Part shown: piece after piece, positions 1 through 64,000 of the stretch
How the letters are laid out: each line of letters begins with the position of its first letter
How positions within the stretch are numbered: the first letter of the stretch is position 1
Source of the DNA: Oscillospiraceae bacterium
Lineage (GTDB): Bacteria > Bacillota > Clostridia > Oscillospirales > CAG-272
Direction of reading: 5' to 3'
Assembly (NCBI GenBank): GCA_015065385.1
Contig: SVQK01000056.1
Span: forward strand, 270,983-334,982
Length of the DNA stretch: 64,000 nucleotides
Made by a program: the position numbers and the translations under genes
The notes under the pieces: generated by a model
Databases searched by the model: none
What the model saw: only the letters and a program-made list of their open reading frames with translations
What the model was told of the DNA's origin: nothing

Positions 1-183
1 GAGCTGATCAAACTTCTGGGTTCGGGGGAGCCTATCTACGTTCCGGTGTACAGTGGTTCCCGGTGGACTTCCCGGAGGCGGATAGAATCCATCGAGTCGT
101 GCGGCGAGACCGAGTGCCAGTGCATCACGCTGGATTCCCCCGATGGATTGTATGTGACGAAGGATTTCATCGTCACGCATAAC
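1..183 (+). mobile_element. Intein, C-terminal portion only (N-terminal part lies upstream of the window)
   Basis: Translation of nt 1-186 is ELIKLLGSGEPIYVPVYSGSRWTSRRRIESIESCGETECQCITLDSPDGLYVTKDFIVTHN|S. The terminal His-Asn followed by a Ser nucleophile, and the preceding beta-rich block, resemble Hint blocks F/G. TerL ATPase sequence resumes right after it. Confidence 0.65.
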
Positions 184-1482
184 TCCTACGGATTGCTTCT
201 GACCTTTCTCCGGTACAAGAATGAGCCGGGTTTCACTGCTACGATATTCCGTCAGAACTACAATCAGATCTTCGCGCCCGGTGGTTTGTGGGATGAAGCC
301 GAGAAAATCTACGGGCGCATCCCCGGAGCCGAGAAAAAGACAATGGATGGCGCTTGGCAGTTTCGTGGGAAAGACGGGCGGATTCTTAGTAAGATCAAGT
401 TTGCGCACATCGAACGGGATGATGCTGTACATAAGTGGCAGGGCTCACAGATAGCCGAAATTGGCTGGGATGAGCTCACCCATTTTACAAAGGCAGAGTT
501 CTTTTATATGCTCTCCCGTAACCGTAGTACCTGCGGTGTGAAGCCCTTCGTCCGTGCGACTTGCAACCCGGACGCAAACTCATGGGTGGCGGAGTTCATC
601 GATTGGTGGATCGACCCGGATACCGGGTATCCCATCCAAGAACGAAGCGGGGTCAAGCGGTGGTTCATTCGTCGTGATGAACAGCTTTTCTGGGCCGACC
701 GGAAACAGGATTTGTGGGCGGAGTTTGATCTTCAAACCCCGGAGGAGAAGCAAGAGCCCAAGTCTGTCACGTTTATTGCGTCGTCCATCTATGACAACAA
801 GGAGCTGTTGCGGGTCAACCCGAGCTACCTTGCAAACTTGAAAGCCCTATCCGTCGTGGAGCGCGAACGGCTCCTGTACGGCAACTGGAAGATCAAACCC
901 TCCGCAGGGCTGTTCTTCAAACGGACGCAGCTCGGGTCCATACTCGAGGTTATCCCGGATGACATCCTTCAATGGGTGCGGTGCTGGGACTTAGCCGCGA
1001 CCGAGAAAGAGGAAAACGGCGATGCAGCTTACACGGCGGGCGTGCTGATCGGGAAAAGGAAGAACGGCAGATACATAATCGCGGACGTCATAAACAAGCA
1101 GATGAGTGCCGCGGATGTCCGGAAGACGATCTACCTGACAGCACAGGCAGACCGGGCGAAGTTCAAACGCATCCGGATCCGGTTACCTCAAGACCCGGGC
1201 CAAGCCGGGAAGGAACAGGCACAGTCCTATATAAAACTGCTCTCCGGTTTTGATGTGACCGCGGTTCCCGAGACCGGGAGCAAGGAGAGCCGGGCCGAGC
1301 CTATGGCGGCTCAATGGCAAGCCGGAAACTTCGACATCGTACACGCGGATTGGAATGAACCATACCTTGAACAGCTTGAGAATTTCCCCGAGTGGAAGTT
1401 TAAGGACATGGTGGACGCTTCGGCTAACGGCTTCGCGGAAGTCGAGCTGAAAGCGATGTTTAATATCGATACACTACTTTGA
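1..1482 (+). CDS. terL: Terminase large subunit, 5'-partial (runs off window start), interrupted by an intein
   Basis: Frame 1 is open from nt 1 and is the same frame as track ORF 46..1482. After the intein junction the sequence reads SYGLLLTF..., then Walker-B-like GWDELTHF, the ATCNPD coupling motif and acidic nuclease-like motifs (WDLAATE, DMVDASANG). It lies immediately upstream of the portal. Confidence 0.85.
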   Translation, partial: ELIKLLGSGEPIYVPVYSGSRWTSRRRIESIESCGETECQCITLDSPDGLYVTKDFIVTHNSYGLLLTFLRYKNEPGFTATIFRQNYNQIFAPGGLWDEAEKIYGRIPGAEKKTMDGAWQFRGKDGRILSKIKFAHIERDDAVHKWQGSQIAEIGWDELTHFTKAEFFYMLSRNRSTCGVKPFVRATCNPDANSWVAEFIDWWIDPDTGYPIQERSGVKRWFIRRDEQLFWADRKQDLWAEFDLQTPEEKQEPKSVTFIASSIYDNKELLRVNPSYLANLKALSVVERERLLYGNWKIKPSAGLFFKRTQLGSILEVIPDDILQWVRCWDLAATEKEENGDAAYTAGVLIGKRKNGRYIIADVINKQMSAADVRKTIYLTAQADRAKFKRIRIRLPQDPGQAGKEQAQSYIKLLSGFDVTAVPETGSKESRAEPMAAQWQAGNFDIVHADWNEPYLEQLENFPEWKFKDMVDASANGFAEVELKAMFNIDTLL

Positions 1483-1531
1483 TTTGATCACGGGCGGGAG
1501 CCCGTTTTATCGTTGGTGAGGTGATGAAACT

Positions 1532-4387
1532 ATGGCGATGGACACGCGCGGGTATAAAAATCTCCTGCGGAAACAAACGGGAAAAGCTGTGCGTCCTGTC
1601 CGTTATGATGGGTATGTAAACCTCATCAACCGTTACGGGACCTCAAAAGATATAGACGAGCAGTACTTCTTTTCTCCGGAGCCGGATGTGCCGGATGATG
1701 AACTGGAGCTGTTTTACGAAGGAAACGGGCTGTTCGCAAAGATCATCGATACCCCCGCTGAGGAAGCCGTGAAGCACGGCTTTGAGTTGGAAGATCTGAA
1801 CGACGATGAAATCAAAAACTTCTACGAATCCGCTCTGGATGAGCTGGATTGGGAAGAAGTGTGCATGACCTGCATTAAATGGGCGCGTCTTTATGGCGGG
1901 AGCCTCGCGGTCATGCTGATCAACGATGGCCGCGGGCTTGAAGAACCGCTCGATTGGGATTCTATCGAGTCCATCGACGATATTGTTGTCTACGACCGGT
2001 CGCTGATCGTTCCGGACCAGTCCAGCATCTATAAGTACGAGAAGGACAACCCGTTCGGCACAAGAGGCAGTCGCCTCGGAACACCCGAATGGTACGAGAT
2101 AAACAGCACAAACGGGAACTTCCGGGTTCACGACAGCCGGGTTCTCGCGTTCCGAAATGGCGTGCTTCCGCAGAGAGCAACACACCAGAACTACCAGCTC
2201 TGGGGCATTCCGGAATATGTGCGGATCAACCGAGCGATCCGAAATGCGGAGGTTGCGCACGAGAGCGCTCCGAAGATGCTCTCGAAGTCCGTCCAGCCCG
2301 TGTACAAGATGAAGAATCTGTCTGAGCTGCTGGCGACCACGGATGGCGAGGACAAGGTTCTGCGGAGGCTCCGTTTGATCGATATGGCGCGGAGCTTCCT
2401 GAATTCCATTACCATCGACCAAGAAGGCGAAGACTACAGTTTCGCCTCCTTTGCGTTTAACGGAGTCGATCAGGTTATCACCTCCTCGTGCAACTGGCTT
2501 TCCGCGCTGACGTCCATTCCGCAGACTATCCTGTTTGGGCGGTCGCCCGCGGGCATGAATGCGACCGGAGACGCCGACCTCGAAAACTACTACAACTATG
2601 TGGAACGGATTCAGAAGCGGATGGTTCGGTCGAATCTCCGGTATCTGTTGTCCGTGATATTTACCGCGGGTCTGCATACCGGCGAGATCGATCATATTCC
2701 CGAGTTCAGCATCAAGTTCTCCCCGTTGTGGTCCATGACTGAATCCGAGCAGGTTGCGCTTGATTTGCAGAAAGCTCAGGTTGAGTCCGCGCGTGCGCAG
2801 ACGGCGTCCACATACATTCAAAATCAGGTTATCGATCCCGGCGAAGTCCGGAAGAGCCTCGCGGAATCGGACGAGTTCGACATCGAGACGATGCTGGACG
2901 ATTACACCGAGGAGGAACTTGAAGAGAACGCTCCAAAGGGCGAAGAGGGCGGGATGCCCGGTGAAGGTGGTTTGCCCGGTATGCCTCCCATGGGTGGTGC
3001 GCCGGACGGTGGCGGTATGCTTCCCATGGGTGGTGATCCCGGGTCGGGGCAGGAGGCCCCGGCACAGCCCGCACAGGCCGCTTCTGAGCCCGTTTCCGAG
3101 AGCGGGGAAGAAGGATACGCCCTGCAAGGAAACAGCCCTGAAACCGCCCCTGAAGCGACCAAGCTGCCTCAAGACCAGCTCGAGGAAGACCCGGATCATG
3201 AAGATGCGGAAAACATGGATGATGAGGACGAAGGGGCAGATAAAATCATATCTCGCCACGGCAAACCGGACTACGAGGCTCCGGTTCCCGCGGGAGAGGC
3301 TTCTTCATGGCTCGTCCAAGACCTCGACCCTCTCATGACGAACAACCCGGACACATCTTCTCCCGATTGGACCGATGATGAGATCAAACGCAGAATCCGT
3401 TCTGTGGGTGTTCTGGTAGTTGATCAGTTCGGGAAGATCCTCACTGGTGTGCGTAAGGGCGGAAGCGGTGAGAACTACGGACTGCTTGGCGGTCCCGGTG
3501 GCCACGTTGAGCCGGGGGAATCCCTCGAAGACGCGGCTATCCGTGAAACCTATGAGGAGTTCGGGATCGTCCCGAAAGATCTGATGTTCATTTCCCTCGG
3601 TCGCTACGAAGAGGACAGTGGGATGATCCCTGCCATCTTTCTTTGCACGGAGTGGGCCGGAAGGATCTACCCGGTAGACGGGGAGATGGAGAATATCCGG
3701 TTCCGGACTATAGACGACATCGAAACACACAAGTTGTTCGGGCCGTTCGAATCTTCTCTGGAAATACTCGAAAAAGAGTTGACTTCCGAGGATGAAGATG
3801 GTAATATAGTGATGGATGAATTCGTGGAGAGCGACCATCCCAGAGATGAAGACGGACGGTTTTCCAAGAATTCCACATCCGGTGCTAAGAGCGCTTCACC
3901 AAGCGGCGGGAAGAGCTCGACGAAATATGCTGAAATTGACGATGATGATGAAGAATATAATCCAGATCTTGATGGACCGGGGGAAGAGGCCAAACGAGAG
4001 AAAGAGCATGCAATAAGCTACTATAAAGCCGTTAGGCGTCGGCACGGTGATGTCAAGAAGATCGCAAGGAATACCGGATTTCCCGAGCAAGTGATCGATA
4101 GAATTCGTGAACATGTTTTCATGAAGAAGCACGATCTGGGAGACGATAAAATGAAACGCTTTTCCCCGGATTATGATATGGCACAGTCATGGCAGCGGTT
4201 AGTGAAGGGAAAAAACATTCAACCCCATGACGTCACCCTTTTGAAGCATGAACAAAAAGAGTACGAGCTGATGGATTCGGGACTATCTCAGGATAAAGCC
4301 CACGCGTTAGCGACCCGAGAATTTGATTATCAAGGAGAGGTGGAAAAATACAATGGTAAAAGTCAAAAACATAACAAAGACACCTGA
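1532..4387 (+). CDS. Portal protein (resembles the DUF1073 portal family) fused to a Gly/Pro/Met-rich linker, a Nudix hydrolase domain and a helical C-terminal domain
   Basis: 951-aa ORF after terL with a GGTGAGGTG RBS. The N-terminal ~460 aa are portal-like by position and size. A low-complexity stretch follows (GGMPGEGGLPGMPPMGGAPDGGGMLPMGGDPGSG), then a Nudix box, then DEFVESDHPRDEDGRF and a C-terminal domain containing LLKHEQKEYELM. Confidence 0.8.
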   Translation: MAMDTRGYKNLLRKQTGKAVRPVRYDGYVNLINRYGTSKDIDEQYFFSPEPDVPDDELELFYEGNGLFAKIIDTPAEEAVKHGFELEDLNDDEIKNFYESALDELDWEEVCMTCIKWARLYGGSLAVMLINDGRGLEEPLDWDSIESIDDIVVYDRSLIVPDQSSIYKYEKDNPFGTRGSRLGTPEWYEINSTNGNFRVHDSRVLAFRNGVLPQRATHQNYQLWGIPEYVRINRAIRNAEVAHESAPKMLSKSVQPVYKMKNLSELLATTDGEDKVLRRLRLIDMARSFLNSITIDQEGEDYSFASFAFNGVDQVITSSCNWLSALTSIPQTILFGRSPAGMNATGDADLENYYNYVERIQKRMVRSNLRYLLSVIFTAGLHTGEIDHIPEFSIKFSPLWSMTESEQVALDLQKAQVESARAQTASTYIQNQVIDPGEVRKSLAESDEFDIETMLDDYTEEELEENAPKGEEGGMPGEGGLPGMPPMGGAPDGGGMLPMGGDPGSGQEAPAQPAQAASEPVSESGEEGYALQGNSPETAPEATKLPQDQLEEDPDHEDAENMDDEDEGADKIISRHGKPDYEAPVPAGEASSWLVQDLDPLMTNNPDTSSPDWTDDEIKRRIRSVGVLVVDQFGKILTGVRKGGSGENYGLLGGPGGHVEPGESLEDAAIRETYEEFGIVPKDLMFISLGRYEEDSGMIPAIFLCTEWAGRIYPVDGEMENIRFRTIDDIETHKLFGPFESSLEILEKELTSEDEDGNIVMDEFVESDHPRDEDGRFSKNSTSGAKSASPSGGKSSTKYAEIDDDDEEYNPDLDGPGEEAKREKEHAISYYKAVRRRHGDVKKIARNTGFPEQVIDRIREHVFMKKHDLGDDKMKRFSPDYDMAQSWQRLVKGKNIQPHDVTLLKHEQKEYELMDSGLSQDKAHALATREFDYQGEVEKYNGKSQKHNKDT
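3394..3780 (+). other. Nudix hydrolase domain embedded in the portal ORF
   Basis: The Nudix box GX5EX7REUXEEXGU is matched by GGHVEPGESLEDAAIRETYEEFGI. It is flanked by typical Nudix beta strands (VGVLVVDQFGKILTGVRK ... IPAIFLCTEW). Confidence 0.8.
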
Positions 4388-4589
4388 TTTCATTTCTGGG
4401 GAAGCGTATGTTGAAGACTGTCCTACGGCCATTAAGATTTCCGTTGATTCCGAGGGCGGCATTCGCGCGGACCCGCTTCCCGAAGGGTACGATTGGTGTA
4501 AAAAACATCTTCGGTATGCGATTGGGGTTCTCCGACAAGCGCGTAAAATGGAGGATCCTCCTACCGAACGAACGATAATGTGGTATTGA
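4353..4589 (+). CDS. Hypothetical small protein (78 aa)
   Basis: ATG at 4353 preceded by AGGAGAGGTGG, overlapping the portal 3' end. A strong terminator follows. Confidence 0.5.
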   Translation: MVKVKNITKTPDFISGEAYVEDCPTAIKISVDSEGGIRADPLPEGYDWCKKHLRYAIGVLRQARKMEDPPTERTIMWY

Positions 4590-4608
4590 TATAGCAGATC
4601 TGACAATG

Positions 4609-4636
4609 AAAAAAGGACGGGGGCCCGTCCTTTTTT
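4609..4636 (+). terminator. Rho-independent terminator (A-tract / GC hairpin / T-tract, potentially bidirectional)
   Basis: aaaaaaGGACGGGggccCCGTCCtttttt. Confidence 0.7.
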
Positions 4637-4637
4637 C

Positions 4638-5243
4638 ATGCCTTCGGAGGACATTGTGGGAAAAGTCGATGAATATATAAAGCGGAGGAGAATCCGGCTT
4701 CTTTCCCGGAACGGAGAAACACCTTCATTCTCAGATCGAGTAACGGCTTTCAAGGCCCGTCGCGCAGCTCGGCTCGACGTACGGAATAAAGAACTTGAAA
4801 TGCTGAAAAATGGGTTGACTTTCTCCAAATATAATGGTAACATTGCAATGGATGAATTCGTGGAAGGCGACCATCCACGGGATGAGAACGGGCAATTCGC
4901 TAAAGCGAATAGCTCCGAGGCTTCAAGCGAGTCGGGAGCTGAAACGGTAAAACCGCAACCCACGACCCCATCTGCAAAAGAGATCCGGTCCCGTTTGATC
5001 GGGCAAAAAACGCAGGACGGGCAAACGGTAAAGTCGGTGAGCGACCACGCAGTACAAAGGGTTCAGGAACGGAAGATCGGTTTTGATACAATCGAGAATT
5101 TGTTCCAATCCGGTAACGTTCGGCCCGGACACACACCGAACACGATTTGCTATGAAACCGATAAGCACAGAGTTGTTTTCGACAAAAACAACGGCAAAAT
5201 AGTAACCGTGATGCACCGGGGCAATAGAGGAGGCAAGAAATAA
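4638..5243 (+). CDS. Effector protein with a C-terminal DUF4258-like (RelE/BECR-fold RNase toxin-like) domain
   Basis: The C-terminus VSDHAVQRVQERKIGFDTIENLF...HRVVFDKNNGKIVTVMH fits the DUF4258 signature (HAxxRxxERxI ... IVTV). The middle carries NIAMDEFVEGDHPRDENGQFAKAN, which is shared with the portal. The N-terminus has FKARRAARL, as in the effector paralogs. An alternative start is GTG 4656, 5 nt after GGAGG. Confidence 0.6.
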   Translation: MPSEDIVGKVDEYIKRRRIRLLSRNGETPSFSDRVTAFKARRAARLDVRNKELEMLKNGLTFSKYNGNIAMDEFVEGDHPRDENGQFAKANSSEASSESGAETVKPQPTTPSAKEIRSRLIGQKTQDGQTVKSVSDHAVQRVQERKIGFDTIENLFQSGNVRPGHTPNTICYETDKHRVVFDKNNGKIVTVMHRGNRGGKK

Positions 5244-5503
5244 TGGACACGAAGGGCTTTCTTGATCTGCTGAATCAAGAACAAAATGATTTCATCCTCG
5301 ATGAGTTTTCCATGACGCAGGATCAGCTCCTCGGCCTTTCCGATGAAGGCCTCGACGAGCTCTACGAAGAGCTGGCAGACATTGAGGTTGAGGAGACGAT
5401 GAAAGCCGAAGAAACGGGCGCAGCTCTTTCGGACAGAGGCCGGATTGCTTCTGAGATCGTCACTGTTTGGGGCAACGCCTACGCCGAGATAGACGAGGAG
5501 TGA
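5243..5503 (+). CDS. Acidic 86-aa protein, candidate immunity/antitoxin for the upstream toxin-like domain
   Basis: Start overlaps the upstream stop (TAATG). The protein is very acidic (DELYEELADIEVEETMKAEE) and is followed by a terminator. The immunity role is inferred from position only. Confidence 0.55.
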   Translation: MDTKGFLDLLNQEQNDFILDEFSMTQDQLLGLSDEGLDELYEELADIEVEETMKAEETGAALSDRGRIASEIVTVWGNAYAEIDEE

Positions 5504-5523
5504 ACCCGAAAACAAAATACCTG

Positions 5524-5547
5524 AAGGACGGATCCCCGTCCTTTTTT
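5524..5547 (+). terminator. Rho-independent terminator
   Basis: GGACGGatccCCGTCC followed by TTTTTT. Confidence 0.7.
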
Positions 5548-5597
5548 CGTGCCCATGTTTGAGAGCCGCGTAGGGGCTTATATGGAGGCGTTTTAAC

Positions 5598-6554
5598 GTG
5601 AACGAAAAGATACCCGCCCAACTGAAAAACGCGACTGACAAAGCCCCCACGAAGGTCAGAAGCCGCGTCCGGGCAAAAGGGACGCTCCTGTACCCGGATT
5701 CATCCGAACGGGAGTACGCTTCGCTGGCTTTGAAGCACGCCCGGATGTACGGCGACCTGTTAAAAGAATACCTGCCGGAGATCGAAACGATTCTCCGTGA
5801 AACCGCGAGGACGGATTCCAAGGATTACCACGATGATGCGAAAATCCTTGATTTCTCCGAGCGGTTTTCTCGTACCATCCGGAAGATGGAAAAAGAGCTG
5901 GCCGAAAAGCTGGACGATTTCGACACGGAGTACTTCATCAAGAAGGTGGCGAAACGGGCAAACGGGAGCAACACCCGCCAGTGGTTGCAGCTGATAAAGA
6001 AAACCTACGGGATCGATCTTGACGGTCACTACTACAACAAAGGAACGTGGGCGGATATGATCGACAGATGGGCCGCGGAAAACGTCGGCTATGTGAAGTC
6101 AATTCCGCAGGATTCTCTGGCTACACTTCGCCAGATCGTCCAGAACGGGTACTACGACGGCTGGGGGGTCATTAAGACCCGGAACGAGATCATGAAGGCT
6201 TTCGGGGTTTCCAAGAAAAAAGCAAAGATGCTGGCCGCGGATCAAATGGGTTCCTTGTGTGCGCAAATAACCCGGAAGAAGCAAACGGACGCCGGGTGCA
6301 AACGGTATCGATGGAAAGCCCGAAACGACAACCGTGTTCGGGATGCGCACAGGCAGTACAACGGGAAAATCTTCTCATGGGACAACCCGCCGCCCGCGTG
6401 GTACATGACCAAGACGAAGGGGAAGGTCTTCACCGGGAGGCATTGTCATCCCGGCGAGGATTACTGTTGCCGGTGCATAGCGATACCGATCTTCGATTCG
6501 GACACGCTTCAACTGCCCGTGAAGAGCGGATACGAGGAGACCGGACAAACGTGA
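5598..6554 (+). CDS. Head morphogenesis protein, SPP1 gp7 / Mu F family
   Basis: 318 aa with a GTG start. It carries the family-typical block RWKARNDNRVRDAHRQYNGKIFSWDNPP and sits in the expected position after the portal. Confidence 0.85.
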   Translation: MNEKIPAQLKNATDKAPTKVRSRVRAKGTLLYPDSSEREYASLALKHARMYGDLLKEYLPEIETILRETARTDSKDYHDDAKILDFSERFSRTIRKMEKELAEKLDDFDTEYFIKKVAKRANGSNTRQWLQLIKKTYGIDLDGHYYNKGTWADMIDRWAAENVGYVKSIPQDSLATLRQIVQNGYYDGWGVIKTRNEIMKAFGVSKKKAKMLAADQMGSLCAQITRKKQTDAGCKRYRWKARNDNRVRDAHRQYNGKIFSWDNPPPAWYMTKTKGKVFTGRHCHPGEDYCCRCIAIPIFDSDTLQLPVKSGYEETGQT

Positions 6555-6571
6555 GGAAGGGAGCAATTGGA

Positions 6572-7417
6572 ATGAATAAAGTACGCGCTTTCCAAGGGCG
6601 TCGATATAAGCGGCTCCTCGCAAGGATGGATGCCAACACTGACAAAGGAAAATGGATCACAACCGAAAACAATCACAAAGTCCATCTGAACGAGAACGGA
6701 CAACCAGATATGGGCAACCCTCACGTGATCGCTGCGATGGGTGGTAGCGAGTCCTCAGTACAGGTAAGTGATCTCAGTAAGCGGGTTGAGGGACTTAAGA
6801 AGATGAAAAAGACCGAACGGCAACAGGAGCTTGCGAGTATTCTCGGTGATATGCCGGTGGGTTCTCAGATTACAGTTAAGAACCCGGGGCTTCCTGATCA
6901 AGTCATAACGAAAAAGGACGCGGAAACCTTCGAGCTTAAGACCACGATGTTTGGTGCACCATCCGTTCACGATTCTTCACTCTTCGCATTGTCTCACGGT
7001 TTGTCTAATGATAAGAGCAATGCGTATTCGTTCGAAGGCTCCGGCACAATGCAATCTCAGGCGAAGGCGGAAAGTGGCGTTAATCCCAACGCTAAAACCC
7101 CCTCCAATGTATCATCTTCAAGTTCAAGTGGGGGTGGGTCTACAGTGCCCCCCGATGCAGATGCTCTTGCTAAGACAAAGGCTCAAAAAGCCGCTGAAAA
7201 AGCTAAGACTGCGGCCATGCTCAAAAAAGCACAAGCCGCGGTAGCTAAAAAAGAAAAGATCTCACAGATTGATAAGGAAATCGAGCAGCTGGAACACGAG
7301 ATGTATAAGGCCCAGCATTACGGGAATACCGAGATCGGGGATTGGGATCTGTCCCACGAACTTGAAATGAAAATCCATAATCTTGAGGAGCAGAAAAAGA
7401 AGCTCACAGGGAAGTAA
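6572..7417 (+). CDS. Effector-family paralog 1 (shared N-terminal module, Ser-rich linker, coiled-coil C-terminus)
   Basis: ATG 6572 after GAGGAAGGGAG. The track ORF start at 6257 overlaps muF and is rejected. The N-terminus is MNKVRAFQGRRYKRLLARMD...GKWITTENNHKVHLNENGQPDMGNPHVIAAMGG. The C-terminus is Lys/Ala/Glu-rich coiled coil. Confidence 0.6.
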   Translation: MNKVRAFQGRRYKRLLARMDANTDKGKWITTENNHKVHLNENGQPDMGNPHVIAAMGGSESSVQVSDLSKRVEGLKKMKKTERQQELASILGDMPVGSQITVKNPGLPDQVITKKDAETFELKTTMFGAPSVHDSSLFALSHGLSNDKSNAYSFEGSGTMQSQAKAESGVNPNAKTPSNVSSSSSSGGGSTVPPDADALAKTKAQKAAEKAKTAAMLKKAQAAVAKKEKISQIDKEIEQLEHEMYKAQHYGNTEIGDWDLSHELEMKIHNLEEQKKKLTGK

Positions 7418-7439
7418 AAGTTAAAGCGAGGCATTTTTG

Positions 7440-10400
7440 ATGAATAAAACGGATGCGTACCGTAACCGCCGGTATAAGCGGCTTCTCGCAAGAATGGATG
7501 AAGTGGATGGCCATTTCGACGACGAGGGGCATTGGGTCACAACCCACGAAACGAAACGGCACATACACATAAACGAGAACGGGGTTCCTGATAAGGGCAA
7601 CCCCTATATTATTGCCAAGATGACCGGGACGAAACCGAAACTCAGCGGCGAATACCGGAAAAAATCGCTGCAGGAGAGTTTCGGTAAAGGGAATACCGGT
7701 AAGGCAGTGCATTCGTTGAAGAGCCTTCCCGAAGGATCGACGATCAAGATGGCAAACGGAACGGAGTACACAAAGACCGGAAGCGGCTTTGTCAGTTCCA
7801 AGAGTAAAACGGGTGGTAAACAGACCCCGCAAGCTCTGGCGAAAATCCTTGATGGTCATACGAAGGCCGGTAAGAACTTCGAGGTCAATCCTTCCGACAT
7901 TGGCGGGGCTGTCGAAGCGGGGAAAAACACGGGAGCCCCGAAGCCCGGACAGGGTGCTGAGTCCGAGGCTCCGAGTGCTTCTACGTCAGAATCGGTGCCG
8001 GAAACCGCATCAGCATCGTCCCCGGAGATCGATGCGCTTAACACGGTAATCGATCAATGGGGCGCGGGCAATCAGGTCCCCGCAGTAACCACATTGCAAG
8101 CTCTCACGGGTTTAGAAGACGGGACGAAAATCTTAGTTGACGGGTTTACCTTTGAAAAGCAGTCTGAAATCAGCGCGCTTGGGGCAGGGAAGGTCACTTC
8201 CTTTAAGAACACGGACACGGGCGAGGTCTTTAGTAAGGGTACGTTTAAGGCAATCCTGAAAAGCTATGCAGAGGAAGGTCAGCACGATATAGAGGTGCAA
8301 GCGCCCGGTCAATCGACGCCCGCCTCGGCTGAGGCCGCACCTGCTCCGGATGAGGTGGCCCCGGTTGAAACGGCTTCGACTTCTCCTGAAGTAACCAAAT
8401 TCAACGACATTCTTTCAGGGTGGGCTGGCCACTACAGCGATGGGACACTTACAGAGGACGATATTGCCGCCGCAAATGCTTTGAAGGATGGCACGATTAT
8501 CTCCGTTAACGGAAAAGATACCTACAAAAAGGTTACCGAACACTCCATGTACGGCGACTATCCGTGGTTTGAAAACTTAGAAACCGGGAAATGGTCGAAT
8601 GTACCCGCGCTGAAAAAAATCGTGGGCGGGGATGACGTACAGGCTGTACAGGTGAAAGATCCCGCAAATGATACAACAGTTTCTGCGCCAGCTTCTGAAC
8701 AAGAGCCTACGCCGACGTCGAGTGCCGAGCCTTCTGCCGAGCAACCGAGTTCTTCTTCCGGTGGTAAGACGATGAAGGACCTGACAGAGTCCTTGAAAAA
8801 GTATCCCCCGACCATGGAGGGGGCGAATAAGTTCTGGAATGAAGTCAATAGCACCTTCGATAACGCCCCTGACGGAACTGAGATAACCTTTCCTGATGAA
8901 GACGATGGAAAATGGATCAAGGAAACCCACGGGAGCCTGACGCAATGGGTAAACCTCGCTTCCGGCGATACGATGGATAACAGTGAGATGTCGGCGGCTT
9001 TCTTGGATTCCGACTTTGGCAAGGATCTCGATAACATTTCTGCCGGAATAACCTATAAAGAACCTACCGGCGCGGGGACGCCGGGTTCAAGCTCGAGCGG
9101 TTCAAGTGGTTTAGCCTCGCAGGATTATTCGGGCCAAAAAGAAGCCCTTAGCGATCTGATCAAAAACGTGCCCGATGCGAGCATTGCCGCCTATGAAACG
9201 GTGTTGGATGAATTCCCAGAGGGCACCATCATCAAGGTTGGCGGAAAAACGTATGAAAAAATTCCGTCCGGGGATTGGGGTGATCCAGATACAGGGTTGC
9301 CGCTTGGCGAGTCTTGGGATGTGGGCTACGAGCTGAAGCACTATAACCCTCAACACACCTTAGACATTTCGATACCCGGAGAAAACACCGCCGCGTCTTC
9401 CACCGGCAATGCGAATACACCTACTACGAGTTCTGACCCGGCGCAGTATTCGGCGTCTCTTTCAGGGGTAAAAAGCGCTGTAGATAAACTGAAACAAGGG
9501 AAATTCGTCCATCCGGCAGAGTTCAAAAAGGCGTGTAAGTCAATGAAAGACGGCGATGGAATCGTCACGAACGGAAAAACCTATATCAAGGGTACAGATT
9601 CGTCCGGAAATCCGGTGTTCCACCCTTCTGATTCCCCACAGCACACTTACAGTTCTACCGGCATGGTGGACATCATGGCATACCAGATCGGTTTGCAAAA
9701 AGCCGGTCTCTCAAACGGGGTTTCGTTCAAATCCGGATCGGATCAATCCAGCTCAGGAAGTACAGCCGGTGCTTCACCCAGCACGGCAGCTCCCACGGCA
9801 ACACCGAGCGTGGCCGCAAAAGACACGCAGAAATCAATCAAAAATGCTAAGACCAAAGCCGCCGTCGCTTCGGCTCTGGACGCGCTTCCCGTGGGAACGA
9901 AGATCCACATGAAGAACCAAGGGGAAACCGTGTTCACAAAAACGGAGCACGGTTTCTCAAAAGAGTCTAAGTTCTGGGGCGGGACCATTCACACCCTTAC
10001 CGATGACGTGGTGAAATATGTTCACGGGAAGAATAAATACGCCGCGCCCTTTGCTATCGAAGATACTTCTGGCGGAACAACCGATTTCTCGGACGGTTCA
10101 AGCTATAAAGCCCCGGCGCATTCGTCTACCGCGTCTTTGCAAAGCCAGTCTTCCTCCTCCGCCTCGTCCGCTTCATCTTCCGCATCAAGCCCGAAACCGA
10201 GTGCTTGGAACGGGCTAAAAGCAAAAGTCCAACATGCCGCCGAAGCGTTCACCCAAGCCCGGAAGAACGCGGCCCATTGGGATAAAGGGGGCGGAATGGC
10301 AACCGATAAACTGCTGAGACCGGTTACAGGAGCAGTATGGAAAAAACTAACTGAGGGGCAGAAGAAGAGTCTGGTTGCCTATACCGGGAGCGCTTATGCG

Positions 10401-10925
10401 AGCATAAATGACGCATTGAGAAACGGAACCGGTAAACGAGCTGCAGACATAAACAACATGACAACGGCTATCGATCAGTGCGAAGCGCCCACCGATATAT
10501 GGCTTCAGAGAGGATGTTCGACATACGCATTGAGTAAGCTGTTCAACACCGATACGATGACCCTTGAAAAAGCGCGTTCAAAAGGATCCCAAGCTATTCT
10601 TGACCTTTTGTCCACCTCGGCAAACTACGGTCAGGATAAGGGTTTCATGTCATGCGGGTCTTCGAAAGGGAAGGGCTTTTCCTCTAACGATGTGATTTTG
10701 AACGTGTACTGTCCGAAAGGCACGAAGATGATGTATGCGGAACCGTTCTCCCACTATGGCGCGACAAGTGCCGGAGCTACGTGGAACGGCTCGTCTGGTA
10801 CAACTCATGTTTCAGGCGAACACGAAACAATCCTGCAAAGGGGGACAATGCTCCGTCCCACAAAGGTCACGGTGTCTAACGGTAAGATATACGTGGATGT
10901 AGACGTAATCGGTCAAAACTACTAA
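7440..10925 (+). CDS. Effector-family paralog 2: shared N-terminal module, about 7 repeated modules, and a C-terminal ADP-ribosyltransferase toxin domain
   Basis: The N-terminus MNKTDAYRNRRYKRLLARMD...HWVTTHETKRHIHINENGVPDKGNPYIIAKMTG is about 150 aa and highly similar to paralog 3. S/T/A/P-rich linkers separate the repeats. The ART motifs are at the C-terminus. Confidence 0.8.
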   Translation: MNKTDAYRNRRYKRLLARMDEVDGHFDDEGHWVTTHETKRHIHINENGVPDKGNPYIIAKMTGTKPKLSGEYRKKSLQESFGKGNTGKAVHSLKSLPEGSTIKMANGTEYTKTGSGFVSSKSKTGGKQTPQALAKILDGHTKAGKNFEVNPSDIGGAVEAGKNTGAPKPGQGAESEAPSASTSESVPETASASSPEIDALNTVIDQWGAGNQVPAVTTLQALTGLEDGTKILVDGFTFEKQSEISALGAGKVTSFKNTDTGEVFSKGTFKAILKSYAEEGQHDIEVQAPGQSTPASAEAAPAPDEVAPVETASTSPEVTKFNDILSGWAGHYSDGTLTEDDIAAANALKDGTIISVNGKDTYKKVTEHSMYGDYPWFENLETGKWSNVPALKKIVGGDDVQAVQVKDPANDTTVSAPASEQEPTPTSSAEPSAEQPSSSSGGKTMKDLTESLKKYPPTMEGANKFWNEVNSTFDNAPDGTEITFPDEDDGKWIKETHGSLTQWVNLASGDTMDNSEMSAAFLDSDFGKDLDNISAGITYKEPTGAGTPGSSSSGSSGLASQDYSGQKEALSDLIKNVPDASIAAYETVLDEFPEGTIIKVGGKTYEKIPSGDWGDPDTGLPLGESWDVGYELKHYNPQHTLDISIPGENTAASSTGNANTPTTSSDPAQYSASLSGVKSAVDKLKQGKFVHPAEFKKACKSMKDGDGIVTNGKTYIKGTDSSGNPVFHPSDSPQHTYSSTGMVDIMAYQIGLQKAGLSNGVSFKSGSDQSSSGSTAGASPSTAAPTATPSVAAKDTQKSIKNAKTKAAVASALDALPVGTKIHMKNQGETVFTKTEHGFSKESKFWGGTIHTLTDDVVKYVHGKNKYAAPFAIEDTSGGTTDFSDGSSYKAPAHSSTASLQSQSSSSASSASSSASSPKPSAWNGLKAKVQHAAEAFTQARKNAAHWDKGGGMATDKLLRPVTGAVWKKLTEGQKKSLVAYTGSAYASINDALRNGTGKRAADINNMTTAIDQCEAPTDIWLQRGCSTYALSKLFNTDTMTLEKARSKGSQAILDLLSTSANYGQDKGFMSCGSSKGKGFSSNDVILNVYCPKGTKMMYAEPFSHYGATSAGATWNGSSGTTHVSGEHETILQRGTMLRPTKVTVSNGKIYVDVDVIGQNY
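10310..10922 (+). other. ADP-ribosyltransferase domain (R-S-ExE class, C3/VIP2/SpvB-like)
   Basis: YTGSAYASINDALRNG; catalytic Arg in DIWLQRG (Arg codon 10509-10511); STS-like FMSCGSS; ExE in GEHETILQRG (10818-10826). Confidence 0.8.
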
Positions 10926-10952
10926 CCTCGAAATTAAACCGGTTATTACTGC

Positions 10953-10981
10953 TTGACTTTTTTCATGCTTTATGGTAATAT
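10953..10981 (+). promoter_or_regulatory. Sigma-70-type promoter with extended -10, internal to the late region
   Basis: TTGACT (10953-10958), 17-nt spacer, TGgTAATAT (-10 at 10976-10981). It lies 28 nt after the ART gene stop. Confidence 0.6.
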
Positions 10982-11012
10982 GGGTTTACCTAATATGAGG
11001 GGGTAACATTTC

Positions 11013-11267
11013 ATGGCGAAAGAAGGAAAGATGAAGCCTCGTGATTGGGATGAGGGATTCGGTGATAACGCTGAACACGGCGCGGAAGAAACGCCTTGCA
11101 CCGATTGCGTTTTTCGTCGAATTGTCACAAGCGCAGATGGTAGGGTGATAGATACCGGAAAAGGATCTACCTGCAAGGCCTATCCCGAGCTCAAACCGCT
11201 CGAGGTGATGATGTATGGGGCCGAGTGCCCGAAATATCAGAAGGATAAACACGAAAAGAACCTCTGA
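11013..11267 (+). CDS. Small Cys-containing protein (84 aa), unknown function
   Basis: ATG after GAGGGGG. Cys pattern PCTDC...C...ECPKY. It is the first gene of the promoter-to-terminator cassette that also carries the ARH gene. Confidence 0.55.
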   Translation: MAKEGKMKPRDWDEGFGDNAEHGAEETPCTDCVFRRIVTSADGRVIDTGKGSTCKAYPELKPLEVMMYGAECPKYQKDKHEKNL

Positions 11268-11312
11268 GGCAAAGAGGATACCGAAAATGAACCCAAACAG
11301 GGAGGCAAACGC

Positions 11313-12233
11313 ATGATAGGAGCCATCATCGGTGACATCGTCGGCTCGGTCTACGAGTTCGACAATCATCGATCAAAGATTTTTCCGCTTTTTGATTCTC
11401 GCTGTGCGCTGACAGACGACAGCATAATGACGCTGGCCATCGCAAGAGCGCTCACGATCTACGGGCAGCAGGGGACGTATGAAAACCTGCAATCTGAGAC
11501 GATCCGGCAGATGCAGAGGGTCGGTCGATGCTACCCCGATTGCGGTTGGGGCGGGCGTTTCGGAAGGTGGATCTTCTCAGACGATCCGAAGCCATACAAC
11601 AGCTTCGGGAATGGCGCGGCTATGCGGGTCAGCGCGATTGTCGCCGCGGCTCCAAACCTCGAAACGGCGAAGCTGTGGACGAAGCTGGTAACCGAGATTT
11701 CGCACAACCACCCGGAAGGGATCAAAGGCGCACTTGCGACGGTTGAGCTTGCGTGGATAGCAAAAGAGGCCAGAAAACGCACGAATCCAAAATGCAAAGA
11801 TCGCATTTTCAAAGCCGCTTTGAAATACTACCCGGAAAAAGACTTCGCCGGAGATTTCAACCTTGATGCGATCCGCCCCAAATACCGATTCAACGAAACC
11901 TGCCAAGAGACGGTTCCGCAAGCCATCGAAGCGTTCCTTGAATCGAGAGATTTTGAGGACGCTATTCGAAATGCGATCTCAATCGGCGGGGACAGCGACA
12001 CGTTAGCCGCAATTACAGGGACTATCGCCGAGGCCTTCTACGGGGTGAAGCAGGAGCATAAAGCAAAAGCGCTCAAATACTTCGACAGCCTCCAATACGG
12101 AATCTACAGTGAGTTTTCAGCTATGTACAACGATCTGCCCGTATTCGGAGAGCTGTCCGGAGAAATCGCATTCCGAACAACCGAAGACGGATCCATCGGC
12201 GGGATTTCTACGATGGGAGACGTCATTGGGTAA
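11313..12233 (+). CDS. ADP-ribosylglycohydrolase (DraG/ARH family)
   Basis: GAIIGDIVGSVYEF, TDDSIMTLAIARAL, GNGAAMRVSAI, HNHPEGIKGA and GGDSDTLAAITGTIAEAFYG are the hallmark di-metal ARH motifs. Confidence 0.9.
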   Translation: MIGAIIGDIVGSVYEFDNHRSKIFPLFDSRCALTDDSIMTLAIARALTIYGQQGTYENLQSETIRQMQRVGRCYPDCGWGGRFGRWIFSDDPKPYNSFGNGAAMRVSAIVAAAPNLETAKLWTKLVTEISHNHPEGIKGALATVELAWIAKEARKRTNPKCKDRIFKAALKYYPEKDFAGDFNLDAIRPKYRFNETCQETVPQAIEAFLESRDFEDAIRNAISIGGDSDTLAAITGTIAEAFYGVKQEHKAKALKYFDSLQYGIYSEFSAMYNDLPVFGELSGEIAFRTTEDGSIGGISTMGDVIG

Positions 12234-12252
12234 TCCCGCGAACTGAATACCG

Positions 12253-12277
12253 AAGACGCAGAAATGCGTCTTTTCTT
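12253..12277 (+). terminator. Rho-independent terminator closing the ARH cassette
   Basis: AAGACGCAgaaaTGCGTCTT followed by a T-rich tail. Confidence 0.65.
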
Positions 12278-12286
12278 ATTTCCCCG

Positions 12287-13972
12287 TTGAAAGGAGGGGT
12301 CGGCATAAAAGGCAACAACATAAGTCGTTTCAAACAGCGACGCGCTGAACGTCTAATACAAAGAGCGTTTAATGCGGATGCCCGTTTTGACGAGGACAAG
12401 GGAAAATGGGTGACGACCCACGAAAAGAAGCGTCGAATCCACATAAACGAAAACGGAATCCCGGATAAAGGGAACCCCTTTGTCATAGCCAAGATGACCG
12501 GGTCTAAGCCCAAGGTCAGCACTGGCTACAAAAAGAAGAATCTTCACGATCTTCTTGTAAAGGGCAAATCCGACAAAGCTGTAAAAGCTCTGAAAGCCTT
12601 GGAAGAAGGTTCCACTATCACGCTGGAAAACGGCACACAGTACACGAAGACGGGGAGCGGCTTTGTCAGCTCGAAGGGAAAAACTGGCGGCAAACAAACC
12701 CCGCAAGCCATAGCGAAGATCCTCCATGGTCACTCCGGAGGCGGGAAGGACTTTACGGTTGGTGATCCCAAACCCGATGCAGTTCCCGAGGCAAAAGCGC
12801 CTAAAACGTCAACCGTCCCAACCTACCCGAAGACATACAGCAAGGGTCAGCTTGGCGCGTCCCATAGTTCTCATATGGGAGACGATCCGGTAGACATTCC
12901 GAAAGGTCCGCCTAAAACCTATAAATCCGACTCCGGCCACGAATTCGTGGACGCGGGTAATATTCTATCAAGCGTCAAATCAACCGATACGACGAAAGAC
13001 ATCATCGAGAAGCAGGGATTCAGCGGTTTGCCTCGACGGGTATCAAAAGAGGAATTTCAAAAGATTGCAAAACAGAGTGGTTTCGTTTCGAAGCGAACAT
13101 ATAGCGCGGCCTCTCAGGAGCTCGCAGACGAATATCGAAAACAGCTCTACGAAGGGGACTTTTTCGTGGACTGCACCGTAGGCGGTGCACAATACGGGCA
13201 AGGAATGTATTGTGCCGCCGATTACACCGGCAACGGATACAACGCGGGCATCGACGAAGAGATGAAGCACTACCAAAAATTGAATGTCGCGCGGCAAGCA
13301 GATAACGCTTTCATCTTAGGGGCTTCAACCGAAGATCTGAACAAGGCCATAGACGAGTGTAAGGCCGCGGGTAAGTACAGCTGGAACGGAATGGGTTACA
13401 AGCACATGACCCCTGCCGAGCATGAGGCGTTTAAGAAGTTTGTAACGCATCAGAAGCTCAGCCCAAAAGAAGAAGAGGCCATGGCAAAGCACGGCGGTTT
13501 TTCGGATGTTCAGTTCGTGCTGTCCACTGATGTCGGGTGGAGCAACTATGGAACGGTTTCCGTAGGAAGCACTAAGAGCGCTACCAAGAACAAGTTCCTC
13601 TCGACATATAAGGGGTACAAAAAGACCGAAGTGGTCACGTTGGACCCGAGCGCGAAGATTATTAGTTTCAATGCTCTAAAGGCGAAATACAAGGCCTATA
13701 AAGGTACGAAACCGAAAGATCTGGGTGCCTTCGCCGCGGCTATGGGCTACGATGCGATCAACGCCTACGGCCATGGTAAATCCGGGTCCTACACCGTTAT
13801 TCTCAACCGGACAAAATGTGTATTTATGGATCGGCCTATCAATGGCGACTCGGTAGATGAGCCGAAGGAATCCCGTATCAAGTTCATCCCCGGCAAGCAT
13901 GGCCGGTTCCACGCATATCGGGACGGTCAATATCTGGGGTGGGTGGACACCTACGTCGGCGGTCAGAACTGA
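12287..13972 (+). CDS. Effector-family paralog 3: shared N-terminal module plus a putative PARP/ART-like C-terminal domain
   Basis: The N-terminus RFKQRRAERL...GKWVTTHEKKRRIHINENGIPDKGNPFVIAKMTG...TGSGFVSSKGKTGGKQTPQAIAKIL parallels paralog 2. The C-terminus has YGQGMYCAAD (compare PARP FGKGIYFAD) and TEVVTLDPSAKI (compare NEYIVYD). The start codon is uncertain: TTG 12287 has no RBS, while in-frame ATA 12305 lies 7 nt after AGGAGG. Confidence 0.7.
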   Translation: MKGGVGIKGNNISRFKQRRAERLIQRAFNADARFDEDKGKWVTTHEKKRRIHINENGIPDKGNPFVIAKMTGSKPKVSTGYKKKNLHDLLVKGKSDKAVKALKALEEGSTITLENGTQYTKTGSGFVSSKGKTGGKQTPQAIAKILHGHSGGGKDFTVGDPKPDAVPEAKAPKTSTVPTYPKTYSKGQLGASHSSHMGDDPVDIPKGPPKTYKSDSGHEFVDAGNILSSVKSTDTTKDIIEKQGFSGLPRRVSKEEFQKIAKQSGFVSKRTYSAASQELADEYRKQLYEGDFFVDCTVGGAQYGQGMYCAADYTGNGYNAGIDEEMKHYQKLNVARQADNAFILGASTEDLNKAIDECKAAGKYSWNGMGYKHMTPAEHEAFKKFVTHQKLSPKEEEAMAKHGGFSDVQFVLSTDVGWSNYGTVSVGSTKSATKNKFLSTYKGYKKTEVVTLDPSAKIISFNALKAKYKAYKGTKPKDLGAFAAAMGYDAINAYGHGKSGSYTVILNRTKCVFMDRPINGDSVDEPKESRIKFIPGKHGRFHAYRDGQYLGWVDTYVGGQN

Positions 13973-14003
13973 TAGAATCGCCTCTTCCGATGAAAAATAA
14001 AAT

Positions 14004-14023
14004 GCGCGGAAACGCGCTTTTTT
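14004..14023 (+). terminator. Rho-independent terminator
   Basis: GCGCGgaaaCGCGC followed by TTTTTT. Confidence 0.65.
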
Positions 14024-14050
14024 AGTTCCTCACGATAGGAGGCGTTTCCG

Positions 14051-14218
14051 TTGAAAGAATACATTCGTGTTTTCATTCGTTTCAAAGAAGGGAGAACCGT
14101 GTGCATCTGCATGAGGGACAACCCGAAATGCAAGAAGCACTGCATCCCAGAACTGGTAGAGCGGGACAAGATGAGAGATTGGCAAGAGGCCTTCAAGGTC
14201 AATAAATACGGAAAGTAA
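14051..14218 (+). CDS. Possible small Cys-rich protein (55 aa, TTG start)
   Basis: AGGAGG at 14037-14042, then 8 nt, then TTG 14051. Translation is LKEYIRVFIRFKEGRTVCICMRDNPKCKKHCIPELVERDKMRDWQEAFKVNKYGK. It is below the track size cutoff. Confidence 0.3.
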   Translation: MKEYIRVFIRFKEGRTVCICMRDNPKCKKHCIPELVERDKMRDWQEAFKVNKYGK

Positions 14219-14321
14219 AGCGGGGTATATCGCATATGAAACGCGTCGTAAAATCGGTTCACGATCCGCCCATCGAAAGCTATTATTTTGACGGCAAAGA
14301 AAGAGAAGGGAGGTGGTACGG

Positions 14322-14651
14322 ATGCCGGAGAAAGAAATGAGCGTCATTGAAACCATCTGCCAGCAGATGATTAAGTCTGCGGGGGATGTCATCGCGCTCG
14401 AGCAGGTTATATCTCGGCTGGAAGACCACAATAACGATAAGGTGTTGGAGCTGTTTGAACACCTGCAAATCTCCAATCTGGAAGCCCTGCAAACCTTGAC
14501 AGTCGCCTTAACGGGTGAAATGCTGGAATCCCGGAAGACCGAAAACGATGATTCGGATGATGGCGGCGTCTTTGCGCCGGGGGAGCTCGATTGGAAAAAG
14601 AAAGCCGAGGTGATCGGCCACGGTGAAACGGAGGAAGAAGCCGATGAATAA
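14322..14651 (+). CDS. Acidic hypothetical protein (about 110 aa)
   Basis: ATG 14322 after GAAGGGAGG. Its stop overlaps the scaffold gene start. Confidence 0.6.
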   Translation: MPEKEMSVIETICQQMIKSAGDVIALEQVISRLEDHNNDKVLELFEHLQISNLEALQTLTVALTGEMLESRKTENDDSDDGGVFAPGELDWKKKAEVIGHGETEEEADE

Positions 14652-16485
14652 GACCATGCCTAAGCTGGTTCACGTCACACGGCTTGACAGTTTCCCCGTA
14701 ACCCGTGCAACGTACACGGATGAAGGTTATCTGTCCGACCGACCGATTCTGACGTCAACCGGAATCTTCGAGTACAAAAACAAAGATGGCTCGATCAGAC
14801 GGGAGCTGAGGCTCCCGGAGGAAGTTTTTGACCCTGAAAGTCTTGAATCCTATAAAGGGAAGCCCATCGTGATAACACACGATGCCGGGCTTATTAACCG
14901 TGACAATGTTCAGGAAAATCAGATAGGGACGATCCTCAGCGCCGGTGAGCGCGACGGGGATGATGTTCGGGCTGACATCATGATTCATGATACAAAGGCC
15001 CTGAAAAACTGTCGATTCAAGGAACTGTCGCTCGGTTACAACCTCGACCTTGAAGAGGAACCGGGAGAATGGGAAGGGCAGAAATATGATGCCATCCAGC
15101 GGAACATCCGCGTGAACCATCTTGCCGTTGTCAGGGAGGCAAGGGCGGGAGATCAGGCGCGGCTGAACATAGATAGCCGTTCCGATAACACAATCTTAAC
15201 AGGAGGACATAGGACTATGGCCAAGAAGAAGACCCGCCGTAAATACAACAACGACGGCATCCTCAGCCCTGAACAGCTGCAGGAAGCAATCGCAAAGTAT
15301 AAGGCGGAACAGGCGGCGCTTGCCGCTGAAAATCAGGACGAAGATCCTGATGAAGAGGCCGAGGAACTCGCAAAGACCGAGGTTGTAAACCCCGAGGCCG
15401 ATGTGCAGAAGAATGAGCTGAACAAGGATACGGACAAGCCGGTTCCTGCTCCGCAGAATACCGCGCCGCAGGTGCTCCCCCCGAAGAAGCCCGTGGCTCC
15501 GAGCATCCCGCTCCCGAGTCAGGACAGGCCCATTGAGGAGAAGCTCGACGCGGTGAAGCACAGACGCGATCTCCGCGACGAGAAGGGTGACCCCAAGGAC
15601 CTTAATGAGGCCATGGAAAGCATCGCTGAATACGACGAGGAGCACGATTATTATCGTGACATCATCGACACCCTTCTCGCTGAACGTGACTTCGAAAAGG
15701 GTAAGAAGGCCGACTCTGCGCAGGAGCCCATCCCCGACACCGAGACCGCTGAAATCGGTGACAAGGGCAAGGAGAAAGACGAGGACTGTGTGGACAACAA
15801 GCTCGACTCCGAAGACGCTGACACCCCCTTCACCGATGAAGAAGAGGTAAAGGAAGACGACGAGGAAGACACCGACCCGTTTGGTGACGAGGACTTCGCT
15901 GACGAAGATCTCACCGAAAACGAGGGTGAGGAAGAGGATCCGGCTTTTGCCGATTCTGACCTCGGCGACCCGGACTCCGCTGATCCCGATAACGAGGACG
16001 ACGATGACGAAGAGGCACTTCCCGACTACGATCTCACCGATCCCGACATCGACGATGCAGATGAGGAGGAGGAATCCTACCCGCGTCTGAATCAGGATTC
16101 TATCGACCGGGCTGTTCGGAAAGAAGTGCAAAGACGGCTCGCCATCGCCAAGGTAGGCCAGCGGCTCAACATGGACGGTCTGGAAACCATGAGCCTCCGC
16201 AAAGCGAAGCGCATGGTCATTAAGAAGGTTTATCCTTCTGTCCGGCTCGACGGTAAGAGTGACGCCTACATCAACGGTATGTACAACTGCTGCGTAAAAG
16301 AGCTGAAGAAACACCCCCGGAAGGATACCGCCTACCAGAAGCGGCAGATGTTCAATAAGGTGTTCAACAAGGACTCTCAGGACTTCGATAACACCGATTC
16401 CGCGGCAACCGCGCGTGACAAGATGATCGAACGGCAGCTGGATCGCAAGCCGGAACGTCATAGCGTTCGTGCGGAAAAGAAATAA
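14644..16485 (+). CDS. Scaffold / prohead-processing protein (resembles DUF2213) with a long acidic C-terminal half
   Basis: ATG 14644 after GGAGGAAG. The block ELSLGYNLDLEEEPGEWEGQKYDAIQRNIRVNHLAVVREARAG matches my recollection of DUF2213. It sits between the portal/MuF genes and the capsid gene. The C-terminal half has about 200 aa of D/E-rich low complexity. Confidence 0.7.
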   Translation: MNKTMPKLVHVTRLDSFPVTRATYTDEGYLSDRPILTSTGIFEYKNKDGSIRRELRLPEEVFDPESLESYKGKPIVITHDAGLINRDNVQENQIGTILSAGERDGDDVRADIMIHDTKALKNCRFKELSLGYNLDLEEEPGEWEGQKYDAIQRNIRVNHLAVVREARAGDQARLNIDSRSDNTILTGGHRTMAKKKTRRKYNNDGILSPEQLQEAIAKYKAEQAALAAENQDEDPDEEAEELAKTEVVNPEADVQKNELNKDTDKPVPAPQNTAPQVLPPKKPVAPSIPLPSQDRPIEEKLDAVKHRRDLRDEKGDPKDLNEAMESIAEYDEEHDYYRDIIDTLLAERDFEKGKKADSAQEPIPDTETAEIGDKGKEKDEDCVDNKLDSEDADTPFTDEEEVKEDDEEDTDPFGDEDFADEDLTENEGEEEDPAFADSDLGDPDSADPDNEDDDDEEALPDYDLTDPDIDDADEEEESYPRLNQDSIDRAVRKEVQRRLAIAKVGQRLNMDGLETMSLRKAKRMVIKKVYPSVRLDGKSDAYINGMYNCCVKELKKHPRKDTAYQKRQMFNKVFNKDSQDFDNTDSAATARDKMIERQLDRKPERHSVRAEKK

Positions 16486-16508
16486 TCACACTCACAGGAG
16501 GAAACAAA

Positions 16509-17000
16509 ATGCAGACTGCTTATAAGTACTTCGCAGGTAGGGGCATCGCGGGCGGCCTCGTGGATCTCGCTCCCTACGCAATCGACAGCTTCATCAATGA
16601 GGAAGAGAACGGTGTTCTGAAGCCGGGTCTCGCCGCGATGTCCGGCACGAACGCCGGAACCCAGATCAAGCTCTACACCGGCGCTGACGCCACCTTCGAG
16701 GGCGTTATCAACAACAACCGGAACACCGAGTACGATCTTGACGGCCACCTCCGGATTCTGAAAGGCGCGGGCGTCGGTGTGGTCCGTTGGGGCCGCGTTT
16801 ACGTTCGTGTGGCCGAAGGTGTAGAAGTGGCCTACGACGATCCGCTGTATGTCGTGAAGACCGGCGACGAAACCGGTTTCTTCACTAACACCGCTGGCAC
16901 GGCTGGCAGTGAAACCGGTGTCGCCGTCAGGGGTCGTTTCCTTGGCCCGGTGGAGAACGGCATCGCCCCCGTCGAACTGTTCAATCAGGCCGACGCCTAA
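16509..17000 (+). CDS. Head structural protein (decoration/cement candidate)
   Basis: 163 aa with an AGGAGG RBS. The call rests on its position between the scaffold and major capsid genes; no diagnostic motif was seen. Confidence 0.5.
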   Translation: MQTAYKYFAGRGIAGGLVDLAPYAIDSFINEEENGVLKPGLAAMSGTNAGTQIKLYTGADATFEGVINNNRNTEYDLDGHLRILKGAGVGVVRWGRVYVRVAEGVEVAYDDPLYVVKTGDETGFFTNTAGTAGSETGVAVRGRFLGPVENGIAPVELFNQADA

Positions 17001-17037
17001 TTGAACAAGAACTGATTCAAAACAGGAGGAAATACAC

Positions 17038-18072
17038 ATGGCAAACAAGCACAGATCCTATGAGAAGGACGAGGCGAGAGCTCTTCGGGACTCTGGTATT
17101 GCGAAAGCGATCATCGCCTCTGAAGGCACTCGTTTCGACAGCGCTGAGGAAGCATCTGTTTTCTTCGCCCGTGAGCTGGATTTCGTCAAGAGCCAGTCCT
17201 ACGACGTTGAATACCCCGAACTGACCGCGCTGAACATCTTCCCGATCAGCACCGAAGCTGATGAGGGCGCGGAAACCATCACCTACTACACCTACGACAA
17301 GAAGGGCGTCGCCAAGATCATCGACAGCTATTCTACGGACCTTCCGAGAGCTGACGTGGATGGTACCCCCTCTGTCGCCAAGATCAAGTCTCTCGGTGCT
17401 TCCTACGGTTACTCCGCTCAGGAAATGAGAGCGTCCCGTCTCGCCGGTAAGGGGCTGGATGCCCGGAAAGCCGAGTCCGCAAGATGGGCTATCGACTCCG
17501 CGAACAACAAGATCGCGTGGGCCGGTGATACCGCTTCCGGTCTGATGGGCGTTCTTTCTGCGGGTCAGTCTATCCCGCTGTACACCATCCTCGCTGATGG
17601 TTCCGGTAAGACCAAGTGGACCGAAAAGGACCCCGACGCCATCCTTGACGACATCAACGGCATGGCGAAGCAGGTGGCCAGAACCACGAAGAACGTGGAA
17701 CGCCCCGATACCCTCTGCGTCCCTGCCGATGTGTATATGCACATCGCAACCAAGAGAATCCCGCAGACCGCTACCTCCGTGCTGAACTACCTCCTCGAGA
17801 ACGCTCCGTACATCAAGGAGATCGTCAGCGCGGCTGAGCTGGATGCCGATTCCGTTGAGACCAACCCCTACGCCGCGGCTTCCGGTGGTCAGGGCGTCGC
17901 CTTCCTGTTCAAGAAGGACAAGAAGAAGCTCTCCCTCGAGAACCCGATGCCCTTCAACCAGTACACCGCCCAGACCAGAAATCTGGAAACCATCATCCCC
18001 TGCGAAGCCAGAACTGCGGGCGTCATCGTGTACTACCCCCTGTCCTGCCTGATCGCTATCGGCGTTTCCTAA
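17038..18072 (+). CDS. Major capsid protein (resembles the DUF2184 / encapsulin-like HK97 fold family)
   Basis: 344 aa with a strong RBS. The sequence FARELDFVKSQSYDVEYPELTALNIFPIS...YGYSAQEMRASRLAG is typical of the portal-DUF2213-DUF2184 head module. Confidence 0.8.
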   Translation: MANKHRSYEKDEARALRDSGIAKAIIASEGTRFDSAEEASVFFARELDFVKSQSYDVEYPELTALNIFPISTEADEGAETITYYTYDKKGVAKIIDSYSTDLPRADVDGTPSVAKIKSLGASYGYSAQEMRASRLAGKGLDARKAESARWAIDSANNKIAWAGDTASGLMGVLSAGQSIPLYTILADGSGKTKWTEKDPDAILDDINGMAKQVARTTKNVERPDTLCVPADVYMHIATKRIPQTATSVLNYLLENAPYIKEIVSAAELDADSVETNPYAAASGGQGVAFLFKKDKKKLSLENPMPFNQYTAQTRNLETIIPCEARTAGVIVYYPLSCLIAIGVS

Positions 18073-18090
18073 GATCCGAACAAGCCAAAA

Positions 18091-18123
18091 ACGGGGGACG
18101 GGAACAGGGAACCCGCCCCCCGT
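18091..18123 (+). terminator. Long GC hairpin after the capsid gene (no T-tract)
   Basis: ACGGGGGACGGG...CCCGCCCCCCGT forms an approximately 12-bp stem with one mismatch. Confidence 0.45.
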
Positions 18124-18161
18124 CCCATTCGTGAAAACGACACATCTTTTGGAGGTTAAAA

Positions 18162-18506
18162 ATGCTTTTCATCAAAAATTGCAGCTCAAAAGTGATTCAC
18201 ATCGGTAATCAGATGGTTCTTCCGGACGAAAGAATCGAAGATTCCATCGTTGACGGTCTCAAGCTCTCAGATAACGCGGCGGTCGGGACGCTTCTTGATC
18301 TCGGGTATCTGGAACTGGTAGACGTCGTTGAAGTTCCGAAGAAAACCGGAAGCCGCGAGGCCAGAGTGGAAACGGTAGAGGTTGACGTCCCTGCCGATGA
18401 ACCCGAACCTGCCCCCGAACAGCCCGCCCCTGAACAGCCCAAAGCGGAAACCACGCCAGAGACAAAAACCACGACAAAGACCGGCGCGAGAGGCAAACGG
18501 GGCTAA
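18162..18506 (+). CDS. Hypothetical protein with a Pro/Glu/Thr-rich basic tail
   Basis: 114-aa ORF with a GGAGG RBS. No recognisable motif. Confidence 0.6.
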   Translation: MLFIKNCSSKVIHIGNQMVLPDERIEDSIVDGLKLSDNAAVGTLLDLGYLELVDVVEVPKKTGSREARVETVEVDVPADEPEPAPEQPAPEQPKAETTPETKTTTKTGARGKRG

Positions 18507-18528
18507 AAATCTTCTATGAGGTGATAGC

Positions 18529-18942
18529 ATGACCGCCCTTGAAATAATCAGAGTCGTAGGCACGGAGTTCAAAGACATAAGCGATGAAGTCCTTGAACAG
18601 TGGATCGAAATCGTGAAGCCGATGGTCTCCAAGAAGCAATTCGGGAACTTGTATGAACAGGGCCTTGCCTTTCTCGTGTGCCACAAATTGAAAATGGCCG
18701 GGGAAGGGAATAACCCCCTCGGCGACGAGTTTAATACCGCCAGCCTCGGCTTCGGTGTATCCAGTGTTTCCGAGGGCGGTAGTTCTATCAGTTTCAGCGC
18801 CTCACAATCTTCTAATCTTGCAAACGATGCGGAGCTGGCACTGACCGCGTATGGCTTGCAATATCTCAGCATCCGGAGAATGGTGATCGTTCCGATCCAT
18901 ATTAGCGGGGAAGGTGAGAACTATGTCCATCGGCTTCCATGA
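18529..18942 (+). CDS. Head-tail adaptor (resembles DUF4054)
   Basis: [39 protein letters not shown]...LAFLVCHKL, positioned after the capsid gene. Confidence 0.6.
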
Positions 18943-19384
18943 TTTGAAAATGTCTCCGAAGGGCGCAAAGTTCATGGCAGAACTGAACTGGCTGGCAAAC
19001 CGAACGATTCATGTCGGCTTCCAGCGGGGAAAGGGTGTCTATGAAAATGGAGCCGATGTTGCCGATGTTGCTATGTACAACGAATTCGGCACTTCCAAGA
19101 TTCCGCCAAGACCCTTTATGGAGCAATCCTTCAAACGGCACGAAGTGGAGTATGTTGAGGAATGTGAGAACATCTTCAACGCCATGATTAAAGGTCAGAA
19201 GACCGACAGCCTGATCCGGAAGTTTGGCGCAAAAGTCAAACAGGATATTGTGGACGAAATAGAGCTGGGGCAATTCGTACCGAACGCCCCATCCACGGTT
19301 GCAAAGAAGGGGTTCAACAAGCCCTTGTACGAAACCGGCTTGATGGAGAAATCTATCTCCTACTACACGGAGAAAGTGAAGTGA
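18923..19384 (+). CDS. Neck/tail-completion protein, HK97 gp10-like
   Basis: [16 protein letters not shown] is the HK97 gp10 family signature. ATG 18923 follows GAAGGTGAG. Confidence 0.7.
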
Positions 19385-19388
19385 TGGC

Positions 19389-19793
19389 ATGAATATCCGA
19401 CTGTTCAACCGGAAATATACCCTCCGGTCGTTCGGCCCGCCTACAATCAGGAATGGGTATGCTATTCCTTCTGGATACACCGACAAAACGGTGAGCATCC
19501 ATGTACATCCGTCTGGTGGGGATCAGGTACAGGATAAGGATGGAGCGGGCGAGGGCGTGGCAAGACGCCTCGAAGGACATGGAGAGGTAGAAATAAAAAT
19601 CTCGGACAGAGAGGCCGGAACAAAAGCAGATATGCTATTTTTTGACGGCCATTGGTACGAGTGCGTTTCGTGTGAGCACTGGTTTCATACCATCCTCACG
19701 CATTACAACTACCGATTTGCCCTTGTCCCCGAACATGCAGAAGGAAAGAAAAGTGAGTTTAATGCTCCGATGACGTATGGAGGTGGATTGTGA
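19389..19793 (+). CDS. Neck/tail structural protein, unassigned
   Basis: 134-aa ORF, tightly coupled within the neck gene block. Confidence 0.5.
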   Translation: MNIRLFNRKYTLRSFGPPTIRNGYAIPSGYTDKTVSIHVHPSGGDQVQDKDGAGEGVARRLEGHGEVEIKISDREAGTKADMLFFDGHWYECVSCEHWFHTILTHYNYRFALVPEHAEGKKSEFNAPMTYGGGL

Positions 19794-20758
19794 GGATAAA
19801 GGACGTCAGAAAACTTTTTTGTTCTCTGACTGAAGAATATTTCTCAAATGCAATTGTGCTTCTTTCGCGTCAAAGCAGGATTGCAAAACCAGAACTTCCT
19901 CTCGTTTTGCTGACATTCGGGACTGTGACCCGACCTTCCCGCCCGAATCTTCAAGTGTTCGACGGCGTGAATGTGGAGCAATATGCGTCTAATGTCCAGC
20001 TTGATATAGATCTGTTTACCCACGGCATACCAATCGTAGATCAAGAGATTGGGGTTGTCGGTTATGAGGATTCCGCCGTTGAGGATTTGACGGCTTTTGA
20101 TGATTTCCTTAACTCCGAATATGTTCTGGAATGGTGCGATATTCATTCCTTGACGATTCAGCGGGAGGGAGATATAGAATCCTTATCCGGTATTATCGGC
20201 GAAACGTCTTATGAATACCGGGCCAGAATGCGGCTCATTCTGTCATTCGTTTCCTTGGCAGTAGAACACGCCGCAGTAAACGATGAGAGCAGTATTGTTT
20301 ATCCCACGGGAAGATTCGATGGGGATGAGGAAATCTTTGAACCGGGTGCGCCCGTAAGGAAAACGAGTACAACCGGAGGGTTTGGAAGTCCGGAAGAGGA
20401 AAAAGAAAAACGGGCGACCGTCGTTCCTCATTACACACCCACGAGCAGTGGAGGCGGATCCGAAATCCTCGCTATGTTCAATACCGGGTACTTCACCGAA
20501 GCCGAGGTGGAGTTTGTTCCTTATACCCGCGAGGGAGAATATGTATCCCATGGCTTTGCGGTCAGAGGCCATCTCGACGCCACGGCAAGACGGCTTCTTG
20601 ATTACCTGCAAGAGTTAGGATTTTACCCGGTTACAGCCGACTTTGACCTGAAGCATTCCGTGACCTATGTCAGCGACGATGATTTGATCGTTGAGGTTGA
20701 CGAGGAAAACAAAGCTCTTATCATCAAGCGGGGAAAGAAGACTTCCGATCCCGTATAA
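19790..20758 (+). CDS. Tail structural protein, unassigned (322 aa)
   Basis: The GTG start overlaps the upstream stop. It lies just before the sheath gene. Confidence 0.5.
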   Translation: MRIKDVRKLFCSLTEEYFSNAIVLLSRQSRIAKPELPLVLLTFGTVTRPSRPNLQVFDGVNVEQYASNVQLDIDLFTHGIPIVDQEIGVVGYEDSAVEDLTAFDDFLNSEYVLEWCDIHSLTIQREGDIESLSGIIGETSYEYRARMRLILSFVSLAVEHAAVNDESSIVYPTGRFDGDEEIFEPGAPVRKTSTTGGFGSPEEEKEKRATVVPHYTPTSSGGGSEILAMFNTGYFTEAEVEFVPYTREGEYVSHGFAVRGHLDATARRLLDYLQELGFYPVTADFDLKHSVTYVSDDDLIVEVDEENKALIIKRGKKTSDPV

Positions 20759-20804
20759 GTGAGCCGCAATATCCCATAAATCATAGAAACGGAGGAAAAT
20801 CCGA

Positions 20805-21944
20805 ATGAGCAAGAAAAATTACGACCTGATCGCAACCGTCGATATTGATATTGTCTCCCCTATCGTGGATGATACCAGTTTCGACAATATGCTGATCGTC
20901 GGTCCTGCTCCGTCCGTTGCGCCTGAAACCGCTCCGCCCGACTTCGGTGCTTACCGATCTCTGGATGAGGTTCTGGATACCGGGTGGAGCCTTGAAGCGC
21001 ATGATCCTATCGCCGAGGCCGCACAAGTTGCGTTCTCCCAGACTCCTCGTCCGACCGTTCTGTATATCGCTCCCATCAAGGATACCGACACCGTTCAGCA
21101 GGGCGAAGGTCAGGATGCTGTAATGGTCGTGTCTCCGCTGAAAGCCATCGAGCGGGCCATCGACAGCGTGAAGTGGTACGTTCTCTGCACCGCTGGCGTG
21201 GATTCGACTTGGTATGAGGAAATCGCCGAGTTCATCGAAGCCTACGACAAGATGTTCGTTTACACGGAGACTGAATATCTCCGCAACAACAAGACCGCTT
21301 CTACCGGAGCTGTGTATAACAGAACCGTGGGCGTGTTTGGCCCCGAAAACGGGACTCAGGTTGTTGCGGATATGCCTCGTGCCAACAAGTACATGAACGT
21401 GGCGTTTACCGCTGACTGGCTGAACTACCAGCCCGGATCCGAAACCACGGCGTTCAAGCAGCTCACCGCTGTGTATCCTTCCGAGCTGACTTCCACTCAG
21501 CTTGCAAACCTCGCGGAAGATGGCCTGTGCTACTTCATCACGGTTGGGAACCGCAACATTACCATGAGCGGCAAGACCCGTTCTGGCGAGTGGGCCGACG
21601 TGATCCGGTTCCGCGACTGGCTTAAGAACGATATGCAGATTCGTGTTGTGAATCTTTTCATCATGAACGCGAAGATTCCGTACACCGATGAAGGTATCGC
21701 TCTGATCCACAACGCCATGATCGCTTCTCTGAAACGCGGTCAGGTTATGGGCGGTATCGCTCGGGACGAGTTCGACGAATACGGGATTCGTATTCCCGGT
21801 TTCGCCACTTCTGTCCCGCTTGCCTCCAGCCTCACCGCTTCGGAGAAAGCGTCTCGTATTCTGCGCGGATGCAAGTTCAGGGCGAGACTTGCCGGGGCGA
21901 TCCATTTCGCCGAGATCAAGGGCAGCTTGACCTACGAGCTGTAA
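20805..21944 (+). CDS. Tail sheath-like protein (resembles DUF3383)
   Basis: 379 aa, immediately upstream of a tube-like gene, a chaperone and the tape measure. The assignment rests on synteny plus recollection of the family. Confidence 0.55.
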
Positions 21945-21962
21945 GAGAGGAAGGTGAAATAA

Positions 21963-22394
21963 ATGGCCGCTGGAAGAATCAAAACCTACAACCCCCGTGA
22001 AATCACTTGCACCCTCGGCTCCCACATCGTTGAAGGGTATGCAGAGGACAGTTTCATTCAGATCGAGCCGAACGGGGACGGCATCACGAAGAAGGTCGGC
22101 TGCGACGGCGAAATCGTCCGTTCCGTCAGCCCCGATAGAACCTACAACATTCGGATCGTTCTGCTGAGATCTTCTGCTTCTGCGAAGTTCCTTCAGGACA
22201 AGTTCGATGAAGATGTGGAAACCGGAAATGCCCTGTTCCCGATCCTGATTAAGGATTTGAAGGGCGGCATGGTCTTTGCCTCCGACGCTTGCTGGGTTGT
22301 GCGTTCTGCGCCTCGGCAGTTCGGACGTCAGGCCCCCGACCTTGAATGGGAACTTTCCACTGGTGAGGCTGATCTCACCGAAGAGGGCGAATAA
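21963..22394 (+). CDS. Tail tube protein (resembles DUF3277)
   Basis: 143 aa. MAAGRIKTYNPREITCTLGSHIVEGYAEDSFIQIEPNGDG is typical of this tube family, and the synteny fits. Confidence 0.6.
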   Translation: MAAGRIKTYNPREITCTLGSHIVEGYAEDSFIQIEPNGDGITKKVGCDGEIVRSVSPDRTYNIRIVLLRSSASAKFLQDKFDEDVETGNALFPILIKDLKGGMVFASDACWVVRSAPRQFGRQAPDLEWELSTGEADLTEEGE

Positions 22395-22459
22395 GCTGAA
22401 CGAAAGGGGGAGGATCAAGGGGATGGTTCTCCCCCGTTTCTTTGAATGGAGGTAAAAAT

Positions 22460-22987
22460 ATGTACGCGCTGAAAAGAACGGAATCCACCCAATTCGATAT
22501 TGGTGAGTATTCCTTTTACGTTACGCCTTTTCCGGCAATGAAGAGCGCCGGTATCGCCGCGGATGTGGCAAAGGTAATCGGTCCCGCTCTTGGCGGTTTC
22601 ATTTCACTCGTTGGGGGAAACGGAACCGAAGAGGCTAATGCGGATAATTTACTGGCTGGCATCGATTCCCAGAAAGCTGTATCTGTTATCGGAGAAGCGC
22701 TGTCTTCTCTGAATGGGGATGAGATGGAGCGAATTATCAGCCGTTTGTTGCTCGATAACAACAATGTATCCGTCAGCGGTCCGTACACCGACTTCAAAGC
22801 TGTGCGAATGAACCGCGAAGCCTTTGATGAGGTTTTCTGCTGTGAAGCTCAAAACATATTCGTCCTCTGCTGGGATGTAATCAATCTGAACTACAAGAGT
22901 TTTTTCAAGAACATCGCTCTCCAATTTGGAAACCAAACCGAGTCTACGGAGAGTTTGACTACGAGCGCTATGGAGAGCTTGACTTAA
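22460..22987 (+). CDS. Tail assembly chaperone (frame-0 product)
   Basis: ATG 22460 lies 6 nt after GGAGG. It is located between the tube and tape-measure genes and contains a slippery heptamer near its 3' end. Confidence 0.6.
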   Translation: MYALKRTESTQFDIGEYSFYVTPFPAMKSAGIAADVAKVIGPALGGFISLVGGNGTEEANADNLLAGIDSQKAVSVIGEALSSLNGDEMERIISRLLLDNNNVSVSGPYTDFKAVRMNREAFDEVFCCEAQNIFVLCWDVINLNYKSFFKNIALQFGNQTESTESLTTSAMESLT

Positions 22988-23178
22988 CAGCGTTCAATGA
23001 TCTGGAAATGCGGATGTACACGCTGATCAAAGCGCGTCTCGCATCCAAATTCGAACTGGAAACTTGCTATACACTTGAAGAGGCATTGAAACTGTATGCC
23101 TTGTATCAGATGGAGCTTGATATAGAAGCCGCTAAATCGGAAGAGATGAAGCGGGAACACGAAACAGGAAGACACTAA
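22900..23178 (+). CDS. -1 programmed-frameshift extension of the tail assembly chaperone
   Basis: T TTT TTC at 22900-22906 is in X XXY YYZ phase with frame 0. From 22906 the -1 frame is open for 90 codons (QEHRSPIWKPNRVYGEFDYERYGELDLTAFNDLEMRMYTLIKARL...EHETGRH*). It ends at 23178, 17 nt before the tape-measure start, and fills an otherwise non-coding gap. Confidence 0.5.
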   Translation, partial: FFQEHRSPIWKPNRVYGEFDYERYGELDLTAFNDLEMRMYTLIKARLASKFELETCYTLEEALKLYALYQMELDIEAAKSEEMKREHETGRH

Positions 23179-23195
23179 CCGAGGGAGGTGAGATT

Positions 23196-25670
23196 GTGCC
23201 GGAATTTACGCTTGAGTCCATGATACAGTTTATCTGTGACCCGAAAAGCATTCAACAGGTAAACAATACCGTCAGCGGATTAAAAAGCATGATCGGGAAA
23301 GCCCTCGGTACAATCGGGATCGGATTCAGCCTCAAGGCGATGAACGACGCCGTTGAGCAGGTTCGGTCCGTAAATCGCGCTTTGGAAAGCGCGGTCGGGC
23401 AATTCGGAAATATAGATGATATTCAGGAAAAAATCCTGAAAACTTCTAAAGATCTCGTCGGGAATTACGAGGACGTGTCAAAAAATGTGTCCGACCTCGT
23501 AAAGAACAACAAGACCCTGTTTGATGTGGATAAGGCTATCCGGTTCACCGATATTATGACCAAGCTCACTAAATTGAGCGGCGGCAGTAATTCGGATGCT
23601 TCCGGGCTTGTCTCGAGTATGGCGTCAGCCATGAAGAATGGCCGATTTGACAGCGGTTCGCTGGACGCTTTGTTTGCGAAGGCACCACAGGCAATAAAGA
23701 TCCTTACGGATTATTACGGCGTTTCCGAGAGGAAGCTCCGTACTATGGCACAGGCCGGAATCATTAAGGCGAAGGATATTCAAAAGGCATTCATGGATGC
23801 GGGGGAGGCTGTAGATAAATCCTTCTCTGAGATGGGGCCGAGAATATCCGATGTGCTTTCATCCGCGCGGAGCCAGCTCAAATATTTCATCGAGGAAACC
23901 GATGAAATGTTCGGCATTACGAAATCCATAGCAAAATTTCTACAGAGCGGATTTCAGACCGTGATGGGCTGGCTTCAGAAAGCGCGTTCAAGTGTGATGT
24001 TCCTTTCGGAGAAGCTGGGCGGGATGGAAAATACCCTCAAACTTCTCGCGGTTGTCGCGGCTTCATTCGCTGTTGCCATGAACTTCGGAAAAATCGTATC
24101 AGGGGTAAAAGGTCTGGTTGGCATATTCGGCAAGCTGGGGATAAAAGGAACCTTAATCGTTGCGGCAATCGCCATGATCATATTGGCGATAGAGGACTTC
24201 ATCCACTTTATGAAAGGGAATAACTCCCTGCTGGGGGTGATGTTCGAGAAGGCCGGTATAGATGCTGACGAGGCAAGAGAAAAGATAATCTCCGCTTGGA
24301 ACACGGTCAAGAAATTCCTTCTTGCAGCTTGGGGTGCGATCAAACAAGCTGGCACGGCTGTTTGGGGTCAACTTACAGCGTTTTGGCAAAGAAACGGAGA
24401 GCGGATTGTTCAGGTAACGACCAAAATCTTCACGGCTGTCGGTACTATCGTCAAGGCTGTAGCAGGACAAATCGCTGGCTCGTGGGACAACATGGGCGGG
24501 TCGCTCATGAGCATAATTTCAAAGGCGTGGGATTATATAAAATCTACGTTCCAATTTGCCCTTGACTTCATCTTAGATCTGCTTGCCGTAGTTTGTGACA
24601 TCATCAATGGCGATTGGAGTGCGCTTTGGGAAGATGTAAAAACATTGTTCGTCAACATTTGGAACAACATGATAAACTCCCTTAAGGAGTGGGCTAAGTT
24701 GTTCGCTTCGTTTATAGAACTTATCGGACAAGCCATCCTTTACAGTTTCACATGGACGCGCGACCAGATCAAAAAGATTTGGGATAGTATCGGCCCCTAC
24801 ATCACGGGCGCTTTGAAAGCCGTATGGGATAAGATCAAATCCATCGGTCAGGCAATTGCCGATTTCTTCGTCGGGTTGTGGGGATCCATTACAGAAACGG
24901 TCGGCGGAATCAAAGATACAATCGTTGAGAAATTCCAAGAGGCTGTCGATTGGATCGTTGCGCTCCCCGGACAGGCCCTCGCATGGGGTTCTGATATAAT
25001 CAACAAAATCATCGAAGGGATTCTCGGGGTCGGAACGTCTCTGAAAGAAACGGTTGAGGGAATCTTTGATGATCCCATCGGATTCATAAAAGGGCTTCCC
25101 GAAAAAGCCGTCGAATGGGGTAAAGATATAGCGGGCGGTTTGAAGTCTGGAATTGAGAGCGGCGCGGGGGCTGTGAAAAAAGCGGCTTCGTGGGTTGCCG
25201 GTAAGGTTAGCGGTGTTCTTCACTTCTCCGAACCGGACGAAGGCCCGTTATCTGATTTTCACACCTATATGCCTGATATGATAAAGATGATGGTCCAAGG
25301 CATAGAGGCCGGGATCCCTGCCATCCGTCAGGTAGTTGGAACTTTGACCGGTGCAATGTCTTCTGATTTTGCATCCGGGTTAGGCTCTCTTTCATCTGTC
25401 GTTGAAGCGATAAAAGAATCCATGGTTTCTGATTTTGCTTCGGGCATCGATAAGCTGTCAGCACTTGCGGATTCCCGATTCGTTTTCCAGAAAACTGCTG
25501 GCGCTGTAACCAACAGCAACAACATTTCCCGCAATGTAGTTCAGAATGTGGAAATTTCCAACACGTTCAACGGAGACCGGGCGGGACAGCAGAAAGCATC
25601 CGCGGCTATGAAATCCGCGGCTCAGGACAGCACGGCTCAGATGGGCCGCGCACTTCTGTTTGCGAGGTGA
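23196..25670 (+). CDS. Tail tape measure protein
   Basis: 824 aa with a GTG start after GAGGGAGGTGAG. It has a central hydrophobic segment (LLAVVAASFAVAMNFG...LIVAAIAMIILAI), helical repeats rich in W/A/G, and canonical synteny. Confidence 0.85.
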   Translation: MPEFTLESMIQFICDPKSIQQVNNTVSGLKSMIGKALGTIGIGFSLKAMNDAVEQVRSVNRALESAVGQFGNIDDIQEKILKTSKDLVGNYEDVSKNVSDLVKNNKTLFDVDKAIRFTDIMTKLTKLSGGSNSDASGLVSSMASAMKNGRFDSGSLDALFAKAPQAIKILTDYYGVSERKLRTMAQAGIIKAKDIQKAFMDAGEAVDKSFSEMGPRISDVLSSARSQLKYFIEETDEMFGITKSIAKFLQSGFQTVMGWLQKARSSVMFLSEKLGGMENTLKLLAVVAASFAVAMNFGKIVSGVKGLVGIFGKLGIKGTLIVAAIAMIILAIEDFIHFMKGNNSLLGVMFEKAGIDADEAREKIISAWNTVKKFLLAAWGAIKQAGTAVWGQLTAFWQRNGERIVQVTTKIFTAVGTIVKAVAGQIAGSWDNMGGSLMSIISKAWDYIKSTFQFALDFILDLLAVVCDIINGDWSALWEDVKTLFVNIWNNMINSLKEWAKLFASFIELIGQAILYSFTWTRDQIKKIWDSIGPYITGALKAVWDKIKSIGQAIADFFVGLWGSITETVGGIKDTIVEKFQEAVDWIVALPGQALAWGSDIINKIIEGILGVGTSLKETVEGIFDDPIGFIKGLPEKAVEWGKDIAGGLKSGIESGAGAVKKAASWVAGKVSGVLHFSEPDEGPLSDFHTYMPDMIKMMVQGIEAGIPAIRQVVGTLTGAMSSDFASGLGSLSSVVEAIKESMVSDFASGIDKLSALADSRFVFQKTAGAVTNSNNISRNVVQNVEISNTFNGDRAGQQKASAAMKSAAQDSTAQMGRALLFAR

Positions 25671-25674
25671 TTGA

Positions 25675-26373
25675 ATGGCACGGGCAATACAACCGGTTCA
25701 GGTTGCTGGAATTGAATTCGATGCTCTCATCGAAGAAACGAGGCAGCTCGACGCGGAGATCCCTCAATATTCGACCGAAGAAGGGTTCCAAATTTCTGAT
25801 GCGATCATCATTGACGCGGAAACCATCAGCATGACGCTTTTCGTGACGGACACTCCTGTAACTTGGCGTGACCGTCACGGGGGCGCACATATGGGAGACG
25901 TTTGCAGTCGCCTCGAAGCGATCTATTTCAACAAGGAACCCATCACGATTTCAACCACGGATGCCAACTATACAGATATGGGCATCCAGTCCATCACGTT
26001 TTCAAAGTCGTTTGAAGTAGGGTATTCCAGAGAAATACCGATCACCTTCAAAAAGATTCGAAAGACGAGGACCAGAACGATAGCGGCCCCGTCTTCTATA
26101 TACCCAAGCGGAGGTATGACCGGACAGACCACCGGGCAAGTTTCTACCGAAGCGAAAAACACGGCTGAACCCGGAAGCATTATGTACGGAGTGTATTCCG
26201 GATTAACAGGCGGATCCGAGAATACTTCCACTCCGGCTTACACGGGACAGGGAACCGCGGCGGGAGCAAGGAAAAGGACTTCACAAACTGTCCAAGGCAC
26301 AATAAACAACCACAATTCCGGTGGCGGGTATAATCCGTCCAAAAACTTGACCCGGCTTAATCAGATCAACTGA
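25675..26373 (+). CDS. Tail/baseplate protein (232 aa), unassigned
   Basis: Directly follows the tape-measure gene. The C-terminal third is Gly/Thr/Ser-rich. Confidence 0.55.
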   Translation: MARAIQPVQVAGIEFDALIEETRQLDAEIPQYSTEEGFQISDAIIIDAETISMTLFVTDTPVTWRDRHGGAHMGDVCSRLEAIYFNKEPITISTTDANYTDMGIQSITFSKSFEVGYSREIPITFKKIRKTRTRTIAAPSSIYPSGGMTGQTTGQVSTEAKNTAEPGSIMYGVYSGLTGGSENTSTPAYTGQGTAAGARKRTSQTVQGTINNHNSGGGYNPSKNLTRLNQIN

Positions 26374-26395
26374 CGAAAGGAGGCGGCGCTGAAAG

Positions 26396-26728
26396 GTGGA
26401 TACCGGAGTAGATTATACCGTGATAACGGTTCCCAAATACAACGACAGTTTCTCCCGAATTACCCTTGACGGGACTCTGTATCAAATTCGGTTTTCCTAC
26501 AACATGGCGACAGATTGCTGGAAATTCGGTTTATTCACGGCTTGGTACGAGCCGATATTCCAAGACGTGAAAATCGTACCCGGCGCACCGCTGAACCATT
26601 CGTTTTGCCAGAAGCCGTACCCCCGCGTCTGGTTTGGCGTAAAGACCAAACTGGATCGTGTCGGCTACCGGGATTTCTGGGACGGGAACGCAGAGTTCTT
26701 CTACATGGAGTTGGCAGACAATGGCTGA
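26396..26728 (+). CDS. Small tail/baseplate protein (110 aa)
   Basis: GTG start after GGAGG. Coupled to the next gene through an ATGGCTGA overlap. Confidence 0.5.
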   Translation: MDTGVDYTVITVPKYNDSFSRITLDGTLYQIRFSYNMATDCWKFGLFTAWYEPIFQDVKIVPGAPLNHSFCQKPYPRVWFGVKTKLDRVGYRDFWDGNAEFFYMELADNG

Positions 26729-27587
26729 GAATTACGAAAACTTTGAACGGCAGTACAAGGTCACGATAACCGGAGCCGGGGGAGGGTTTGAGTTTGGAGG
26801 AGAGGAGTTTCCCCTCCATATCAGCTTTTCGTTCCAGAAAACGGATTTGTACTCTCCGAACAACGGAAACCTGACCGTTTGGAATCTCGCCCCCGAACAT
26901 ACCGCTATGCTGATCGAGAATGAGGAAAATGCGCATCTGACGCTTGAAGCGGGATATCGGGATCATATCACCCGTATCTTTTCGGGAGTTGTCAGTTTTT
27001 CTTCTACCTCGATGGATGGAGCAGATTGGCGTACCGAAATCGAAGTCATAGACACCCTCGAGGAGCAGCGCGATTCATACGTTTCGTTGTCCTTTGCCCC
27101 CGGTACAAACTGGAGAGACATAACGGATGAGGCGGCAGGACAGCTCGGCATTGATATTGATTACGGCCATAATGTAGAGTTCAAGGCCATAGATACAGGA
27201 TTCCAGTTTGTCGGGCTTGCAGACGATGTTTTTACCAAAGCCTGTGACAGCAACGGCCTTTCGTGGAGCGTTCAGGATGGAAGGATCCAGATGAAGAAGA
27301 ACGCAGATACGATGCCGCCCGGTGTGATCTACGTTATATCCGCTGATACTGGTATGATTGAAATGCCTGTTCGTGTTTGCATTGCCGGGAGCGCAGAAAC
27401 TGGGGATAAGATCATAGGATATGATGTTACCTGCCTTTTGAATGGAGACATAAAAATAGATGATTACGTCTATTTGGATTCAAAGATCGTCAAAGGGGCA
27501 TTCCGGGTTTACTCCATCGAATACACGGGTGACAGTCAGTCCGGCGACTGGACCACAAAAATGCGTCTGCTCGAAAAAGGGCTGTGA
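26721..27587 (+). CDS. Baseplate hub protein (P2 gpD / XkdQ-like)
   Basis: ATG 26721 overlaps the upstream stop. About 288 aa, positioned before the spike gene; the assignment rests on synteny. Confidence 0.55.
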   Translation: MAENYENFERQYKVTITGAGGGFEFGGEEFPLHISFSFQKTDLYSPNNGNLTVWNLAPEHTAMLIENEENAHLTLEAGYRDHITRIFSGVVSFSSTSMDGADWRTEIEVIDTLEEQRDSYVSLSFAPGTNWRDITDEAAGQLGIDIDYGHNVEFKAIDTGFQFVGLADDVFTKACDSNGLSWSVQDGRIQMKKNADTMPPGVIYVISADTGMIEMPVRVCIAGSAETGDKIIGYDVTCLLNGDIKIDDYVYLDSKIVKGAFRVYSIEYTGDSQSGDWTTKMRLLEKGL

Positions 27588-27599
27588 TCGGAGGAATCC

Positions 27600-28397
27600 A
27601 TGCTTCAAGAACTGGTCAACATGACACAGGAGCTGATCCGAAAGCATCTGAAAAAGATGCACACAGCGGTTCCTGGAAAGGTCGTAAAGTACGACCCTGA
27701 TAGGGGGATGTGCGACGTCCAGCCCGTCATGCAATACAAAAAACCGAATGGTGAATGGATCGATTATCCGGAGCTGAAAGACGTCCCTGTTTGGTGGCCG
27801 CAGACTTACGGGCAGGAATCGACCATCGTTTACCCCATCAAGAAAGATGATGAGGTGCTTGTCCTTCTGATGGAACGTCCCATCGACTACTGGCTTTTCG
27901 GACAGCAGACGAAACAGGATCTGATGTTCGATCTGTCGGAGGCTATCTGCATCCCCGGCCTTTTTGCAAAGCCGAACAAACTGGCGAAAACCGCTCAGGA
28001 TGAGAAGGCAATCATCATCCAGCGAAAGGATACCTTCGTAAAGATCAAAGAAAAGGAAATCGAGCTGAACTCCAAAGAAACCGTGGTCGTGAATGCCAAG
28101 AAAGAAGTCACGGTCAACACGGATACGGATGTGATTGTCAACGCCAAAAAGGACGTTACGGTGAATGCAGATGGAGATATAGCCCTTAATGCAGAAAACA
28201 CCATAGAGCTGAACGCGGAGGAAATCCTCATCAATGGTTCTGAAATGAACGCCACGGCGTCCCTGTCCTTTGACGGAGATATGACCGTCGCCGGAGGCAT
28301 TACCGCTTCGGGTGATGTGGTCGCCGATGGAATCAGCCTGAAGGAACATACCCACAAAGATGGGGACGATGCTGAAACGACGCCCCCGAACGCTTAA
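27600..28397 (+). CDS. Baseplate central spike (Mu gp45 / P2 gpV-like) with a beta-helix
   Basis: N-terminal OB-like VPGKVVKYDPDRGMCDVQPV, then repetitive VVVNAKKEVTVNTDTDVIVNAKKDVTVNADGDIALNAENTIELNAEE, and a tip motif GISLKEHTHKDG. Confidence 0.7.
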   Translation: MLQELVNMTQELIRKHLKKMHTAVPGKVVKYDPDRGMCDVQPVMQYKKPNGEWIDYPELKDVPVWWPQTYGQESTIVYPIKKDDEVLVLLMERPIDYWLFGQQTKQDLMFDLSEAICIPGLFAKPNKLAKTAQDEKAIIIQRKDTFVKIKEKEIELNSKETVVVNAKKEVTVNTDTDVIVNAKKDVTVNADGDIALNAENTIELNAEEILINGSEMNATASLSFDGDMTVAGGITASGDVVADGISLKEHTHKDGDDAETTPPNA

Positions 28398-28451
28398 CGC
28401 ACACAGCAGCGAAAGCTGTGAAAATATATTTTTGATGGAGGTCAAACCATT

Positions 28452-28982
28452 ATGGAAAAGATCAATCTGAATCTTTCTACCCCTTGGTACACTTTTCAGA
28501 GAAAGGTTCACGCCCTGTTCCGGAACGATCCGGATATTCAGGTCGGGGAAATCTTCGAAACCAATGATCCGGTTGCGCAGTATGCTTTCGATATTGAGGT
28601 GAAGAACCACGAGAAGTACATCGCCCTCGACCGCGTTCTCCCTAAGATCCGGAGATTCGGCAATGTGGCCGTCGCCATTTTCCTGTACGATGAAGAAAAC
28701 GGAGAGGAACAGGATACCGAAACCCTGTTCAAAACCATCTTTGACGGGAATCCGCTCATGGATGAGATCGTCTCTGCCGAAGATTTCACAGGCACGAAGC
28801 ATACCTACGTCATGTTCCTGCCGAGAGTTATCCAGTTCTTCAACGATGATATTTCCGACCTGAACGGAAACTGGAGCGGCATCGCGCAGGAAATCGCCCG
28901 TGAGGTTTTTGAGGATGCAAGGGGCGTCCATTTCTGCACTTCTCCGTTCATCGGTGAACCAGAAGCCAAAGAGGAAGAGTAA
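28452..28982 (+). CDS. Hypothetical protein in the baseplate block (176 aa)
   Basis: ORF with a GGAGG RBS. No motif recognised. Confidence 0.5.
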   Translation: MEKINLNLSTPWYTFQRKVHALFRNDPDIQVGEIFETNDPVAQYAFDIEVKNHEKYIALDRVLPKIRRFGNVAVAIFLYDEENGEEQDTETLFKTIFDGNPLMDEIVSAEDFTGTKHTYVMFLPRVIQFFNDDISDLNGNWSGIAQEIAREVFEDARGVHFCTSPFIGEPEAKEEE

Positions 28983-29121
28983 AACCGTTTGTCTGCCCCG
29001 TGTGGCGTTTGTACGCTGATTTTTCTTGAAAGAGGTATTTCCATCCATCCGAAAGAAACGAGGCGTATAAACGGCTCCACGGGGCTGTAATATAGTCCAA
29101 AGAAAACGGAGGCCGACTGAC

Positions 29122-29484
29122 ATGATGGACAGGCTGGATATACGGCTGTCGCGGGACGGAGATATAGTCCTGTCGGACAGTGGGGATATACAGATCACCA
29201 ACAGCATACAACAGGCAATCTTGATCCACCTCCGGTGGATTTTTTCTGAGTGGAGGCTCGGCCCGGATTACGGTTTCCCGTACTTTGAAGACGTGTTCAT
29301 CAAGAATCCCGACATTGAGCGGATCAAGCGGGATATACGAATGGAGATCATGAAGGTTGAAGGGGTCCGCCGTGCAACAGTAGACAGCGTGACCTATGAC
29401 CCTGCCGGAAGATCTGCGACGTTCGTATATACCGCCGTGACCGACGAGGAAACTTTCAAGGAAGAGGTGACTTTGTATGCCTGA
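29122..29484 (+). CDS. Baseplate wedge protein (gp25/W-like)
   Basis: 120 aa. DGDIVLSDSGDIQITNSIQQAILIHLRW...GPDYGFPY is typical of small W/gp25-type proteins that precede baseplate J. Confidence 0.6.
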   Translation: MMDRLDIRLSRDGDIVLSDSGDIQITNSIQQAILIHLRWIFSEWRLGPDYGFPYFEDVFIKNPDIERIKRDIRMEIMKVEGVRRATVDSVTYDPAGRSATFVYTAVTDEETFKEEVTLYA

Positions 29485-30931
29485 TTATGGATTGACCCCT
29501 ACCGGTCCGAACACAAAACGGCTGGACGTCATCCTCGACGAAATGCACACCCAGCTTTCGGAGGCGTGGGGGGTTAATACCCGGAAGGATCCTCAGTCCT
29601 TCTTGAACCATCTGCTGACGAATATAGCCGACCAGCTTGCCGACCTTTGGGCGTTCGGTGAGGACGTCTACTACTCGCAGTACCCTACCTCGGCGGAAGG
29701 GGCGAGTCTTGATTACTCCGCAGAGTATGGAGGAATTGTCCGGGAGGCCGCTGCAAAGTCCTACTACCGGGTTCTTTGCACGGGCAAAGACGGAACGATC
29801 ATCCCGGCCCGGACCATCATTGCATCGAATACGACTCCGGCAACCCAGCTCTCGATCACGGAAAACGCACAGATCACGAGCGCGGATTTCAATACGGCAA
29901 AGATCATCATAGCCGAACCCGGAACGAAATCCGTTCTTGCTGTTGAGTTGAATAGCGAGCTTTATCAGTTTGAGCCGGATTCCACGAAAACGGACGCAGA
30001 AAACCTCGCCGGACTCGCTGGGGTTTTGAATGCCGCACCGGGATTCACCGCGAAAGTCGAGGAGAGGGCGATTGTCCTTGCCGCAGAGGACGAGATCAGC
30101 AGTAACACCCTGATTATGTCGGAAAACCTGACAACGGAATCAGTCGGATCCGTTATTACATTTTCAACTGTTGAGGATGGCGATATTCTGATTCCTCCCG
30201 GCGTGGTTACGAAGATCCAGATGGCTGTTGCGGGGCTTGAATCGGTTACGAACGTCGGCGGCTATATCGCTGGCCGGAAGGCTGAAACCGATACCGAACT
30301 GCGGCAGTCCTACATCGATAAAATCTATAACCGGTCTTCGTCCATGGCAGAGAGCATCCGGTCGGCGATTCTTGAACAGGTTCAGGGTGTCTCTACTTGT
30401 ACCGTCTATGAGAACTACACCAACCTTGTGGATGAGTATGGTCGATACCCTCATTCGGTTGAAGTGGTTGCGGATGGAGAGTTTGACGAGATCCTTCTGG
30501 CTCAGGTGATTTTGAATACTAAAGCTGGTGGCATAAATACATATGGCTCCCGCGAAATCGATCTTCCCGGATTATATGGAGAGCCGATTACGATTCGATA
30601 TAACAAGCCTGTTCCGGTTTACATATGGTTTAAGGTGGTCGTTTTCATGAATGGATCGACGAATGCGCCGACCAACTATGTGGATTTGATCGAAGGGATC
30701 ATTACGGAATGGATGGATGGCCTGAGCGCGGGCGACGATGTTGCGCCTCAGACGATCATTCATAAGTTGTATGCCATGATCCCGGGCGTGGATTATTTCG
30801 ATATTTACCTGTCTTCCACGGAAGATGAAGTCGCGTTGCCCAGCGAATACCCGGATCGCAGAGTTGAAATAACCGACCGTCAGAAAGCCTATACAAGTCC
30901 CGGCAGGATTGAGGTGACGCTCGGTGGCTGA
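29477..30931 (+). CDS. Baseplate J-like protein
   Basis: 484 aa, coupled to the W-like gene by an ATGCCTGA overlap. Synteny is W-J-(gp48-like)-fibre. Confidence 0.7.
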   Translation: MPDYGLTPTGPNTKRLDVILDEMHTQLSEAWGVNTRKDPQSFLNHLLTNIADQLADLWAFGEDVYYSQYPTSAEGASLDYSAEYGGIVREAAAKSYYRVLCTGKDGTIIPARTIIASNTTPATQLSITENAQITSADFNTAKIIIAEPGTKSVLAVELNSELYQFEPDSTKTDAENLAGLAGVLNAAPGFTAKVEERAIVLAAEDEISSNTLIMSENLTTESVGSVITFSTVEDGDILIPPGVVTKIQMAVAGLESVTNVGGYIAGRKAETDTELRQSYIDKIYNRSSSMAESIRSAILEQVQGVSTCTVYENYTNLVDEYGRYPHSVEVVADGEFDEILLAQVILNTKAGGINTYGSREIDLPGLYGEPITIRYNKPVPVYIWFKVVVFMNGSTNAPTNYVDLIEGIITEWMDGLSAGDDVAPQTIIHKLYAMIPGVDYFDIYLSSTEDEVALPSEYPDRRVEITDRQKAYTSPGRIEVTLGG

Positions 30932-31796
30932 ACTGGAATACAGCATTGACCTGAAAAAAGATCTGGTAACACAGTTTACGGATCAGCCCAACATATCCGT
31001 GCTGGCAGAGGTTATCCAGAAACAGTTTGCGGATGTGTGCGATTTCTTTGCGCAGCTCAAAGTCAGGCGATGGCTCGATCTGGCTGAAGGAGTTCAGCTT
31101 GACCGGATCGGAGATATTGTCTGCCTGACCCGAGGCGAAGCCGGGTATCTGGCTTGTATAGACCAATCTGTTGAGGTGCTCCCGGATGATGAATACCGGA
31201 AGTACCTCATTTTCAAGATTTGGAAGAACACGAACAACTGCACCTACTATGATGTTCTGAAAGCGTTCAGGATGTTTTGGCCCAGACCGTTGTACTACCA
31301 CGAGGATCCTGAAAGACCCGCAACTATGCTCTTCGAGACGGAGATCCTGAAGCCGGGTGAGATGGATGTACAGCAACTTTTCAAAGCCCCGATCATCCGG
31401 GCGGCTGGCGTGGGGATCTGGATTACGGCAATCACTCAAGCGGACGAACAGACCTCGCAGCTCTACACATATTCGCATCTCGGCAGGGGATTGAGTATAA
31501 CCCCGATACCAGAGGTGTTCCCTGAATGGCCCAGCGACATTAGCCTGTGGCTTTCCGGTATGATGCCCCGGTGGTACAAGACGATCATCGAACGGGACGA
31601 AACCAGAACCGGTTTGGTCGTTCATCCCGTGCCGGAAACATGGACCCTTGAGATCTGGGAATATCTTGAAATCCTCGGAAACCACAAACTGCGTTCCCGC
31701 GCTGACGAAGAAAATCTTACCGTCGTGATAGAAAACGCGGGGCTTGCCGTGGATGAGCACAACCCCACGAAATCGCTCATTATTACAGGAGGTTAA
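30924..31796 (+). CDS. Baseplate/tail-fibre attachment protein (Mu gp48 / DUF2313-like)
   Basis: 290 aa. The GTG start overlaps the J stop (GTGGCTGA). The assignment rests on synteny. Confidence 0.5.
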   Translation: MAELEYSIDLKKDLVTQFTDQPNISVLAEVIQKQFADVCDFFAQLKVRRWLDLAEGVQLDRIGDIVCLTRGEAGYLACIDQSVEVLPDDEYRKYLIFKIWKNTNNCTYYDVLKAFRMFWPRPLYYHEDPERPATMLFETEILKPGEMDVQQLFKAPIIRAAGVGIWITAITQADEQTSQLYTYSHLGRGLSITPIPEVFPEWPSDISLWLSGMMPRWYKTIIERDETRTGLVVHPVPETWTLEIWEYLEILGNHKLRSRADEENLTVVIENAGLAVDEHNPTKSLIITGG

Positions 31797-31800
31797 ATAA

Positions 31801-32556
31801 ATGGATTATGGATTCGCCGTAACCGATGCAGGGCGTTATTTGATCGCGCGTCTGTTAACAGGGGAGACCATGCACATCACCAAGATCATGGTAGGATCCG
31901 GAAAGGTCCCGGATGGAGTGCGGCTTTCGTCCGTTACTCAGCTCTATAATGTTGTGGCACAGGCCACGTCCGACGAGCCGAAATGCAAGGACGGCGTAGC
32001 CTTCATGACCATCGAATACAACAACTCCCTGAACGGGGGGCTTGAAAGGGGTTTCTTCCTGAATGAGTTCGGGATCTGGGCGATGGACCCCGCTGTCGGC
32101 GAGGTGATGATCGCTTACGGTACGCTGGGGGATTATCCTCAGTTCGTAGCTCCGTTCAATTCCGCGATTGGCGTTGATGTTCGCCGATTCCCCGTAGCCA
32201 TCGCCATCGGTGAAGACAGGGGCATGGTGGTCGATTACAAGACCGAGCTGTGGCTTACCGCGGAGGATCTGGAAGATTATTACAATCTGACGATCAAGCC
32301 GCTCATTCTCGCCGAGATCGATGAAAAGATCGATGCTCACAACAAAGATCCTCACGCCCATATGGAAATGGAGAGAGCTTTGAATCTGAAAGTCTACCCC
32401 CGGCTCGCGCTTGCCGAGGCCATGGAGGAACTTTCAGACTTGACCTCCGACGACCACACGGGCTATGCGAACGAGTATATCGTCACGTTTGAAACACTGG
32501 ACGGGGCAGACGTCACGGGGGTATGGAACGATGCCCTTTGCCGGATTGAGTTCTAA
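31801..32556 (+). CDS. Tail-collar/fibre protein
   Basis: The N-terminus MDYGFAVTDAGRYLIARLLTGETMHITKIMVGSGKVPDG resembles the phage tail-collar fibre N-terminal domain. Confidence 0.6.
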   Translation: MDYGFAVTDAGRYLIARLLTGETMHITKIMVGSGKVPDGVRLSSVTQLYNVVAQATSDEPKCKDGVAFMTIEYNNSLNGGLERGFFLNEFGIWAMDPAVGEVMIAYGTLGDYPQFVAPFNSAIGVDVRRFPVAIAIGEDRGMVVDYKTELWLTAEDLEDYYNLTIKPLILAEIDEKIDAHNKDPHAHMEMERALNLKVYPRLALAEAMEELSDLTSDDHTGYANEYIVTFETLDGADVTGVWNDALCRIEF

Positions 32557-32569
32557 GGAGGTGAAATGA

Positions 32570-34903
32570 ATGGCAACGAAAGATTTTGGAGATCTCTCGG
32601 CATCGTGGAAGTCGATAGATGATTCGATTTGGCCTATCCTCTACTCCCCCTATAATGCGTATTCGGGTTACACCCGTGGGAGCACCGGAAATCTCAAACT
32701 TCGGGTAATCGGAAACACGCTGGAATATGAAGCCACCTTCAAAACGCTTAGCAGGTACAATTCAGGGCAGGGGACAACTGACTATACGCATTTCCTCAGA
32801 TCGCTCTATATGGTCTATCCGGGTGGCAATGTAACAATCAGCAACCCGGGTTCCCGGTATATTTTGCAATCGGATGACACCGAAACTGTAACCGGATCGG
32901 TTACAGTTTCCGGATATGGAAAGGTTACAGTTCGGCCAAATATGCTCTATGATGGTGTGTGGTCCGAGGAAAATCTTGCATACGAAGAGTATGAGGGATG
33001 GATTCCGAGACCCGCTCCGACCATCGGCATCACGTTCCCTGCTGGTAGAGTAGAGGCTGGAAGAACCGCTTCGCTGAATGTAACTGCCTCCAGCGACGTC
33101 ACATCCGGAACCGTCACGCGATACTACAGGGCATCCTCGAGCGATCCTTGGCAGATCAAAGATATCAAGAGCAATGTCAAAACCAATCAGACGGTAAGTG
33201 ACAGCATTCCATCGGATTGGGTTGGTTATCAGGTTAAATGGAGATACACGGCGAGCAACGGCACTGAAACGTACAAAGAAACCTCGGTGTACACCGTTGA
33301 AGTCTATGACGATTCAACCGCATCGATTTCCCTTCTGAGCAGTACCTTCTACGAAGGCGGAAAGGTTACCGTTCAGTGTTCAAATACCGGAACGGTAAAA
33401 TCCGGCGTTGTATCTCGATATTATCAGGCGAAGGGGAGTAATTCTTGGACGGTTACCCAAATTGCCATAAACGTGACTGCGCGGAGCACCAACATCGAGG
33501 ACACAATTCCTGAAAATACCGGTGGCGGTACTATCTACTGGAAGTACGAAGTCAATGACGGAAGAAAGTCCGCCGAAACTGCTCAAAAAGCCATCACTGC
33601 CAACTCGCCGCCTACGACTCCCCCTTCGCTGACGATCCCTTCTGCGATCACAGCGGGGCAGAATTTCACGGTTTCATGGGGAAGCTCTACGGACGTTGAT
33701 AATAACCTTTCTGGCTATGTTCTTCAGCGTTCCATCAACCAAGGGGCGTCTTGGGATACCATCTATCAAGGCCCGGCTACCTCTTTTACTGACAAGCTCT
33801 TATTGAATCAAGCTGCCACAGTTCGGTATCGTGTTAATGCCTACGACAGCTTCGGAGCAACGTCAGACTATATATATGCTCCCTCCTCCGGAGATCGCAC
33901 GGTAACGAACAACCATGCTCCGACAACCCCTGCGGCTCCAATAACCGTCACCCCCGCCACTTTGACGTCTGGCATTACAGCCATCATTTCTTGGGGCACG
34001 TCCACGGATGAAGATGGTGATAGCTTCAATTATGTGCTTGAGCGAGCCGTGGATGGTTCCAAATCTTTCACGAAGATCTACGAAGGCACGGCACAGCAGT
34101 TCACTGAAACGGTAGGAAATTGGGAGACGGTAACATACCGGGTAAAAGCGGTTGATTCAAAAAATGCTTCTTCTGCTTACCGCACCGCAGACGCTAAAGC
34201 TGTTTCCCAGAACGCCGTTCCGACCATCACCTGTGCCAATGAAGACGGCGCGGATTTGGGGACGAAGAGTGAGGTATTCAGCTTCACGTATTCCGTCAAT
34301 GACACAAACGCTTCCGACACTTTGACCGTCAAGGAGATGGTTGACGGAGTAGTGAAGAAGACGATCAATAACGCCGTCCGTAACCAGAACTATACGTTCA
34401 ACTTCAGAACCGGATCTGCCGCGTCCACAACCTACTGGAACAAAATCTTGAACGGATCTCACACGATTACGATTTCCGTCTCGGATGGAACCCGTACCGT
34501 TTCGAAATCGTTCACCTTCCTGAAGAGCGTCGGGGCTTGTCTGATTACGATGGCCGAGGCGATCACTGCCAACAAGAATATCGACAAGGCCGTGGTTTCG
34601 ATCTGCGGTAACATTCCTGCCGGAGGGCTGACTGCGGTTCAGGTCACAGCGGATGATGGAACGCATTGGGAGGACTGCATCCTTGCTTCCGGAACCGGCG
34701 TAACGGAATCCGGGATCGGCAACCGTAAGAAGATGGCGACCGGAGCATTGACCGAGGAGCTTCTTGGCGGGCATTATCTTTTCATCCATACGATGGCGAA
34801 CACGGGGAAGAAATTCAATTTCCGCGTTCAGGCTCAGAAGGTCGGGGAGAATGGGGGACATATTTCTTCCGTGCAGGGTACCTTCACTGAGGTGAACACA
34901 TAA
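32570..34903 (+). CDS. Tail fibre/appendage protein with fibronectin type III-like repeats
   Basis: 777 aa. Two clear FN3-like units: PPTTPPSLTIPSAITAGQNFTVSWGSSTDVDNNLSGYVLQRS... and APTTPAAPITVTPATLTSGITAIISWGTSTDEDGDSFNYVLERA.... Earlier there are Ig-like duplicated segments (VTRYYRASSSDPWQ / VSRYYQAKGSNSWT). Confidence 0.7.
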   Translation: MATKDFGDLSASWKSIDDSIWPILYSPYNAYSGYTRGSTGNLKLRVIGNTLEYEATFKTLSRYNSGQGTTDYTHFLRSLYMVYPGGNVTISNPGSRYILQSDDTETVTGSVTVSGYGKVTVRPNMLYDGVWSEENLAYEEYEGWIPRPAPTIGITFPAGRVEAGRTASLNVTASSDVTSGTVTRYYRASSSDPWQIKDIKSNVKTNQTVSDSIPSDWVGYQVKWRYTASNGTETYKETSVYTVEVYDDSTASISLLSSTFYEGGKVTVQCSNTGTVKSGVVSRYYQAKGSNSWTVTQIAINVTARSTNIEDTIPENTGGGTIYWKYEVNDGRKSAETAQKAITANSPPTTPPSLTIPSAITAGQNFTVSWGSSTDVDNNLSGYVLQRSINQGASWDTIYQGPATSFTDKLLLNQAATVRYRVNAYDSFGATSDYIYAPSSGDRTVTNNHAPTTPAAPITVTPATLTSGITAIISWGTSTDEDGDSFNYVLERAVDGSKSFTKIYEGTAQQFTETVGNWETVTYRVKAVDSKNASSAYRTADAKAVSQNAVPTITCANEDGADLGTKSEVFSFTYSVNDTNASDTLTVKEMVDGVVKKTINNAVRNQNYTFNFRTGSAASTTYWNKILNGSHTITISVSDGTRTVSKSFTFLKSVGACLITMAEAITANKNIDKAVVSICGNIPAGGLTAVQVTADDGTHWEDCILASGTGVTESGIGNRKKMATGALTEELLGGHYLFIHTMANTGKKFNFRVQAQKVGENGGHISSVQGTFTEVNT

Positions 34904-34914
34904 GGAGGGCTTGA

Positions 34915-37900
34915 ATGTACTTCAAAAAGCTGAAAATCAACGGTATTGAGTATGAAATGGAAACCCATATTGTCGGAGAGGAGGATCCCACCTCCGAGAC
35001 CGAAGGCAATCTGGGCCAGTTCTATTACAACTCGAATACCGGCATCTTCTGGAAGTGTACCTATTCCGAGGATGGCGTGTACTCTTGGGAAGAGTTCAGC
35101 ACGACCGCCTTTGATGAAGTCACGATGGATGAAGAAACCCGGCTTCTCCATTTCCTGAAAAATGGGGAAGATGTAGTCGATCCTGTGTACATCGCGGGAG
35201 GCGGCGGAGGCAGCGGAGGCGGCAGCGGCAACAATGCCGTCCTCACCGTTACAAACATGACCGGATGGCTGGCGCATACGATCAGCACCGGCGCGGACTG
35301 CTATCTGTCTATCGACTGGTCTTCCCTCGAAAATGAGATGGAGACCGGCGCGGGCATCCTGACGATCCGCGTGAACAACGTGGTGAAGCGGACGCTGGAC
35401 ATTTCTCAGGGGACCGTCCGGATCAACCTCAAGGATATTCTTGCGACCGGATCCAACAAGGTCAAGCTGACCGTAACCGACGTGTACGAGAACACGAAGT
35501 CGATCACCTTCACAATCAAGTCCGTCGATCTGCGGCTGGCAAGCTCGTTCTCCACGGTTTCCGAATTCACCGAGGGCGAGGCTGTCGTATTCACCTACAC
35601 GCCCTACGGCTCCGTTTCCAAGACCACGCATTTCGAGGTGGACGGAGCGGATGCCGGGACGCAGGTTGTGACGGCCTCCGGCAGACAGCAGAGCTACACC
35701 CTCCCGGCCATGGCCCACGGCGCGCACAGCCTGAAAGTCTGGTTCACGGCTGAGATCGACGGGGAGGAAGTGTCCTCGAACGTCTTATGGTTTGACATGA
35801 TCGTGGTCGGGGATTCGACCGCGCCGATCATTTCGACCTCGTTCCGCACCTCCGAAGCCGTGCAGTACGAAACCCTGTACATCAAATACCGCGTCTACAC
35901 CCCGAACAGTCTGACGTCCGTTGTCAGCCTGTATTCCGGGAACACGAAGATCACCGATCTGACCGTGGACCGGACGGAACAGACATGGACCTATCGCTGC
36001 GACGGATACGGGGAGCTGAATCTTTCGATCCGGAGCGGAACCGCCGTCGTGAATTTCGTGATCGACGTGGAGCAGTCCGACATTGACACGGAGCCGGAGG
36101 CCGACTCCCTCGCCCTGCATCTTTCGAGCTACGGGCGATCCAACAACGAGGAGCATCCGGAGGTCTGGAAGGACGAAGAGCACAACATTTCCTGCCAGCT
36201 CACGGGATTCAGCTACGTTGCAAACGGATGGGTCGCGGACAAGGACGGCAACACCGTCCTTCGCGTCTCCGGAAACGCCCGCGTGACGATCCCGTACAAG
36301 CCCTTCGAGAGAGATTTCCGCACCACGGGCAAGACGCTTGAGTTTGAGTTTGCGACGCGGGATGTGCTGGACTACGACGCGGTGCTGGTTTCCTGCATGA
36401 ACGGAAACCGCGGATTCGAACTCACGTCCCAGCGGGCAACGCTGAAATCCGAACGGTCGGAGATTTCCACGCAGTACAAGGAAGACGAGCACGTCCGGAT
36501 TTCCTTTGTGGCGGAGAAGAGAACCGAAAGCCGCCTGATCTACGTTTACATCAACGGCATCATGTCCGGCGTGGTGGAGTATCCGGAAGACGACGACTTC
36601 TCCCAGCAGTCTCCGGTGAACATCACCATCGGCGCGAACACCTGCACGACCGATCTATACAACATCCGGGTCTACGACAACAACCTGACCCGGTTCCAGA
36701 TCGTGAGCAACTGGATCGCCGACACGCAGAACATCACGGAAATGCTGGCCCGGTACGAGCACAACAACGTGTACGACGAATACGGGAATGTCGTCATTTC
36801 CAAGCTGCCGAAGGATCTGCCGTACATGATCATCGAGGCGGAGGAACTTCCGCAGTACAAGGGCGACAAGAAGACGGTTTCCGTGGAGTACACCGACCCC
36901 GTAACCCCCGGCAGGAGCTTCACGGCGACCGGATGTCAGGCAAACGTACAGGGGACGTCCTCCGCGCCATACGCCCGGAAGAACTACGATATGCAGTTCA
37001 AGGCGGGATTCGTTCTCGCGGACAAGTCCTCGGCGGAAAACTACGAGCTGGCCCCCGGAATCATCCCCTTCAACCGTTTCGTTCTGAAAGCGGATGTGGC
37101 GTCCTCGGAATCCGCAAACAACGTGGAGCTGGTGAAGCTGTTCTGCGAGGCCGATCCCTACAAACGCCCCGAAGAACTGTCGAATGCTAAGGTCAGAAAG
37201 GGTATCTACGGCTTCCCGATTGTGCTGTTCTGGCGCAATCCTGCGGACGGTTCGGAACAGTTCATGGGGAAGTACAACTTCAACCTGCCCAAACGTGCTC
37301 CCGGCCCCTACGGGTACAGCGGAGACATGGAGTCTTGGGAGTTCCAGAACAACACCTCCAACCTCATGCTTTTCCTGAGCGACTATTTCTCCGAGGCACC
37401 TCAGGCTGATCCCTCCACCGGAGAGGTCAAGGCCGCATGGCGATATGATTACGAAGCGCGTTTTCCCTCCGACGAATGGGTGGACTACTCCAAACTTCAG
37501 GAGTTCCAATCCTTTGTCTTCTCGACCTACCGGGCCGGGGCGACGGGGAATGATCTGGAAACGCCCGTGACCTATCAGGAGACCCATACCGTCTATGATG
37601 AGGTGGTGGATCCGGAAACCGGAGCTGTGGACTATGTGGAGCGGCTTGTGACGGAGGATGTGACCTACACCAAGGATACGGCGGAATACCGTCTATCCCG
37701 CTTCCATCATGAGTTCGGTAAATATGCGGAGGTGGATTCGTTCCTCTTCTACTACATCTTTACCGAATTGTTCCTGATGGTGGACTCCCGTGCGAAGAAC
37801 CTGTTCATCGGCTTCTCGGGCGGGCCGACGTCCGGCCTGACCCACCTCGACCGCAAGGCCGTTGCAGAGCCTTACGACATGGACACGGCGATAGGTACGA

Positions 37901-40899
37901 ACAACGAGGGCTCGCTGGTTTTTGACTACGGTCTCGAAGACACCGACCACCTCGCGGGCGGCGCGGATGTATTCAACGGCCAGAATTCTGTCCTCTGGTG
38001 CAACCTGAGAGACGCTTTCTCCCGCGAGATCGCGCAGATGTATCAGTCCCTCCGCTCGGCGGGCGTTCTGTCCTACGCGACAGTTTCTGCACGGTTTACC
38101 GATCACCAAGCCAAATGGCCGGAGGCGATCTTCAACGACGATGCGCAGTTCAAATACCTCGACCCGCTGGTGAATCCCGATCCCGGCAAGGAGCCTACGG
38201 CCGTCTACCTGCCCATGCTTCAGGGATCCAAGGCGGAGCAGCGGAAATGGTGGCTCTACAACCGGTTCCGCTACATGGATTCCAAGTGGAACGCCGGGGA
38301 CGCGCTGACGGACGTGATCCAGCTCAGAGGCTACGCCAAGGCGGATATCACGGTCACGCCCTACGCGGATATTTACCCGACCATCAAATACGGTTCCGTT
38401 CCTGTTCAGGCGAGAGGAAAGCATGGCGTTCCCCAGACGCTGGCCTGTCCCCTCGATAACGTGAACGACACCGAAATCTATATCTACTCCGCCTCCCAGC
38501 TTGCCTCAGTTGGAGATTTGTCCGGGTTGAAGGTCGGTTTCGCTGACTTCTCCAAAGCGACGAAGCTCCAGTCCATCAAGGTTGGCTCGGACGAGGCGGG
38601 ATACACAAACCAGAACCTTACGGGCCTGAGTGTGGGTACGAACCCGCTTCTCGGATCCGTGGATGCCCGGAACTGCACAGCCCTTGTCGGTACGGTGGAT
38701 CTGTCGGGTGCGGCGAACGTCGAAACCGTTCTTCTGGAAGGAACTGCCGTTACCGGTGTTGCCCTTCCGAACGGCGGCATTCTGAAAACGCTCCACCTGC
38801 CCGGTACGGTGACGAACCTGACCGTGCGGAACCAGCCGGGGATCACGAGCTTCGTCATGCCGGACTACGAGAATATCACGACCCTCCGCGTGGAGAACAG
38901 CCCCGGAATCCCGGTGGAAGACATTCTCGCCGAGATCCCGGAAAACAGCCGCGTCCGCATTCTCGGTTTTGTCTCCGAAATGACGACGGTCGAAGAGGTG
39001 GATGCGTTCTACGCGCGCCTCGACACCATGCGCGGCCTCGACGAATCGGGCGGAAACGTGGACACCGCGGTTGTGGCAGGGAAGATCACGGGGCTCGACA
39101 CGATCACGGGCGCATGGCTCGCAGACAAGCTCTCGAAATACCCGAACATCGAGATCGAATACCAGCACATCACCAGCAGTCTGCGGTACTACAACTACGA
39201 CGGTTCGACGCTGATCACCACCGAGACCATCACGGACGGCGGCGACGGAACATACTCCGGCACTCCGTCCAGAAGCTCGACGGCACAATACAGCTACACC
39301 TTCGTCGGCTGGAACCGGAACAAGAACGCGACCGCGAAGGACAGCAGCGCGACCAAGGCCGTGACCGCCGACCGGGACGTTTACGCGGCCTATACGGCCA
39401 CGGTGCGGACGTACACGATCACATGGAAGAACAGCAACGGAACCGTTCTCGAGACGGACAACAACGTGCCTTACGGATCCACGCCGAGATACAACGGATC
39501 GACGCCGCAGAATCCCGACAGCTCGGGCGGCGCGTTCCGCGGATGGACACCCACGGTCACGACCGTCACCGGGAACACGACGTACACGGCTTCCTATGTG
39601 CCGAAGTATGACGTGAAGTTCTACAACGGTTCGACCCTGCTCCAGACGGTTTCCGTTTTGGAAGGAGGAACGGCGGTATATACCGGAGAGACTCCGGTTG
39701 ACGCGGGCGGAGCCGAGTTCCTTGGATGGGCGGCTTCGGCCGGTCAGCACTCCGCGGACGCCAATATTCTGAAGAATATCACGGCGAACAAGAGCGTCTA
39801 TGCGGCGTTCAAGTCTCCGATTGAGGTTCCCACGGCGACGACTGCGGAGGGGGCTTACGGTGTGGAATGGAACTACGGGGCGACGGCAACCACCCTGACA
39901 AGAAAGGGGCTGGCAGCTTCGTTCGGCAATCCCGTTCCGGCCGATTCCCTCACCGGTTCCGGATCCTCTCCGTTCGATACGGTTGCGCCGTGGAAGGACA
40001 TGAAGCGGTACAACGTAATCGACGGGGCGGTCTCGTATTCGCAGGACGACGCCGGATACTCCGAAACGGACTACGATACCGTGGTCTACATCCCGGAGTT
40101 TTATTACACGGCCTACAAAGACACCGCCGATTCCAAGTGGCTGTGGGCGATCTCTCCGACGCCGCTTGAGGGTTTTGTGAAGCACCCCGGTTCCGGTCGG
40201 TACATCGGGCGGTTCCACACCTCCGGAAGCTCGTCCGGTGTATTCTCGAAATCGGGCGCTGCTCCGCTGGCGAACACCACCCGTGCGAACTTCCGGATGT
40301 ACTCCCACAACAAAGGCGAAAAGTGGCGTCAGCTCGACCTCGCGGCGTGGTCTGCGCTTCAGATGCTCTACCTTGTGGAATTTGCGAACTTCTATTCGCA
40401 GAGCACACTCGGGACGGGCTATGATACCGGATCGGTCGGCACGATGGGCGAGACCGGCGAGGCGGCTTACCATACGCTGAAACGCTCGAAGGCGCACAAT
40501 ATGTACCGCTGGATCGAAGATCCGTTCTCGAATGTTCTGGACTGGTGCGACGGCTTTGTCGCTTCATCCAGAGCTGCCTACACCAGCATCGACTACGGGA
40601 GCTACAAGGATACAACCACGGGCATGGATAAAACCGGCATCACGCTCCCGAGTTCGAACTATATTTCGGGATTCGGATACAGCGCGGAAGCGCCTTATGC
40701 GTTCATCCCTGATAAAGCGTCAGGAGCAGAAACAACCTACGTTACAGACCGCGTCTACTCGAACACCGGGACTTGCGTCCTGTACGTCGGCGGTAGCTGC
40801 AACGCGAACGCGGACTATGGGTTCTTCTGCTTCGGCGCCTACCTCTCGGCTTCGAACACCTACGCCAGCTTCGGCTCCCGCCTCCTTTATATCCCTTAA
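34915..40899 (+). CDS. Giant receptor-binding tail fibre (1994 aa): CotH-like, LRR, Listeria-Bacteroides-type repeats and a C-terminal C-type-lectin/FGE-like domain carrying the DGR VR
   Basis: CotH-like: FVLKADVASSESANNVELVKLF...GFPIVLFWRN...GKYNFNLPK...LFLMVDSRAKNLFI. LRR: LTGLSVGTNPLLGSVDARNCTALVGTVDLSGAANVETVLLEGTAVTGV.... Repeats: YSYTFVGWNRN...YTITWKNSNGTVL...YDVKFYNGSTLL...FLGWAAS. CLec-like end: NMYRWIEDPFSNVLDWCDGF...VLYVGGSCNANADYGFFCFGAYLSASNTYASFGSRLLYIP. Confidence 0.85.
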   Translation: MYFKKLKINGIEYEMETHIVGEEDPTSETEGNLGQFYYNSNTGIFWKCTYSEDGVYSWEEFSTTAFDEVTMDEETRLLHFLKNGEDVVDPVYIAGGGGGSGGGSGNNAVLTVTNMTGWLAHTISTGADCYLSIDWSSLENEMETGAGILTIRVNNVVKRTLDISQGTVRINLKDILATGSNKVKLTVTDVYENTKSITFTIKSVDLRLASSFSTVSEFTEGEAVVFTYTPYGSVSKTTHFEVDGADAGTQVVTASGRQQSYTLPAMAHGAHSLKVWFTAEIDGEEVSSNVLWFDMIVVGDSTAPIISTSFRTSEAVQYETLYIKYRVYTPNSLTSVVSLYSGNTKITDLTVDRTEQTWTYRCDGYGELNLSIRSGTAVVNFVIDVEQSDIDTEPEADSLALHLSSYGRSNNEEHPEVWKDEEHNISCQLTGFSYVANGWVADKDGNTVLRVSGNARVTIPYKPFERDFRTTGKTLEFEFATRDVLDYDAVLVSCMNGNRGFELTSQRATLKSERSEISTQYKEDEHVRISFVAEKRTESRLIYVYINGIMSGVVEYPEDDDFSQQSPVNITIGANTCTTDLYNIRVYDNNLTRFQIVSNWIADTQNITEMLARYEHNNVYDEYGNVVISKLPKDLPYMIIEAEELPQYKGDKKTVSVEYTDPVTPGRSFTATGCQANVQGTSSAPYARKNYDMQFKAGFVLADKSSAENYELAPGIIPFNRFVLKADVASSESANNVELVKLFCEADPYKRPEELSNAKVRKGIYGFPIVLFWRNPADGSEQFMGKYNFNLPKRAPGPYGYSGDMESWEFQNNTSNLMLFLSDYFSEAPQADPSTGEVKAAWRYDYEARFPSDEWVDYSKLQEFQSFVFSTYRAGATGNDLETPVTYQETHTVYDEVVDPETGAVDYVERLVTEDVTYTKDTAEYRLSRFHHEFGKYAEVDSFLFYYIFTELFLMVDSRAKNLFIGFSGGPTSGLTHLDRKAVAEPYDMDTAIGTNNEGSLVFDYGLEDTDHLAGGADVFNGQNSVLWCNLRDAFSREIAQMYQSLRSAGVLSYATVSARFTDHQAKWPEAIFNDDAQFKYLDPLVNPDPGKEPTAVYLPMLQGSKAEQRKWWLYNRFRYMDSKWNAGDALTDVIQLRGYAKADITVTPYADIYPTIKYGSVPVQARGKHGVPQTLACPLDNVNDTEIYIYSASQLASVGDLSGLKVGFADFSKATKLQSIKVGSDEAGYTNQNLTGLSVGTNPLLGSVDARNCTALVGTVDLSGAANVETVLLEGTAVTGVALPNGGILKTLHLPGTVTNLTVRNQPGITSFVMPDYENITTLRVENSPGIPVEDILAEIPENSRVRILGFVSEMTTVEEVDAFYARLDTMRGLDESGGNVDTAVVAGKITGLDTITGAWLADKLSKYPNIEIEYQHITSSLRYYNYDGSTLITTETITDGGDGTYSGTPSRSSTAQYSYTFVGWNRNKNATAKDSSATKAVTADRDVYAAYTATVRTYTITWKNSNGTVLETDNNVPYGSTPRYNGSTPQNPDSSGGAFRGWTPTVTTVTGNTTYTASYVPKYDVKFYNGSTLLQTVSVLEGGTAVYTGETPVDAGGAEFLGWAASAGQHSADANILKNITANKSVYAAFKSPIEVPTATTAEGAYGVEWNYGATATTLTRKGLAASFGNPVPADSLTGSGSSPFDTVAPWKDMKRYNVIDGAVSYSQDDAGYSETDYDTVVYIPEFYYTAYKDTADSKWLWAISPTPLEGFVKHPGSGRYIGRFHTSGSSSGVFSKSGAAPLANTTRANFRMYSHNKGEKWRQLDLAAWSALQMLYLVEFANFYSQSTLGTGYDTGSVGTMGETGEAAYHTLKRSKAHNMYRWIEDPFSNVLDWCDGFVASSRAAYTSIDYGSYKDTTTGMDKTGITLPSSNYISGFGYSAEAPYAFIPDKASGAETTYVTDRVYSNTGTCVLYVGGSCNANADYGFFCFGAYLSASNTYASFGSRLLYIP
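40750..40887 (+). repeat. DGR variable repeat (VR), last ~46 codons of the fibre gene
   Basis: 138 nt colinear with the TR. I count 15 mismatches by eye, 14 of them at positions where the TR has A. Confidence 0.9.
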
Positions 40900-40907
40900 G
40901 GGGGACC

Positions 40908-40925
40908 GGGGGTCGCAACCCCCGA
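40908..40925 (+). promoter_or_regulatory. GC hairpin just 3' of VR (candidate DGR target-recognition hairpin)
   Basis: CGGGGGT cgca ACCCCCG: 7-bp stem with a 4-nt loop, 21 nt after the VR end. Confidence 0.55.
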
Positions 40926-41061
40926 GAGCTTAAAGCTCAGGCAAAACAAACAGCAAAGCAAACACAACAAACGCAACGGAAGTCCATATCCGTCCGCGCA
41001 CAGCGGTCGGATATGGGATTTCCCGGGATTCCCTGCGCAGTGGAGCGGTGCTTGTATCCTT

Positions 41062-41199
41062 CGCGTCAACTCGAACACCGGGACCTGCGTCCTGTACGTC
41101 GGCGGTAACTACAACGCGAACGCGAACTATGGGTTCTTCTACTTCAACGCCAACAACTCGGCTTCGAACACCAACGCCAACATCGGCTCCCGCCACCTT
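41062..41199 (+). repeat. DGR template repeat (TR)
   Basis: Non-coding copy of the VR, rich in AAC triplets (translates as RVNSNTGTCVLYVGGNYNANANYGFFYFNANNSASNTNANIGSRHL). It lies 119 nt upstream of the RT gene. Confidence 0.9.
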
Positions 41200-41318
41200 G
41201 TTCATACGGTTTGTGATATGCGCGCAGGGCTTTCCGTACCACTTGGTAAAAATATCGCCGCAAGGAGAGTGTTTAGTAGGACTATCTCGAAAAACGCTCA
41301 GGCGAACAAGGAGAAAAG

Positions 41319-42398
41319 ATGCCAAAAAGAATTGGATTTCTCTACGACAAAATGTGCGACAAGGTTTTCATCCGAACCGCCATCCTCGAAGGCGCGGTCG
41401 GAAAACACAAGCGGGCCGACGTGAAAGCGGTTCTCGAAGATCTTGACGGCTATGTGAACAAGACATACGAAATGCTGGTGAACCGCGCTTATGTTCCGAC
41501 GCCGCCGAGATCGAAGCGGATCTACGACAAGACCTGTCAGAAAGAGCGGACGATCCAGATTGTCCCGTACTTCCCGGACGGAATCATGCACTGGCTCTGC
41601 GTCAAGGCGATGCGGGGCGTTCTGATGCGCGGGATGTACCGCTGGAGCTGCGCGTCCATACCGGGCCGCGGGAACAAATGCGCATGGAGCTATGTCAAGC
41701 GCGCTTTGAAGAAGGATCCGAAGGGGACGAAATACTGTCTGAAGATGGACATCAAGAGCTACTATCCATCGATCAGGCCGAAGCGTCTGATCTGGGCCCT
41801 GGCCCGCAAGATCAAGGACAAGCTGTTTCTGAAAACCGTTTACAGCATAGTGGCTTCGAATCCGGATCCCGGAATCGCGGTCGGTTTTTACATCAACCAA
41901 TGGCTCGCAAACTATTTTCTCGAACCGCTCGACCGGCTGATCTGCTCCCTTCCCGGTGTCAAACACTACGTGCGGAACATGGACGACATGGTAGTATTCG
42001 GGTCGAGCAAACGGGATCTGCACCGGGCGCGGGCGAAAATCTCCGAGTTCCTTTTGGATCGTCTTTCTCTGGTGCTGAAAGGGAACTGGCAGGTATTTCC
42101 CGTGGACGGGCGCGGCGTGGACTTCATCGGCTATCGGTTCTTCCACTCGCACACCGCTTTGAGGCGGAGGAATTTCCTGCGCTTCATCCGGCAGTGCCGC
42201 AGGGTGGCCGGGATGGCCGCGGACGGGATCGCCATTCCATTTCACGAGGCGTCAGGTCTTCTCTCCCGGGCCGGTTCGCTGAAACACTGCGACTGCGCGG
42301 GCGCCAAGCGGCGGTATCTGGACGAGGGAGTCAGCGTCGGGCGGCTGAAACGGGTCGTGAGAGAACATGATCTGCACCTCCGCCTGACGACCGCATAG
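41319..42398 (+). CDS. DGR reverse transcriptase
   Basis: 359 aa. RT motifs: KERTIQIVPYFPDG, YCLKMDIKSYYPSI, IAVGFYINQWLANYFL (near-match to the DGR-type [LIV]GxxxSQ), YVRNMDDMVVFG (YxDD box) and GVDFIGYRF. Confidence 0.9.
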   Translation: MPKRIGFLYDKMCDKVFIRTAILEGAVGKHKRADVKAVLEDLDGYVNKTYEMLVNRAYVPTPPRSKRIYDKTCQKERTIQIVPYFPDGIMHWLCVKAMRGVLMRGMYRWSCASIPGRGNKCAWSYVKRALKKDPKGTKYCLKMDIKSYYPSIRPKRLIWALARKIKDKLFLKTVYSIVASNPDPGIAVGFYINQWLANYFLEPLDRLICSLPGVKHYVRNMDDMVVFGSSKRDLHRARAKISEFLLDRLSLVLKGNWQVFPVDGRGVDFIGYRFFHSHTALRRRNFLRFIRQCRRVAGMAADGIAIPFHEASGLLSRAGSLKHCDCAGAKRRYLDEGVSVGRLKRVVREHDLHLRLTTA

Positions 42399-42409
42399 GG
42401 AGGGCGCGC

Positions 42410-42670
42410 ATGAATACAGCGGAGATCATCGACAAGCTCTGTTCCATCACGGAGGAGCAATCCAGAATCATCCGGGAACAGTTTCTGTTCATCCGGAACT
42501 GTCTCGCCGTCGATCAATCCGTACTCGAACACTTTGAAGGCATGATCAAGCCGGTCGAGGACGCCCTCGATCTGGCGGAGTATTCTCTTCGGCGCGACAG
42601 AAATTCATCGGACGGCCCGGATCCGTCCGGGCGCGAAACGGCAAACAACGAATCAGGAGGCAACTCATGA
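42410..42670 (+). CDS. Acidic helical 86-aa protein of unknown function (not Avd-like)
   Basis: ORF directly after the RT gene. It is coupled to the next gene by an ATGA overlap. Confidence 0.55.
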   Translation: MNTAEIIDKLCSITEEQSRIIREQFLFIRNCLAVDQSVLEHFEGMIKPVEDALDLAEYSLRRDRNSSDGPDPSGRETANNESGGNS

Positions 42671-43086
42671 GCGAATGGGTAAAGTTTTTCCTCGGCGGGG
42701 GCGTCGCCCTGTCCATCGTCGAAGGCGTGAAAGCTCTGATCGGCTGGCTCATCAAGAGGAAAGCCGCGAAGGAAGACCGCGCGGAGGACAGGGCGGAGCG
42801 GAAGATGGAGGAGCGGATGGCGAAGATCGAGGGGCGCGTCGCCGATCTGGAAGGCCAGCAGGGCAAGATCGTCGACTCCCTCGAGCTGCAAAGGGAGACA
42901 AACATCTATGTTCTGTACGACCGGATCCGCTATCTCTCAAAGTGCTATATACAGGACGGGGAGATCAGCTTTGAGGACAGGGATTCGCTGAATCAGATGC
43001 ACACGGTTTATCACCGGAATGGAGGCAACGGGAACTTGGACAATGTGATGAAGCTGGTGAACGAACTGCCGCTGAAGAAAGGATAA
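42667..43086 (+). CDS. Membrane-anchored coiled-coil protein (lysis-associated candidate)
   Basis: N-terminal TM segment WVKFFLGGGVALSIVEGVKALIGWLI, then a charged coiled coil. It lies immediately upstream of the endolysin. Confidence 0.55.
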   Translation: MSEWVKFFLGGGVALSIVEGVKALIGWLIKRKAAKEDRAEDRAERKMEERMAKIEGRVADLEGQQGKIVDSLELQRETNIYVLYDRIRYLSKCYIQDGEISFEDRDSLNQMHTVYHRNGGNGNLDNVMKLVNELPLKKG

Positions 43087-43094
43087 GGTGGATC

Positions 43095-43841
43095 ATGGAA
43101 TACACAAACAGTCCGCTGGTGAGCTACATGCAGCTCAGCCCGAACCATTCCGGATTGAGAACCCACAGCATCGACCGCATCTCCCCGCATTGTGTGGTGG
43201 GCCAGTGTTCCGTAGAGACGTTGGGCAACATATTCGCGCCGGTCTCTCGACAGGCCAGCTCCAACTATGGAATCGGTGTGGATGGAAGGATCGCCATGTA
43301 CGTCGAAGAGCAGAACCGTTCGTGGTGTACATCCTCCAAAGACAACGACCAAAGGGCGGTCACGATAGAGTGCGCGTCCGATACCACCGATCCCTATGCG
43401 ATGAACGGTTCCGTTTACGCATCCCTTGTGAAGCTCTGCGCGGATATATGCCGCCGAAACGGGAAGAAGAAGCTGGTCTGGATCCCGGACAAGGACAAGG
43501 CTCTGGCGTACAATCCGAAGACTGACGAAATGCTCCTAACCGTCCACCGGTGGTTTGACAGTCGGAAGTCCTGCCCCGGAGACTGGCTGTATAACCGCCT
43601 CGGAAACCTCGCTGTGGAGGTTACAGGGCTTCTTGCCGACCCCGTTCCAGCCCAGCAGACCGGAACACCGGGAGATGGAAATACGCCCCATAAATGGGCT
43701 GACGAGGCTGTAAAATGGGCTGTGACGAAGGGGATCCTGAAAGGATCGTCCTCCGGCGCAAAGGACTACAGGCTGAACGATCCCGTAACCCGCGAAGAGG
43801 TTCTGACGTTCATCCATCGTGCAATGAAGGGAGGCGATTGA
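43095..43841 (+). CDS. Endolysin: N-acetylmuramoyl-L-alanine amidase (Amidase_2/PGRP type) with a C-terminal SLH domain
   Basis: Amidase_2-like: RISPHCVVGQ...NYGIGVDGRIAMYVEEQNRSWCTSS...AVTIECASD. SLH-like: HKWADEAVKWAVTKGILKGSSSGAKDYRLNDPVTREEVLTFIHRAM. Confidence 0.85.
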   Translation: MEYTNSPLVSYMQLSPNHSGLRTHSIDRISPHCVVGQCSVETLGNIFAPVSRQASSNYGIGVDGRIAMYVEEQNRSWCTSSKDNDQRAVTIECASDTTDPYAMNGSVYASLVKLCADICRRNGKKKLVWIPDKDKALAYNPKTDEMLLTVHRWFDSRKSCPGDWLYNRLGNLAVEVTGLLADPVPAQQTGTPGDGNTPHKWADEAVKWAVTKGILKGSSSGAKDYRLNDPVTREEVLTFIHRAMKGGD

Positions 43842-43843
43842 GG

Positions 43844-44182
43844 ATGGAGAAGAAGAAATCCAAATTCCGGATCTGGTTTGCCGAGAAGCGTAAGAAATGG
43901 AACGAAACCTATGAGAAGCGGCTTTGTACCCTGATTACATCCAACGCCATCGCGTGGGTGTGGTGCTCTTACGGACTTGCCTTGCTCAGAAGATATGAGA
44001 TTGCGCAGTCTTTGTCTCAGGAGGCTGTGCGAACGATCCTCGGGGTTGCGATAGCATATGCTGTGAAATCCCTCGGCGAGAACGTATCGAAGTACGGCTA
44101 CAAGGGAAAGCAGATTCCGGAGCCTCCCGCTGAAACCGAGGACGAATTTGCCAACGCCAGAGGCAATGATGATGAGCTGTAA
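43844..44182 (+). CDS. Putative holin (112 aa, two TM segments)
   Basis: ATG 43844 after GGAGG. TM candidates are LCTLITSNAIAWVWCSYGLALL and AVRTILGVAIAYAVKSL, with a charged C-terminus. It is adjacent to the endolysin. Confidence 0.6.
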   Translation: MEKKKSKFRIWFAEKRKKWNETYEKRLCTLITSNAIAWVWCSYGLALLRRYEIAQSLSQEAVRTILGVAIAYAVKSLGENVSKYGYKGKQIPEPPAETEDEFANARGNDDEL

Positions 44183-44211
44183 CCACGTCCTCGATCAACA
44201 GGAGGTGACGG

Positions 44212-44997
44212 ATGCTTCAGGATTTCATAATGATAACCCGGCATTTTCCGGGAAACGATGATCTGAAGATTTACCCAATTTCCGACGTCCATCTCGGCGC
44301 AGCGGAACACATGGAGTCCGCTTGGCGTGAGTTCCGAACGAAGGTGATGGGGGAAGAAAACTCGTATCTGGTGCTGGCGGGTGACTTGATAAACAATGCC
44401 ACCCGCTCAAGCGTCAGCAACATTTTTGATGAGACCATGCGCCCCAGCTCCCAGAAGAAACTCATGGCCGAAATGCTCATGCCCCTAAAGGATCGTATCC
44501 TTTGTGCAGTCCCCGGAAACCATGAGGGGAGATCCGGGAAAGATGCGGACGATGATCCGGTTTACGATATTTGCTCCAAGCTGGATATTGAAGACTTGTA
44601 CCGCGAGAATATCGCTTTTCTGAAAATCCAGATAGGGGATCCTGCGGCGAACGGGGCAAGAAATCCAACCTATGTGATAGCCGTGACCCACGGAGCGGGT
44701 GGAGGAATCCTTACCGGAGGAGTGGTAAACCGCGCGGAGAGATTCGGCTATGCGATTGACGGAGCCGACGCTTTGATCCTCGGACACTCCCATAAACCGT
44801 TTACAACCCAGCCCGCCAAGTTGAAGGTAAACCCCTACAACAATACGGTATCCGTAAAGCCGTTCAAGGTGATCTCGGCTACCTCGTGGCTGGAATACGG
44901 GGGCTATGCGGCGCGGAAGAATCTGCTCCCCTCATCCCATGCTCCACAGGTTTTGAAGCTCTGCGGCACTCAGAAAGAAATCAAAGTTGAAATGTAA
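44212..44997 (+). CDS. Calcineurin-like metallophosphoesterase
   Basis: Motifs ISDVHLG, LAGDLINN, PGNHE, VTHGAGGG and LGHSHKP. Confidence 0.8.
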   Translation: MLQDFIMITRHFPGNDDLKIYPISDVHLGAAEHMESAWREFRTKVMGEENSYLVLAGDLINNATRSSVSNIFDETMRPSSQKKLMAEMLMPLKDRILCAVPGNHEGRSGKDADDDPVYDICSKLDIEDLYRENIAFLKIQIGDPAANGARNPTYVIAVTHGAGGGILTGGVVNRAERFGYAIDGADALILGHSHKPFTTQPAKLKVNPYNNTVSVKPFKVISATSWLEYGGYAARKNLLPSSHAPQVLKLCGTQKEIKVEM

Positions 44998-44999
44998 AG

Positions 45000-45509
45000 A
45001 TGGAGGTTGAAATGGAGTTTACCTATCATGATGTTTTCGGCATCATTTCGGTGGTATGTTGGATCGCCCTGATGATTGCCATGTTCTACTATCAGGAGAA
45101 GGGCAACGTAATCAAGATGATTACGAAGTTCATAGCCAATGCCGAAGAAACCGGCCAGCCCGGTCCCGACAAGATGGTGATGGTTGTGGATTGGATGTAT
45201 TCCTATATTCCTGCCCCCTTCCGTTCCATTCTAAATAAGGAAAAGCTGAAAGTAATTGCTCAGGACGTGTTCGACTGGACGCGCCAGTACGCCCTTGACT
45301 ACCTCGAGGAGAAGGCCAAGAAGGAAGAAGAGAAGAAGCATCCCAAGGATCCGGTTTTGCCCGAAGAGGATTCAAAAGACGATGATGATTTCCTCGTCGA
45401 ATACGATATTGTCCCGGAAATCTGCGATGCCGGGGCCGGTGATGACAAGGATGAAGGATGCGCGGAGTGTGTTGACGATGCTTGTCCTGTCTTCCCTGAA
45501 AAGAAATAA
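45000..45509 (+). CDS. Single-pass membrane protein, LL-H-type holin-like, with an acidic tail
   Basis: N-terminal TM segment IISVVCWIALMIAMFYY, then AEETGQPGPDKMVMVVDWMYSYIP, as in LL-H family proteins from memory. The C-terminus is D/E-rich. Confidence 0.5.
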   Translation: MEVEMEFTYHDVFGIISVVCWIALMIAMFYYQEKGNVIKMITKFIANAEETGQPGPDKMVMVVDWMYSYIPAPFRSILNKEKLKVIAQDVFDWTRQYALDYLEEKAKKEEEKKHPKDPVLPEEDSKDDDDFLVEYDIVPEICDAGAGDDKDEGCAECVDDACPVFPEKK

Positions 45510-45599
45510 CTTTGACGTTTACGGGTGTTGACCTCCCGCCCGTTGCGTCCGTCGCGGAGGGAATCCCCTGTTCCCGGTGAAGCGGCGGTATATAGATTC

Positions 45600-45633
45600 A
45601 GCCCTGTGGTGTAAAAGCCACGGGGCTTTTTTT
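45600..45633 (+). terminator. Rho-independent terminator ending the late/lysis operon
   Basis: AGCCCTGTGG tgtaaaag CCACGGGGCT followed by TTTTTTT. Confidence 0.7.
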
Positions 45634-45941
45634 GTAACAAAACCGGCCCCGGAATCGTAACAAACGAAGTGCCACAAACGGAGAGTGAATCCTACTCAAC
45701 TGGTAGGTTTTAGCCTGTTTTTCCGGGAAATCGCCTTTGTTACACGATTGTTACGGAATGTGACGGAGAATGTTTCACCCGGAAAACCGTTACAGGAAGC
45801 CCTTAGTCCTTATAAATGTAACATTGTAACATTAAAATAAAGAAATAAATAGTATAAATAGCCATTTCTGGCCGGCATACCCCTATACCCCTATATAGGG
45901 AAATTTATAGGAAATTCTTGTTTGTTACGTTTCATGTTACA
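45633..45941. repeat. Array of 9 TGT(A/T)ACA-type sites plus a 12-bp palindrome in an AT-rich non-coding region
   Basis: Site starts: 45633, 45657, 45738, 45749, 45789, 45817, 45825, 45923, 45935. A variant TGTGACG is at 45759. The palindrome CCCTATATAGGG is at 45889-45900, preceded by the direct repeat ACCCCTAT ACCCCTAT. Confidence 0.7.
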
Positions 45942-46068
45942 AAGGTTGAGACCAACCGAAAACGCGCTGAACCGTTTCGGCAGGTCTTTGATGGCGAGTT
46001 AAAGAAGGATGGCTCGATATATGGGCTTATAGTTAAACAGCTTGCTCTAAAAAACTGCAAAAATGGGC

Positions 46069-46097
46069 TTGACTTTTGTACGATAATTGCTTATAAT
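46069..46097 (+). promoter_or_regulatory. Consensus sigma-70-type promoter
   Basis: TTGACT (46069-46074), 17 nt, TATAAT (46092-46097). Confidence 0.65.
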
Positions 46098-46103
46098 ACC
46101 CGA

Positions 46104-46334
46104 TGCAAAGGGAGGTGAAACGCTTTGAACGAACGGAGAAACCGTATGACGGGAATAAAAAGAAAAGCAATCGTCCAGCATCCCAAACCGTGACGGTTGC
46201 TTTTACCCGAAAACCCCGAAATGGTTTCTCCCGGAAACCGGGATTCCACTTAACTCGGAGGCCTTGCAGAATCTATTATACACTGTTTCCCCCTCCGTGT
46301 CAAGTGGAATCCACTAAAAAATTCGGAGGAAAAT
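46104..46334 (+). ncRNA. Structured ~230-nt 5' leader or small RNA candidate
   Basis: No convincing ORF. One hairpin is GCAATCGTC...GACGGTTGC followed by TTTT (about 46167-46205). A second, large hairpin pairs GGATTCCACTT/AAGTGGAATCC with an inner CGGAGG/CCTCCG pairing (46241-46312). Confidence 0.4.
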
Positions 46335-46484
46335 ATGGAAATCACAAAAGAAGAAGCCCTGCAGATGCTCAAAGCCGTCACGATCCTGCTTTTGGATTGT
46401 GTTGACCGGGGAACCCTGTCTCAGGAAACCTACGTTGATGTGCTCGAGCTTCTCCTGAAGCTCGAGTACGTTTTGGGCAACTGA
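46335..46484 (+). CDS. Small helical protein (49 aa)
   Basis: ATG 46335 lies 6 nt after GGAGG. Translation is MEITKEEALQMLKAVTILLLDCVDRGTLSQETYVDVLELLLKLEYVLGN. Its stop is 2 nt before the next start. Confidence 0.45.
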   Translation: MEITKEEALQMLKAVTILLLDCVDRGTLSQETYVDVLELLLKLEYVLGN

Positions 46485-46486
46485 TT

Positions 46487-46990
46487 ATGGGAGTCCCGAC
46501 GCGCATAGGACGTCAACCAGAAAGAGTCATCACGGTAGATGATTATCTGGCGGCGGCACGTATCGTAGCTCGGTGCCGTTCAGAACGGCTTCCGTATGTG
46601 CTGGAGTTGCTTTGCAGAACCGGGATCGACTTGATGAAGTTGGATTTTCCGGAGGTTCCGGATCCAGTCTTCGGTACAGATTTCCGAGTCCGGTTATCCG
46701 CGTGGCTTGATGAGCCTATTCCGGATAACTGGAAATCACTGTCGATTTCGGAACACCTTGACTGGTATGTAAAACCGCACAGGGCCGTTGCCCGAGACGT
46801 CGGTAAGCGGTGTGCGGTTTCACCGATCGAAGTGTGGCGTGAAATGCTTTTACAGAACGGCCCGCTTTCCCGGTCGACGTCTATACGCATCAACACCGAG
46901 ATTGGATTGATCCCGGGATGGACCTATAACCCAAAAGCGATGCGGTGCGGTCCTTACGGCGCACAACGAGGCTTCGTCAGAACGGAATAA
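46487..46990 (+). CDS. Hypothetical protein (167 aa)
   Basis: ORF coupled to the preceding small gene and followed by a terminator. No motif recognised with confidence. Confidence 0.6.
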   Translation: MGVPTRIGRQPERVITVDDYLAAARIVARCRSERLPYVLELLCRTGIDLMKLDFPEVPDPVFGTDFRVRLSAWLDEPIPDNWKSLSISEHLDWYVKPHRAVARDVGKRCAVSPIEVWREMLLQNGPLSRSTSIRINTEIGLIPGWTYNPKAMRCGPYGAQRGFVRTE

Positions 46991-46997
46991 CAGACTC

Positions 46998-47029
46998 TCC
47001 CGGTGGGTTTATCCCATCGGGATTTTTTT
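46998..47029 (+). terminator. Rho-independent terminator
   Basis: TCCCGGTGGG tttat CCCATCGGGA followed by TTTTTTT. Confidence 0.7.
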
Positions 47030-47049
47030 ATTTTTCTTGTTAAAACCCC

Positions 47050-47078
47050 TTGACTGGTTAAAGAAAGTATGCTAATAT
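47050..47078 (+). promoter_or_regulatory. Sigma-70-type promoter
   Basis: TTGACT (47050-47055), 17 nt, TAATAT (47073-47078). Confidence 0.6.
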
Positions 47079-47126
47079 GAAGCCAGTTAAAGAACTTTAG
47101 CGGATTTCCGCGATAGGAGGTTTACC

Positions 47127-48185
47127 ATGAAACAGGGCAGAACGCTTTCCGCGGTGTTAGGCGAGCTTAGCACGCAGAAGAACGCGAAGCGGGACTTCAT
47201 TAGCCCAGCAAGAGCCGCATCGATCTCGCCGGACGCCCGGCATTTCATCCTCAAAGGATCCGAAACCCACGAATTTGGGATGACCGACCTTTTCCACCGT
47301 CAGGTCGGTACGGCGCTCGGTATCCCGGCCAAGTACTACGAGGCCATGCGAACACAGAAACCCGATCTTCTGGCCGAGAACGTAAACGCTTGGCTGGGCG
47401 ACCTTGAGCAGAGCTACATGGTCCGGGCTTTAGAGTATGACGGGGTCTCAACCGCGCGGGCATTCCTTTCGGACCGATACCATAGGATCGACAACCTTGA
47501 GGTAGCGACAGCGGTCCTTCCGATGTTCGCCGGGAGGGAAGGAATGGAGGTAACGAGCTGCGAGGTCACGGAAAGCCGATTGTACCTTAAGATCGTCAAC
47601 CACCGGCTTGAACAGGAAGTGGTTCCCGGCGACATCGTTCAGTCCGGAGTAGTGATTTCTAACTCCGAGGTCGGGCTCGGCGCGGTTGCGGTTCAGCCCT
47701 TGCTTTACCGTTTGGTCTGCTCCAACGGCATGATCATCAACGAGATGAGCGAGAGACGAACGCACATCGGACGGGCCAATAAAGGATCCGACGCGAGTTT
47801 CATTTTCTACACGGACGAGACGGTCGAAGCCGAAGATCGAGCCTTCATGTTAAAGCTGAGGGATACGGCGAAAGCCGCGCTGGACTCCGCGCGGTTTGCG
47901 CAGTCGATTGATCGGCTCAGGGCTTCCACCGAGGCCCCCATTACCGGTAGAGTGCAGGAGGTAGTTGAGCTGACCGGTAAGAACTACGACCTTTCAATCG
48001 GTGAGCAGGACAGCATCCTGAATTACCTGATCCGTGGCGGTGACCTCAGCCTTTACGGGCTTTCGAACGCCATCACCAGAACGAGTCAGGATGTGGAGTC
48101 CTACGACCGAGCCACGGCCTTGGAGGGCATCGGCTGGCAGGTCGCTACGATGCCCGAAAAACAGTGGAAAGAGATCAACGCGTAA
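47127..48185 (+). CDS. DUF932-family protein (phage/plasmid-like protein)
   Basis: LSDRYHRIDNLEV...VVISNSEVGLGAVAVQPLLYRLVCSNGMI matches my recollection of DUF932. Confidence 0.7.
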   Translation: MKQGRTLSAVLGELSTQKNAKRDFISPARAASISPDARHFILKGSETHEFGMTDLFHRQVGTALGIPAKYYEAMRTQKPDLLAENVNAWLGDLEQSYMVRALEYDGVSTARAFLSDRYHRIDNLEVATAVLPMFAGREGMEVTSCEVTESRLYLKIVNHRLEQEVVPGDIVQSGVVISNSEVGLGAVAVQPLLYRLVCSNGMIINEMSERRTHIGRANKGSDASFIFYTDETVEAEDRAFMLKLRDTAKAALDSARFAQSIDRLRASTEAPITGRVQEVVELTGKNYDLSIGEQDSILNYLIRGGDLSLYGLSNAITRTSQDVESYDRATALEGIGWQVATMPEKQWKEINA

Positions 48186-48211
48186 CGAGAACACGAGAAG
48201 GAGTGTAACCG

Positions 48212-49144
48212 ATGAAGTGCAGAGTGGAAAACCCCAAACCGCTTAAGGTAAAGCGGGTTCTGAGTGGACGAGAAAAGGCAAAACGGGTGCTGATTACAGC
48301 CGCGGCGGTTGGAGCCTCCGCGGGGGTCCTTGGGATCGGAGCGTGGGTGGCAAGGAACACCCACCTCCGCCCTGCGGAAGAAAGTACGGAGGTAGCGCAG
48401 TCGAAGGCCGCGGCCGCGTTCGGCCCTTGCTCCCTTTCTGATCTGCCCGCATACGAAGCCGACCTCAAACCCCGGCTTGAGTTTTACGCAGAAGGTGACA
48501 GCCCGATCCCGGCTTGGTATAACCCCGACGAACCGATGGCGGTAGTATGGGACGGGTCTGCCGGAACCGACCATATTGCTGAATCCAACAAAATGGTTGG
48601 GGATTTTGTGCCCGACATTTTTGTCGGGGACACGGATGTCCTTTGCAACGCAGAACCGCACCCACCTGTGGGGATTGACTGTGGCGGGATCGATTACAAC
48701 ATCGAACCCGAAGTGGTCCCCGACTACCTTCTGGACATTCCTCTCGACCGATACCTGCAAGAGTACATCTACAATCTCTGTGAAGACAGCGGGCTCCCCT
48801 ACACCTTGGCCATCGCGGTGATCGAACAGGAAAGTACCTACACCCCTTGGGTGGTCAGCGAGAGCAACGACTACGGGTTGATGCAGATCAACACCGTCTG
48901 CCACGACTGGTTGGCGCGGGAACTCGGGATCAATGACTTCCTGAGCCCCTACCAAAACGTACTCGCGGGCATCTACATCCTTTCCGGTTACTACGAGGAG
49001 CTCGGCTGGGAAAGTGGGACTTTGATGGCCTACAACATGGGAGAGGCCGGGGCAAGGGCGCTTTTCGAGCAGGGAATCTACTCCACGGATTACTCCGAGC
49101 GAGTTCTCGGGATCAAGTACCGACTGGATACGGAGGGGCGTTAA
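48212..49144 (+). CDS. Membrane-anchored lytic transglycosylase (SLT domain)
   Basis: N-terminal TM segment VLITAAAVGASAGVLGIGAWV. SLT motifs IAVIEQESTY, DYGLMQIN and LMAYNMGEAGA. Confidence 0.8.
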   Translation: MKCRVENPKPLKVKRVLSGREKAKRVLITAAAVGASAGVLGIGAWVARNTHLRPAEESTEVAQSKAAAAFGPCSLSDLPAYEADLKPRLEFYAEGDSPIPAWYNPDEPMAVVWDGSAGTDHIAESNKMVGDFVPDIFVGDTDVLCNAEPHPPVGIDCGGIDYNIEPEVVPDYLLDIPLDRYLQEYIYNLCEDSGLPYTLAIAVIEQESTYTPWVVSESNDYGLMQINTVCHDWLARELGINDFLSPYQNVLAGIYILSGYYEELGWESGTLMAYNMGEAGARALFEQGIYSTDYSERVLGIKYRLDTEGR

Positions 49145-49145
49145 C

Positions 49146-49298
49146 GTGAGAAACCGGCAGAAGCAACGGGCGCTTCGGCGTTCCGGGAAGAAGCGGGATT
49201 CCCCGATAGATTTCCGGAACGCGGAGCATTACCCGGATCCTGTTCCGCACGACGCGGTTGACAGAATAATCAGAAAGGAGAAAAAGAAGGTCGTATGA
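49146..49298 (+). CDS. Small basic protein (50 aa) of a type common in Firmicutes mobile elements
   Basis: GTG 49146. Translation is VRNRQKQRALRRSGKKRDSPIDFRNAEHYPDPVPHDAVDRIIRKEKKKVV. Its stop overlaps the next ATG (ATGA). Confidence 0.4.
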   Translation: MRNRQKQRALRRSGKKRDSPIDFRNAEHYPDPVPHDAVDRIIRKEKKKVV

Positions 49299-50338
49299 TT
49301 GACTACGAAGGCAAGCGAAAAGCCGCGGCAGAGGCATTACAGCACAGGCTTGCCGATCTGATGGATGACGCGGGAATCAACTCTAAAGTGCTGGCAAATG
49401 CCATCGGTGTAACCTATTCGAGCATCAACAACATCAAATCGGGGAAGACGGAACCCGGTTTCACCCTTCTGGTGTTGCTGGCAGACTATTTTGCGGTCCC
49501 GCTGGATTATCTCACCGGGAGGTGCAGCTTGCAAACCGCTGAGGACGTGCTGAAGAACTATCCCGAACGGTTTCAGGTTTTACGCCGGGCAGCTTATGAA
49601 GAATATCTTGGATTACGCAAGTATATTCGGATTCCGCTCGGGTATGAAAGCCCGTGGCCCTACAATCTGGTAGAGAGCGTTCGGATGCACTACGCGGAGG
49701 AGGTTTTACGGGAAGATCAGCTGCGCGGGCTGGACAAGGCGATAGACTCCCTGTCAGAAAGGGAACGCGATTCGATCTTGTGCTATTACCGGGATGGTTT
49801 TACCTTACAGCAGATCGGGGACCGCTGGGGAGTTACCCCGCAACGGGTGAGACAGGTTTTGGAAAAGGCCGTCCGAAAGCTCCGTCACCCGGCCCGACAG
49901 AAACTGGTTCTTGAGGGATACGACATCGTGGAGGAGAAGGCCAAAATCGAAAAGCGAAAGGCTGAGTTAAAAGCAGAAGAGGATTCCTTGAACCAGTTAG
50001 CGGATGCGCTTATGGCCAAGCGTCTCAGGCTGTGCGGGCTTCACCACGATCTTGAAGCACTGATTAAGTGGGATTCTGAATTGCGCGATGTGCGGGGAGA
50101 GACCCCGACAATGGATGTGCCGATTGAAAATCTGGACTTGACCGTTCGAGCTTACCACGCCTTGCACCGTGCCGGGTTTCGCACCTTGGGACAGGTGATC
50201 GACGCTGAGGCCGCAGGGAACCTTAAAGGGATCCGTCTGCTCGGCCCCAAGAGCTATGATGAAGTGCTGGGGCGGTGCAAGTGGTTTCTTGAAAACACTC
50301 CGATCTATGAGAATAAAGGTAGGGGTGGCGAAAGATGA
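49295..50338 (+). CDS. Three-module transcription factor: XRE HTH + sigma-70 region 4 + RNAP alpha-CTD-like domain
   Basis: HTH: NSKVLANAIGVTYSSINNIKSGKTEP. Sigma r4: LSERERDSILCYYRDGFTLQQIGDRWGVTPQRVRQVLEKAVRKLRH. AlphaCTD-like: IENLDLTVRAYHALHRAGFRTLGQVID...LKGIRLLGPKSYDEVL. Confidence 0.75.
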   Translation: MIDYEGKRKAAAEALQHRLADLMDDAGINSKVLANAIGVTYSSINNIKSGKTEPGFTLLVLLADYFAVPLDYLTGRCSLQTAEDVLKNYPERFQVLRRAAYEEYLGLRKYIRIPLGYESPWPYNLVESVRMHYAEEVLREDQLRGLDKAIDSLSERERDSILCYYRDGFTLQQIGDRWGVTPQRVRQVLEKAVRKLRHPARQKLVLEGYDIVEEKAKIEKRKAELKAEEDSLNQLADALMAKRLRLCGLHHDLEALIKWDSELRDVRGETPTMDVPIENLDLTVRAYHALHRAGFRTLGQVIDAEAAGNLKGIRLLGPKSYDEVLGRCKWFLENTPIYENKGRGGER

Positions 50339-50703
50339 AACTCACGGATTTCAAGGTCGGCGATAGGTTATGGCGTGTTGACTTCGACAAGAAGACCGGC
50401 GCGGTTTCATATACACCATTTCCGATTTCAAAGGTCGGTCGGAAATATGTGTATGTCCGGATTGGGTGTTGGGATACGCAGTTTCAGATGCACATTAAGG
50501 AAGGCTGCTTTTTGGAAGTGAAGGATTGGGGTTCTCCTGAAGTTCTATATTTCTCGGAGCAGGATGCTCGGGATTATGTAGAGCGGAGGAATTGTGAGGA
50601 TTTCCTCGCCCGGCTCGATAGCTGGGGATTAAGAAAATACAGTCTGGAAACCCTGCGGAAAGCCGTCCGAATTTTGAAGACGGGGGAAAAAGAAAATGGC
50701 TGA
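50335..50703 (+). CDS. Hypothetical protein (122 aa)
   Basis: Coupled ORF (ATGA overlap). Confidence 0.6.
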   Translation: MKLTDFKVGDRLWRVDFDKKTGAVSYTPFPISKVGRKYVYVRIGCWDTQFQMHIKEGCFLEVKDWGSPEVLYFSEQDARDYVERRNCEDFLARLDSWGLRKYSLETLRKAVRILKTGEKENG

Positions 50704-50968
50704 AAAAACATATGTACAATGCAAATATCGTGTCGAGTATTATGCGACGGAAGAGGATGCAATGAATGGTTGTCCCACTCTCGAAGACAGATACATCGCT
50801 GGCGAGTATAAACATGTGGAATGGGATGGCGCGGTTTTAACCGTTGGTAAGAAAAAAATATATTCAGAATATGCCGAAGAGGTGTACGGCTATACAGGTA
50901 TAGATTTTCTCAAAATAGATGGGACGGTTTATGTAGGAGAAGAAAGCGGAGGAGGTGAGCAATTCTGA
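50696..50968 (+). CDS. Hypothetical protein (90 aa)
   Basis: Coupled ORF (ATGGCTGA overlap). Confidence 0.55.
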   Translation: MAEKTYVQCKYRVEYYATEEDAMNGCPTLEDRYIAGEYKHVEWDGAVLTVGKKKIYSEYAEEVYGYTGIDFLKIDGTVYVGEESGGGEQF

Positions 50969-51426
50969 TGGAGTACAATGACTATCGGTTAAGCGATGCC
51001 GAGTTGGATCAATACGCTGACATACTTGCTGAGGACACCGCCCACACACAGCGGTTTGAAGGCCACCACGACACCGTTGCCGAGTGCGTATTGGAGCTGG
51101 TTCGGCGCGAGCTCGAGAGAAATGAACTCGGTAGTGATGATGCGGTTCCGGTACTATCGGAACAAGGCCCGCGATTGCTGGCCTTGGCCGAGGTGCTGGC
51201 CTACACGGACGATGATGTTCTCTACATCGAAACGGCGGTCACAAATGAAGCAAAGCCCGCAATATACCAACCGGCGACTTCAGATCTGGTTGGAGGGGCC
51301 TTGTATTTCTCAAGTTCTAAGGCAAAAACCGGGCTTTACAGGATAAAGTTCTACGGAAAAACGTGGAGGTGCTGGAGCGCCAGACCTACCTACGAGCAGA
51401 GAAAAGAGGTGCCTTGGAATGGCTGA
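50968..51426 (+). CDS. WRCW-family paralog A
   Basis: C-terminus FYGKTWRCWSARPTYEQRKEVPWNG. The internal EQGPRLLALAEVL is shared with three later paralogs. Confidence 0.6.
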   Translation: MEYNDYRLSDAELDQYADILAEDTAHTQRFEGHHDTVAECVLELVRRELERNELGSDDAVPVLSEQGPRLLALAEVLAYTDDDVLYIETAVTNEAKPAIYQPATSDLVGGALYFSSSKAKTGLYRIKFYGKTWRCWSARPTYEQRKEVPWNG

Positions 51427-52021
51427 AAAACCGATCCTGTTCGGCACAGAAATGGTATGTGCCATCCTCGACGGGCGGAAGACGCAGACACGGAGAGTTA
51501 TCAAACCCCAGCCGTCTGATGGAAAAAAGCCGATGGTCGATCCGTTCTATGGAACATATGGCTATGAAAGAGCGGATGAGAAACGGACCCCATACGCCAT
51601 CGACGATATTCTTTGGGTGCGCGAGACATGGAAAAACGCAACCGGAGATCCGGCTGGTGGCGGGTATGCCCTTTTTGACACCTACATCTACAAAGCCGAT
51701 GGACAAGCAAAGGTTGACTATCCGACAGATGAAATGCTGGTTGAAGACCGCTGGCGTCCCTCTATCTTTATGCCGAAGAGTGCCGCGCGGATTTTCCTCC
51801 GGGTGAAGAACGTGTGGGTCGAACGGCTACAGGACATCGATGCGATAGATTGTGTTGCCGAGGGATGCGATGCTGATATGCTATCCGGTGTTGGTCCGGA
51901 GTTTACACGCGGCGTTTTTAACGGGATATGGGACAGTACGATCAAGGAGAAAGATTTTCCGTTTTATAGCTGGGACGCAAACCCATGGGTATGGGTGCTT
52001 TCATTCGAAAGAATCCAATGA
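51419..52021 (+). CDS. Conserved phage protein (ASCH/PUA-like N-terminal motif)
   Basis: PILFGTEMVCAILDGRKTQTRRVIKPQP...ILWVRETW is a pattern I recall from ASCH-domain phage proteins. Confidence 0.55.
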   Translation: MAEKPILFGTEMVCAILDGRKTQTRRVIKPQPSDGKKPMVDPFYGTYGYERADEKRTPYAIDDILWVRETWKNATGDPAGGGYALFDTYIYKADGQAKVDYPTDEMLVEDRWRPSIFMPKSAARIFLRVKNVWVERLQDIDAIDCVAEGCDADMLSGVGPEFTRGVFNGIWDSTIKEKDFPFYSWDANPWVWVLSFERIQ

Positions 52022-52051
52022 AGAATCGGGTTTGAAATTGCAATGAGGAGG
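52020..52051 (+). repeat. 32-bp direct repeat, copy 1 (gene junction plus RBS)
   Basis: GAAGAATCGGGTTTGAAATTGCAATGAGGAGG, identical to 52730-52761. Confidence 0.9.
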
Positions 52052-52057
52052 TGCGGG

Positions 52058-52396
52058 ATGACAAACCGTGAGGCGTTCGGAGTTTATTTGCGGTGCCAGT
52101 TAGAAATCGGCGTTCAAGCGGTGGAAAAACTGAGCGATTTCGTGTTCGTGGCTTGGGCGTTCGCAAACAAAGAAGCGGCCATCCGGGAGAAGATCAACGA
52201 TGCTTTGACTTTCTTCTGGTACACGCAGGGCGGGAGGAAATACGGCAAGGGTATAGACAATGTGGTCTTGTGGCTCGGTGCGGAATTCGACGGCGACATC
52301 GACGAATGCCGGAAGATATGGAGCGAATCGGACTGTAGCTGGGCTGAAGAGATCACAAAGGGTTTCGGGGAAATTAGAGGAGACAGCGATGATTGA
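52058..52396 (+). CDS. Hypothetical protein (112 aa)
   Basis: ATG 52058 lies 6 nt after the GAGGAGG provided by the repeat. Confidence 0.55.
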   Translation: MTNREAFGVYLRCQLEIGVQAVEKLSDFVFVAWAFANKEAAIREKINDALTFFWYTQGGRKYGKGIDNVVLWLGAEFDGDIDECRKIWSESDCSWAEEITKGFGEIRGDSDD

Positions 52397-52745
52397 GTTT
52401 GAAACTATGGCACAACCCAAAGCGCGAAAACAGCACAAATGCTATTTGTGCGGGTATCCGATTGTCTATGGTGAGCGCTATTTCCGCCATTCGGGAAAGT
52501 GTGACGGGGAGTTCTTCGATAACTGCTACCATGAGGAGTGTTCCGATCTGATAGAATCCTACTGCCGTGAGTTCATGGAAACAGAATGGGACCGTGATGC
52601 CATAAGTGAGTGGCTGAGTGACCGTTATTGCCGTGATTGTCGGCATGGAACAGAACAAGACGATGATTGCGAAGTCTCTGTTCTCCTGTGTCGGTCGATC
52701 CGTGCAAAATACAGAGCAGAGCACAGACAGAAGAATCGGGTTTGA
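52389..52745 (+). CDS. Cys-rich hypothetical protein (118 aa)
   Basis: ATG 52389. The sequence KCYLCGYPI...CYHEEC...YCRDCRHG suggests zinc binding. Confidence 0.55.
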   Translation: MIEFETMAQPKARKQHKCYLCGYPIVYGERYFRHSGKCDGEFFDNCYHEECSDLIESYCREFMETEWDRDAISEWLSDRYCRDCRHGTEQDDDCEVSVLLCRSIRAKYRAEHRQKNRV

Positions 52746-52761
52746 AATTGCAATGAGGAGG
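52730..52761 (+). repeat. 32-bp direct repeat, copy 2
   Basis: Identical to 52020-52051. Here the upstream stop codon lies inside the repeat in a different frame. Confidence 0.9.
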
Positions 52762-52765
52762 CTGG

Positions 52766-52984
52766 ATGAAACGAATAATCTGTGATCGGTGTAAGGTCGA
52801 ATATGCACCTGCTCCGGATTGGACGCAAGTCCCGAAGTTTGAGTACCGGGTGCGTTACTACTATTACGGCGGAGGAACGTATAGAGCCGCGACTTTGGAC
52901 CTCTGCCAAGAATGCCAGAAAGATCTGGACGAGTTCATCAAGGCAAAAAGCAAAATCCAGAAAGGGGATAGCACAGATGATTGA
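52766..52984 (+). CDS. Zn-ribbon small protein (72 aa)
   Basis: CDRC...CQEC pattern, with the RBS supplied by the repeat. Confidence 0.55.
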   Translation: MKRIICDRCKVEYAPAPDWTQVPKFEYRVRYYYYGGGTYRAATLDLCQECQKDLDEFIKAKSKIQKGDSTDD

Positions 52985-53113
52985 CACGGAATGGCTGAAC
53001 GCGGCTATCGCCACGATCCAATCCGGGATAGCCGACAAGCTGACGAAGGGGAACGTCACTGTTTACCGGGTGCTCAATATCATAAGAATCGACATCAACT
53101 TGGGGGCGGGAAA

Positions 53114-53347
53114 ATGAATAAGTTGCTGGGTTTCCTAAAACGTTGTCAGCGGAATCGGAACAAGCCGGATCTGCATTCATTCTGGATCGAGATAGACGGC
53201 GGCAGAGCGTATGTAGACTGTGACGGGGACGGTGTGTACATAGAGGCCCACACCTCTGCCGGGATAGCCCGTTGGCGAGGAAACCTCGTCGAAGCGGCTA
53301 ACAGGCTATCCGATTCCGGGGCGGTCTTCGGATCCATCGATATGTGA
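53114..53347 (+). CDS. Hypothetical small protein (77 aa)
   Basis: ATG 53114 inside track ORF 52991..53347. Confidence 0.45.
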   Translation: MNKLLGFLKRCQRNRNKPDLHSFWIEIDGGRAYVDCDGDGVYIEAHTSAGIARWRGNLVEAANRLSDSGAVFGSIDM

Positions 53348-53365
53348 AGTGAGGAGCTGAAAAAG

Positions 53366-53551
53366 ATGAAAGGCAACGAAATCAAAGAGACAGATCGCAA
53401 ACGATGGGAGAAAGCCGGAATGATCCCCGCTGCTTGTCGCTTTTGTGGGGAGATTATGCTTTTCCCGAAGGAAACCTATAAAACGGAGCAGTTAGCCGGA
53501 TATGAGTGTGCGAACTGCAAGGCGCTTATGCGTATGTTCGGGAGAAGGTAA
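53366..53551 (+). CDS. Zn-ribbon small protein (61 aa)
   Basis: CRFCGE...CANC pattern. Confidence 0.5.
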   Translation: MKGNEIKETDRKRWEKAGMIPAACRFCGEIMLFPKETYKTEQLAGYECANCKALMRMFGRR

Positions 53552-53555
53552 GCGG

Positions 53556-53867
53556 ATGAGCGACTTTGTAAGCCGTCAATGGCTGATTGATGAATACCAC
53601 CGGAGGCATCAAGGACCTCCGGGCGGTGCGCTGAAAATGATCGAAGAAGCTCCCGCCGCCGATGTGGAGCCGGTAGTTCATGGGTTCTGGTACTTACGAG
53701 GTGGACGCCCATGTTGCTCCGTGTGCAATACAAAGGCGCTTTGGAAAGACGAGGGCGGGACTGGCGGGTTCTCACACGAATACGTCGGAGCCAAAAGCAA
53801 ACGATGTCCGGAGTGCGGGGCCAGAATGGATAAGGGAGGAAAAACAGATGATAAAAATACTGTGTGA
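53556..53867 (+). CDS. Small Zn-ribbon protein, AADVEPV-HG-W paralog 1
   Basis: MSDFVSRQWLIDEY...APAADVEPVVHGFW...CSVC...CPECGARMD. Confidence 0.55.
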   Translation: MSDFVSRQWLIDEYHRRHQGPPGGALKMIEEAPAADVEPVVHGFWYLRGGRPCCSVCNTKALWKDEGGTGGFSHEYVGAKSKRCPECGARMDKGGKTDDKNTV

Positions 53868-54132
53868 TAAGTGCGGGGCTGATTGCGACAGAGTTTCCTT
53901 TGCGGTGTCCGTTTCATTGATTCATAATCCGAGCCCTTTGTATGTAGGGGATACCGGCAACCCCACGTTAACCGACGAACCCAATAAACATGTGCAGTTC
54001 ATTCTTTGTCAAGATTGCTATACAAAGTTGGGGCTTCCGAACGTGTACTTACAACGCCCTAACAGCAAGCGTATCGCATGGCGAGAGACCGATGGGGACA
54101 GCGATGCCAAAGAGGTCAGTGATGCCGAATAA
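53848..54132 (+). CDS. Zn-ribbon small protein (94 aa)
   Basis: MIKILCDKCGADC...CQDC pattern. Confidence 0.5.
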   Translation: MIKILCDKCGADCDRVSFAVSVSLIHNPSPLYVGDTGNPTLTDEPNKHVQFILCQDCYTKLGLPNVYLQRPNSKRIAWRETDGDSDAKEVSDAE

Positions 54133-54508
54133 CGAGTATGTTTTGCGGAGCGATGCGCTGAAAGCTGTCTGTGAGAACTGCTCTATGCACGGATCGGACG
54201 GAGAGCCTTGTTCGAGTAGATGCGAAGATTATGCGCTGGTTCAGAAGATCCCCGCTGCCGACGTGGAGCCTGTGAAGCACGGATATTGGGTTTATAAGAT
54301 GCGGGAGCGAAACAAATGCGAGTTTGTGTCCGGCTTTGATCACTTGGGGGATTGGCACACTATAACCGTGATTACTCATGTCAAAGGGCCTGTTCCTTAT
54401 TGTGGATTGTGTGGTGCGCTGGCTGCGGAAAGTTTTCTGGATCATTGCCCGAGGTGCGGCGCGAAGATGGACACCGAACCGCCGAAGGAGGAAGATAATG
54501 CTGATTAA
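54122..54508 (+). CDS. Small Zn-ribbon protein, AADVEPV-HG-W paralog 2
   Basis: IPAADVEPVKHGYW...CGLC...CPRCGAKMD. Confidence 0.55.
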   Translation: MPNNEYVLRSDALKAVCENCSMHGSDGEPCSSRCEDYALVQKIPAADVEPVKHGYWVYKMRERNKCEFVSGFDHLGDWHTITVITHVKGPVPYCGLCGALAAESFLDHCPRCGAKMDTEPPKEEDNAD

Positions 54509-54743
54509 ATTCACAGGTAACACTCCGGATAATTTGGCCGCATATATCAATCCCGCATATGTATCTGCTGTATTGCCACGGCGCAATATATTAACAGGGG
54601 AAGTCCTTGATGGAACTTCAATCTATTTGGTAGGCGATGAAAGACCCATACATGTGAAGGAAGAGGTGGAAGAGGTCGTTGATACGATATTGAAAAGCAC
54701 TATGGTGACATTCCTTGTTCCGGATCCGCCAAAGGAGGACTAA
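54498..54743 (+). CDS. Hypothetical small protein (81 aa)
   Basis: ATG 54498 after GGAGGAAG. Confidence 0.5.
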   Translation: MLIKFTGNTPDNLAAYINPAYVSAVLPRRNILTGEVLDGTSIYLVGDERPIHVKEEVEEVVDTILKSTMVTFLVPDPPKED

Positions 54744-54747
54744 ATAA

Positions 54748-54942
54748 ATGACAGTTTGTGACCGATGCAGAAAAGAACTCCATGATCGGGTAGTTATTCG
54801 TAGGTGCATAAGAATATTCGGGAATATCATTTTTAGCGAAGACGGTATTTTGTGTAAGGAGTGCTGGAACGATTTCAAGCGGTTCATAACGCCGATTACT
54901 ACAAAGCCGTCGAAGGAGAAGGACGATGAAAAAGCAGATTGA
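54748..54942 (+). CDS. Zn-ribbon small protein (64 aa)
   Basis: CDRC...CKEC pattern. Confidence 0.5.
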   Translation: MTVCDRCRKELHDRVVIRRCIRIFGNIIFSEDGILCKECWNDFKRFITPITTKPSKEKDDEKAD

Positions 54943-55246
54943 TATAGAAGACAGCATAGGTATTATTCAGAAGGTTGCCAACAACGGGAAAATGCTGTGG
55001 GAACTCCATGAGGGAGAAGTGGTTTCGATCACATACAACCGCTATTCAGGGCGGCGAGTTAAGGCGAGGGGTTTTTATACCTTTGATGACGACGCTATAA
55101 CCGACATCGAAAACAATACCGCGTGGTTGAAAGAATCCCCCGCATTGACACTTGTAAATGAACCGTTTATCCTGACGGACGAGCTGAGACAGCGAGCGAA
55201 CCGGTGGATCGAAACTCAGAACGCAAGAGGTGATGACGATGCCTGA
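54926..55246 (+). CDS. Hypothetical protein (106 aa)
   Basis: Coupled ORF whose stop lies inside the ATGCCTGA junction. Confidence 0.55.
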   Translation: MKKQIDIEDSIGIIQKVANNGKMLWELHEGEVVSITYNRYSGRRVKARGFYTFDDDAITDIENNTAWLKESPALTLVNEPFILTDELRQRANRWIETQNARGDDDA

Positions 55247-55640
55247 ACGCCTGAAACGCGTGTACGCATTCCAATGCCCGCATTGTGGCCGAGAGATCAA
55301 ATACAACCGAAACTACTACGACAAGAAGATAGCTGAGCTGAAAGCGTCCATCACGAGCATCCATGCCCAACTGACGGAGCATAAAGACGACGGGGATCCT
55401 GATTGGAAGAAACGGTGCGTTGCGGCAAAGGGAGCTATGGAACAGCAGCTCGCAGAGCTGAAGAGTTTCCGGGCCGAGGCTAATGTGCTCGTGAAAGAAC
55501 GAATTGATGATGCTTTCAAAGGGGTGGTAAAAGAGAAGATAGGAGAGGAAAACTACATCAAGTGGATGCAGGAGGCCGAACAGCGGATTGAGTACGCCGA
55601 TACCAAGGAGCTGATGCGACATGACGGGGGAGGCGTTTGA
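55239..55640 (+). CDS. Zn-ribbon plus coiled-coil protein
   Basis: MPERLKRVYAFQCPHCGREIKY... followed by a helical region. Confidence 0.55.
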   Translation: MPERLKRVYAFQCPHCGREIKYNRNYYDKKIAELKASITSIHAQLTEHKDDGDPDWKKRCVAAKGAMEQQLAELKSFRAEANVLVKERIDDAFKGVVKEKIGEENYIKWMQEAEQRIEYADTKELMRHDGGGV

Positions 55641-55641
55641 A

Positions 55642-56067
55642 ATGCCTGATCGAGAAAAAACGATAAAGGGCTTAGAGCATTGCACGAGGTTGTTTGATTG
55701 CAACGGATGCCCGTATTTTTCCAAAGGAATTGATCAGAAGACTTGTATGCTACGAAATGGAAAAGACGCCCTTGCCCTGCTAAAAGCGCTGGAGCCGCGG
55801 TTGCTGACGCTCGAAGAAGTGCTGAATGCTGACGATTTTGTGTGGGCTGAAATTTATACTCCTAAAAAATGGAGTTGGTGCGTTGTCTATGCCAAGATCA
55901 GTCCGCTTGTAGGTAACGATGAGATTGTGTTAATCGAAGAGGACTGCGGAACCGGGTGGGCGAGGAACAAGGCGGAATACGGCAAGCGTGGATTCCTTGA
56001 TGGCGGCTGGCGGTGCTGGTCTGTGCGGCCTACGGAGGATCAGAGGAGAAATGAACCGTGGCAATAA
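55642..56067 (+). CDS. WRCW-family paralog B
   Basis: MPDREKTIKGLEHC...CNGCPYF...DALALLKALEPRLLTLEEV...GGWRCWSVRPTEDQRRNEPWQ. Confidence 0.6.
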   Translation: MPDREKTIKGLEHCTRLFDCNGCPYFSKGIDQKTCMLRNGKDALALLKALEPRLLTLEEVLNADDFVWAEIYTPKKWSWCVVYAKISPLVGNDEIVLIEEDCGTGWARNKAEYGKRGFLDGGWRCWSVRPTEDQRRNEPWQ

Positions 56068-56678
56068 ACGATTTAACCGGGAGCGTATTTGGAAGATGGA
56101 CGGTCATTAAACCAAGTACAAAAACATCTTACTTTGTTTGTGAATGTTCATGTGGAATTATCAAGGATGTTCGGAGAGACCATCTTTTGAGTGGTAAGTC
56201 CAAATCATGTGGCTGTTTGGTAAAAGAAGGTCATTCGCGGATTTATAAAGGGAGACCTGATCGGCGGTCGCTCAATCGTGTGTACGGTTGTATGATTGGT
56301 AGATGTTATAATACTAAATCCGATTCATATGCTTATTATGGCGGCAGAGGAATAACGGTATGTGATGAGTGGAAAGAATCATTTGATGTATTTGCTGAAT
56401 GGGCATATGAAAATGGGTATAAAACAGGATTAACTATTGATAGAATCGACAATAATAAGGGATATTATCCAGAAAACTGTAGAATTGTTACCAAGCAGGA
56501 ACAGAACAACAACAAAAGGAACAATGTAGTTTTGTTAATTGATGGTGTCCGATATACTGTAACTCAAGCGGCGAACAAAGCCGGGATAAAACCTTCAACA
56601 GTATTTAATTGGATATATCGAGGGGCAACGAAAAATGAGGTGATTTCAAAACTAAAGGCGGTGAAGTGGGATGCCTGA
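56058..56678 (+). CDS. AT-rich acquired gene: DNA-binding protein of the YGGRGI...DRID type (freestanding homing-endonuclease-associated/AP2-like family)
   Basis: FGRWTVIKPS...CECSCG...SCGC; YAYYGGRGITVCDEWKESFDVFAEWAYENGY...LTIDRIDNNKGYYPENCRIVTKQEQNNN. The gene is visibly lower in GC than its flanks. Confidence 0.6.
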   Translation: MAINDLTGSVFGRWTVIKPSTKTSYFVCECSCGIIKDVRRDHLLSGKSKSCGCLVKEGHSRIYKGRPDRRSLNRVYGCMIGRCYNTKSDSYAYYGGRGITVCDEWKESFDVFAEWAYENGYKTGLTIDRIDNNKGYYPENCRIVTKQEQNNNKRNNVVLLIDGVRYTVTQAANKAGIKPSTVFNWIYRGATKNEVISKLKAVKWDA

Positions 56679-57051
56679 GCGGAAAAAGGTGATGTTAGAA
56701 ATCGAAAAAGCTATCAATGAAGCTGACAGCACGGCGGCGTTTGCGCTTATACTGACGCACACGTTGAGGGACGCCCTCGCCCTGCTGAAGGGGCAGGAGG
56801 CGCGGGTAGTCAATGTTGGCGACTTCTACGGTGGAGAATTTGGCTATCTTGAATACAGGTCGGACAGACCGAGCTTCTCAAATTTTGAGCCAAGTCCCGT
56901 GCTGATAGGTGACATCGACGAGGAAAACGTCACTGTTATATTCCGTAGTGCTTCGGTACAAAAGCTACAGTTGGACAGGATGAACAAAAACTGGCGTATA
57001 TGGAGCGAATATCCGACGCATGAGTTGTTAAGGACGGTGAAGTGGGAATGA
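56671..57051 (+). CDS. WRCW-family paralog C (divergent)
   Basis: LRDALALLKGQEARVVNVGDF...KNWRIWSEYPTHELLRTVKWE. Confidence 0.55.
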   Translation: MPERKKVMLEIEKAINEADSTAAFALILTHTLRDALALLKGQEARVVNVGDFYGGEFGYLEYRSDRPSFSNFEPSPVLIGDIDEENVTVIFRSASVQKLQLDRMNKNWRIWSEYPTHELLRTVKWE

Positions 57052-57521
57052 GGATCACACCAGAAATGATGGTCGAAGACGAACAACGATGGCATGCCCG
57101 AGACGTGATCACGGAACTCGGCTATTGCGGAAGTTACATGCGTGACCGAAAAGACATGACAAACCTTGACATTCGGTTTTATGCCTACCTCATGCGCAAG
57201 GCGCACGATATGCTGAAGGAGCAGGAGCCAAGGGTGATGACGCTCGAAGAGGTGTGTAATCTGAAATATGACGATGTTGTCTACTATCAAGGGATCAATA
57301 CGAATTCCGTGGAGAGCGCTATTGTTCTTCACGGGGAAAAAATGGTTCCAGAGGTAAACACAAGAGTTGTCCAGTTTAGACACGCTGACGGAACTGGTGG
57401 ATGGAACGGTATCAATAATGCCGATCTGAATGGGTACGGTAAAAAATGGCGGTGCTGGTCTGCCCGTCCGTCAGAACGGCAGATGCGGGACACGCCATGG
57501 GAAGGAGAGAATGATGCCTGA
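57048..57521 (+). CDS. WRCW-family paralog D
   Basis: AHDMLKEQEPRVMTLEEV...GYGKKWRCWSARPSERQMRDTPWEGE. There is an ATGA overlap with the upstream gene. Confidence 0.6.
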   Translation: MRITPEMMVEDEQRWHARDVITELGYCGSYMRDRKDMTNLDIRFYAYLMRKAHDMLKEQEPRVMTLEEVCNLKYDDVVYYQGINTNSVESAIVLHGEKMVPEVNTRVVQFRHADGTGGWNGINNADLNGYGKKWRCWSARPSERQMRDTPWEGENDA

Positions 57522-57768
57522 ATATCATCTTGGGGTTTCCCCGATTACCAACACGATCTACGCCGGGACGCTAAACAAGGCGAAGACGATGTGGCTGAAC
57601 AAAAGTGACGTTACCGATGAAGCGGTCGCCTGTGTTCGGGACCATCTGAAACGACTCGCAGACGACGAACCGGATTCCAAATTCGGGTACGAGTGGGATC
57701 TGAAAGACGGAGGAAAAGTTCAGCTGCTTGTTAAGATTTTACCGAAGGAGGAGACCGAAAATGCCTGA
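57514..57768 (+). CDS. Hypothetical small protein (84 aa)
   Basis: ATG lies in the ATGCCTGA junction. Confidence 0.5.
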   Translation: MPEYHLGVSPITNTIYAGTLNKAKTMWLNKSDVTDEAVACVRDHLKRLADDEPDSKFGYEWDLKDGGKVQLLVKILPKEETENA

Positions 57769-58120
57769 TATCAAGCGAACCATAGACCAGATGAAGAGGC
57801 TCGAAGAAACGGTTGGAGACTCCACCATGCAGGGGGCCGGTCAGGTTCTCCGGGATGCCATTGCGCTTTTGGAGGCGTATCAGAAGGTTCCGAAATGGAC
57901 CCCGGTAACGGAAGGCCTCCCGCCTCAGTTTGAGGTTGTCTGGGCCACGGATGGCGAAGATGTCGGCCTTGCAGCTCTGCAGGGATTCTGCAATGACGAG
58001 CCACTGTGGACCGGTGTCTGGAATTTAGACTATCTGGATGATCCGGACGATGAAGACTACCTCCCCATCATCAAATGGAAGCCGCTCGAAACGCTCCCGG
58101 ATCCGAAAGGGGGTGAATGA
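57761..58120 (+). CDS. Hypothetical protein, DUF551-like C-terminal half
   Basis: VPKWTPVTEGLPPQFEVVWATDGEDV...IIKWKPL pattern. Confidence 0.5.
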   Translation: MPDIKRTIDQMKRLEETVGDSTMQGAGQVLRDAIALLEAYQKVPKWTPVTEGLPPQFEVVWATDGEDVGLAALQGFCNDEPLWTGVWNLDYLDDPDDEDYLPIIKWKPLETLPDPKGGE

Positions 58121-58182
58121 GTCCGTTTTACCCACGAAGCCAAGAGTCAATCAAACCGAAAATGCAAGAAAGGAAATATCAC

Positions 58183-60234
58183 ATGAGGTTTCACGAATTC
58201 AAAGAACAGCTTGCCAGCCATTTTGCGGCGGCTGTAGGAAACGGCTATCTGTACGAGACTGATGCCGACAAAGATAGGCTGTGGGAGATTTATCTTTCCA
58301 GCTTCCCGAGCGGATCCAACCCGATCTACCGCGTCCGGACGGAGCATGATTGTTCCTGTTGCCGCCATTTCATCAAGGAAATCGGTCGAACCGTGATCAT
58401 CGACAAGGATCTGAATGTTCACAGCATCTTCGACTTTGAGGCTGGGGATGCGAACTATCAGGCCGTGCTTGATGCTATGCGGGATTATGTCCAGTCCTGC
58501 ACGATTGTCGGGGTTTACCTGTCCCCTACTGCTACGGTAGGAACCCCGCGTACACAGGAGAGATCTGAAAGCGGGACGATCATCACCTACGAGCACTACA
58601 GCTTGGCTCTTCCCGCCCGTCTTGTACACCGTTCGAACAGAACCATCGACACCGACAAAGGCCAGTTCCGGGACACCCGTAACGTGTTCAAGCGGTCGTT
58701 GACCGAAATAACGGCGGAGGCTATCGAAACCGTTCTGGAGCTGATTCGGTCGAACACCCTGTACAAGGGCGCAGAATGGGAAAAGCAGATCAACGACCTG
58801 CTGAACTGTAAGCGGGAATTCGATTCCCTTACTAACGCGAAGAAGGACGCCTATTGCTGGGCTAAAGCCAGTGAGGTTGGTCCGGTTCTCGGCAGAATCC
58901 GCAATCACAGCATCGGCAAGTTACTGACCGATATTTCCGAGGGGGTGGACCTCGACGCGGCAGTCAGGGCATACGAGCTGATTGTTGCGCCGACGAACTA
59001 TAAACGCCCGAAAGCGATCTACACCCAGAAGATGCTGGAAGAGGCCCAGAAGACGGTCGTCGAAATGGGCTACATGGATTCTCTCACCAGACGCTATGCG
59101 ACCCTCGACGATATTACCGTCAACAACATCCTCTTTTCCAACCGGGATTCGGCAAAGCGGATCGGCGGGAGCGTGTTTGATGAGATGAAGTCCAGCATCC
59201 CGTTTGATCCGAAGAAGTTCAACCGCTTCGAAGAAATCGGGATAGAGAAATTCGTGGCCGATGTTCTCCCGACTGCAACCGAGGTGGAAGCCTTCGTCGA
59301 AAACCGTCACGCTTCCAACTTTGTGTCTTTGATCGCCCCGGTCAACCGGGAGGCTAAGTCCATGTTCAAATGGGATAACGGGTTCTCGTGGGCATACGCC
59401 GGGAACTTGACGGACAGCGATATTCGGGAAAACGTCAAAAATGCCGGAGGCCGCGTGGACGGCGTTCTGCGGTTCAGCATCCAGTGGAACGACGAAATAG
59501 AGTGGAACCGAAACGATCTCGATGCGCATTGCCGGGAACCCAATGGGTATGAGATTTTCTATATACGGAAGCGGGACGAATCGTCCGGGGGTAACCTTGA
59601 TGTAGACATCATCAATCCCCAGAAGAACGTTCCGGCTGTGGAAAACATAACCTTCCCCACAAAAAACAAGATGAAGCCCGGACGGTATGAATTCTTCGTC
59701 CACTGTTTCAGCAACCGGGGAGGATCGGATGGGTTCAAGGCAGAAATCGAGTTTGACGGTCAGATTTACCGCTTTGAATATAGGAAGCCCATACGCCAGA
59801 ACGAGAATGTTCCCGTTGCCACTGTTCTTCTGGATGAAAACAGAGAGTTCCGGATGGTAGAGGCTCTTCCCAGCTCTGATGTTTCCGGGAGGGAGATCTG
59901 GAATGTTAAGACCCATACCTTTACCCCTGTGTCCGTTGTGATGCACTCCCCTAATTATTGGGACGACCAGCAGGGGATCGGTCATAAACACTACTTCTTC
60001 ATGCTCAAGGGGTGCATAAATCCCGAGAATCCGAATGGGTTCTACAACGAGTTCTTGAAGTCTGAACTTATCGATCATAAGCGGGTGTTTGAAGCACTCG
60101 GGTCAAGAATGGCTGTCGCTCCCTCTGACGATCAGTTATCCGGCGTCGGATTCAGTTCTACGAAACGAAATGACCTGATCGTGAAGGTTCGCGGAAACAG
60201 CGGCATGGAACGTGTTATGAAAATCAAATTCTAA
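58183..60234 (+). CDS. Large orphan protein (683 aa from ATG 58183; track start 58117)
   Basis: ATG 58183 after GAAAGGA. The N-terminus has HDCSCCRHF. The C-terminal ~200 aa (RFSIQWNDEIEWNRNDLDAHCREPNGYEIFYIRK...GGNLDVDIINP...VENITF...GRYEFFVHCF) recalls the DUF2135/YfaP-type beta-domain, with low certainty. Confidence 0.65.
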   Translation: MRFHEFKEQLASHFAAAVGNGYLYETDADKDRLWEIYLSSFPSGSNPIYRVRTEHDCSCCRHFIKEIGRTVIIDKDLNVHSIFDFEAGDANYQAVLDAMRDYVQSCTIVGVYLSPTATVGTPRTQERSESGTIITYEHYSLALPARLVHRSNRTIDTDKGQFRDTRNVFKRSLTEITAEAIETVLELIRSNTLYKGAEWEKQINDLLNCKREFDSLTNAKKDAYCWAKASEVGPVLGRIRNHSIGKLLTDISEGVDLDAAVRAYELIVAPTNYKRPKAIYTQKMLEEAQKTVVEMGYMDSLTRRYATLDDITVNNILFSNRDSAKRIGGSVFDEMKSSIPFDPKKFNRFEEIGIEKFVADVLPTATEVEAFVENRHASNFVSLIAPVNREAKSMFKWDNGFSWAYAGNLTDSDIRENVKNAGGRVDGVLRFSIQWNDEIEWNRNDLDAHCREPNGYEIFYIRKRDESSGGNLDVDIINPQKNVPAVENITFPTKNKMKPGRYEFFVHCFSNRGGSDGFKAEIEFDGQIYRFEYRKPIRQNENVPVATVLLDENREFRMVEALPSSDVSGREIWNVKTHTFTPVSVVMHSPNYWDDQQGIGHKHYFFMLKGCINPENPNGFYNEFLKSELIDHKRVFEALGSRMAVAPSDDQLSGVGFSSTKRNDLIVKVRGNSGMERVMKIKF

Positions 60235-60253
60235 AGCCAAGGAGGATACATCA

Positions 60254-60631
60254 ATGGCTAACCTGTTCGAAATCGCATCTAAAAAGAAGTACCGCTTCCC
60301 CTACAAGGGACCCATCGGTACGGAGGATCTGTGGGATTTGGCCCCCGCCCAGCTTGACAGTGTCTACAAGGTCCTGAATAAGACGGTGAAGGCGCAGGGC
60401 GAGGACAGCCTCATGGACAATTCCGGTGTGGACGAAGACCTGAAAAACCAGATCGAGATCGTCAGGTACATCTACACCGTGAAGAAGGAGGAGGCCGCGG
60501 CGAAGAAGACCGAGGCCGAAAATAAAGAGAAGAAGAAGATCGTCATGGAGATTCTCGCGGAAAAGCAGAACGCCGCCCTTCGGAATATGTCCGAGGAGGA
60601 TCTCCAGAAGATGCTGGAGGAATTGAATTGA
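60254..60631 (+). CDS. Hypothetical protein (125 aa), Lys/Glu-rich C-terminus
   Basis: AGGAGG RBS. Coupled downstream of the 683-aa gene. Confidence 0.6.
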   Translation: MANLFEIASKKKYRFPYKGPIGTEDLWDLAPAQLDSVYKVLNKTVKAQGEDSLMDNSGVDEDLKNQIEIVRYIYTVKKEEAAAKKTEAENKEKKKIVMEILAEKQNAALRNMSEEDLQKMLEELN

Positions 60632-60645
60632 TCTTGGGCTTCCTC

Positions 60646-60679
60646 GAAGCCCGCGCCTTCACAACCGGGCGCGGGCTTC
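60646..60679 (+). other. Perfect 12-bp GC-rich inverted repeat (hairpin, no T-tract)
   Basis: GAAGCCCGCGCC (60646-60657) and GGCGCGGGCTTC (60668-60679) with a 10-nt loop. Confidence 0.6.
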
Positions 60680-60705
60680 GGCCCGTATATAAAAGGAGGA
60701 AAGCC

Positions 60706-61119
60706 GTGAAAGATGCAGATAGAAGACGTAAGTATTATGAAGCGGAGTATGCCAAGGCCTACCGTCGCAAAGCCGCGGGGCTGTGTGTGTCGTGCGGTGG
60801 ACCGGTTACCGGGGTAAACCCTTCAACGGGGAAAGCCTACGTCAATTGCACCGCTTGCCGGGCCGAGAAGTTAGCACGAAAAAAGATGCGAGCTGAGGAA
60901 AGTCGCATTGAGGCCGGGCGTACCACCTACCGGCAATACCGGGCGACGAATCCGAATGATGATCCTATCGAAGGGGATGCTCAGGAGATTGCACAGCTTC
61001 TTGGGTTATCCGTGATCTACGTTCGGGCCTTAGCCCGCAGTCACAAAACTACGAGACGTGGTTGGTCGATAGTTCAGATAGGAGGGTCGGATGAAAGCAA
61101 GAGTTCCCTCTCGGTATGA
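60706..61119 (+). CDS. Zn-finger plus HTH-like small protein
   Basis: GTG 60706 lies 6 nt after AAAGGAGGA; the track start 60628 would run through the hairpin. CVSCGG...CTAC pattern. The C-terminus AQEIAQLLGLSVIYVRALARSHK is HTH-like. Confidence 0.5.
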   Translation: MKDADRRRKYYEAEYAKAYRRKAAGLCVSCGGPVTGVNPSTGKAYVNCTACRAEKLARKKMRAEESRIEAGRTTYRQYRATNPNDDPIEGDAQEIAQLLGLSVIYVRALARSHKTTRRGWSIVQIGGSDESKSSLSV

Positions 61120-61525
61120 AAAAGAACTGCGAAAGGAAGCGGATAAGGTGTTGACAGAAATGGCGAAGCAAACGAAAGCGGCCCTCGCAGCGGAGGTGGA
61201 AACCGAGCTCAAGGCACGCGTTGAGGCGGCGAACAAGGCCTATGAGTTGGAACTTGATGCGCTGGTGCTGTGGACGCTCCATGCGCGGTTTGGGTTCGGT
61301 TACAAGCGCCTGTCGGCCTTCTATGAGGCCCTGTTTCAAGAGCGGCAGGAGTTGCACAATCGGTATCTGCCAGCTGCGCCGGATTACAGCGACAACGGGG
61401 TTGAGTCCGGGGTGGCGTACCATCGGCTTCGGGATTTCGGGTACGATGTGAAGACCCATTTTGCCGAATTGAACGCAAAGTACCCGATCCAGACTTTTCC
61501 GGAAAATGAAAAAACGGAGGGGTGA
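61091..61525 (+). CDS. Hypothetical protein (144 aa)
   Basis: ORF with a GGAGGG RBS, ending inside the bidirectional terminator. Confidence 0.6.
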   Translation: MKARVPSRYEKELRKEADKVLTEMAKQTKAALAAEVETELKARVEAANKAYELELDALVLWTLHARFGFGYKRLSAFYEALFQERQELHNRYLPAAPDYSDNGVESGVAYHRLRDFGYDVKTHFAELNAKYPIQTFPENEKTEG

Positions 61526-61542
61526 AATACCCCTTCCGTTTT
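61511..61542. terminator. Bidirectional rho-independent terminator between convergent genes
   Basis: AAAACGGAGGGG tgaaata CCCCTTCCGTTTT. Confidence 0.7.
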
Positions 61543-61548
61543 CACGGG

Positions 61549-61770
61549 TTACAGTTCGGATGAATCCAAAGCATCCGGGCGGTATTCATCCGCCGCGATT
61601 CTGGCCCGGACCGCTTGCGCTACCAGATCCGTGATGGATCGGTATTTTTCCGGGTACTTGGCGACGTGATCGGCCATCTCAGCCTTTAGTCCTTTGGGTA
61701 AGGCGAGGCTCATTCTATCATAATGATCGTTGATGAAGGCGTTTGCCTTCCGGGAGGCTTCTCCTGCCAT
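61549..61770 (-). CDS. Ribbon-helix-helix (Arc/CopG-like) DNA-binding protein; the only minus-strand gene
   Basis: Start ATG at 61770 after AGGAG. In MAGEASRKANAFINDHYDRMSLALPKGLKAEMADHVAKYPEKYRSITDLVAQAVRARI, the segment DRMSLALPKGLKAEM fits an RHH beta-strand followed by helices. Confidence 0.6.
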   Translation of the reverse strand: MAGEASRKANAFINDHYDRMSLALPKGLKAEMADHVAKYPEKYRSITDLVAQAVRARIAADEYRPDALDSSEL

Positions 61771-61861
61771 GTTCGGCTCCTTTTTACACAAAAGTTTACT
61801 TATAGTGTAACACATTCCGGCTGTTCTTACAAGAGGCAACTTGCACAATTTCTACCTGTAC

Positions 61862-61921
61862 GTTTGTGTAGTATATGTTCCGAAAAAGGCTTGATATTCT
61901 GCAAGAGTAGAGGTAGTATGT
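61862..61921 (+). promoter_or_regulatory. Promoter/operator element, copy A
   Basis: GTTTGTGTAGTATAT...TTGATA (61891-61896), 17 nt, TAGTAT (61914-61919). The core TTGATATTCTGCAAGAGTAGAGGTA is identical to copy B. Confidence 0.6.
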
Positions 61922-61974
61922 AGGCACAACCGAAGAACGAAACCTAATAGAGCACAATGCTAAAGGAGGCAAAC

Positions 61975-62253
61975 ATGAGCACGAACGAGCTGATTGCGAA
62001 GATCGAGGAGTTGCGGGGCCTTGAGGAACTGGTTAAGGAGGCCGAGCAGGAGATCGAAGGGATCAAGGATTCCATCAAGCAGCAGATGAACGACGCGCAG
62101 ATCGAGGAGCTTGAGGCCGGGACGCACATCATTCGGTACACCACGGTGATCAGCGACCGCTTCGACAGCACCCGGTTCAAGAAGGAGCACGGGGACATGT
62201 ACCGGGAATACAGCCGGAAGTCCACCAGCAGACGGTTCACGATCAGCGACTGA
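61975..62253 (+). CDS. Coiled-coil small protein (92 aa)
   Basis: ATG 61975 lies 6 nt after AAGGAGG. Confidence 0.6.
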   Translation: MSTNELIAKIEELRGLEELVKEAEQEIEGIKDSIKQQMNDAQIEELEAGTHIIRYTTVISDRFDSTRFKKEHGDMYREYSRKSTSRRFTISD

Positions 62254-62272
62254 GCCGCAGAACCACGAGCGA

Positions 62273-62299
62273 AGCGCCCGCCTTCTACAGGCGGGCGCT
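62273..62299 (+). other. 10-bp GC hairpin (possible attenuator/terminator, no T-tract)
   Basis: AGCGCCCGCC ttctaca GGCGGGCGCT. Confidence 0.45.
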
Positions 62300-62341
62300 G
62301 ACCCCTACCTCGTCGCCCGCGGGGGAAGAAAGGAGCTAACA

Positions 62342-62629
62342 ATGAAGTACAGCGTTAAGTTCAGTTGCGGCCATACTGAGACCAAGGAACTGTTCGGAAA
62401 GGTTTCCGAACGGGAACGCAGGATTGCTTGGTGGGAGCAGAACGGGATTTGCACCAACTGCTATCTGGATCAGAAAGCCATCGAGAATGCCATCGGCCAC
62501 CACGAGGTTGAGATGTTCTACGGCGACTACAAGCGCGACTACGCCAAGTGCAAGACGAAGCCGGGAAGTTACAACGGCGACACAAAAACGATCATCGTTT
62601 TCGTGCCGGATGAAGCGCCCGTCTGCTAA
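62342..62629 (+). CDS. Hypothetical protein (95 aa)
   Basis: ORF after a GGAG RBS. Cys pattern KFSCGH...CTNC. Confidence 0.55.
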   Translation: MKYSVKFSCGHTETKELFGKVSERERRIAWWEQNGICTNCYLDQKAIENAIGHHEVEMFYGDYKRDYAKCKTKPGSYNGDTKTIIVFVPDEAPVC

Positions 62630-62660
62630 AGCGGGCCTAACCTGATTATGGAGGAAGCAA

Positions 62661-63122
62661 ATGGAGAAAATAGCGAGTTTCAAAATCAACCACGACATGC
62701 TGACACGAGGGTTGTACATCTCCCGCGTTGACGGAGATGTCATTACCTACGACCTCCGGATGAAACTGCCCAACGGTGAAGACTACCTCGCTCCCGCTGT
62801 GGCACACACCCTTGAACACCTTCTTGCCACCTACCTGCGGAACTCGGAGATTGGAAACGAGGTGGTGTACGTCGGTCCGATGGGGTGCAGGACCGGGTTT
62901 TACATATTGTTACGGGACACCGTAAGCCCTGAAGCAGCTATCGTGGAAATCTACACGGCCCTGTGCGTCGCCGCGAATTACATGGGCGACATCCCCGGAG
63001 CGACGAGAGCCGAGTGCGGGAACTACAGGGATCACGACCTCGTGGGGGCGAGAATAGAGGCCCGTAAGATGCTCCCCATTCTGCGTATGTGGACAAAGGG
63101 TCAACTAAAGTACCCCGAATAA
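62661..63122 (+). CDS. luxS: S-ribosylhomocysteine lyase (autoinducer-2 synthase)
   Basis: SFKINHDML, the metal-binding HTLEHLLA, PMGCRTGFY and CGNYRDHDL are colinear with E. coli LuxS (HTLEHLFA, PMGCRTGFY, CGTYQMHSL). Confidence 0.9.
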   Translation: MEKIASFKINHDMLTRGLYISRVDGDVITYDLRMKLPNGEDYLAPAVAHTLEHLLATYLRNSEIGNEVVYVGPMGCRTGFYILLRDTVSPEAAIVEIYTALCVAANYMGDIPGATRAECGNYRDHDLVGARIEARKMLPILRMWTKGQLKYPE

Positions 63123-63145
63123 AACACACAAGTACGCCGCTCTAA

Positions 63146-63205
63146 GTTTGTGTAGTTTATTTTCAGGTATGGGGTTGATATTCTGCAAGAGTAGAGGTAA
63201 TATGT
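63146..63205 (+). promoter_or_regulatory. Promoter/operator element, copy B
   Basis: GTTTGTGTAGTTTAT...TTGATA (63175-63180), 17 nt, TAATAT (63198-63203). Confidence 0.6.
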
Positions 63206-63268
63206 GCATGTAAATAAACACCGCCTACGCGCGGGCAAGCCTGACAGGGCAGAAAGAGGAACCCCACA

Positions 63269-63871
63269 ATGAAGATGGTCGAAATCAAACTTAGAAGCAC
63301 TACCGCGGAACTTGAAAAGCTCGAAGCACGGGAGGCCAAGGCCGAGGAACGGCTCCAGAAAGCGATTCACAAGGCTCAGAAGCTGAACGCGGATTTCCCC
63401 ACGGTCGAGGCTTACAGGGCTTGGATGGACACCGTTGAGACCGACGAGATAGGCTTCATAGTAAACAAGGCCGACATTGACCGCAACGGCGCATACCGGG
63501 CCATGGGGATGGCACAGGACGATCTGGACGACATAAGAGACCGGATCGCAAAAGCCGAGGCCCGGGTTGAGAAGGCGCAGGTCGAGGTTGACGCTTACCA
63601 CACGGAGATGCAGAAGCAGCTCGACCACGAGGCCTTCGAACGGCTGATGGAAGCCGAGTTCGAGAAGGAACAAAAAGAGTGGGCGAAGGACGGCGTCAAG
63701 CTCGAGGGGCGGTACTACGGAGAAACCCCGAAGGGCGAACGCTTCTGGATCGAGGGCAACAACGGGTTCACCGAACGGAGCCGCCACTGCTTCACCCTGA
63801 CGGTTGGAGGCCGGACGATTTTCACGAGCGGCGAATTCTGGAGATGCTACGCCACGATCAAGAACGCCTGA
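63269..63871 (+). CDS. Hypothetical protein (200 aa), coiled-coil N-terminal half
   Basis: ORF downstream of promoter copy B. Confidence 0.6.
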   Translation: MKMVEIKLRSTTAELEKLEAREAKAEERLQKAIHKAQKLNADFPTVEAYRAWMDTVETDEIGFIVNKADIDRNGAYRAMGMAQDDLDDIRDRIAKAEARVEKAQVEVDAYHTEMQKQLDHEAFERLMEAEFEKEQKEWAKDGVKLEGRYYGETPKGERFWIEGNNGFTERSRHCFTLTVGGRTIFTSGEFWRCYATIKNA

Positions 63872-63931
63872 CGAAACATAGCCCGCCCCTCCGAGGGCGG
63901 GTAAGCCCGGAAGGGCGGAAAGGACATCGAC

Positions 63932-64000
63932 GTGAAATACACACTCGAATACAACGGCAGGAAGGTCGTCCGCATTGCCGACACCGCACAGGCCGCCGTT
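63932..64000 (+). CDS. 3'-truncated ORF (runs off window end)
   Basis: GTG 63932 after GGAAAGGA; open to the end of the window (VKYTLEYNGRKVVRIADTAQAAV). Confidence 0.35.
   Translation, partial: MKYTLEYNGRKVVRIADTAQAAV

Follow-up and report, generated by a model that had tools for sequence, protein, structure and literature searches.

Between the late and the early genes of the phage-like DNA analysed here (64 000 nt, the whole stretch being referred to as the window), a heptamer related to TGTWACA recurs nine times within 309 bp (45633–45941), and the question raised by this locus is what these repeats are for and which protein reads them. The original prediction offered an operator array, replication-origin iterons, a partition site and a pac site as candidate roles. 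Judging from the arrangement of the repeats and from the homology of a neighbouring gene product, the array is probably a replication origin, or an origin-like cis element, of the type served by the Rep proteins of staphylococcal pathogenicity islands (SaPIs). Its unusual features are its separation from any helicase gene, its place at a late/early junction and its pairing with a stand-alone putative origin-binding protein.

Setting and sequence of the array

Genes for the large terminase, portal, head and tail, a diversity-generating retroelement and lysis follow one another in the window up to position 45509, the early region starts at 46335, and the 825-bp gap after the lysis genes contains, in order, a terminator, the array and an early promoter. 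The Rho-independent terminator (45600–45632, + strand) has an 11-bp stem, of which seven pairs are GC, and then a T-run; it marks the end of the late (lysis) operon and, together with the 169-aa late gene to which it belongs, is the upstream neighbour of the array. The early promoter (TTGACT-17-TATAAT, 46069–46097, + strand) agrees with the consensus at 11 of 12 positions. These two elements confirm the late/early setting that had been proposed for the repeats. The accompanying description of the region as free of ORFs is right in that no ORF there is supported, and wrong to the letter, as mechanical ORFs of 51, 52 and 66 aa exist. A search of Rfam over 45400–46600 gave no meaningful match.

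All nine of the predicted sites are present, and the spacings given for three pairs (8, 11 and 12 bp) are correct. Five sites match TGTWACA exactly (45633, 45738, 45817, 45825 and 45935) and the others differ from it at one position (CGTAACA at 45656, TGTTACG at 45749 and 45923, and CGTTACA at 45788). They had been described as near-palindromic; once aligned on GTAAC, however, they yield the asymmetric consensus YGTAACA(A/T)(A/T) in the orientation order + + − − − + + − −, and are directional repeats, not palindromes. Iteron 1 (TGTAACA, 45633–45639, + strand) abuts the T-run of the terminator and is followed in the same orientation by iteron 2 (CGTAACA, 45656–45662, + strand). Iterons 3, 4 and 5 lie on the − strand, where they read TGTAACA (45738–45744; TGTTACA on the + strand), CGTAACA (45749–45755; TGTTACG on the + strand) and TGTAACG (45788–45794; CGTTACA on the + strand). 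Iterons 6 and 7 form the tandem pair TGTAACATTGTAACA (45817–45831, + strand) with a period of 8 bp, and iterons 8 and 9 an inverted pair 12 bp apart (45923–45941, − strand; TGTTACG and TGTTACA on the + strand). A palindromic operator for an RHH or MetJ-like protein was considered and rejected, the sites being oriented and tracking the winged-helix domain of a helicase, as described below.

The core GTWAC occurs nine times in these 309 bp and 86 times in the whole 64 kb. Against an expectation (lambda) of 0.37, nine copies have a Poisson probability of 2.8e-10, and when the AT-rich DNA of this region was shuffled 5000 times with its dinucleotides preserved, the count never reached nine (mean 1.27, maximum 8), which bears out the claim that the sites are denser than chance allows. 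When orientation is taken into account the enrichment is stronger still, eight of the 20 copies of the hexamer GTAACA/TGTTAC in the window lying inside the array (P=3e-15). Comparison of motif density across the window, which had been proposed as a check, revealed no other stretch that comes close: the runner-up among 320-bp stretches holds five GTWAC cores and lies within a tail gene, and this five-core cluster (32823–32930), which is without an AT-rich centre, was treated as driven by coding sequence. Exact TGTWACA occurs beyond the array at 32830 and 61806 alone in the window, which is about the level of chance, and the copy at 61806, to which attention had been drawn on account of a nearby RHH gene, is therefore given no weight.

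The iterons are disposed around an AT-rich centre, a putative DNA-unwinding element (45831–45870), which shares position 45831 with the end of iteron 7. The 30-mer that starts at 45831 is 93% AT, the maximum for the window, and the 40-mer starting at 45819 has the lowest stability in the 64 kb (−39.8 kcal/mol; mean −57.7, SD 3.9). Seven iterons lie to the left of this centre, the last two in tandem, and two inverted iterons to the right, such that it is bordered by a + pair (45817, 45825), which forms a conserved left border, and a − pair (45923, 45935) pointing in opposite directions. Within the spacer (45879–45900) are a tandem ACCCCTAT ACCCCTAT (45879–45894) and, overlapping it, the palindrome CCCTATATAGGG (45889–45900); both the palindrome and the direct repeat had been noted before, and related arrays contain comparable doublets, such as ACCCGCCTGACCCGCCT. 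The curve of GC skew does not turn at the array, a weak test here because all genes share one strand.

Other identities considered for the array were rejected. An attP arm-site array was set aside, there being no adjacent integrase gene and the array lying at neither end of the phage-like region. By inspection, there is no match to the consensus sequences of parS, DnaA boxes or LexA/Cheo boxes; a half-parS-like TGTTTCAC at 45771 is the sole resemblance.

Arrays of the same layout in other viral contigs

An exact scan of viral contigs for the 15-mer TGTAACATTGTAACA returned at least 119 loci, and among the loci listed 81 have at least eight GTWAC cores in 400 bp, on contigs of 27–66% GC. At least 77 unrelated viral contigs have one layout in common. 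In the class average of 77 non-redundant arrays, anchored on the tandem pair, iterons of both orientations occupy positions −160 to −40, the tandem pair lies at 0, the DNA at +10 to +40 is 72–79% AT, and from +50 to +130 most iterons are inverted. The array of the window conforms to this pattern, its sites being at −184, −161, −79, −68, −29, 0, +8, +106 and +118. Should these arrays be origins, a single origin architecture would be common to hundreds of phage contigs over the whole of this range in base composition (27–66% GC). In at least 32 of the array-bearing loci the neighbouring coding sequence includes a VapE-type C-terminal domain, and in most of these a VapE-like gene (PF05272) for a protein of ~800 aa stops within ~12 bp of the array; downstream of the VapE gene and array are genes for a VRR-NUC-like protein, an SNF2 helicase and an ArpU-like regulator. 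A profile built solely from 24 helicase-adjacent arrays has a single strong match in the window, at 45738–45919 (E=1.7e-10). Its second, weak match is to the 3′ end of the gene at 46487–46990, because the last codons of the canonical helicase gene precede the array. That the sites simply clustered by chance in an AT-rich spacer (the region is 59% AT) can be dismissed almost entirely, since the statistics and this conservation already refute it, and the shared layout and the profile match also run counter to it.

About ten related phages carry an array at the same late/early junction, where genes for a DGR reverse transcriptase, an endolysin and a small membrane protein are succeeded by a terminator, the array and early promoters; promoters comparable to that at 46069–46097 come after the array in L113, L003, L027 and L076. 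A close relative, L002, matches the window at 83.6% over 43054–45643 (the lysis genes and the terminator), and from 45643 the similarity is gone. Promoters are found at this junction in L002 where the array would be, and there is no array, from which it follows that the array belongs to an early-side mosaic module. L002 was recovered with the 169-aa late protein as query, and the 352-aa flanking protein as query led to one locus, L001, in a different context. A word-pattern search with the 167-aa protein discussed below gave no relatives, the search for relatives by homologous proteins returned solely a 96%-identical copy, and DNA similarity to known phages consists of weak matches only, including one to Faecalibacterium phage Roos.

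Several phages have two GTAACA arrays. In all three cases one of the two is located between the terminase and portal genes; the other comes after the VapE gene in L066/L063 and in L118/L077, and occupies the late/early junction in the L027/L067 genome. Extra arrays so close to terminase genes, together with a ParB_N-methylase encoded upstream of the terminase, could be taken to indicate a pac or partition site, with the small terminase or a ParB-like protein as its reader. We regard this as very improbable: some 53 kb separate the array from the small terminase gene, which precedes the window start, no ParA/ParB pair is found nearby, and the repeats track the C-terminal domain of the helicase, not terminase or ParB. 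Among the roles first suggested for the array, that of origin iterons is the one that is supported, and for partition and pac nothing is in evidence.

The 167-aa protein and the iteron sequence

A gene of the early region (46487–46990, + strand) begins 546 bp downstream of the array and encodes a protein of 167 aa, residues 70–167 of which align with the C-terminal ~100 aa of VapE proteins of ~800 aa (blastp E values of 4e-11 to 1e-4; 1e-31 with a profile). A HMMER search found 100 relatives, comprising stand-alone proteins of 100–300 aa, fusions to Bro-N or ORF6N domains and the ~800-aa VapE proteins. The profile of 54 of these 100 matches one solved structure, PDB 7PDS (E=3e-17; chain residues 323–374 and 403–466), which is that of SaPI1 PriRep1 with DNA (PMC9371898). 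An alignment-based AF2 model of the 167-aa protein (pLDDT 89.9), which replaced one made from the single sequence (pLDDT 37.6), consists of helices followed by a beta-hairpin wing, and in a Foldseek search its top six matches are chains of 7PDS, with a probability of 1.0, followed by weak winged-helix matches. The protein is thus, by profile and by predicted fold, a stand-alone homologue of the C-terminal winged-helix domain of VapE and SaPI Rep proteins. The C-terminal domain of SaPI Reps holds the winged helix by which penta- or hexanucleotide iterons are recognised, and PriRep5 without this domain has lost ori binding (PMC9371898). By homology, therefore, we infer that the 167-aa product is a likely binder of the iterons, and a likelier one than the RHH protein, the XRE-sigma fusion or the small terminase named in the original prediction, for which we found no support.

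The sequence of the iterons varies together with that of the domain. Two phages picked by protein similarity alone illustrate this: Clostridium phage phiCT453A has GGGTAC/GGGAAC repeats after its VapE gene, and Paenibacillus phage Pd_22F has GTCAAC repeats, including tGTCAACattGTCAACat. Two sets of loci were then compared, one of 78 VapE loci chosen by conserved helicase motifs, in which repeats were counted up to 450 bp past the stop codon, and one of 78 loci with the C-terminal domains most like that of the window. Most loci of the helicase-picked set hold 6–16 copies of some hexamer after the stop codon, the hexamers including GGCAAC, GGAACA, GGAAAC, GGACAC, GTAAAC, GTGACA, GGATAC and GTAGAC. 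In these comparisons, which are correlations partly confounded by phylogeny, GTWAC arrays (at least eight cores) were present in 28 of the 78 domain-picked loci, and GTAAAC/TGTAAA arrays in 17 more, against one and six, respectively, of the 78 helicase-picked loci (Fisher P=3.5e-9); likewise, the window domain scores higher against domains adjacent to GTAAC arrays than against others (Mann–Whitney P=1e-6). Two residues that separate the groups are common to the window domain and the GTAAC group: N136 (predicted recognition helix) and G162 (wing). As these correlations all point one way, the 167-aa protein should recognise GTAAC. More generally, an iteron code (GTAACA, GTAAAC, GTCAAC, GGCAAC, GGAACA, GGACAC and others) appears to track the winged-helix domain at the C terminus of the helicase, and these loci constitute a data set from which rules of protein–DNA recognition might be derived and origin incompatibility between phages and satellites predicted.

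The same protein could conceivably use the array as an operator, a stand-alone winged-helix protein regulating the early promoter or the late/early boundary. Because the domain gene is itself transcribed from a strong early promoter, and the array lies 130–460 bp upstream of that promoter, the protein might regulate its own synthesis; in another phage the gene pair to which the domain gene belongs (see below) forms a cassette that includes an RHH gene and has a promoter of its own; and fusions of this domain to Bro-N, which is anti-repressor-like, exist. We nonetheless think this role unlikely, because the −35 and −10 elements are free of iterons, the nearest being 128 bp away, and because the same architecture recurs directly behind helicase genes, a position with no promoter to regulate. 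The homologous domain of SaPI proteins, moreover, has a demonstrated role in origin binding (PMC9371898).

Putative origin recognition and the helicase gene

In SaPI origins the 6–12 iterons come directly after rep and surround an AT-rich centre, at least two of them on either side pointing in opposite directions (PMC9371898). The window array resembles the origins of SaPIs and related PICIs (SaPI1 Rep1, SaPI5 PriRep5) in its nine short (5–7 bp) oriented iterons and in an AT-rich centre flanked on each side by at least two iterons in opposite directions. The same element also encodes a protein with the Rep C-terminal winged-helix domain, homologous to their binder by profile and predicted fold, and the iteron matches the specificity group of that domain, as far as correlation can tell. 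It differs from them in the sequence of the iteron and in its position, at a late/early junction and not directly after a rep ORF, the latter being the typical position and not a mechanistic requirement. Furthermore, the only cognate protein in view is without helicase and primase parts, no full-length SF3 helicase being encoded in the window or in the ~80.7 kb of contig searched, and the element that carries the array is here a large tailed phage, whereas theirs are satellites.

Our working hypothesis is that the oriented YGTAACA repeats are iterons for the winged-helix C-terminal domain of the self-loading SF3 helicase class, and that the DNA at 45831–45870 would be melted by protein sitting on its two flanks in opposite orientation, allowing replication to start. 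The binder may be the 167-aa product, a full-length VapE helicase encoded off-window, or both. Among phages, the closest parallels are the putative origins beside VapE genes (phiCT453A, Pd_22F and many IMG/VR contigs), which have the same tandem repeat of the form XXXXXattXXXXXat, AT-rich DNA and an inverted copy, and the same protein domain family; where the SNF2 gene is similar, phages have GTAACA more often than any other iteron. Those arrays, however, mostly start no more than ~12 bp from the helicase stop codon and are followed by VRR-NUC and SNF2 genes, whereas the window array comes after the terminator of the lysis module and before the early genes.

With the VapE profile, only the C-terminal domain was found in the 64-kb window, with no full-length VapE or other SF3 helicase, and ~80.7 kb of the 82.5-kb contig (ENA ERZ27247006 k141_29844) contain no VapE gene and no second GTAACA array. 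At the left end of the contig are VRR-NUC, SNF2 and ArpU-like genes, which are normally seen after a VapE gene and array; L131 extends this end by 1.26 kb, ending inside a VRR-NUC-like gene. Among phages with the most similar SNF2 genes, 15 of 56 have GTWAC arrays (at least eight cores) within the 1.8 kb upstream of SNF2, and it is therefore plausible that a second array and a helicase gene lie just beyond the ~80.7 kb examined. As some phages have two arrays, the copy in the window need not be the active origin.

A precedent for two repeat clusters in one genome is provided by phage P4, in which ori and crr, both required in cis, consist of short oriented repeats bound by the C-terminal domain of the alpha primase–helicase. 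The P4 octamer, TGTTCACC, differs from the window iteron; the presence of two clusters per genome is shared by relatives of the window phage, with no second cluster seen here in ~80.7 kb. By this analogy the window array could be a secondary, non-initiating site that tunes or times replication, whether as a crr-like enhancer, as an iteron sink or through handcuffing, the true origin lying beside an off-window VapE gene. The phages with two arrays, the genes at the left end of the contig and the arrays upstream of SNF2 in the 15 of 56 phages are all compatible with such a site. Two observations make it improbable, if less so than an operator: the window array has the complete layout of an origin, including the putative unwinding element and the inverted flanking pairs, and the ~80.7 kb examined hold no second array. 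We retain the array as a probable origin or origin-like element, which may serve as the primary origin or as a second, enhancer-like copy; the domain-only protein, for its part, may initiate, assist or block.

The class of origin itself is already known from SaPIs and, by analogy, from at least one phage, Enterococcus phage Abitsa, for which a SaPI5-like origin has been predicted (PMC13517437). What is new here is the detachment from the helicase gene, the pairing with a stand-alone domain and the position at a module junction; a literature search found no link between GTAACA iterons and a phage origin. The phage is uncultured, probably from Firmicutes of the gut, and of >80 kb, with early genes that are almost all unannotated, and now that a likely origin and a candidate binder can be named its replication is directly testable. 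The detached array and the domain-only gene further suggest that origin recognition can be separate from the helicase, and mobile.

It is the partner of the domain gene that points to mobility. The gene for the 167-aa protein is preceded by an ORF of 49 aa (46335–46484, + strand) that is homologous (E=2e-9) to a 50-aa ORF preceding a gene for a Bro-N and Rep C-terminal domain fusion in L294, the two genes forming a conserved pair. Elsewhere this pair makes up a moron-like cassette, inserted between terminase and portal genes and far from any array, and the homology of the 49-aa ORF to the partner ORF of that cassette indicates that the two genes form a mobile pair. Because the pair is also found without an array, the 167-aa protein could be an accessory factor and not an initiator. 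Stand-alone domain genes do occur directly beside arrays, in P0006 with GTAAC and in P0007 with GTCTACA, and in P0003 such a gene sits beside a primase gene.

It is tempting to speculate, and we do so tentatively, that the pair is a mobile, helicase-free origin-binding module which, with the junction arrays, would add a layer, not described before, to the control of origins or to competition between phages. Rep-type origins with the same iteron code might then be licensed, blocked or hijacked by the protein. If so, its logic would be like that of Odn of phage ICP1, minus the nuclease, Odn being an origin-directed nuclease built from the origin-binding domain of a satellite (PMC8263062). Odn has a domain of the RepA N-terminal type, carries a nuclease and targets the origin of a competitor, whereas the window protein has no nuclease domain and its putative iterons are in the phage's own genome. 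Common to both is an origin-binding domain that exists apart from the initiator, in the present family in stand-alone, Bro-N-fused and ORF6N-fused forms.

Array spacers and a weaker repeat cluster

Besides the iterons, many of the arrays have in common a conserved spacer core, which runs from TTCTAATAGAC through GGGAGTATTATACCCGCCTGACCCGCCT to TATACGCGCG and is seen in the viral comparison loci L063 (10406-10660), L067 (6855-7010), L079 and L027. In the array of the window, the equivalent place is occupied by the ACCCCTATACCCCTAT doublet. Another, weaker GTWAC cluster of five cores is found at 32823-32930, within the gene for a 777-aa tail protein; it lacks an AT-rich centre, and the coding sequence is its probable cause.

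A minus-strand promoter facing the early promoter

The minus strand at 46155-46303 carries a perfect sigma-70 promoter (TTGACA-17-TATAAT, 46303 to 46275) pointing toward the early promoter, and some 100 nt past it, on the same strand, lies a hairpin (46204-46163) followed by a T-run. These elements would yield a small RNA of approximately 110 nt, antisense to the early-operon leader. The minus-strand promoter is also overlapped by a 21-nt inverted repeat (46241-46261 and 46292-46312). Among the early genes, that at 49295-50338 encodes a 347-aa protein in which an XRE-type HTH, sigma-70 region 4 and an RNA polymerase alpha C-terminal domain are fused, an unusual combination for an early regulator.

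Other genes of the phage and the adjoining DNA

The portal protein (1532-4387) has a fused NUDIX hydrolase domain. A 1162-aa protein (7437-10925) contains an ADP-ribosyltransferase toxin domain at its C-terminal end, and its gene is adjoined by one for an ADP-ribosylglycohydrolase (11313-12233). A complete diversity-generating retroelement is located at 40750-42398, comprising a variable repeat at the 3' end of the gene for a 1994-aa tail protein (40750-40887), a template repeat (41062-41199) and a reverse transcriptase gene (41319-42398); mismatches between the two repeats fall almost entirely at template adenines. The product of a further phage-borne gene (62661-63122) contains a LuxS (autoinducer-2 synthase) Pfam domain. 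On the continuing contig, about 5.4-7.9 kb past the right end of the window (15699-18276 of locus L122, which reads past that end), are phosphofructokinase and spoIIAA/spoIIAB/sigma-F-like genes. These represent either host DNA, in which case the phage would be an integrated prophage, or sporulation-sigma genes carried by the phage.

Follow-up and report, generated by a model that had tools for sequence, protein, structure and literature searches.

Phage proteins that reprogram host transcription, among them AsiA/MotA, gp67, Q, gp2 and gp79, have often illuminated how RNA polymerase (RNAP) works. As far as is known, every such protein engages RNAP or DNA through its own fold. The tip of the RNAP beta flap is the natural docking partner of sigma region 4 (r4), and gp79 is reportedly another phage factor that acts at the flap or at r4. 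Fusing a flap tip to r4 is an experimenters' design for a free-standing r4 module in crystallography. The RKLRHPxR patch of r4 and positions 259 and 261 of the alpha C-terminal domain (alphaCTD) are protein-protein contact surfaces in RNAP. Late activators of the RinA, ArpU and Xpf type have, as far as we know, not been described with an XRE HTH, an alphaCTD or a flap-like helix. AsiA has been described as a functional mimic of sigma r4 (PMC6755090). The gp67 protein acts at the interface of sigmaA r4, alphaCTD and the UP element, and hence on UP-dependent promoters (PMC3694059). On the alpha side, the 265, 261 and 287 determinants of alphaCTD and the alphaCTD(261)-sigma4(R603) interface are defined in PMC1874639.

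The 347-aa protein analysed here, encoded in a 64,000-nucleotide stretch of DNA from an Oscillospiraceae bacterium (the window), belongs to a large, so far uncharacterised family of early-region transcription regulators in phages, built from stand-alone copies of the two modules with which bacterial RNAP reads the upstream half of a promoter. Instead of using folds of its own, this family re-uses the promoter-reading parts of RNAP on a single polypeptide. It probably controls host-type promoters by mimicry.

Results

The window belongs to a tailed phage or prophage, as its terminase, portal, major head, tape measure and baseplate genes show, and a sequence-only reading of this DNA had rightly taken the element to be of phage origin. 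The gene and its parts were located as follows.

49295-50338, plus strand: whole gene, 347 aa, ATG start (ORF list, domain profiles)
49328-49615, plus strand: N-terminal domain, aa 12-107 (Pfam HTH_3, AF2 helices, covariation)
49646-49690, plus strand: E-[AS]-P-W-P-Y-N-L motif, then a short amphipathic helix, aa 123-130 (conservation, PSSM, AF2, covariation)
49712-49918, plus strand: sigma-70 region 4 (4.1 and 4.2), primary-sigma type (Pfam, NCBIfam, PDB sequences, Foldseek)
49925-50095, plus strand: long helix, aa 211-267, then a linker of variable length (AF2 model, heptad statistics, alignment gaps)
50099-50275, plus strand: RNAP alpha C-terminal-domain-like domain (Pfam RNA_pol_A_CTD, rpoA NCBIfam models, RpoA PDB chains)

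A Shine-Dalgarno sequence (AAGGAG/GAAGG) precedes the 347-aa ORF, whose start overlaps the stop of a 50-aa ORF in an ATGA. From N to C terminus, the protein consists of an XRE HTH, a flap-like helix with a sigmaA-type region 4, a leucine-heptad helix and an alphaCTD-like domain. Pfam profiles placed HTH_3 at aa 21-73 (40.4 bits against a gathering cut-off of 23, E 3e-10), Sigma70_r4 at aa 149-198 (53.3 bits against 24.1, E 1.9e-14) and RNA_pol_A_CTD at aa 269-324 (45.6 bits against 23.8, E 5.6e-12). All three exceed their gathering cut-offs, which bears out the domain assignments that the sequence-only reading had made by inspection. NCBIfam rpoA and RpoD models matched the same r4 and CTD segments, as did the PDB sequences of SigA r4 and RpoA CTD. 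The three-module layout put forward earlier was right in having these domains in series. Missing from it were the PWPYNL/flap-like element, the helix with the leucine heptad and the fact that several canonical contact positions are divergent in this member.

An identical public protein is named 'sigma-70 family RNA polymerase sigma factor [Ruminococcaceae bacterium]'. NCBIfam sigma models match the 347-aa protein only at their r4 ends; the TIGR02937 sigma70-ECF model, for example, scores 53.1 bits against a cut-off of 42.9 over model positions 99-165. Even with the threshold relaxed to E<=10, Pfam found neither Sigma70_r2 nor Sigma70_r3, and an XRE HTH domain takes up aa 1-107. A genuine sigma factor was rejected on these grounds: lacking region 2, the protein does not qualify as one, and the public label is a mis-annotation of a widespread phage regulator family. 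The rpoA NCBIfam models are likewise matched only in their CTD part (e.g. positions 240-305 of 320), and there was no Pfam match to RNA_pol_A_bac or RNA_pol_L. Pfam also gave no Peptidase_S24 match; a CI-type lysogeny repressor was rejected for want of an S24 domain and because the genomic context is wrong. The best PHROG matches are generic transcriptional regulator or repressor families.

The fusion is not a one-off. The distribution survey shows a large conserved family, with 1,399 members at E<=1e-30 and the architecture common to at least 150 full-length representatives at 50% clustering. Its sources are uncultivated gut and rumen phages. Among 50,697 GenBank phage records, tblastn with the protein as query found single-domain matches only and no full-length relative, and the 6-kb gene neighbourhood had no GenBank phage match by megablast. 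A scan of GTDB genomes yielded full-length members at two loci only, one in an Oscillospiraceae MAG (L010) and one in a Saccharibacteria-labelled MAG (L011); its search pattern sat within the XRE domain and so returned mostly unrelated XRE proteins. An E-x-PWPYNL pattern found nine IMG/VR loci (four of the nine full-length members), and an over-specific DNA pattern for the family found one locus. Full-text literature searches found no description of this architecture, of alphaCTD-like phage proteins or of flap-tip mimics. To the extent that profile libraries and that literature can tell, no regulator family with this architecture has been described, in agreement with the sequence-only reading.

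Residue conservation was taken from an alignment of 185 family members, in which sigma70 numbering is shifted by +4 after residue 567 in the conservation table. Some variants without the HTH retain the PWPYNL motif, r4, the helix and alphaCTD, and these four therefore constitute the family core. In the N-terminal domain, a canonical XRE/HTH_3 (aa 21-73) is lengthened in the AF2 model by two conserved helices (aa 79-107), with Y89, F93, L96, R97, R98, Y101 and E102 conserved. Covariation pairs 28-104, 28-99, 67-96 and 18-72 tie these helices to the HTH. The recognition helix of the XRE domain (aa 41-49) is hypervariable across the family, with a mean entropy of 2.83 bits, against 1.50 for the r4.2 recognition helix and 1.27 for the alphaCTD DNA helix. 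This pattern is in keeping with r4 and alphaCTD having universal targets and the XRE domain having one that is specific to each phage.

By PDB sequence matches and Foldseek, r4 is closest to the r4 of primary SigA/RpoD. The modelled r4 superposes on SigA r4 at about 2 Å RMSD with 36-41% identity, and matches include the r4/-35 DNA complex 1KU7; Foldseek alignments to whole sigma chains are meaningful over r4 only. The residues that contact the -35 element are well kept in the family (E585 83%, R586 94%, R588 86%, Q589 95%; n=185), and R584 is kept in 54%, or 65% counting R or K. Several canonical contact positions are divergent in this member relative to the family. It keeps the -35-reading equivalents of R586, R588 and Q589 and has P182 in place of R584 and Q183 in place of E585. 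Its r4 ends in KAVRKLRHPAR. The RKLRHPxR patch is 73-92% conserved, and the sigma4 contact patch as a whole is retained (R596 82%, K597 72%, R599 92%, H600 73%, R603 69%; n=185).

The alphaCTD-like domain carries R285 and G317 as equivalents of R265 and G296, both near-invariant across the family. The 265 determinant is conserved throughout (R265 99%, N268 91%, C269 74%, N294 84%, G296 98%, K298 81% as K or R, S299 90% as S or T; n=185), and the RNA_pol_A_CTD score reaches 82.9 bits in relatives. In this member, N268 is replaced by H288, C269 by A289 and K297 by P318. The equivalents of D259 and E261 are acidic in 70% and 66% of members (n=185). The activator-contact 287 determinant is not conserved in the family. 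The by-eye alignment of the C-terminal part to E. coli alphaCTD was reproduced by MAFFT, which pairs LLGPKS with NLGKKS and LDLTVRAYHAL with an 11-residue stretch of the E. coli domain.

Between r4 and alphaCTD, the long helix carries a strict leucine heptad at 218/225/232/239/246/253. The share of LIVMF in the family is 97% at 225, 97% at 232, 96% at 239 and 88% at 246, and aa 252-269 are gappy in the family alignment. This helix is probably an oligomerisation element and a spacer between r4 and alphaCTD. Dimerisation is not assured because the heptad 'a' positions are mostly charged.

The E-[AS]-P-W-P-Y-N-L motif is invariant in the family, and the helix that follows it has a consensus, LLDDIFGE, that resembles the RNAP beta flap-tip helix LLRAIFGE. 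The family helix consensus PWPYNLLDDIFGEPWDEV can be set against the flap tips of rpoB from C. difficile (AEERLLRAIFGEKAREV), B. thuringiensis (LLHAIFGE) and E. coli (EEKLLRAIFGEKA), which were checked against annotated rpoB genes. This member's own helix is divergent (LVESVRMH), R standing where the consensus has F. A PSSM was built from the helix columns, which were picked after the resemblance had been noticed, and with it the flap tip ranked first among 2,385 windows of C. difficile RpoB and RpoC (16.3 bits against 12.7 for the runner-up). The flap-tip PSSM score was reached by one window only out of 616,177 from unrelated ORFs, that of the Bacillus RpoB flap tip; LLxxIF is a simple amphipathic pattern, and L[LIVM]xx[IVL]F occurs in random translation at about 1.8e-4 per residue. 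An unbiased profile of aa 117-139, run against all PDB sequences, retrieved neither RpoB nor sigma4-flap chimeras.

AF2 modelled the fragment aa 112-212 as a single compact domain (pLDDT 92.8, pTM 0.81), with a pLDDT above 90 for the helix. MI-APC covariation, which recovers true intradomain contacts in r4 and alphaCTD, also links the helix to r4: pair 130-202 (z 7.3) is within the top seven pairs, followed by 128-165 (z 4.9) and 126-205 (z 4.3). The 130-202 pair is size-compensating, F occurring with K, S or A, and I or V with L or F. In the alignment, sigma70 S604 and L607, both in the C-terminal helix, correspond to positions 202 and 205. The predicted packing of the flap-like helix on r4, together with its covariation with the C-terminal helix of r4, makes it probable that the site where r4 would bind the flap is already filled in cis. 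Foldseek alignments are sequential and the flap of the chimeras is C-terminal, so the docking site of an N-terminal helix is outside Foldseek's reach.

Upstream of the gene, two further features were found.

45633-45942, no strand: iteron array, nine GTWAC cores, many as TTGTWAC, around an AT-rich core
46998-47078, plus strand: predicted intrinsic terminator (46998-47022), then a predicted sigmaA-type promoter (47050-47078) (consensus scan)

The predicted promoter reads TTGACT-17-TAATAT with a TG extension. It would head an operon of DUF932, SLT, the 50-aa ORF, the 347-aa gene, a ProQ_C-like gene and onward, and no further notable promoter-like or terminator-like site was seen on the plus strand between it and the 347-aa gene. 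At every locus examined, the family gene is co-directional within phage early or replication operons, and it does not lie in a divergent lysogeny switch. No conserved partner gene was found across these loci; the small ORF at 49146-49298, which overlaps the start of the 347-aa gene, was rejected as a partner since it is not conserved in other loci. In one phage (L092), the gene lies between the replication module and terminase, about 2 kb upstream of the latter. Elsewhere it is often far from the late genes, adjoining DNA polymerase or nucleotide-metabolism genes.

The iteron array is placed between a terminator and a strong promoter at 46069. Of the 17 TTGTWAC sites in the window, a number that no shuffle reached, eight lie within its 310 bp. 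It may be an origin or an operator, and it is a candidate target of the 347-aa protein. What makes it attractive as a target is that the repeats open with TTG and that the equivalents of R584 and E585 are altered in this member. The contig of the closest relative is truncated at the array region.

Discussion

The domain identities, conservation patterns, family distribution and genomic context are the observed part of our model. From these, the likeliest activity of the protein is RNAP-independent reading of -35-like and A/T-rich upstream DNA. Autonomous DNA reading is preferred over binding to the RNAP core because the conserved residues of both RNAP-derived modules are chiefly those that contact DNA.

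Our favoured account goes further, and we hold it tentatively, at somewhat less than even confidence. An oligomer would bind promoter-upstream DNA without RNAP and control sigmaA promoters, by occlusion or competition if our guess at the sign is right. The flap-like helix would dock in cis on r4, where the RNAP flap tip normally binds, and so stabilise r4 as a -35 reader that does without the RNAP core and does not bind it. The leucine-heptad oligomer and the flexible linker would present the alphaCTDs much as the alpha dimer presents its own. With its 265 determinant intact, the alphaCTD would bind the minor groove of A/T-rich, UP-like DNA. The XRE HTH would read a phage-specific operator through a recognition helix that differs from phage to phage, and the target would be a -35-like hexamer and A/T-rich DNA beside that operator. 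The outcome to which we commit, as a guess, would be shut-off of early-phage or host UP/-35-dependent promoters by occlusion or competition.

Put as an evolutionary proposal, and with the same reserve, gut Clostridia phages may have captured and fused sigmaA r4, a beta flap-tip helix and alphaCTD, which jointly make up the holoenzyme's unit for upstream promoter recognition, into an oligomeric, RNAP-independent reader of the upstream half of promoters. This reader would recognise UP/-35 in trans and either out-compete host holoenzyme or dock onto it via the alphaCTD-sigma4 interface, and the XRE HTH would serve as each phage's address.

The sign of regulation is where the closest rival enters. 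The retained RKLRHPxR patch and the acidic 259/261 equivalents would fit an activator at least as well as an occluder. It is possible, if somewhat doubtful, that the autonomous DNA reader activates middle or late phage promoters by recruiting holoenzyme through the alphaCTD(261)-sigma4(R603) interface. The XRE HTH and r4 would then anchor upstream, with the protein's own alphaCTD beside host sigmaA r4 and its own r4 beside host alphaCTD. Retention of the sigma4 contact patch and of the acidic D259/E261 equivalents speaks for this, as do the typical late-activator position of the L092 gene and the fact that known Gram-positive late activators are distantly sigma-like. Two points speak against it: the gene is often far from the late genes, adjoining DNA polymerase or nucleotide-metabolism genes, and the interface residues are less conserved than those that contact DNA.

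The sequence-only reading had suggested that r4 contacts the beta flap and thereby bridges or redirects RNAP. In its fullest form, r4 would dock on the flap and displace or replace host sigmaA r4, while the alphaCTD-like and XRE domains steer holoenzyme to phage promoters, much as AsiA and MotA together do in T4 sigma appropriation, but in a single protein. The primary-sigma-type r4 does retain the C-terminal helix that binds the flap in sigma70, and there is ample precedent for phage factors that target the flap or sigma4 (PMC6755090). We nevertheless regard flap docking as unlikely. A flap-tip-like helix of the protein's own lies directly N-terminal to r4, is predicted to pack on it and co-varies with it; the protein lacks regions 2 and 3, which would hold it on the core; and the DNA-contact residues are the best conserved.

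The same helix could be turned outward. As an anti-sigma factor or decoy, it would capture host sigmaA r4 in trans, and/or the r4 and alphaCTD copies would titrate factors that contact sigma4 or alphaCTD, reprogramming host transcription without sequence-specific DNA binding by either module. The flap-tip resemblance and the conserved sigma4 and alphaCTD surface patches are consistent with such a role, and there is a precedent in phage G1, where gp67 binds to r4 of sigmaA and prevents contacts between alphaCTD and UP (PMC3694059). We find a decoy improbable: covariation of the helix with its own r4 would be unexpected were its partner the near-invariant host sigmaA, the helix and r4 fragment is predicted to be one compact domain, and the R265/G296 and R588/Q589 DNA-contact residues are the most conserved.

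The protein could also be an ordinary XRE-type phage repressor or regulator, its extra domains being generic DNA-affinity or oligomerisation modules mechanistically unrelated to RNAP. The canonical N-terminal HTH_3 and the generic PHROG matches point that way. There are three reasons to think this improbable as well. First, members without the HTH retain the core of r4, helix and alphaCTD. Second, RNAP-specific determinants, beyond the folds alone, are conserved over at least 150 diverse members. Third, the gene is co-directional in early operons, with no divergent lysogeny switch. Finally, a genuine alternative sigma factor, as the NCBI name and the above-cut-off TIGR02937 score would have it, is scarcely credible given an r4-end match only, the missing r2 and r3, the XRE HTH in the N-terminal half, and Foldseek alignments to full sigma chains that are meaningful over r4 only.

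If the preferred reading, autonomous recognition of UP/-35 DNA, is true, the family would embody a new takeover principle, in which a phage mimics the DNA-reading surface of RNAP instead of binding RNAP. It would offer a sigma r4 made core-independent by a flap-tip mimic in cis, a natural counterpart to the engineered sigma4-flap chimeras. It could also serve as a natural tool to probe or block UP/-35-dependent promoters in Firmicutes, and a widespread regulator of uncultivated gut and rumen phages, now mis-annotated as a sigma factor, would have been identified.

Several known systems share parts of this picture. Like the RinA, ArpU and Xpf late activators, the protein is phage-encoded and distantly sigma-related, and in some genomes it lies between the replication and packaging modules, as in L092. 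Unlike theirs, its genomic position is variable, and no RinA/ArpU-type family profile was among its best 25 NCBIfam or PHROG matches, which were generic sigma or regulator families only. T4 AsiA/MotA likewise represent a phage strategy built around sigma region 4, the flap-tip helix and the -35 region. However, they are two proteins without r4 or alphaCTD homology that act on RNAP, and no sequence or fold similarity to them was seen in family profile or PDB searches. The present protein has a true r4 homologue, which is probably not seated on the flap. Like gp67 of the Staphylococcus aureus phage G1, it is a phage early protein with a proposed action at the interface of sigmaA r4, alphaCTD and the UP element. 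In contrast to the present family, which carries copies of RNAP modules, gp67 targets host sigmaA r4, and neither its sequence nor its fold is related.

The likeness to RNAP alpha lies in the near-invariant 265 determinant, the acidic residues at positions of the 261 determinant and, as in the alpha dimer, a CTD held on a flexible linker from a probable dimerisation element. The phage protein differs in having a leucine-heptad helix instead of the alpha N-terminal assembly domain, in the lack of conservation of the 287 determinant and in not being part of the RNAP core.

A further parallel is with sigma70/SigA r4 on the flap tip and with the engineered sigma4-flap-tip chimeras (PDB 3T72, 7KUF and 8CWR among others): the r4 fold, sequence and RKLRHPxR signature are alike, and the -35-reading residues are kept. 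As in the chimeras, a flap-tip-like helix is covalently joined to r4 and is predicted to pack on it. The phage helix is N-terminal to r4, whereas the chimera flap is C-terminal, and it is preceded by the invariant PWPYNL motif, which is absent from RpoB. Unlike sigma factors, the phage protein has no region 2 or 3, and unlike the chimeras, its module is natural, is encoded by a phage and is fused to an XRE HTH and an alphaCTD.

Domain architecture

The open reading frame that the sequence-only reading had placed at 49295..50338 lies exactly there, on the + strand, with an ATG start and a product of 347 aa (unlabelled residue numbers refer to this protein). AAGGAG/GAAGG, Shine-Dalgarno-like, stands 5′ of it, and its start codon shares the sequence ATGA with the stop codon of a 50-aa ORF. 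HMM scans found all three of the domains proposed from the sequence, each above its Pfam gathering cut-off.

Pfam domains of the studied protein
aa 21-73: HTH_3 (XRE type), 40.4 bits, cut-off 23
aa 149-198: Sigma70_r4, 53.3 bits, cut-off 24.1
aa 269-324: RNA_pol_A_CTD, 45.6 bits, cut-off 23.8

The same sigma-70 region 4 (r4) and alphaCTD segments are also matched by NCBIfam RpoD/FliA and rpoA models, and in the PDB the highest-ranking sequences are those of primary SigA/RpoD region 4 and of the RpoA CTD. In an AlphaFold2 model (57 homologues, mean pLDDT 86), r4 fits SigA r4 at ~2 Å RMSD and 36-41% identity, with the r4/-35 DNA complex 1KU7 among the matches. MAFFT gives the same alignment of the C-terminal part with E. 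coli alphaCTD as had been drawn by eye. The three-domain protein is real.

Conservation and covariation

Two conserved helices (aa 79-107) extend the XRE domain and covary with the HTH core (pairs 28-104, 28-99 and 67-96). The r4, of primary-sigma type, has KAVRKLRHPAR at its C-terminal end. It is followed by a long helix of 57 residues with a strict leucine heptad (L, I, V, M or F at 225/232/239/246 in 97/97/96/88%) and charged heptad 'a' positions, and then by a stretch of variable length. MI-APC covariation gives no r4-alphaCTD or XRE-r4 contacts, which argues that the protein is modular, built like beads on a string.

We mapped 185 members to E. coli numbering; the sigma70 and alpha reference sequences index correctly on well-known residues, and sigma70 numbering includes a +4 shift after residue 567 for an E. 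coli loop insertion. Residues R584, E585, R586, R588 and Q589 are established by genetics and the Taq r4/-35 structure as readers of the -35 element. The 265 determinant of alphaCTD is defined in PMC1874639.

Equivalents of known DNA-contacting residues in the family (185 members)
r4, -35 reading: E585 83%, R586 94%, R588 86%, Q589 95%; R584 is R in 54%
alphaCTD, 265 determinant: R265 99%, N268 91%, C269 74%, N294 84%, G296 98%; position 298 is K or R in 81%, position 299 S or T in 90%

Mean column entropy is 2.83 bits in the XRE recognition helix, 1.50 in the r4.2 recognition helix and 1.27 in the alphaCTD DNA helix. The simplest reading of the alignment is that the targets of r4 and alphaCTD are universal ones, such as promoter consensus elements or RNAP surfaces; the target of the XRE domain would then be phage-specific. 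The studied protein itself departs from the family consensus at several determinant positions (R584 is P182, E585 is Q183, N268 is H288, C269 is A289, K297 is P318), so its DNA specificity may be shifted.

The flap-tip-like helix

Nothing in the protein is better conserved than E-[AS]-P-W-P-Y-N-L (aa 118-125), with P122, Y123, N124 and L125 fully or almost fully invariant. The short helix directly after it has the family consensus LLDDIFGE(PW), similar to the RNAP beta flap-tip helix of annotated rpoB genes (EEKLLRAIFGEKA in E. coli, AEERLLRAIFGEKAREV in C. difficile, LLHAIFGE in B. thuringiensis; the RpoB reference fragment was 100% identical to annotated rpoB). It is on this flap-tip helix that sigma region 4 naturally docks (PMC6755090). 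Hydrophobic residues stand at i, i+1, i+4 and i+5 in 131/185 members, and L[LIVM]xx[IVL]F, with a background rate of ~1.8e-4 per residue, occurs in 79/185. The helix of the studied protein is itself divergent (LVESVRMH).

In C. difficile RpoB + RpoC (2,385 windows), the flap tip came out on top with a PSSM of helix columns 125-132 (16.3 bits vs 12.7 for the runner-up) and again with a 14-column PSSM (11.9 vs 4.9). Of 616,177 background windows, drawn from 2,586 unrelated ORFs, a single one scores as high as the flap tip: the flap tip of Bacillus RpoB. With 8 columns ~0.004 such windows would be expected in RpoB + RpoC, with 14 columns ~0.064; the columns were picked after the similarity was noticed, and the pattern is simple and amphipathic. 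An unbiased profile of aa 117-139 run against all PDB sequences retrieved neither RpoB nor sigma4-flap chimeras; PWPYN, absent from the flap, dominates that profile.

The fragment aa 112-212 is predicted to fold as a single compact domain (pLDDT 92.8, pTM 0.81, helix pLDDT >90). In the MI-APC analysis (effective number of sequences ~160), where the top pairs are genuine intradomain contacts, pair 130-202 is among the top seven (z 7.3), followed by 128-165 (z 4.9), 126-205 (z 4.3) and 127-198 (z 4.2). Pair 130-202 is size-compensating: F occurs with K, S or A, and I or V with L or F. In sigma70 the equivalents of positions 202 and 205 are S604 and L607, both in the C-terminal helix; according to the title of Bonocora et al. 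2011, the flap tip targets the carboxyl-terminal residues of sigma70. We consider it rather probable that the flap-like helix docks in cis on r4.

Distribution of the family

The three-domain architecture recurs in 61 clusters retrieved by word-indexed search. When 1.84 billion representatives were searched exhaustively with a profile, 1,399 proteins reached E<=1e-30; the top 150 are nearly all 315-375 aa long and match end to end. No full-length relative occurs among 50,697 GenBank phage records, and a single pattern-limited scan of GTDB species representatives gave only two full-length matches. Full-length members lie on four IMG/VR viral contigs of 17-56 kb, and public data contain an identical protein, on contigs as long as 543 kb. 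Two full-length members (L011, JAFYKF010000010.1, and P0058) come from water-buffalo abomasum contigs that were assigned to Candidatus Saccharibacteria; either the phage infects an ultrasmall epibiont or the binning is an artefact. In the 1,002-aa protein P0081 the family profile matches 11 separate stretches, best over the XRE part; P0081 seems to consist of XRE-type HTH domains repeated in tandem.

At every locus inspected, the gene is co-directional within the phage early or replication region. It adjoins DUF2800, an Enc34 ssDNA-binding protein and DNA polymerase A at L004, precedes an SNF2-methylase at L007, lies among nucleotide-metabolism genes at L009 (~97-kb contig), follows ParB and a methylase at L095, and is ~2 kb upstream of terminase at L092. 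No neighbour gene, the small upstream ORF included, is conserved across these loci. The ~97-kb phage contig also carries an AcrVA2-like gene of an anti-CRISPR family (L009 6456-7517), two genes upstream of the family member.

The architecture had been thought uncharacterised, and this stands: Pfam, NCBIfam and PHROG have no whole-protein model, and we found no description in the full-text literature. The protein is a new architectural variant of phage transcription regulator for which we found no characterised member, and a large conserved family with a flap-like element is more interesting than first stated.

Genomic setting

The phage setting recognised from the sequence is borne out. The window, which represents a tailed phage or prophage, has nearly all its genes on the + strand. 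It encodes terminase, portal, protease, major head, tape measure and baseplate proteins, a diversity-generating retroelement and an amidase, followed by an early/replication-type region.

Features of the window
1532-4387: portal protein (aa 14-463) with a long C-terminal extension matching Nudix/MutT hydrolase (aa 608-737)
7437-10925: protein of 1,162 aa among the head genes, with a C-terminal match to Alt-like and Bxa ADP-ribosyltransferases (phrog_16625, phrog_802)
34915-42398: diversity-generating retroelement; variable repeat 40750-40887 at the 3′ end of a 1,994-aa ORF (34915-40899), template repeat 41062-41199, reverse transcriptase 41319-42398; 14/15 repeat mismatches at template adenines
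45600-45627: terminator
45633-45942: iteron-like array
46069: strong near-consensus promoter (TTGACT-17-TATAAT)
46303..46275, minus strand: perfect 12/12 sigma-70 consensus promoter (TTGACA-17-TATAAT) in a 21-nt inverted repeat (46241-46312, 90% complementarity), antisense to a small + strand ORF (46103-46405)
47050: sigmaA-type promoter (TTGACT-17-TAATAT), directly past a terminator
50335-50703: ProQ_C-like gene (PF24203, phrog_3032)
50000-58000: ~25 small co-directional ORFs; unusually strong GC skew (~+0.2 vs ~0.05 elsewhere)
62661-63122: LuxS gene (S-ribosylhomocysteinase, AI-2 synthase), downstream of the early region

The operon of the studied gene appears to start at the promoter at 47050 and runs through DUF932, an SLT transglycosylase, the 50-aa ORF, the studied gene, the ProQ_C-like gene and ~25 small ORFs. 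The start of the ProQ_C-like gene overlaps the stop of the studied gene; it is kept in the closest relative and is not family-wide. The LuxS gene is probably phage-borne rather than host flank, because it has the same relative position (12665-13126) in L094, the contig of an 81%-identical relative. The 1,162-aa protein might enter the host by injection and enzymatically modify RNAP or some other host protein; if so, it would be a second transcription-related takeover function of the same phage.

The array, ~3.4 kb upstream of the studied gene, has nine GTWAC cores (TGTAACA, TTGTTACG and similar) in 310 bp with an AT-rich centre, many of them as TTGTWAC. It contains an inverted repeat (45824-45848 / 45918-45942) and is flanked by the terminator at 45600-45627 and the promoter at 46069. 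It could be an origin or operator region, and is a possible target of the studied protein. That its repeats open with TTG and the studied protein is altered at the R584 and E585 equivalents is notable. The contig of the closest relative does not extend over the array.

Discussion

If the flap site of r4 is filled in cis by the flap-like helix, r4 would be an autonomous DNA-reading module. Taken together with the intact alphaCTD DNA determinant, the probable oligomerisation helix and flexible linker, and the hypervariable XRE HTH, the best-supported picture is of an oligomeric protein that would bind the upstream half of sigmaA-type promoters (a -35-like hexamer and A/T-rich DNA) beside a phage-specific operator, independently of RNAP. 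We favour such an autonomous reader of upstream promoter DNA, with either sign of regulation, as fairly likely. That it acts by occlusion or competition, shutting off early-phage or host promoters that depend on UP and -35 elements, is our choice of sign, and a more tentative one.

Activation is a somewhat doubtful alternative, in which the natural alphaCTD(261)-sigma4(R603) interface would recruit holoenzyme. Both surfaces that meet in holoenzyme are moderately conserved, the sigma4 R603 patch (R596 82%, R599 92%, H600 73%, R603 69%) and the acidic alpha positions 259 and 261 (70% and 66%); the activator-contact 287 determinant is not conserved among the 185 members. The sequence-only reading had proposed that the protein could bridge or redirect RNAP, with r4 on the beta flap. 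We do not favour this and judge it unlikely, as the family has an additional flap-like element of its own. An anti-sigma or decoy role is improbable, and a plain XRE repressor is equally improbable; variants without the XRE domain (P0060, P0061) retain all other parts.

The protein is not a sigma factor, because it has no region 2 or 3, nor an RNAP alpha subunit, because it has no N-terminal assembly domain. A superfamily sigma model matches it only with the model's r4 end. In public data the identical protein is called 'sigma-70 family RNA polymerase sigma factor [Ruminococcaceae bacterium]'; this mis-annotation stems from that model.

The family offers a clear, testable mimicry hypothesis. 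An r4 filled in cis would have the same design as the engineered sigma4-flap chimeras, which are among the PDB matches. Promoter occlusion or competition by the autonomous reader would be functionally comparable to phage G1 gp67 (PMC3694059), although gp67 acts by other means.

Follow-up and report, generated by a model that had tools for sequence, protein, structure and literature searches.

The gene luxS encodes an enzyme of the activated methyl cycle whose reaction also yields the precursor of the signal molecule AI-2, and a copy of it was met among phage genes in a stretch of DNA of 64,000 nucleotides (the whole of which is hereafter referred to as the window). This raises the question of whether this copy is intact and truly phage-borne and, if so, what a phage might gain from it.

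The luxS Gene and Its Product

The product of luxS (Table 1) matches the Pfam family PF02664 with an E-value of 3.5e-44 and 150.7 bits (the gathering score being 27 bits), from position 1 to position 145 of the 154 of the profile, and its best solved relative is the LuxS of D. radiodurans (1inn, E=6e-23). The gene, preceded by a GGAGG ribosome binding site (62650-62654) placed 6 nt 5' of the ATG, is full-length, the nearest homologues being likewise 153 aa long and aligning from end to end. The three LuxS motifs are HTLEHLLA (aa 49-56), PMGCRTGFY (aa 73-81), and CGNYRDHDL (aa 119-127).

LuxS is a homodimer, in which N-terminal residues of the partner subunit complete the active site. In the B. 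subtilis numbering, we take the metal triad to be His54/His58/Cys126 (the two His of HxxEH and a C-terminal Cys) and the catalytic pair to be Cys84 (in GCxTG) and Glu57 (in HxxEH). In the phage protein, the metal ligands H49, H53, and C119 align with their counterparts in 1inn and 1joe, the catalytic residues are E52 (in HTLEH) and C76 (in PMGCRTGFY), and the N-terminal active-site residues S6, H11, and R33 are conserved; all these residues are invariant among 22 LuxS homologues. The AF2 model of the protein has a pLDDT of 94.3 and a pTM of 0.89, and a Foldseek search of the PDB retrieved LuxS structures as all of its top 18 matches (TM 0.72-0.83, normalised on the query length), the next match having E=0.015. 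The preliminary description of this DNA had recognised a full-length LuxS of 153 aa bearing the three motifs and had called for an exact alignment of the catalytic residues; the PF02664 match, the residues, and the predicted fold agree with this identification, and the alignment with 1inn, 1joe, and the 22 homologues revealed that all of them are kept. On these grounds, the product is a complete LuxS with all the catalytic hallmarks, for which the cleavage of S-ribosylhomocysteine (SRH) is predicted.

Organization of the luxS Region

The gene luxS is the third and last gene of a three-gene unit located behind the promoter module P1, which corresponds to the small operon described earlier. The consensus scan of P1 disclosed a -35 box TTGATA (61891-61896) and a -10 box TAGTAT (61914-61919) separated by a 17-nt spacer, i.e., the same element (61891-61919) that had been put forward as a phage promoter. 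The modules P1 and P2 form a 66-nt direct repeat (83% identical), and the 25-nt promoter core has an exact second copy at position 63175, that is, two copies in the window versus zero expected from shuffled sequences. Two further core copies follow downstream in an 82.5-kb contig identical to the window, giving four in tandem near the prophage end, and one diverged copy lies near the terminase region. In the related locus L003, the hexamers of P1 are kept and the spacer is changed; P2 (-35 TTGATA, 63175-63180; -10 TAATAT, 63198-63203) is kept in both L003 and the related locus L001. These motifs suggest that P1 is a sigma-70-like promoter, part of a phage-specific promoter family.

Table 1. 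Features of the luxS region (positions within the window).
Feature	Positions	Strand	Basis or remarks
Small divergent ORF, 73 aa	61549..61770	-	ORF list; called on the identical contig
Putative promoter module P1	61856..61921	+	Consensus scan; upstream box GTTTGTGTAGTATATGTT
First gene of the luxS unit	61975..62253	+	92 aa (98 aa from an upstream ATG)
GC-rich hairpin after the first gene	62273..62299	+	RNA fold -25.5 kcal/mol, z=-5.3
Second gene, Cys/His-rich phage protein, 95 aa	62342..62629	+	phrog_16123, E=1e-11
luxS, S-ribosylhomocysteinase (LuxS, EC 4.4.1.21)	62661..63122	+	153 aa, ATG start, TAA stop
Putative promoter module P2, second repeat copy	63140..63205	+	Consensus scan; candidate promoter of the next unit
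200-aa phage gene downstream of luxS	63269..63871	+	Viral homologues

Directly upstream of P1 lies the sole minus-strand gene of this region, whose 73-aa product has no Pfam match and a weak PHROG match (phrog_13890, E=5e-4), is kept in L003 with 77% identity, and may be a local regulator, ribbon-helix-helix-like by eye. The product of the first gene of the unit, called as 92 aa also on the identical contig, shows similarity to the C-terminal portion of RecE-like exonucleases and Gam-like proteins (phrog_434, E=1e-16; phrog_6244, E=3e-16) and is 97% identical in L003. The hairpin that follows it has no U-tract and therefore does not qualify as a canonical terminator; together with a similar repeat it brackets the 95-aa gene (repeat D18, 62271-62290 and 62612-62631). 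The latter gene is present in L001 (95%) and precisely missing from L003, where luxS comes directly after the first gene, so that it is dispensable for the linkage of luxS. Between luxS and P2 there is a weak hairpin alone (-6.5 kcal/mol, z=+0.4), and no clear terminator was found after luxS. The 200-aa protein encoded further downstream has homologues (44-49% identity) in three IMG/VR viral contigs, in one of them mid-way in a 100-kb contig.

Prophage Location of luxS

The window harbors genes for terminase, portal, protease, major capsid, sheath, tape measure, and tail proteins and, judged from this gene content, is a contractile-tailed prophage distantly related to the Faecalibacterium phage FP_Brigit. 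Of the isolated phages, the latter comes closest in its major capsid protein (59.5% identity); no nucleotide-level similarity to it (NC_047909) was found in window positions 44000-64000, nor did tblastn disclose any LuxS match in it. No tRNAs are located within the window. The 82.5-kb contig, whose overlaps with the window are 100% and 99.98% identical, shows what lies 3' of luxS: about ten further genes, small and of phage type, among them an HTH regulator and a member of phrog_38037 (E=4e-43), after which come a tRNA-Gln gene and pfk, spoIIAA, spoIIAB, and sigF of the host. Thus, luxS is placed 5.1 kb inside the inferred right prophage end, which adjoins tRNA-Gln, and genes of the families phrog_1735, phrog_2018, phrog_434/6244, and phrog_16123 lie upstream of it. 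Since about ten phage-type genes separate luxS from the inferred tRNA-Gln/host junction, the gene is phage-borne, i.e., a cellular-type gene with viral genes on both sides, as is proper to a viral auxiliary metabolic gene. The claim that the DNA at luxS is that of a phage and not of the host is hence upheld, with the qualification that the phage is integrated in a bacterial chromosome as a prophage; its host is best explained as a spore-forming Oscillospiraceae/Ruminococcaceae bacterium. The exact sequence of the 200-aa neighbour was retrieved in 10 contigs from 10 samples, and luxS is present in every one of these contigs that extends upstream, its frame being intact in all copies (at least 8 samples).

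As for phage collections, megablast of window positions 44000-64000 against 50,697 phage records gave no match, and tblastn of LuxS matched 13 records, five of which were examined. MT835476 is bacterial DNA (dnaN, parB, rsmG, pfs, rnpA, yidC), as are MT835487 and MT835691 (PTS/glycosidase and response-regulator contexts, with pfs adjoining luxS) and, by eye, the UNVERIFIED_ORG records OR846587 and OR845006 (RNase J, dapA, asd, or S. aureus housekeeping genes). The other records matched were MT835582, five from Listeria phages, a second one from a Staphylococcus phage, and the Salmonella genome record AGRM01000002. Judging from the gene content of the five examined records (five out of five), many "phage" LuxS matches in the public collection are evidently host contamination.

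Phylogeny and Selection of Phage luxS

The LuxS of the window groups with three other proteins (P0001, 95%; P0002, 78%; P0003, 71%) in a phage clade sharing 71-95% identity, and P0001 and P0002 share the same phage context. The nearest chromosomal LuxS proteins (Oscillospirales/Clostridia) are 63-66% identical and embedded in conserved bacterial neighbourhoods, and the sister-clade protein P0009 is found in chromosomal contexts of unrelated samples. The phylogenetic comparison with bacterial luxS suggested in the preliminary description therefore separates a phage clade from its chromosomal relatives. In a scan of a genome collection, the best LuxS among the matches listed was 58% identical, with an Oscillospirales neighbourhood, and the enzyme is widespread in Oscillospirales among the matches listed. 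The GC3 of luxS is 0.70, like that of other phage genes, versus 0.50 in the closest bacterial luxS. The gene probably came from a Clostridia chromosome, and its capture would be old enough for it to have acquired the base composition of the phage and to form a phage clade of its own.

The dN/dS of luxS is 0.29 in three pairwise comparisons (dS 0.10-0.58), which points to purifying selection in the phage. The LuxS of L003 is only 78% identical, and the dS of luxS (0.56) is similar to that of the 200-aa neighbour (0.51); recombination is not needed to account for this divergence, and faster non-synonymous change may suffice.

Linkage to Methyl Cycle Genes

The same phage encodes a 261-aa MetK-like protein (phrog_1569) in which the HPDK and the C-terminal GGG/GKD motifs are kept and most of the central domain is missing, so that its activity is uncertain. 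The gene directly adjoins that of a 415-aa ParB_N + N6_N4_Mtase protein; this pair maps about 70 kb away from luxS in the prophage and belongs to another transcription unit. No Pfs/MTAN was found in the phage (tblastn, 79.4 kb), and no methionine synthase is encoded by it; the host would thus be needed for two steps of the cycle.

A search of IMG/VR with a single LuxS protein gave no match, and one carried out with a LuxS alignment disclosed at least 17 loci (best identity 51%), a number to be read as a lower bound since the phage lineage studied here is missing from IMG/VR under the patterns used. Among these loci, a ParB-type methyltransferase is present in 10/17, MetK in 8/17, a MetE-like protein in 3/17, and Pfs in 2/17. 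MetK and/or the ParB-type methyltransferase lie near luxS in 12/17 of them versus 1/88 of the LuxS loci from bacteria (Fisher's test: p=4e-11 with contigs as units, and about 3e-4 with lineages as units and this phage left out), the methyltransferase queries having been taken from viral loci and 8/17 of the viral loci representing one lineage. Different arrangements were observed. In L021, the order is MetK, methyltransferase, MetE-like, LuxS, and TerS, followed by TerL and portal (both confirmed); L026 has the same order, with an unassigned 268-aa ORF in the MetE-like slot and a confirmed portal. L020, seen from the methyltransferase on, reads methyltransferase, MetE-like, LuxS, TerS, and the genes of L017 are arranged as Pfs-LuxS-MetK.

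Possible Roles of Phage LuxS

The preliminary description had considered two roles for this gene, one in the activated methyl cycle and one in the manipulation of community signalling; the genomic context favours the former, and the latter comes out as the less favoured of the two. Given the MetK-like protein and the ParB-type methyltransferase of the phage, and the same linkage in the IMG/VR loci, we hold with moderate confidence that a functional LuxS of a temperate phage sustains the activated methyl cycle, AI-2 being a by-product. The phage ParB-type N6/N4 DNA methyltransferase would convert SAM into SAH; host Pfs would turn SAH into SRH; phage LuxS would split SRH into homocysteine and DPD; and SAM would be remade by host methionine synthase together with the MetK-like protein of the phage (or host MetK). 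In this way, LuxS might keep the cycle turning while phage DNA replicates and is methylated. DPD, and hence AI-2, would be an unavoidable by-product, and signalling may change too. Such a role presupposes that the enzyme is active and suitably timed in its expression, and flux through the methyl cycle, not AI-2, would be the selected benefit. Several points weigh against it: the distance and separate transcription of the MetK-like/methyltransferase pair, the reliance on the host for Pfs and methionine synthase, the incomplete MetK-like protein, the viral origin of the methyltransferase queries and the weight of one lineage among the viral loci, and a non-synonymous change in luxS about three times as fast as in its neighbours. 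In addition, SAH, the inhibitor of methyltransferases, is removed by Pfs and not by LuxS, and a sigma-70-like promoter near the inferred right end would equally suit a lysogenic-conversion gene.

The opposite emphasis, namely that signal manipulation itself was selected, with extra AI-2 altering the quorum-sensing behaviour of the host or of its neighbours or AI-2 serving as a density cue for the choice between lysis and lysogeny, seems unlikely. The behaviours in question would be defence, biofilm, and competence. LuxS chemistry necessarily gives DPD, the promoter is of host type, luxS stands among early/accessory genes near the inferred prophage end, quorum-sensing genes are known on phages (reviewed in PMC7790227), and the LuxS of L010 has neither MetK nor the methyltransferase within 18 kb. 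However, no AI-2 receptor or transporter domain emerged among the Pfam assignments of the examined phage genes: neither a LuxP/LsrB-type binding protein nor a dCACHE domain nor an Lsr gene was found in about 79 kb of phage (the 14-41 kb structural region being covered by PHROGs for large genes only), so that the pairing of a synthase with a phage receptor or response module, by which a phage communication system would be recognised, is not seen here. Moreover, such communities probably have plenty of AI-2 already, given how widespread LuxS is in Oscillospirales (among the matches listed), and viral luxS mostly travels with SAM-cycle and DNA-methylation genes and not with regulators. A bolder form of the same idea, in which prophage LuxS is a communication device, is improbable; lysogens or infected cells would release additional AI-2 thanks to an array of promoters near the inferred prophage end that the host can read, and this universal signal would feed back on induction or lysogeny decisions or on the defences of neighbouring species. 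The phage would then draw on the interspecies AI-2 channel instead of a peptide signal of its own; in a weaker form, the prophage would make a luxS-less host an AI-2 producer. Somewhere between these two in likelihood, and thus still doubtful, is lysogenic conversion, by which LuxS would be given to a host having no chromosomal copy or a poor one, so that the lysogen would benefit from a complete Pfs/LuxS pathway for recycling SAH and from AI-2 production. The integration beside a tRNA-Gln gene, the closeness to the inferred right end (5.1 kb), a promoter readable by host sigma-A, the fixation of luxS in the sampled phage population, and an identity of merely 63-66% with any chromosomal LuxS found would all fit. 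On the other hand, the same promoter core heads three more units arranged in tandem, whose small genes are typical early phage genes, and hence looks like the mark of a co-regulated early region and not of a single insulated accessory gene; luxS is not followed by a clear terminator, and, among the matches listed, luxS is generally present in relatives of the probable host group.

The remaining alternatives deny the gene a function or a place in the phage. It is very improbable that luxS is a neutral passenger, gained by illegitimate recombination, with no role in the phage and heading for decay. Its non-synonymous change is about 3x faster than that of the neighbouring genes (a threefold dN/dS), its divergence is concentrated in the C-terminal two thirds, and it is missing from more distant relatives having the same neighbouring 705-aa gene; yet its dN/dS is well below 1 over dS values of up to 0.56, the catalytic and metal residues are all invariant in the phage clade, the base composition is already phage-like, and none of the copies has a broken frame. 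That luxS is part of the host chromosome, or of a different integrated element beside the prophage, is largely refuted and hardly credible. It is true that an annotated bacterial MAG contains the identical protein (NCBI MBE6725136.1, Ruminococcaceae/Oscillospiraceae, contigs up to 543 kb), that the right prophage end is the only one in view, and that all the examined INPHARED "phage" records matching LuxS are bacterial DNA. Nevertheless, luxS is flanked by phage-family genes on both sides, one promoter family spans it and the units beyond (with the diverged copy by the terminase region), the tRNA/host junction lies past it, its composition is that of the phage, and the neighbourhoods of bacterial LuxS are entirely different.

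If LuxS is active, the prophage would equip a gut or rumen Clostridia host with an additional activated-methyl-cycle step and a source of the AI-2 precursor. The fact that phage luxS is found again and again in the company of a ParB-type DNA methyltransferase, MetK, and a MetE-like enzyme, and frequently beside packaging genes, suggests that some phages bring their own supply line for DNA methylation, whose purpose is probably the shielding of phage DNA from restriction. To read viral luxS plainly as "quorum-sensing manipulation" in virome surveys may therefore mislead, and this phage represents a well-delimited, widely sampled test case for phage LuxS function.

Comparison with Known Systems

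The phage protein has the same family, length, and fold as the bacterial LuxS enzymes (PF02664; 1INN of D. radiodurans, 1JOE of H. influenzae, 1J98 of B. subtilis), with which it shares the HxxEH + Cys metal site and the catalytic Cys/Glu. Unlike them, it is encoded in a prophage, belongs to a clade of its own, and has a phage-like GC3, and its gene is not beside pfs or the usual chromosomal neighbours.

The gene luxS has been catalogued as a viral auxiliary metabolic gene of the methionine/SAM cycle, notably in human-associated viromes (Kieft et al. 2021, bioRxiv 10.1101/2021.01.05.425418), and one LuxS gene has been reported in digester phages (PMC13644194). Viral luxS is under purifying selection and is sometimes accompanied by mtnN or other methionine-cycle genes (10.1101/2021.01.05.425418; PMC13644194), and among viral auxiliary genes MetK is an abundant one (bioRxiv 10.1101/2021.01.05.425418). 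The catalogued genes are the same kind of object, i.e., luxS on viral contigs, and the phage studied here is a clean example of them and not a new kind; they are survey listings, whereas here the boundary, the clade, the promoter, and the linkage to MetK and the ParB-type methyltransferase are described for one phage. The preliminary description was not aware of a characterised example; in the literature searched, neither a biochemically characterised phage LuxS nor any measurement of its effect on SAM-cycle pools, phage methylation, or AI-2 output was found.

Genes of bacterial cell-cell signalling pathways are likewise carried by other phages, such as the agr cassette of the C. difficile phage phiCDHM1, VqmA of vibriophage VP882, and LuxR-type receptors (PMC7790227, PMC4124054). 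Those systems have a receptor or a dedicated signal-processing module, whereas LuxS is in the first place an enzyme of metabolism, and the Pfam assignments for about 79 kb of this phage include no AI-2 sensor. Viral MetK and the SAM-degrading enzyme of T3 belong to the same SAM/methylation economy as phage LuxS. The T3 enzyme degrades SAM, thereby disabling host restriction; LuxS, in contrast, stands on the recycling side and would sustain the use of SAM.

Identity and Integrity of LuxS

The ORF assigned to luxS runs from ATG to TAA, encodes 153 amino acids, and is preceded by a GGAGG sequence located 6 nt ahead of the start codon. Its translation contains the motifs HTLEHLLA (aa 49-56), PMGCRTGFY (aa 73-81), and CGNYRDHDL (aa 119-127), and it matches the Pfam family LuxS PF02664 (E=3.5e-44; 150.7 bits, the curated cutoff being 27 bits), with positions 1-145 of the 154-position profile covered. 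Matches were also obtained with nine distinct LuxS sequences of solved structure, the top one being that of D. radiodurans (1inn, E=6e-23); the motifs of the metal site and of catalysis line up with theirs column by column. Aligned with 21 homologues, the protein has among its invariant residues S6, H11, R33, H49, E52, H53, C76, and C119. By established LuxS structural work, this set covers the N-terminal active-site residues of the family, its HxxEH...C metal triad, and its catalytic Glu/Cys pair. The top 18 PDB fold matches of the AlphaFold2 model (pLDDT 94.3, pTM 0.89) are all LuxS (query-length-normalised TM 0.72-0.83), and the match ranked after them has E=0.015. The gene is intact and full-length; the preliminary description, which had recognised an apparently full-length LuxS from the three motifs, is borne out by the translation, the Pfam match, and the alignment with solved structures, in which the catalytic residues E52 and C76 are unaltered.

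Phage Context and Inferred Prophage Boundary

The window clearly represents a tailed phage, since the structural genes reported in the table match PHROG families; downstream of the tail genes are an amidase, a transglycosylase, and numerous small ORFs. The closest isolate is Faecalibacterium phage FP_Brigit, whose capsid protein is 59.5% identical, and no nucleotide-level match to the region 44000-64000 was found among 50,697 phage records.

Coordinates of the features discussed in the text (window positions unless an extension or viral locus is named; L122 and L116 are the left and right extensions of the same phage)
Feature	Position	Strand	Remarks
MetK-like and ParB_N/N6_N4 methyltransferase genes	L122 1450-3479		adjacent; 5-7 kb to the left of window position 1, between small and large terminase
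Diverged promoter core copy	L122 7354	-	near the terminase region
Large terminase	46-1482	+	PHROG match
Portal	1532-4387	+	PHROG match; C-terminal NUDIX hydrolase domain fused
1162-aa protein	7437-10925	+	head-gene region
ADP-ribosylglycohydrolase	11313-12233	+	
Head protease	14623-16485	+	PHROG match
Major capsid	17038-18072	+	PHROG match
Tail sheath	20805-21944	+	PHROG match
Tape measure	23196-25670	+	PHROG match
Large tail proteins	32570-40899	+	PHROG match
1994-aa tail protein	34915-40899		
VR	40750-40887		
TR	41062-41199		
Reverse transcriptase	41319-42398		RVT_1
Endolysin-type amidase	43095-43841	+	
347-aa protein	49295-50338	+	
Exact 32-nt direct repeat	52020-52051, 52730-52761		710 nt apart
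73-aa ORF	61549-61770	-	divergent from P1
66-nt direct repeat	61856-61921, 63140-63205		P1, P2
Promoter core copies	61891, 63175; L116 12290, 14067		tandem; L116 copies window-equivalent ~64950, ~66727
92-aa gene	61975-62253	+	resembles C-terminal part of RecE/Gam-like proteins
Hairpin-forming repeats	62271-62290, 62612-62631		
95-aa gene	62342-62629	+	Cys/His-rich; second gene of P1 unit
luxS	62661-63122	+	
tRNA-Gln(ttg)	L116 15569-15641	opposite	window-equivalent ~68229-68301
luxS cluster, viral locus L020	86-2828		
luxS cluster, viral locus L021	61-3957		
luxS cluster, viral locus L026	2543-7015		
luxS cluster, viral locus L017	9295-11718		97.8-kb viral contig

Other features of this phage deserve mention. 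The 1162-aa protein bears an ADP-ribosyltransferase toxin domain (PF03496, with Alt- and Bxa-like PHROGs), and its gene is followed, after a small ORF, by that of an ADP-ribosylglycohydrolase; the pair may represent an injected host-modifying enzyme with its antidote. A diversity-generating retroelement is also present, in which a 138-nt repeat occurs both at the 3' terminus of the gene for the 1994-aa tail protein (VR) and as a template just upstream of the reverse transcriptase (TR); the two differ at 15 positions, and the template has an adenine at 14 of them. An S-layer homology domain in the endolysin-type amidase hints at a host S-layer. The 347-aa protein is an unusual fusion of HTH_3, sigma-70 region 4, and the RNA polymerase alpha C-terminal domain, which might redirect host RNA polymerase, and each copy of the 32-nt repeat, ending in a ribosome-binding site, lies upstream of a small gene.

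The exact LuxS protein is found in public data as MBE6725136.1, under the name of a Ruminococcaceae/Oscillospiraceae MAG and on contigs of up to 543 kb, so that a location in the host chromosome, already considered in the preliminary description, had to be taken seriously. An 82.5-kb ENA contig, 100% identical to positions 1-14387 of the window and 99.98% identical to positions 52661-64000, extends beyond it at either end. On the right, luxS is followed there by a 200-aa gene and then 10 small same-strand genes, among them one of family phrog_38037 (E=4e-43) and one for an HTH_3 regulator; the last phage gene is followed by the tRNA-Gln gene and, past it, by phosphofructokinase (pfk) and the host sporulation genes spoIIAA, spoIIAB, and sigF. 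From this succession we infer a prophage whose right end abuts the tRNA gene, the likely integration site, with luxS about 5.1 kb inside that end. On the left, luxS is preceded by the phage families phrog_1735 (705 aa), phrog_2018, phrog_434/6244, and phrog_16123, and on the right the 200-aa gene has homologues within other IMG/VR viral contigs; luxS is thus flanked on both sides by phage genes. The phage is integrated in a bacterial chromosome, yet the claim that it carries luxS holds.

Putative Promoters and Organization of the luxS Operon

The 66-nt direct repeat, whose copies P1 and P2 lie ahead of the luxS unit and after luxS, holds a sigma-70-like promoter (TTGATA, 17 nt, TAGTAT/TAATAT). 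A 25-nt core is present in the window in two exact copies, with no occurrence expected, and the 31-nt core TTGATATTCTGCAAGAGTAGAGGTA[AG]TATGT is near-identical between copies, spacer included. Four tandem copies head as many small operons at the prophage right end, and the identity of their spacers suggests that the copies might share a common regulator. In L003, a related phage contig, both hexamers are retained and the spacer is altered, as predicted for a real promoter. P1 is predicted to drive, in this order, the 92-aa gene, the 95-aa gene, and luxS, in keeping with the small operon previously proposed behind a promoter at 61891-61919.

The hairpin located 3' of the 92-aa gene is strong and devoid of a U-tract, that located 3' of luxS is weak, and the 95-aa gene lies between two similar repeats that can form hairpins. 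This gene is precisely absent in L003, where luxS directly follows the first gene, so that the 95-aa gene has no functional tie to luxS; it looks as if it had been gained or lost via recombination between the bracketing repeats.

Origin and Evolution of the Phage luxS

The closest relatives of this LuxS, sought among 5.8 billion proteins, are P0001 and P0002 (95% and 78% identity, both in the same phage gene order) and P0003 (71%, on a contig too short to show its context); the next matches (<=66%) lie in conserved bacterial neighbourhoods, i.e., pseudouridine synthase-LuxS-nitroreductase or aminotransferase-LuxS. In the neighbour-joining tree the four sequences form one clade nested among Clostridia sequences, and the family neighbourhood (one genome per species, among the matches listed) includes Oscillospiraceae, Acutalibacteraceae, Ruminococcaceae, and Faecalibacterium. 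The GC3 of luxS (0.70) is like that of the other phage genes (0.62-0.87) and unlike that of the closest bacterial luxS genes (0.50), so that the capture was not recent; the preliminary description had left recent capture and a phage lineage side by side.

The dN/dS ratio of luxS among phage copies is 0.29 vs. 0.08-0.10 for neighbouring genes, indicating that it is under purifying selection, looser than that acting on its neighbours. In distant phages with the 705-aa neighbour at 51-62% identity, luxS is missing within 10 kb. The exact 200-aa neighbour was retrieved from 10 contigs of 10 samples, seven with a complete luxS and two more with its probable 3' end, and every contig reaching upstream carries the gene. 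Hence, luxS is a lineage-specific acquisition that became fixed in this phage species.

Methyl-Cycle Genes in This Phage and in Other Viral Loci

In the left extension, as read from the 82.5-kb contig, the large terminase is preceded by the gene of the small terminase and then by those of a MetK-like protein of 261 aa and a ParB_N + N6_N4 DNA methyltransferase of 415 aa, this last pair being followed by Amidoligase_2 and GGACT genes. The MetK-like protein (39.6 bits on S-AdoMet_synt_N; phrog_1569) is truncated, lacking most of the central domain; it retains the HPDK motif of SAM synthetases and, at its C-terminus, their GGG/GKD motifs. A search of the window and its two extensions (79.4 kb in all) found no Pfs/MTAN homologue.

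Seventeen IMG/VR LuxS loci, a lower bound obtained by LuxS alignment search, were compared with 88 bacterial loci within the fetched flanks. A ParB-type N6/N4 methyltransferase lies near luxS in 10 of the 17 viral loci and in none of the bacterial ones; the corresponding counts are 8/17 and 1/88 for MetK, 3/17 and 0/88 for MetE-like proteins (Meth_synt_2), 2/17 and 7/88 for Pfs, and 12/17 and 1/88 for MetK or methyltransferase. Fisher's exact test between viral and bacterial loci gave p=4e-11 by contig and ~3e-4 by lineage, this phage excluded, with methyltransferase queries taken from viral loci and eight viral loci belonging to one lineage.

L020, L021, and L026 carry compact cassettes that run MetK, ParB-type methyltransferase, MetE-like, LuxS, and small terminase; MetK falls outside the L020 sequence, and in L026 a 268-aa ORF devoid of Pfam matches occupies the MetE-like position. 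The large terminase and portal come next in L021, where both were confirmed, as was the portal in L026. The order Pfs-LuxS-MetK occurs in L017. L013 combines MetK, LuxS, anaerobic ribonucleotide reductase, and methyltransferase, and L010, a genuine phage context (SSB, HNH endonuclease), has no MetK/methyltransferase partners. The luxS of L016 may belong to the host flank, as it is found at the edge of the contig and outside a serine integrase; in L012 and L015, too, the gene is near a contig end.

Possible Function of the Phage luxS

On the basis of the co-occurrence of luxS with methyl-cycle and methyltransferase genes, we favour a role in sustaining SAM-dependent methylation of phage DNA, with AI-2 as a by-product. 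The methyltransferase would convert SAM to SAH, Pfs would convert SAH to SRH, LuxS would convert SRH to homocysteine and DPD, and methionine synthase and MetK would regenerate SAM. Against this role stand the distance of ~70 kb between luxS and the MetK-like/methyltransferase pair, the truncation of the MetK-like protein, the dependence on the host for the Pfs step, and the fact that LuxS itself does not remove the inhibitory SAH.

Manipulation of signalling through AI-2 has in its favour that the LuxS reaction necessarily releases DPD; however, the phage genes yielded no AI-2 sensor (Pfam over ~79 kb; PHROGs on large genes only at 14-41 kb) and, among the matches listed, LuxS is widespread in relatives of the host, so we consider it rather unlikely. 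Lysogenic conversion of a host devoid of luxS appears a still more doubtful explanation. Selection, composition, and fixation make a neutral passenger improbable, and the boundary analysis largely excludes a host gene outside the phage, a reading to which we give hardly any credit. The interpretation of the preliminary description is therefore supported, with its emphasis moved from signalling to support of the methyl cycle.

Comparison with Known Viral luxS Genes

Virus-borne luxS is already known as a category: it is one of 11 viral auxiliary gene families handling methionine and homocysteine, and belongs to the six that account for 97% of these genes in samples associated with humans (Kieft et al., bioRxiv 10.1101/2021.01.05.425418). 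The same study reports dN/dS <1 and mentions genomes with luxS and mtnN and with metK and dcm. A 2026 digester study describes one phage LuxS, read as quorum sensing (PMC13644194), and a review of phage quorum sensing names none (PMC7790227); the literature searched yielded no work on a phage LuxS by enzymatic or genetic means.

The five LuxS-matching INPHARED records that were opened (MT835476.1, MT835487.1, MT835691.1, OR846587.1, and OR845006.1) were rejected, being bacterial DNA filed as bacteriophage with ordinary chromosome around luxS, e.g., dnaN-parB-rsmG-pfs-luxS-rnpA-yidC or, by eye from translations, RNase J-dapA-asd-luxS; one further match is a Salmonella genome record. Hence, well-supported isolate examples of phage luxS appear to be lacking, and misfiled bacterial records inflate the apparent counts of phage-borne metabolic genes. 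The luxS gene of this phage offers a clean example with good delimitation and wide sampling, and a useful entry point for experiments.
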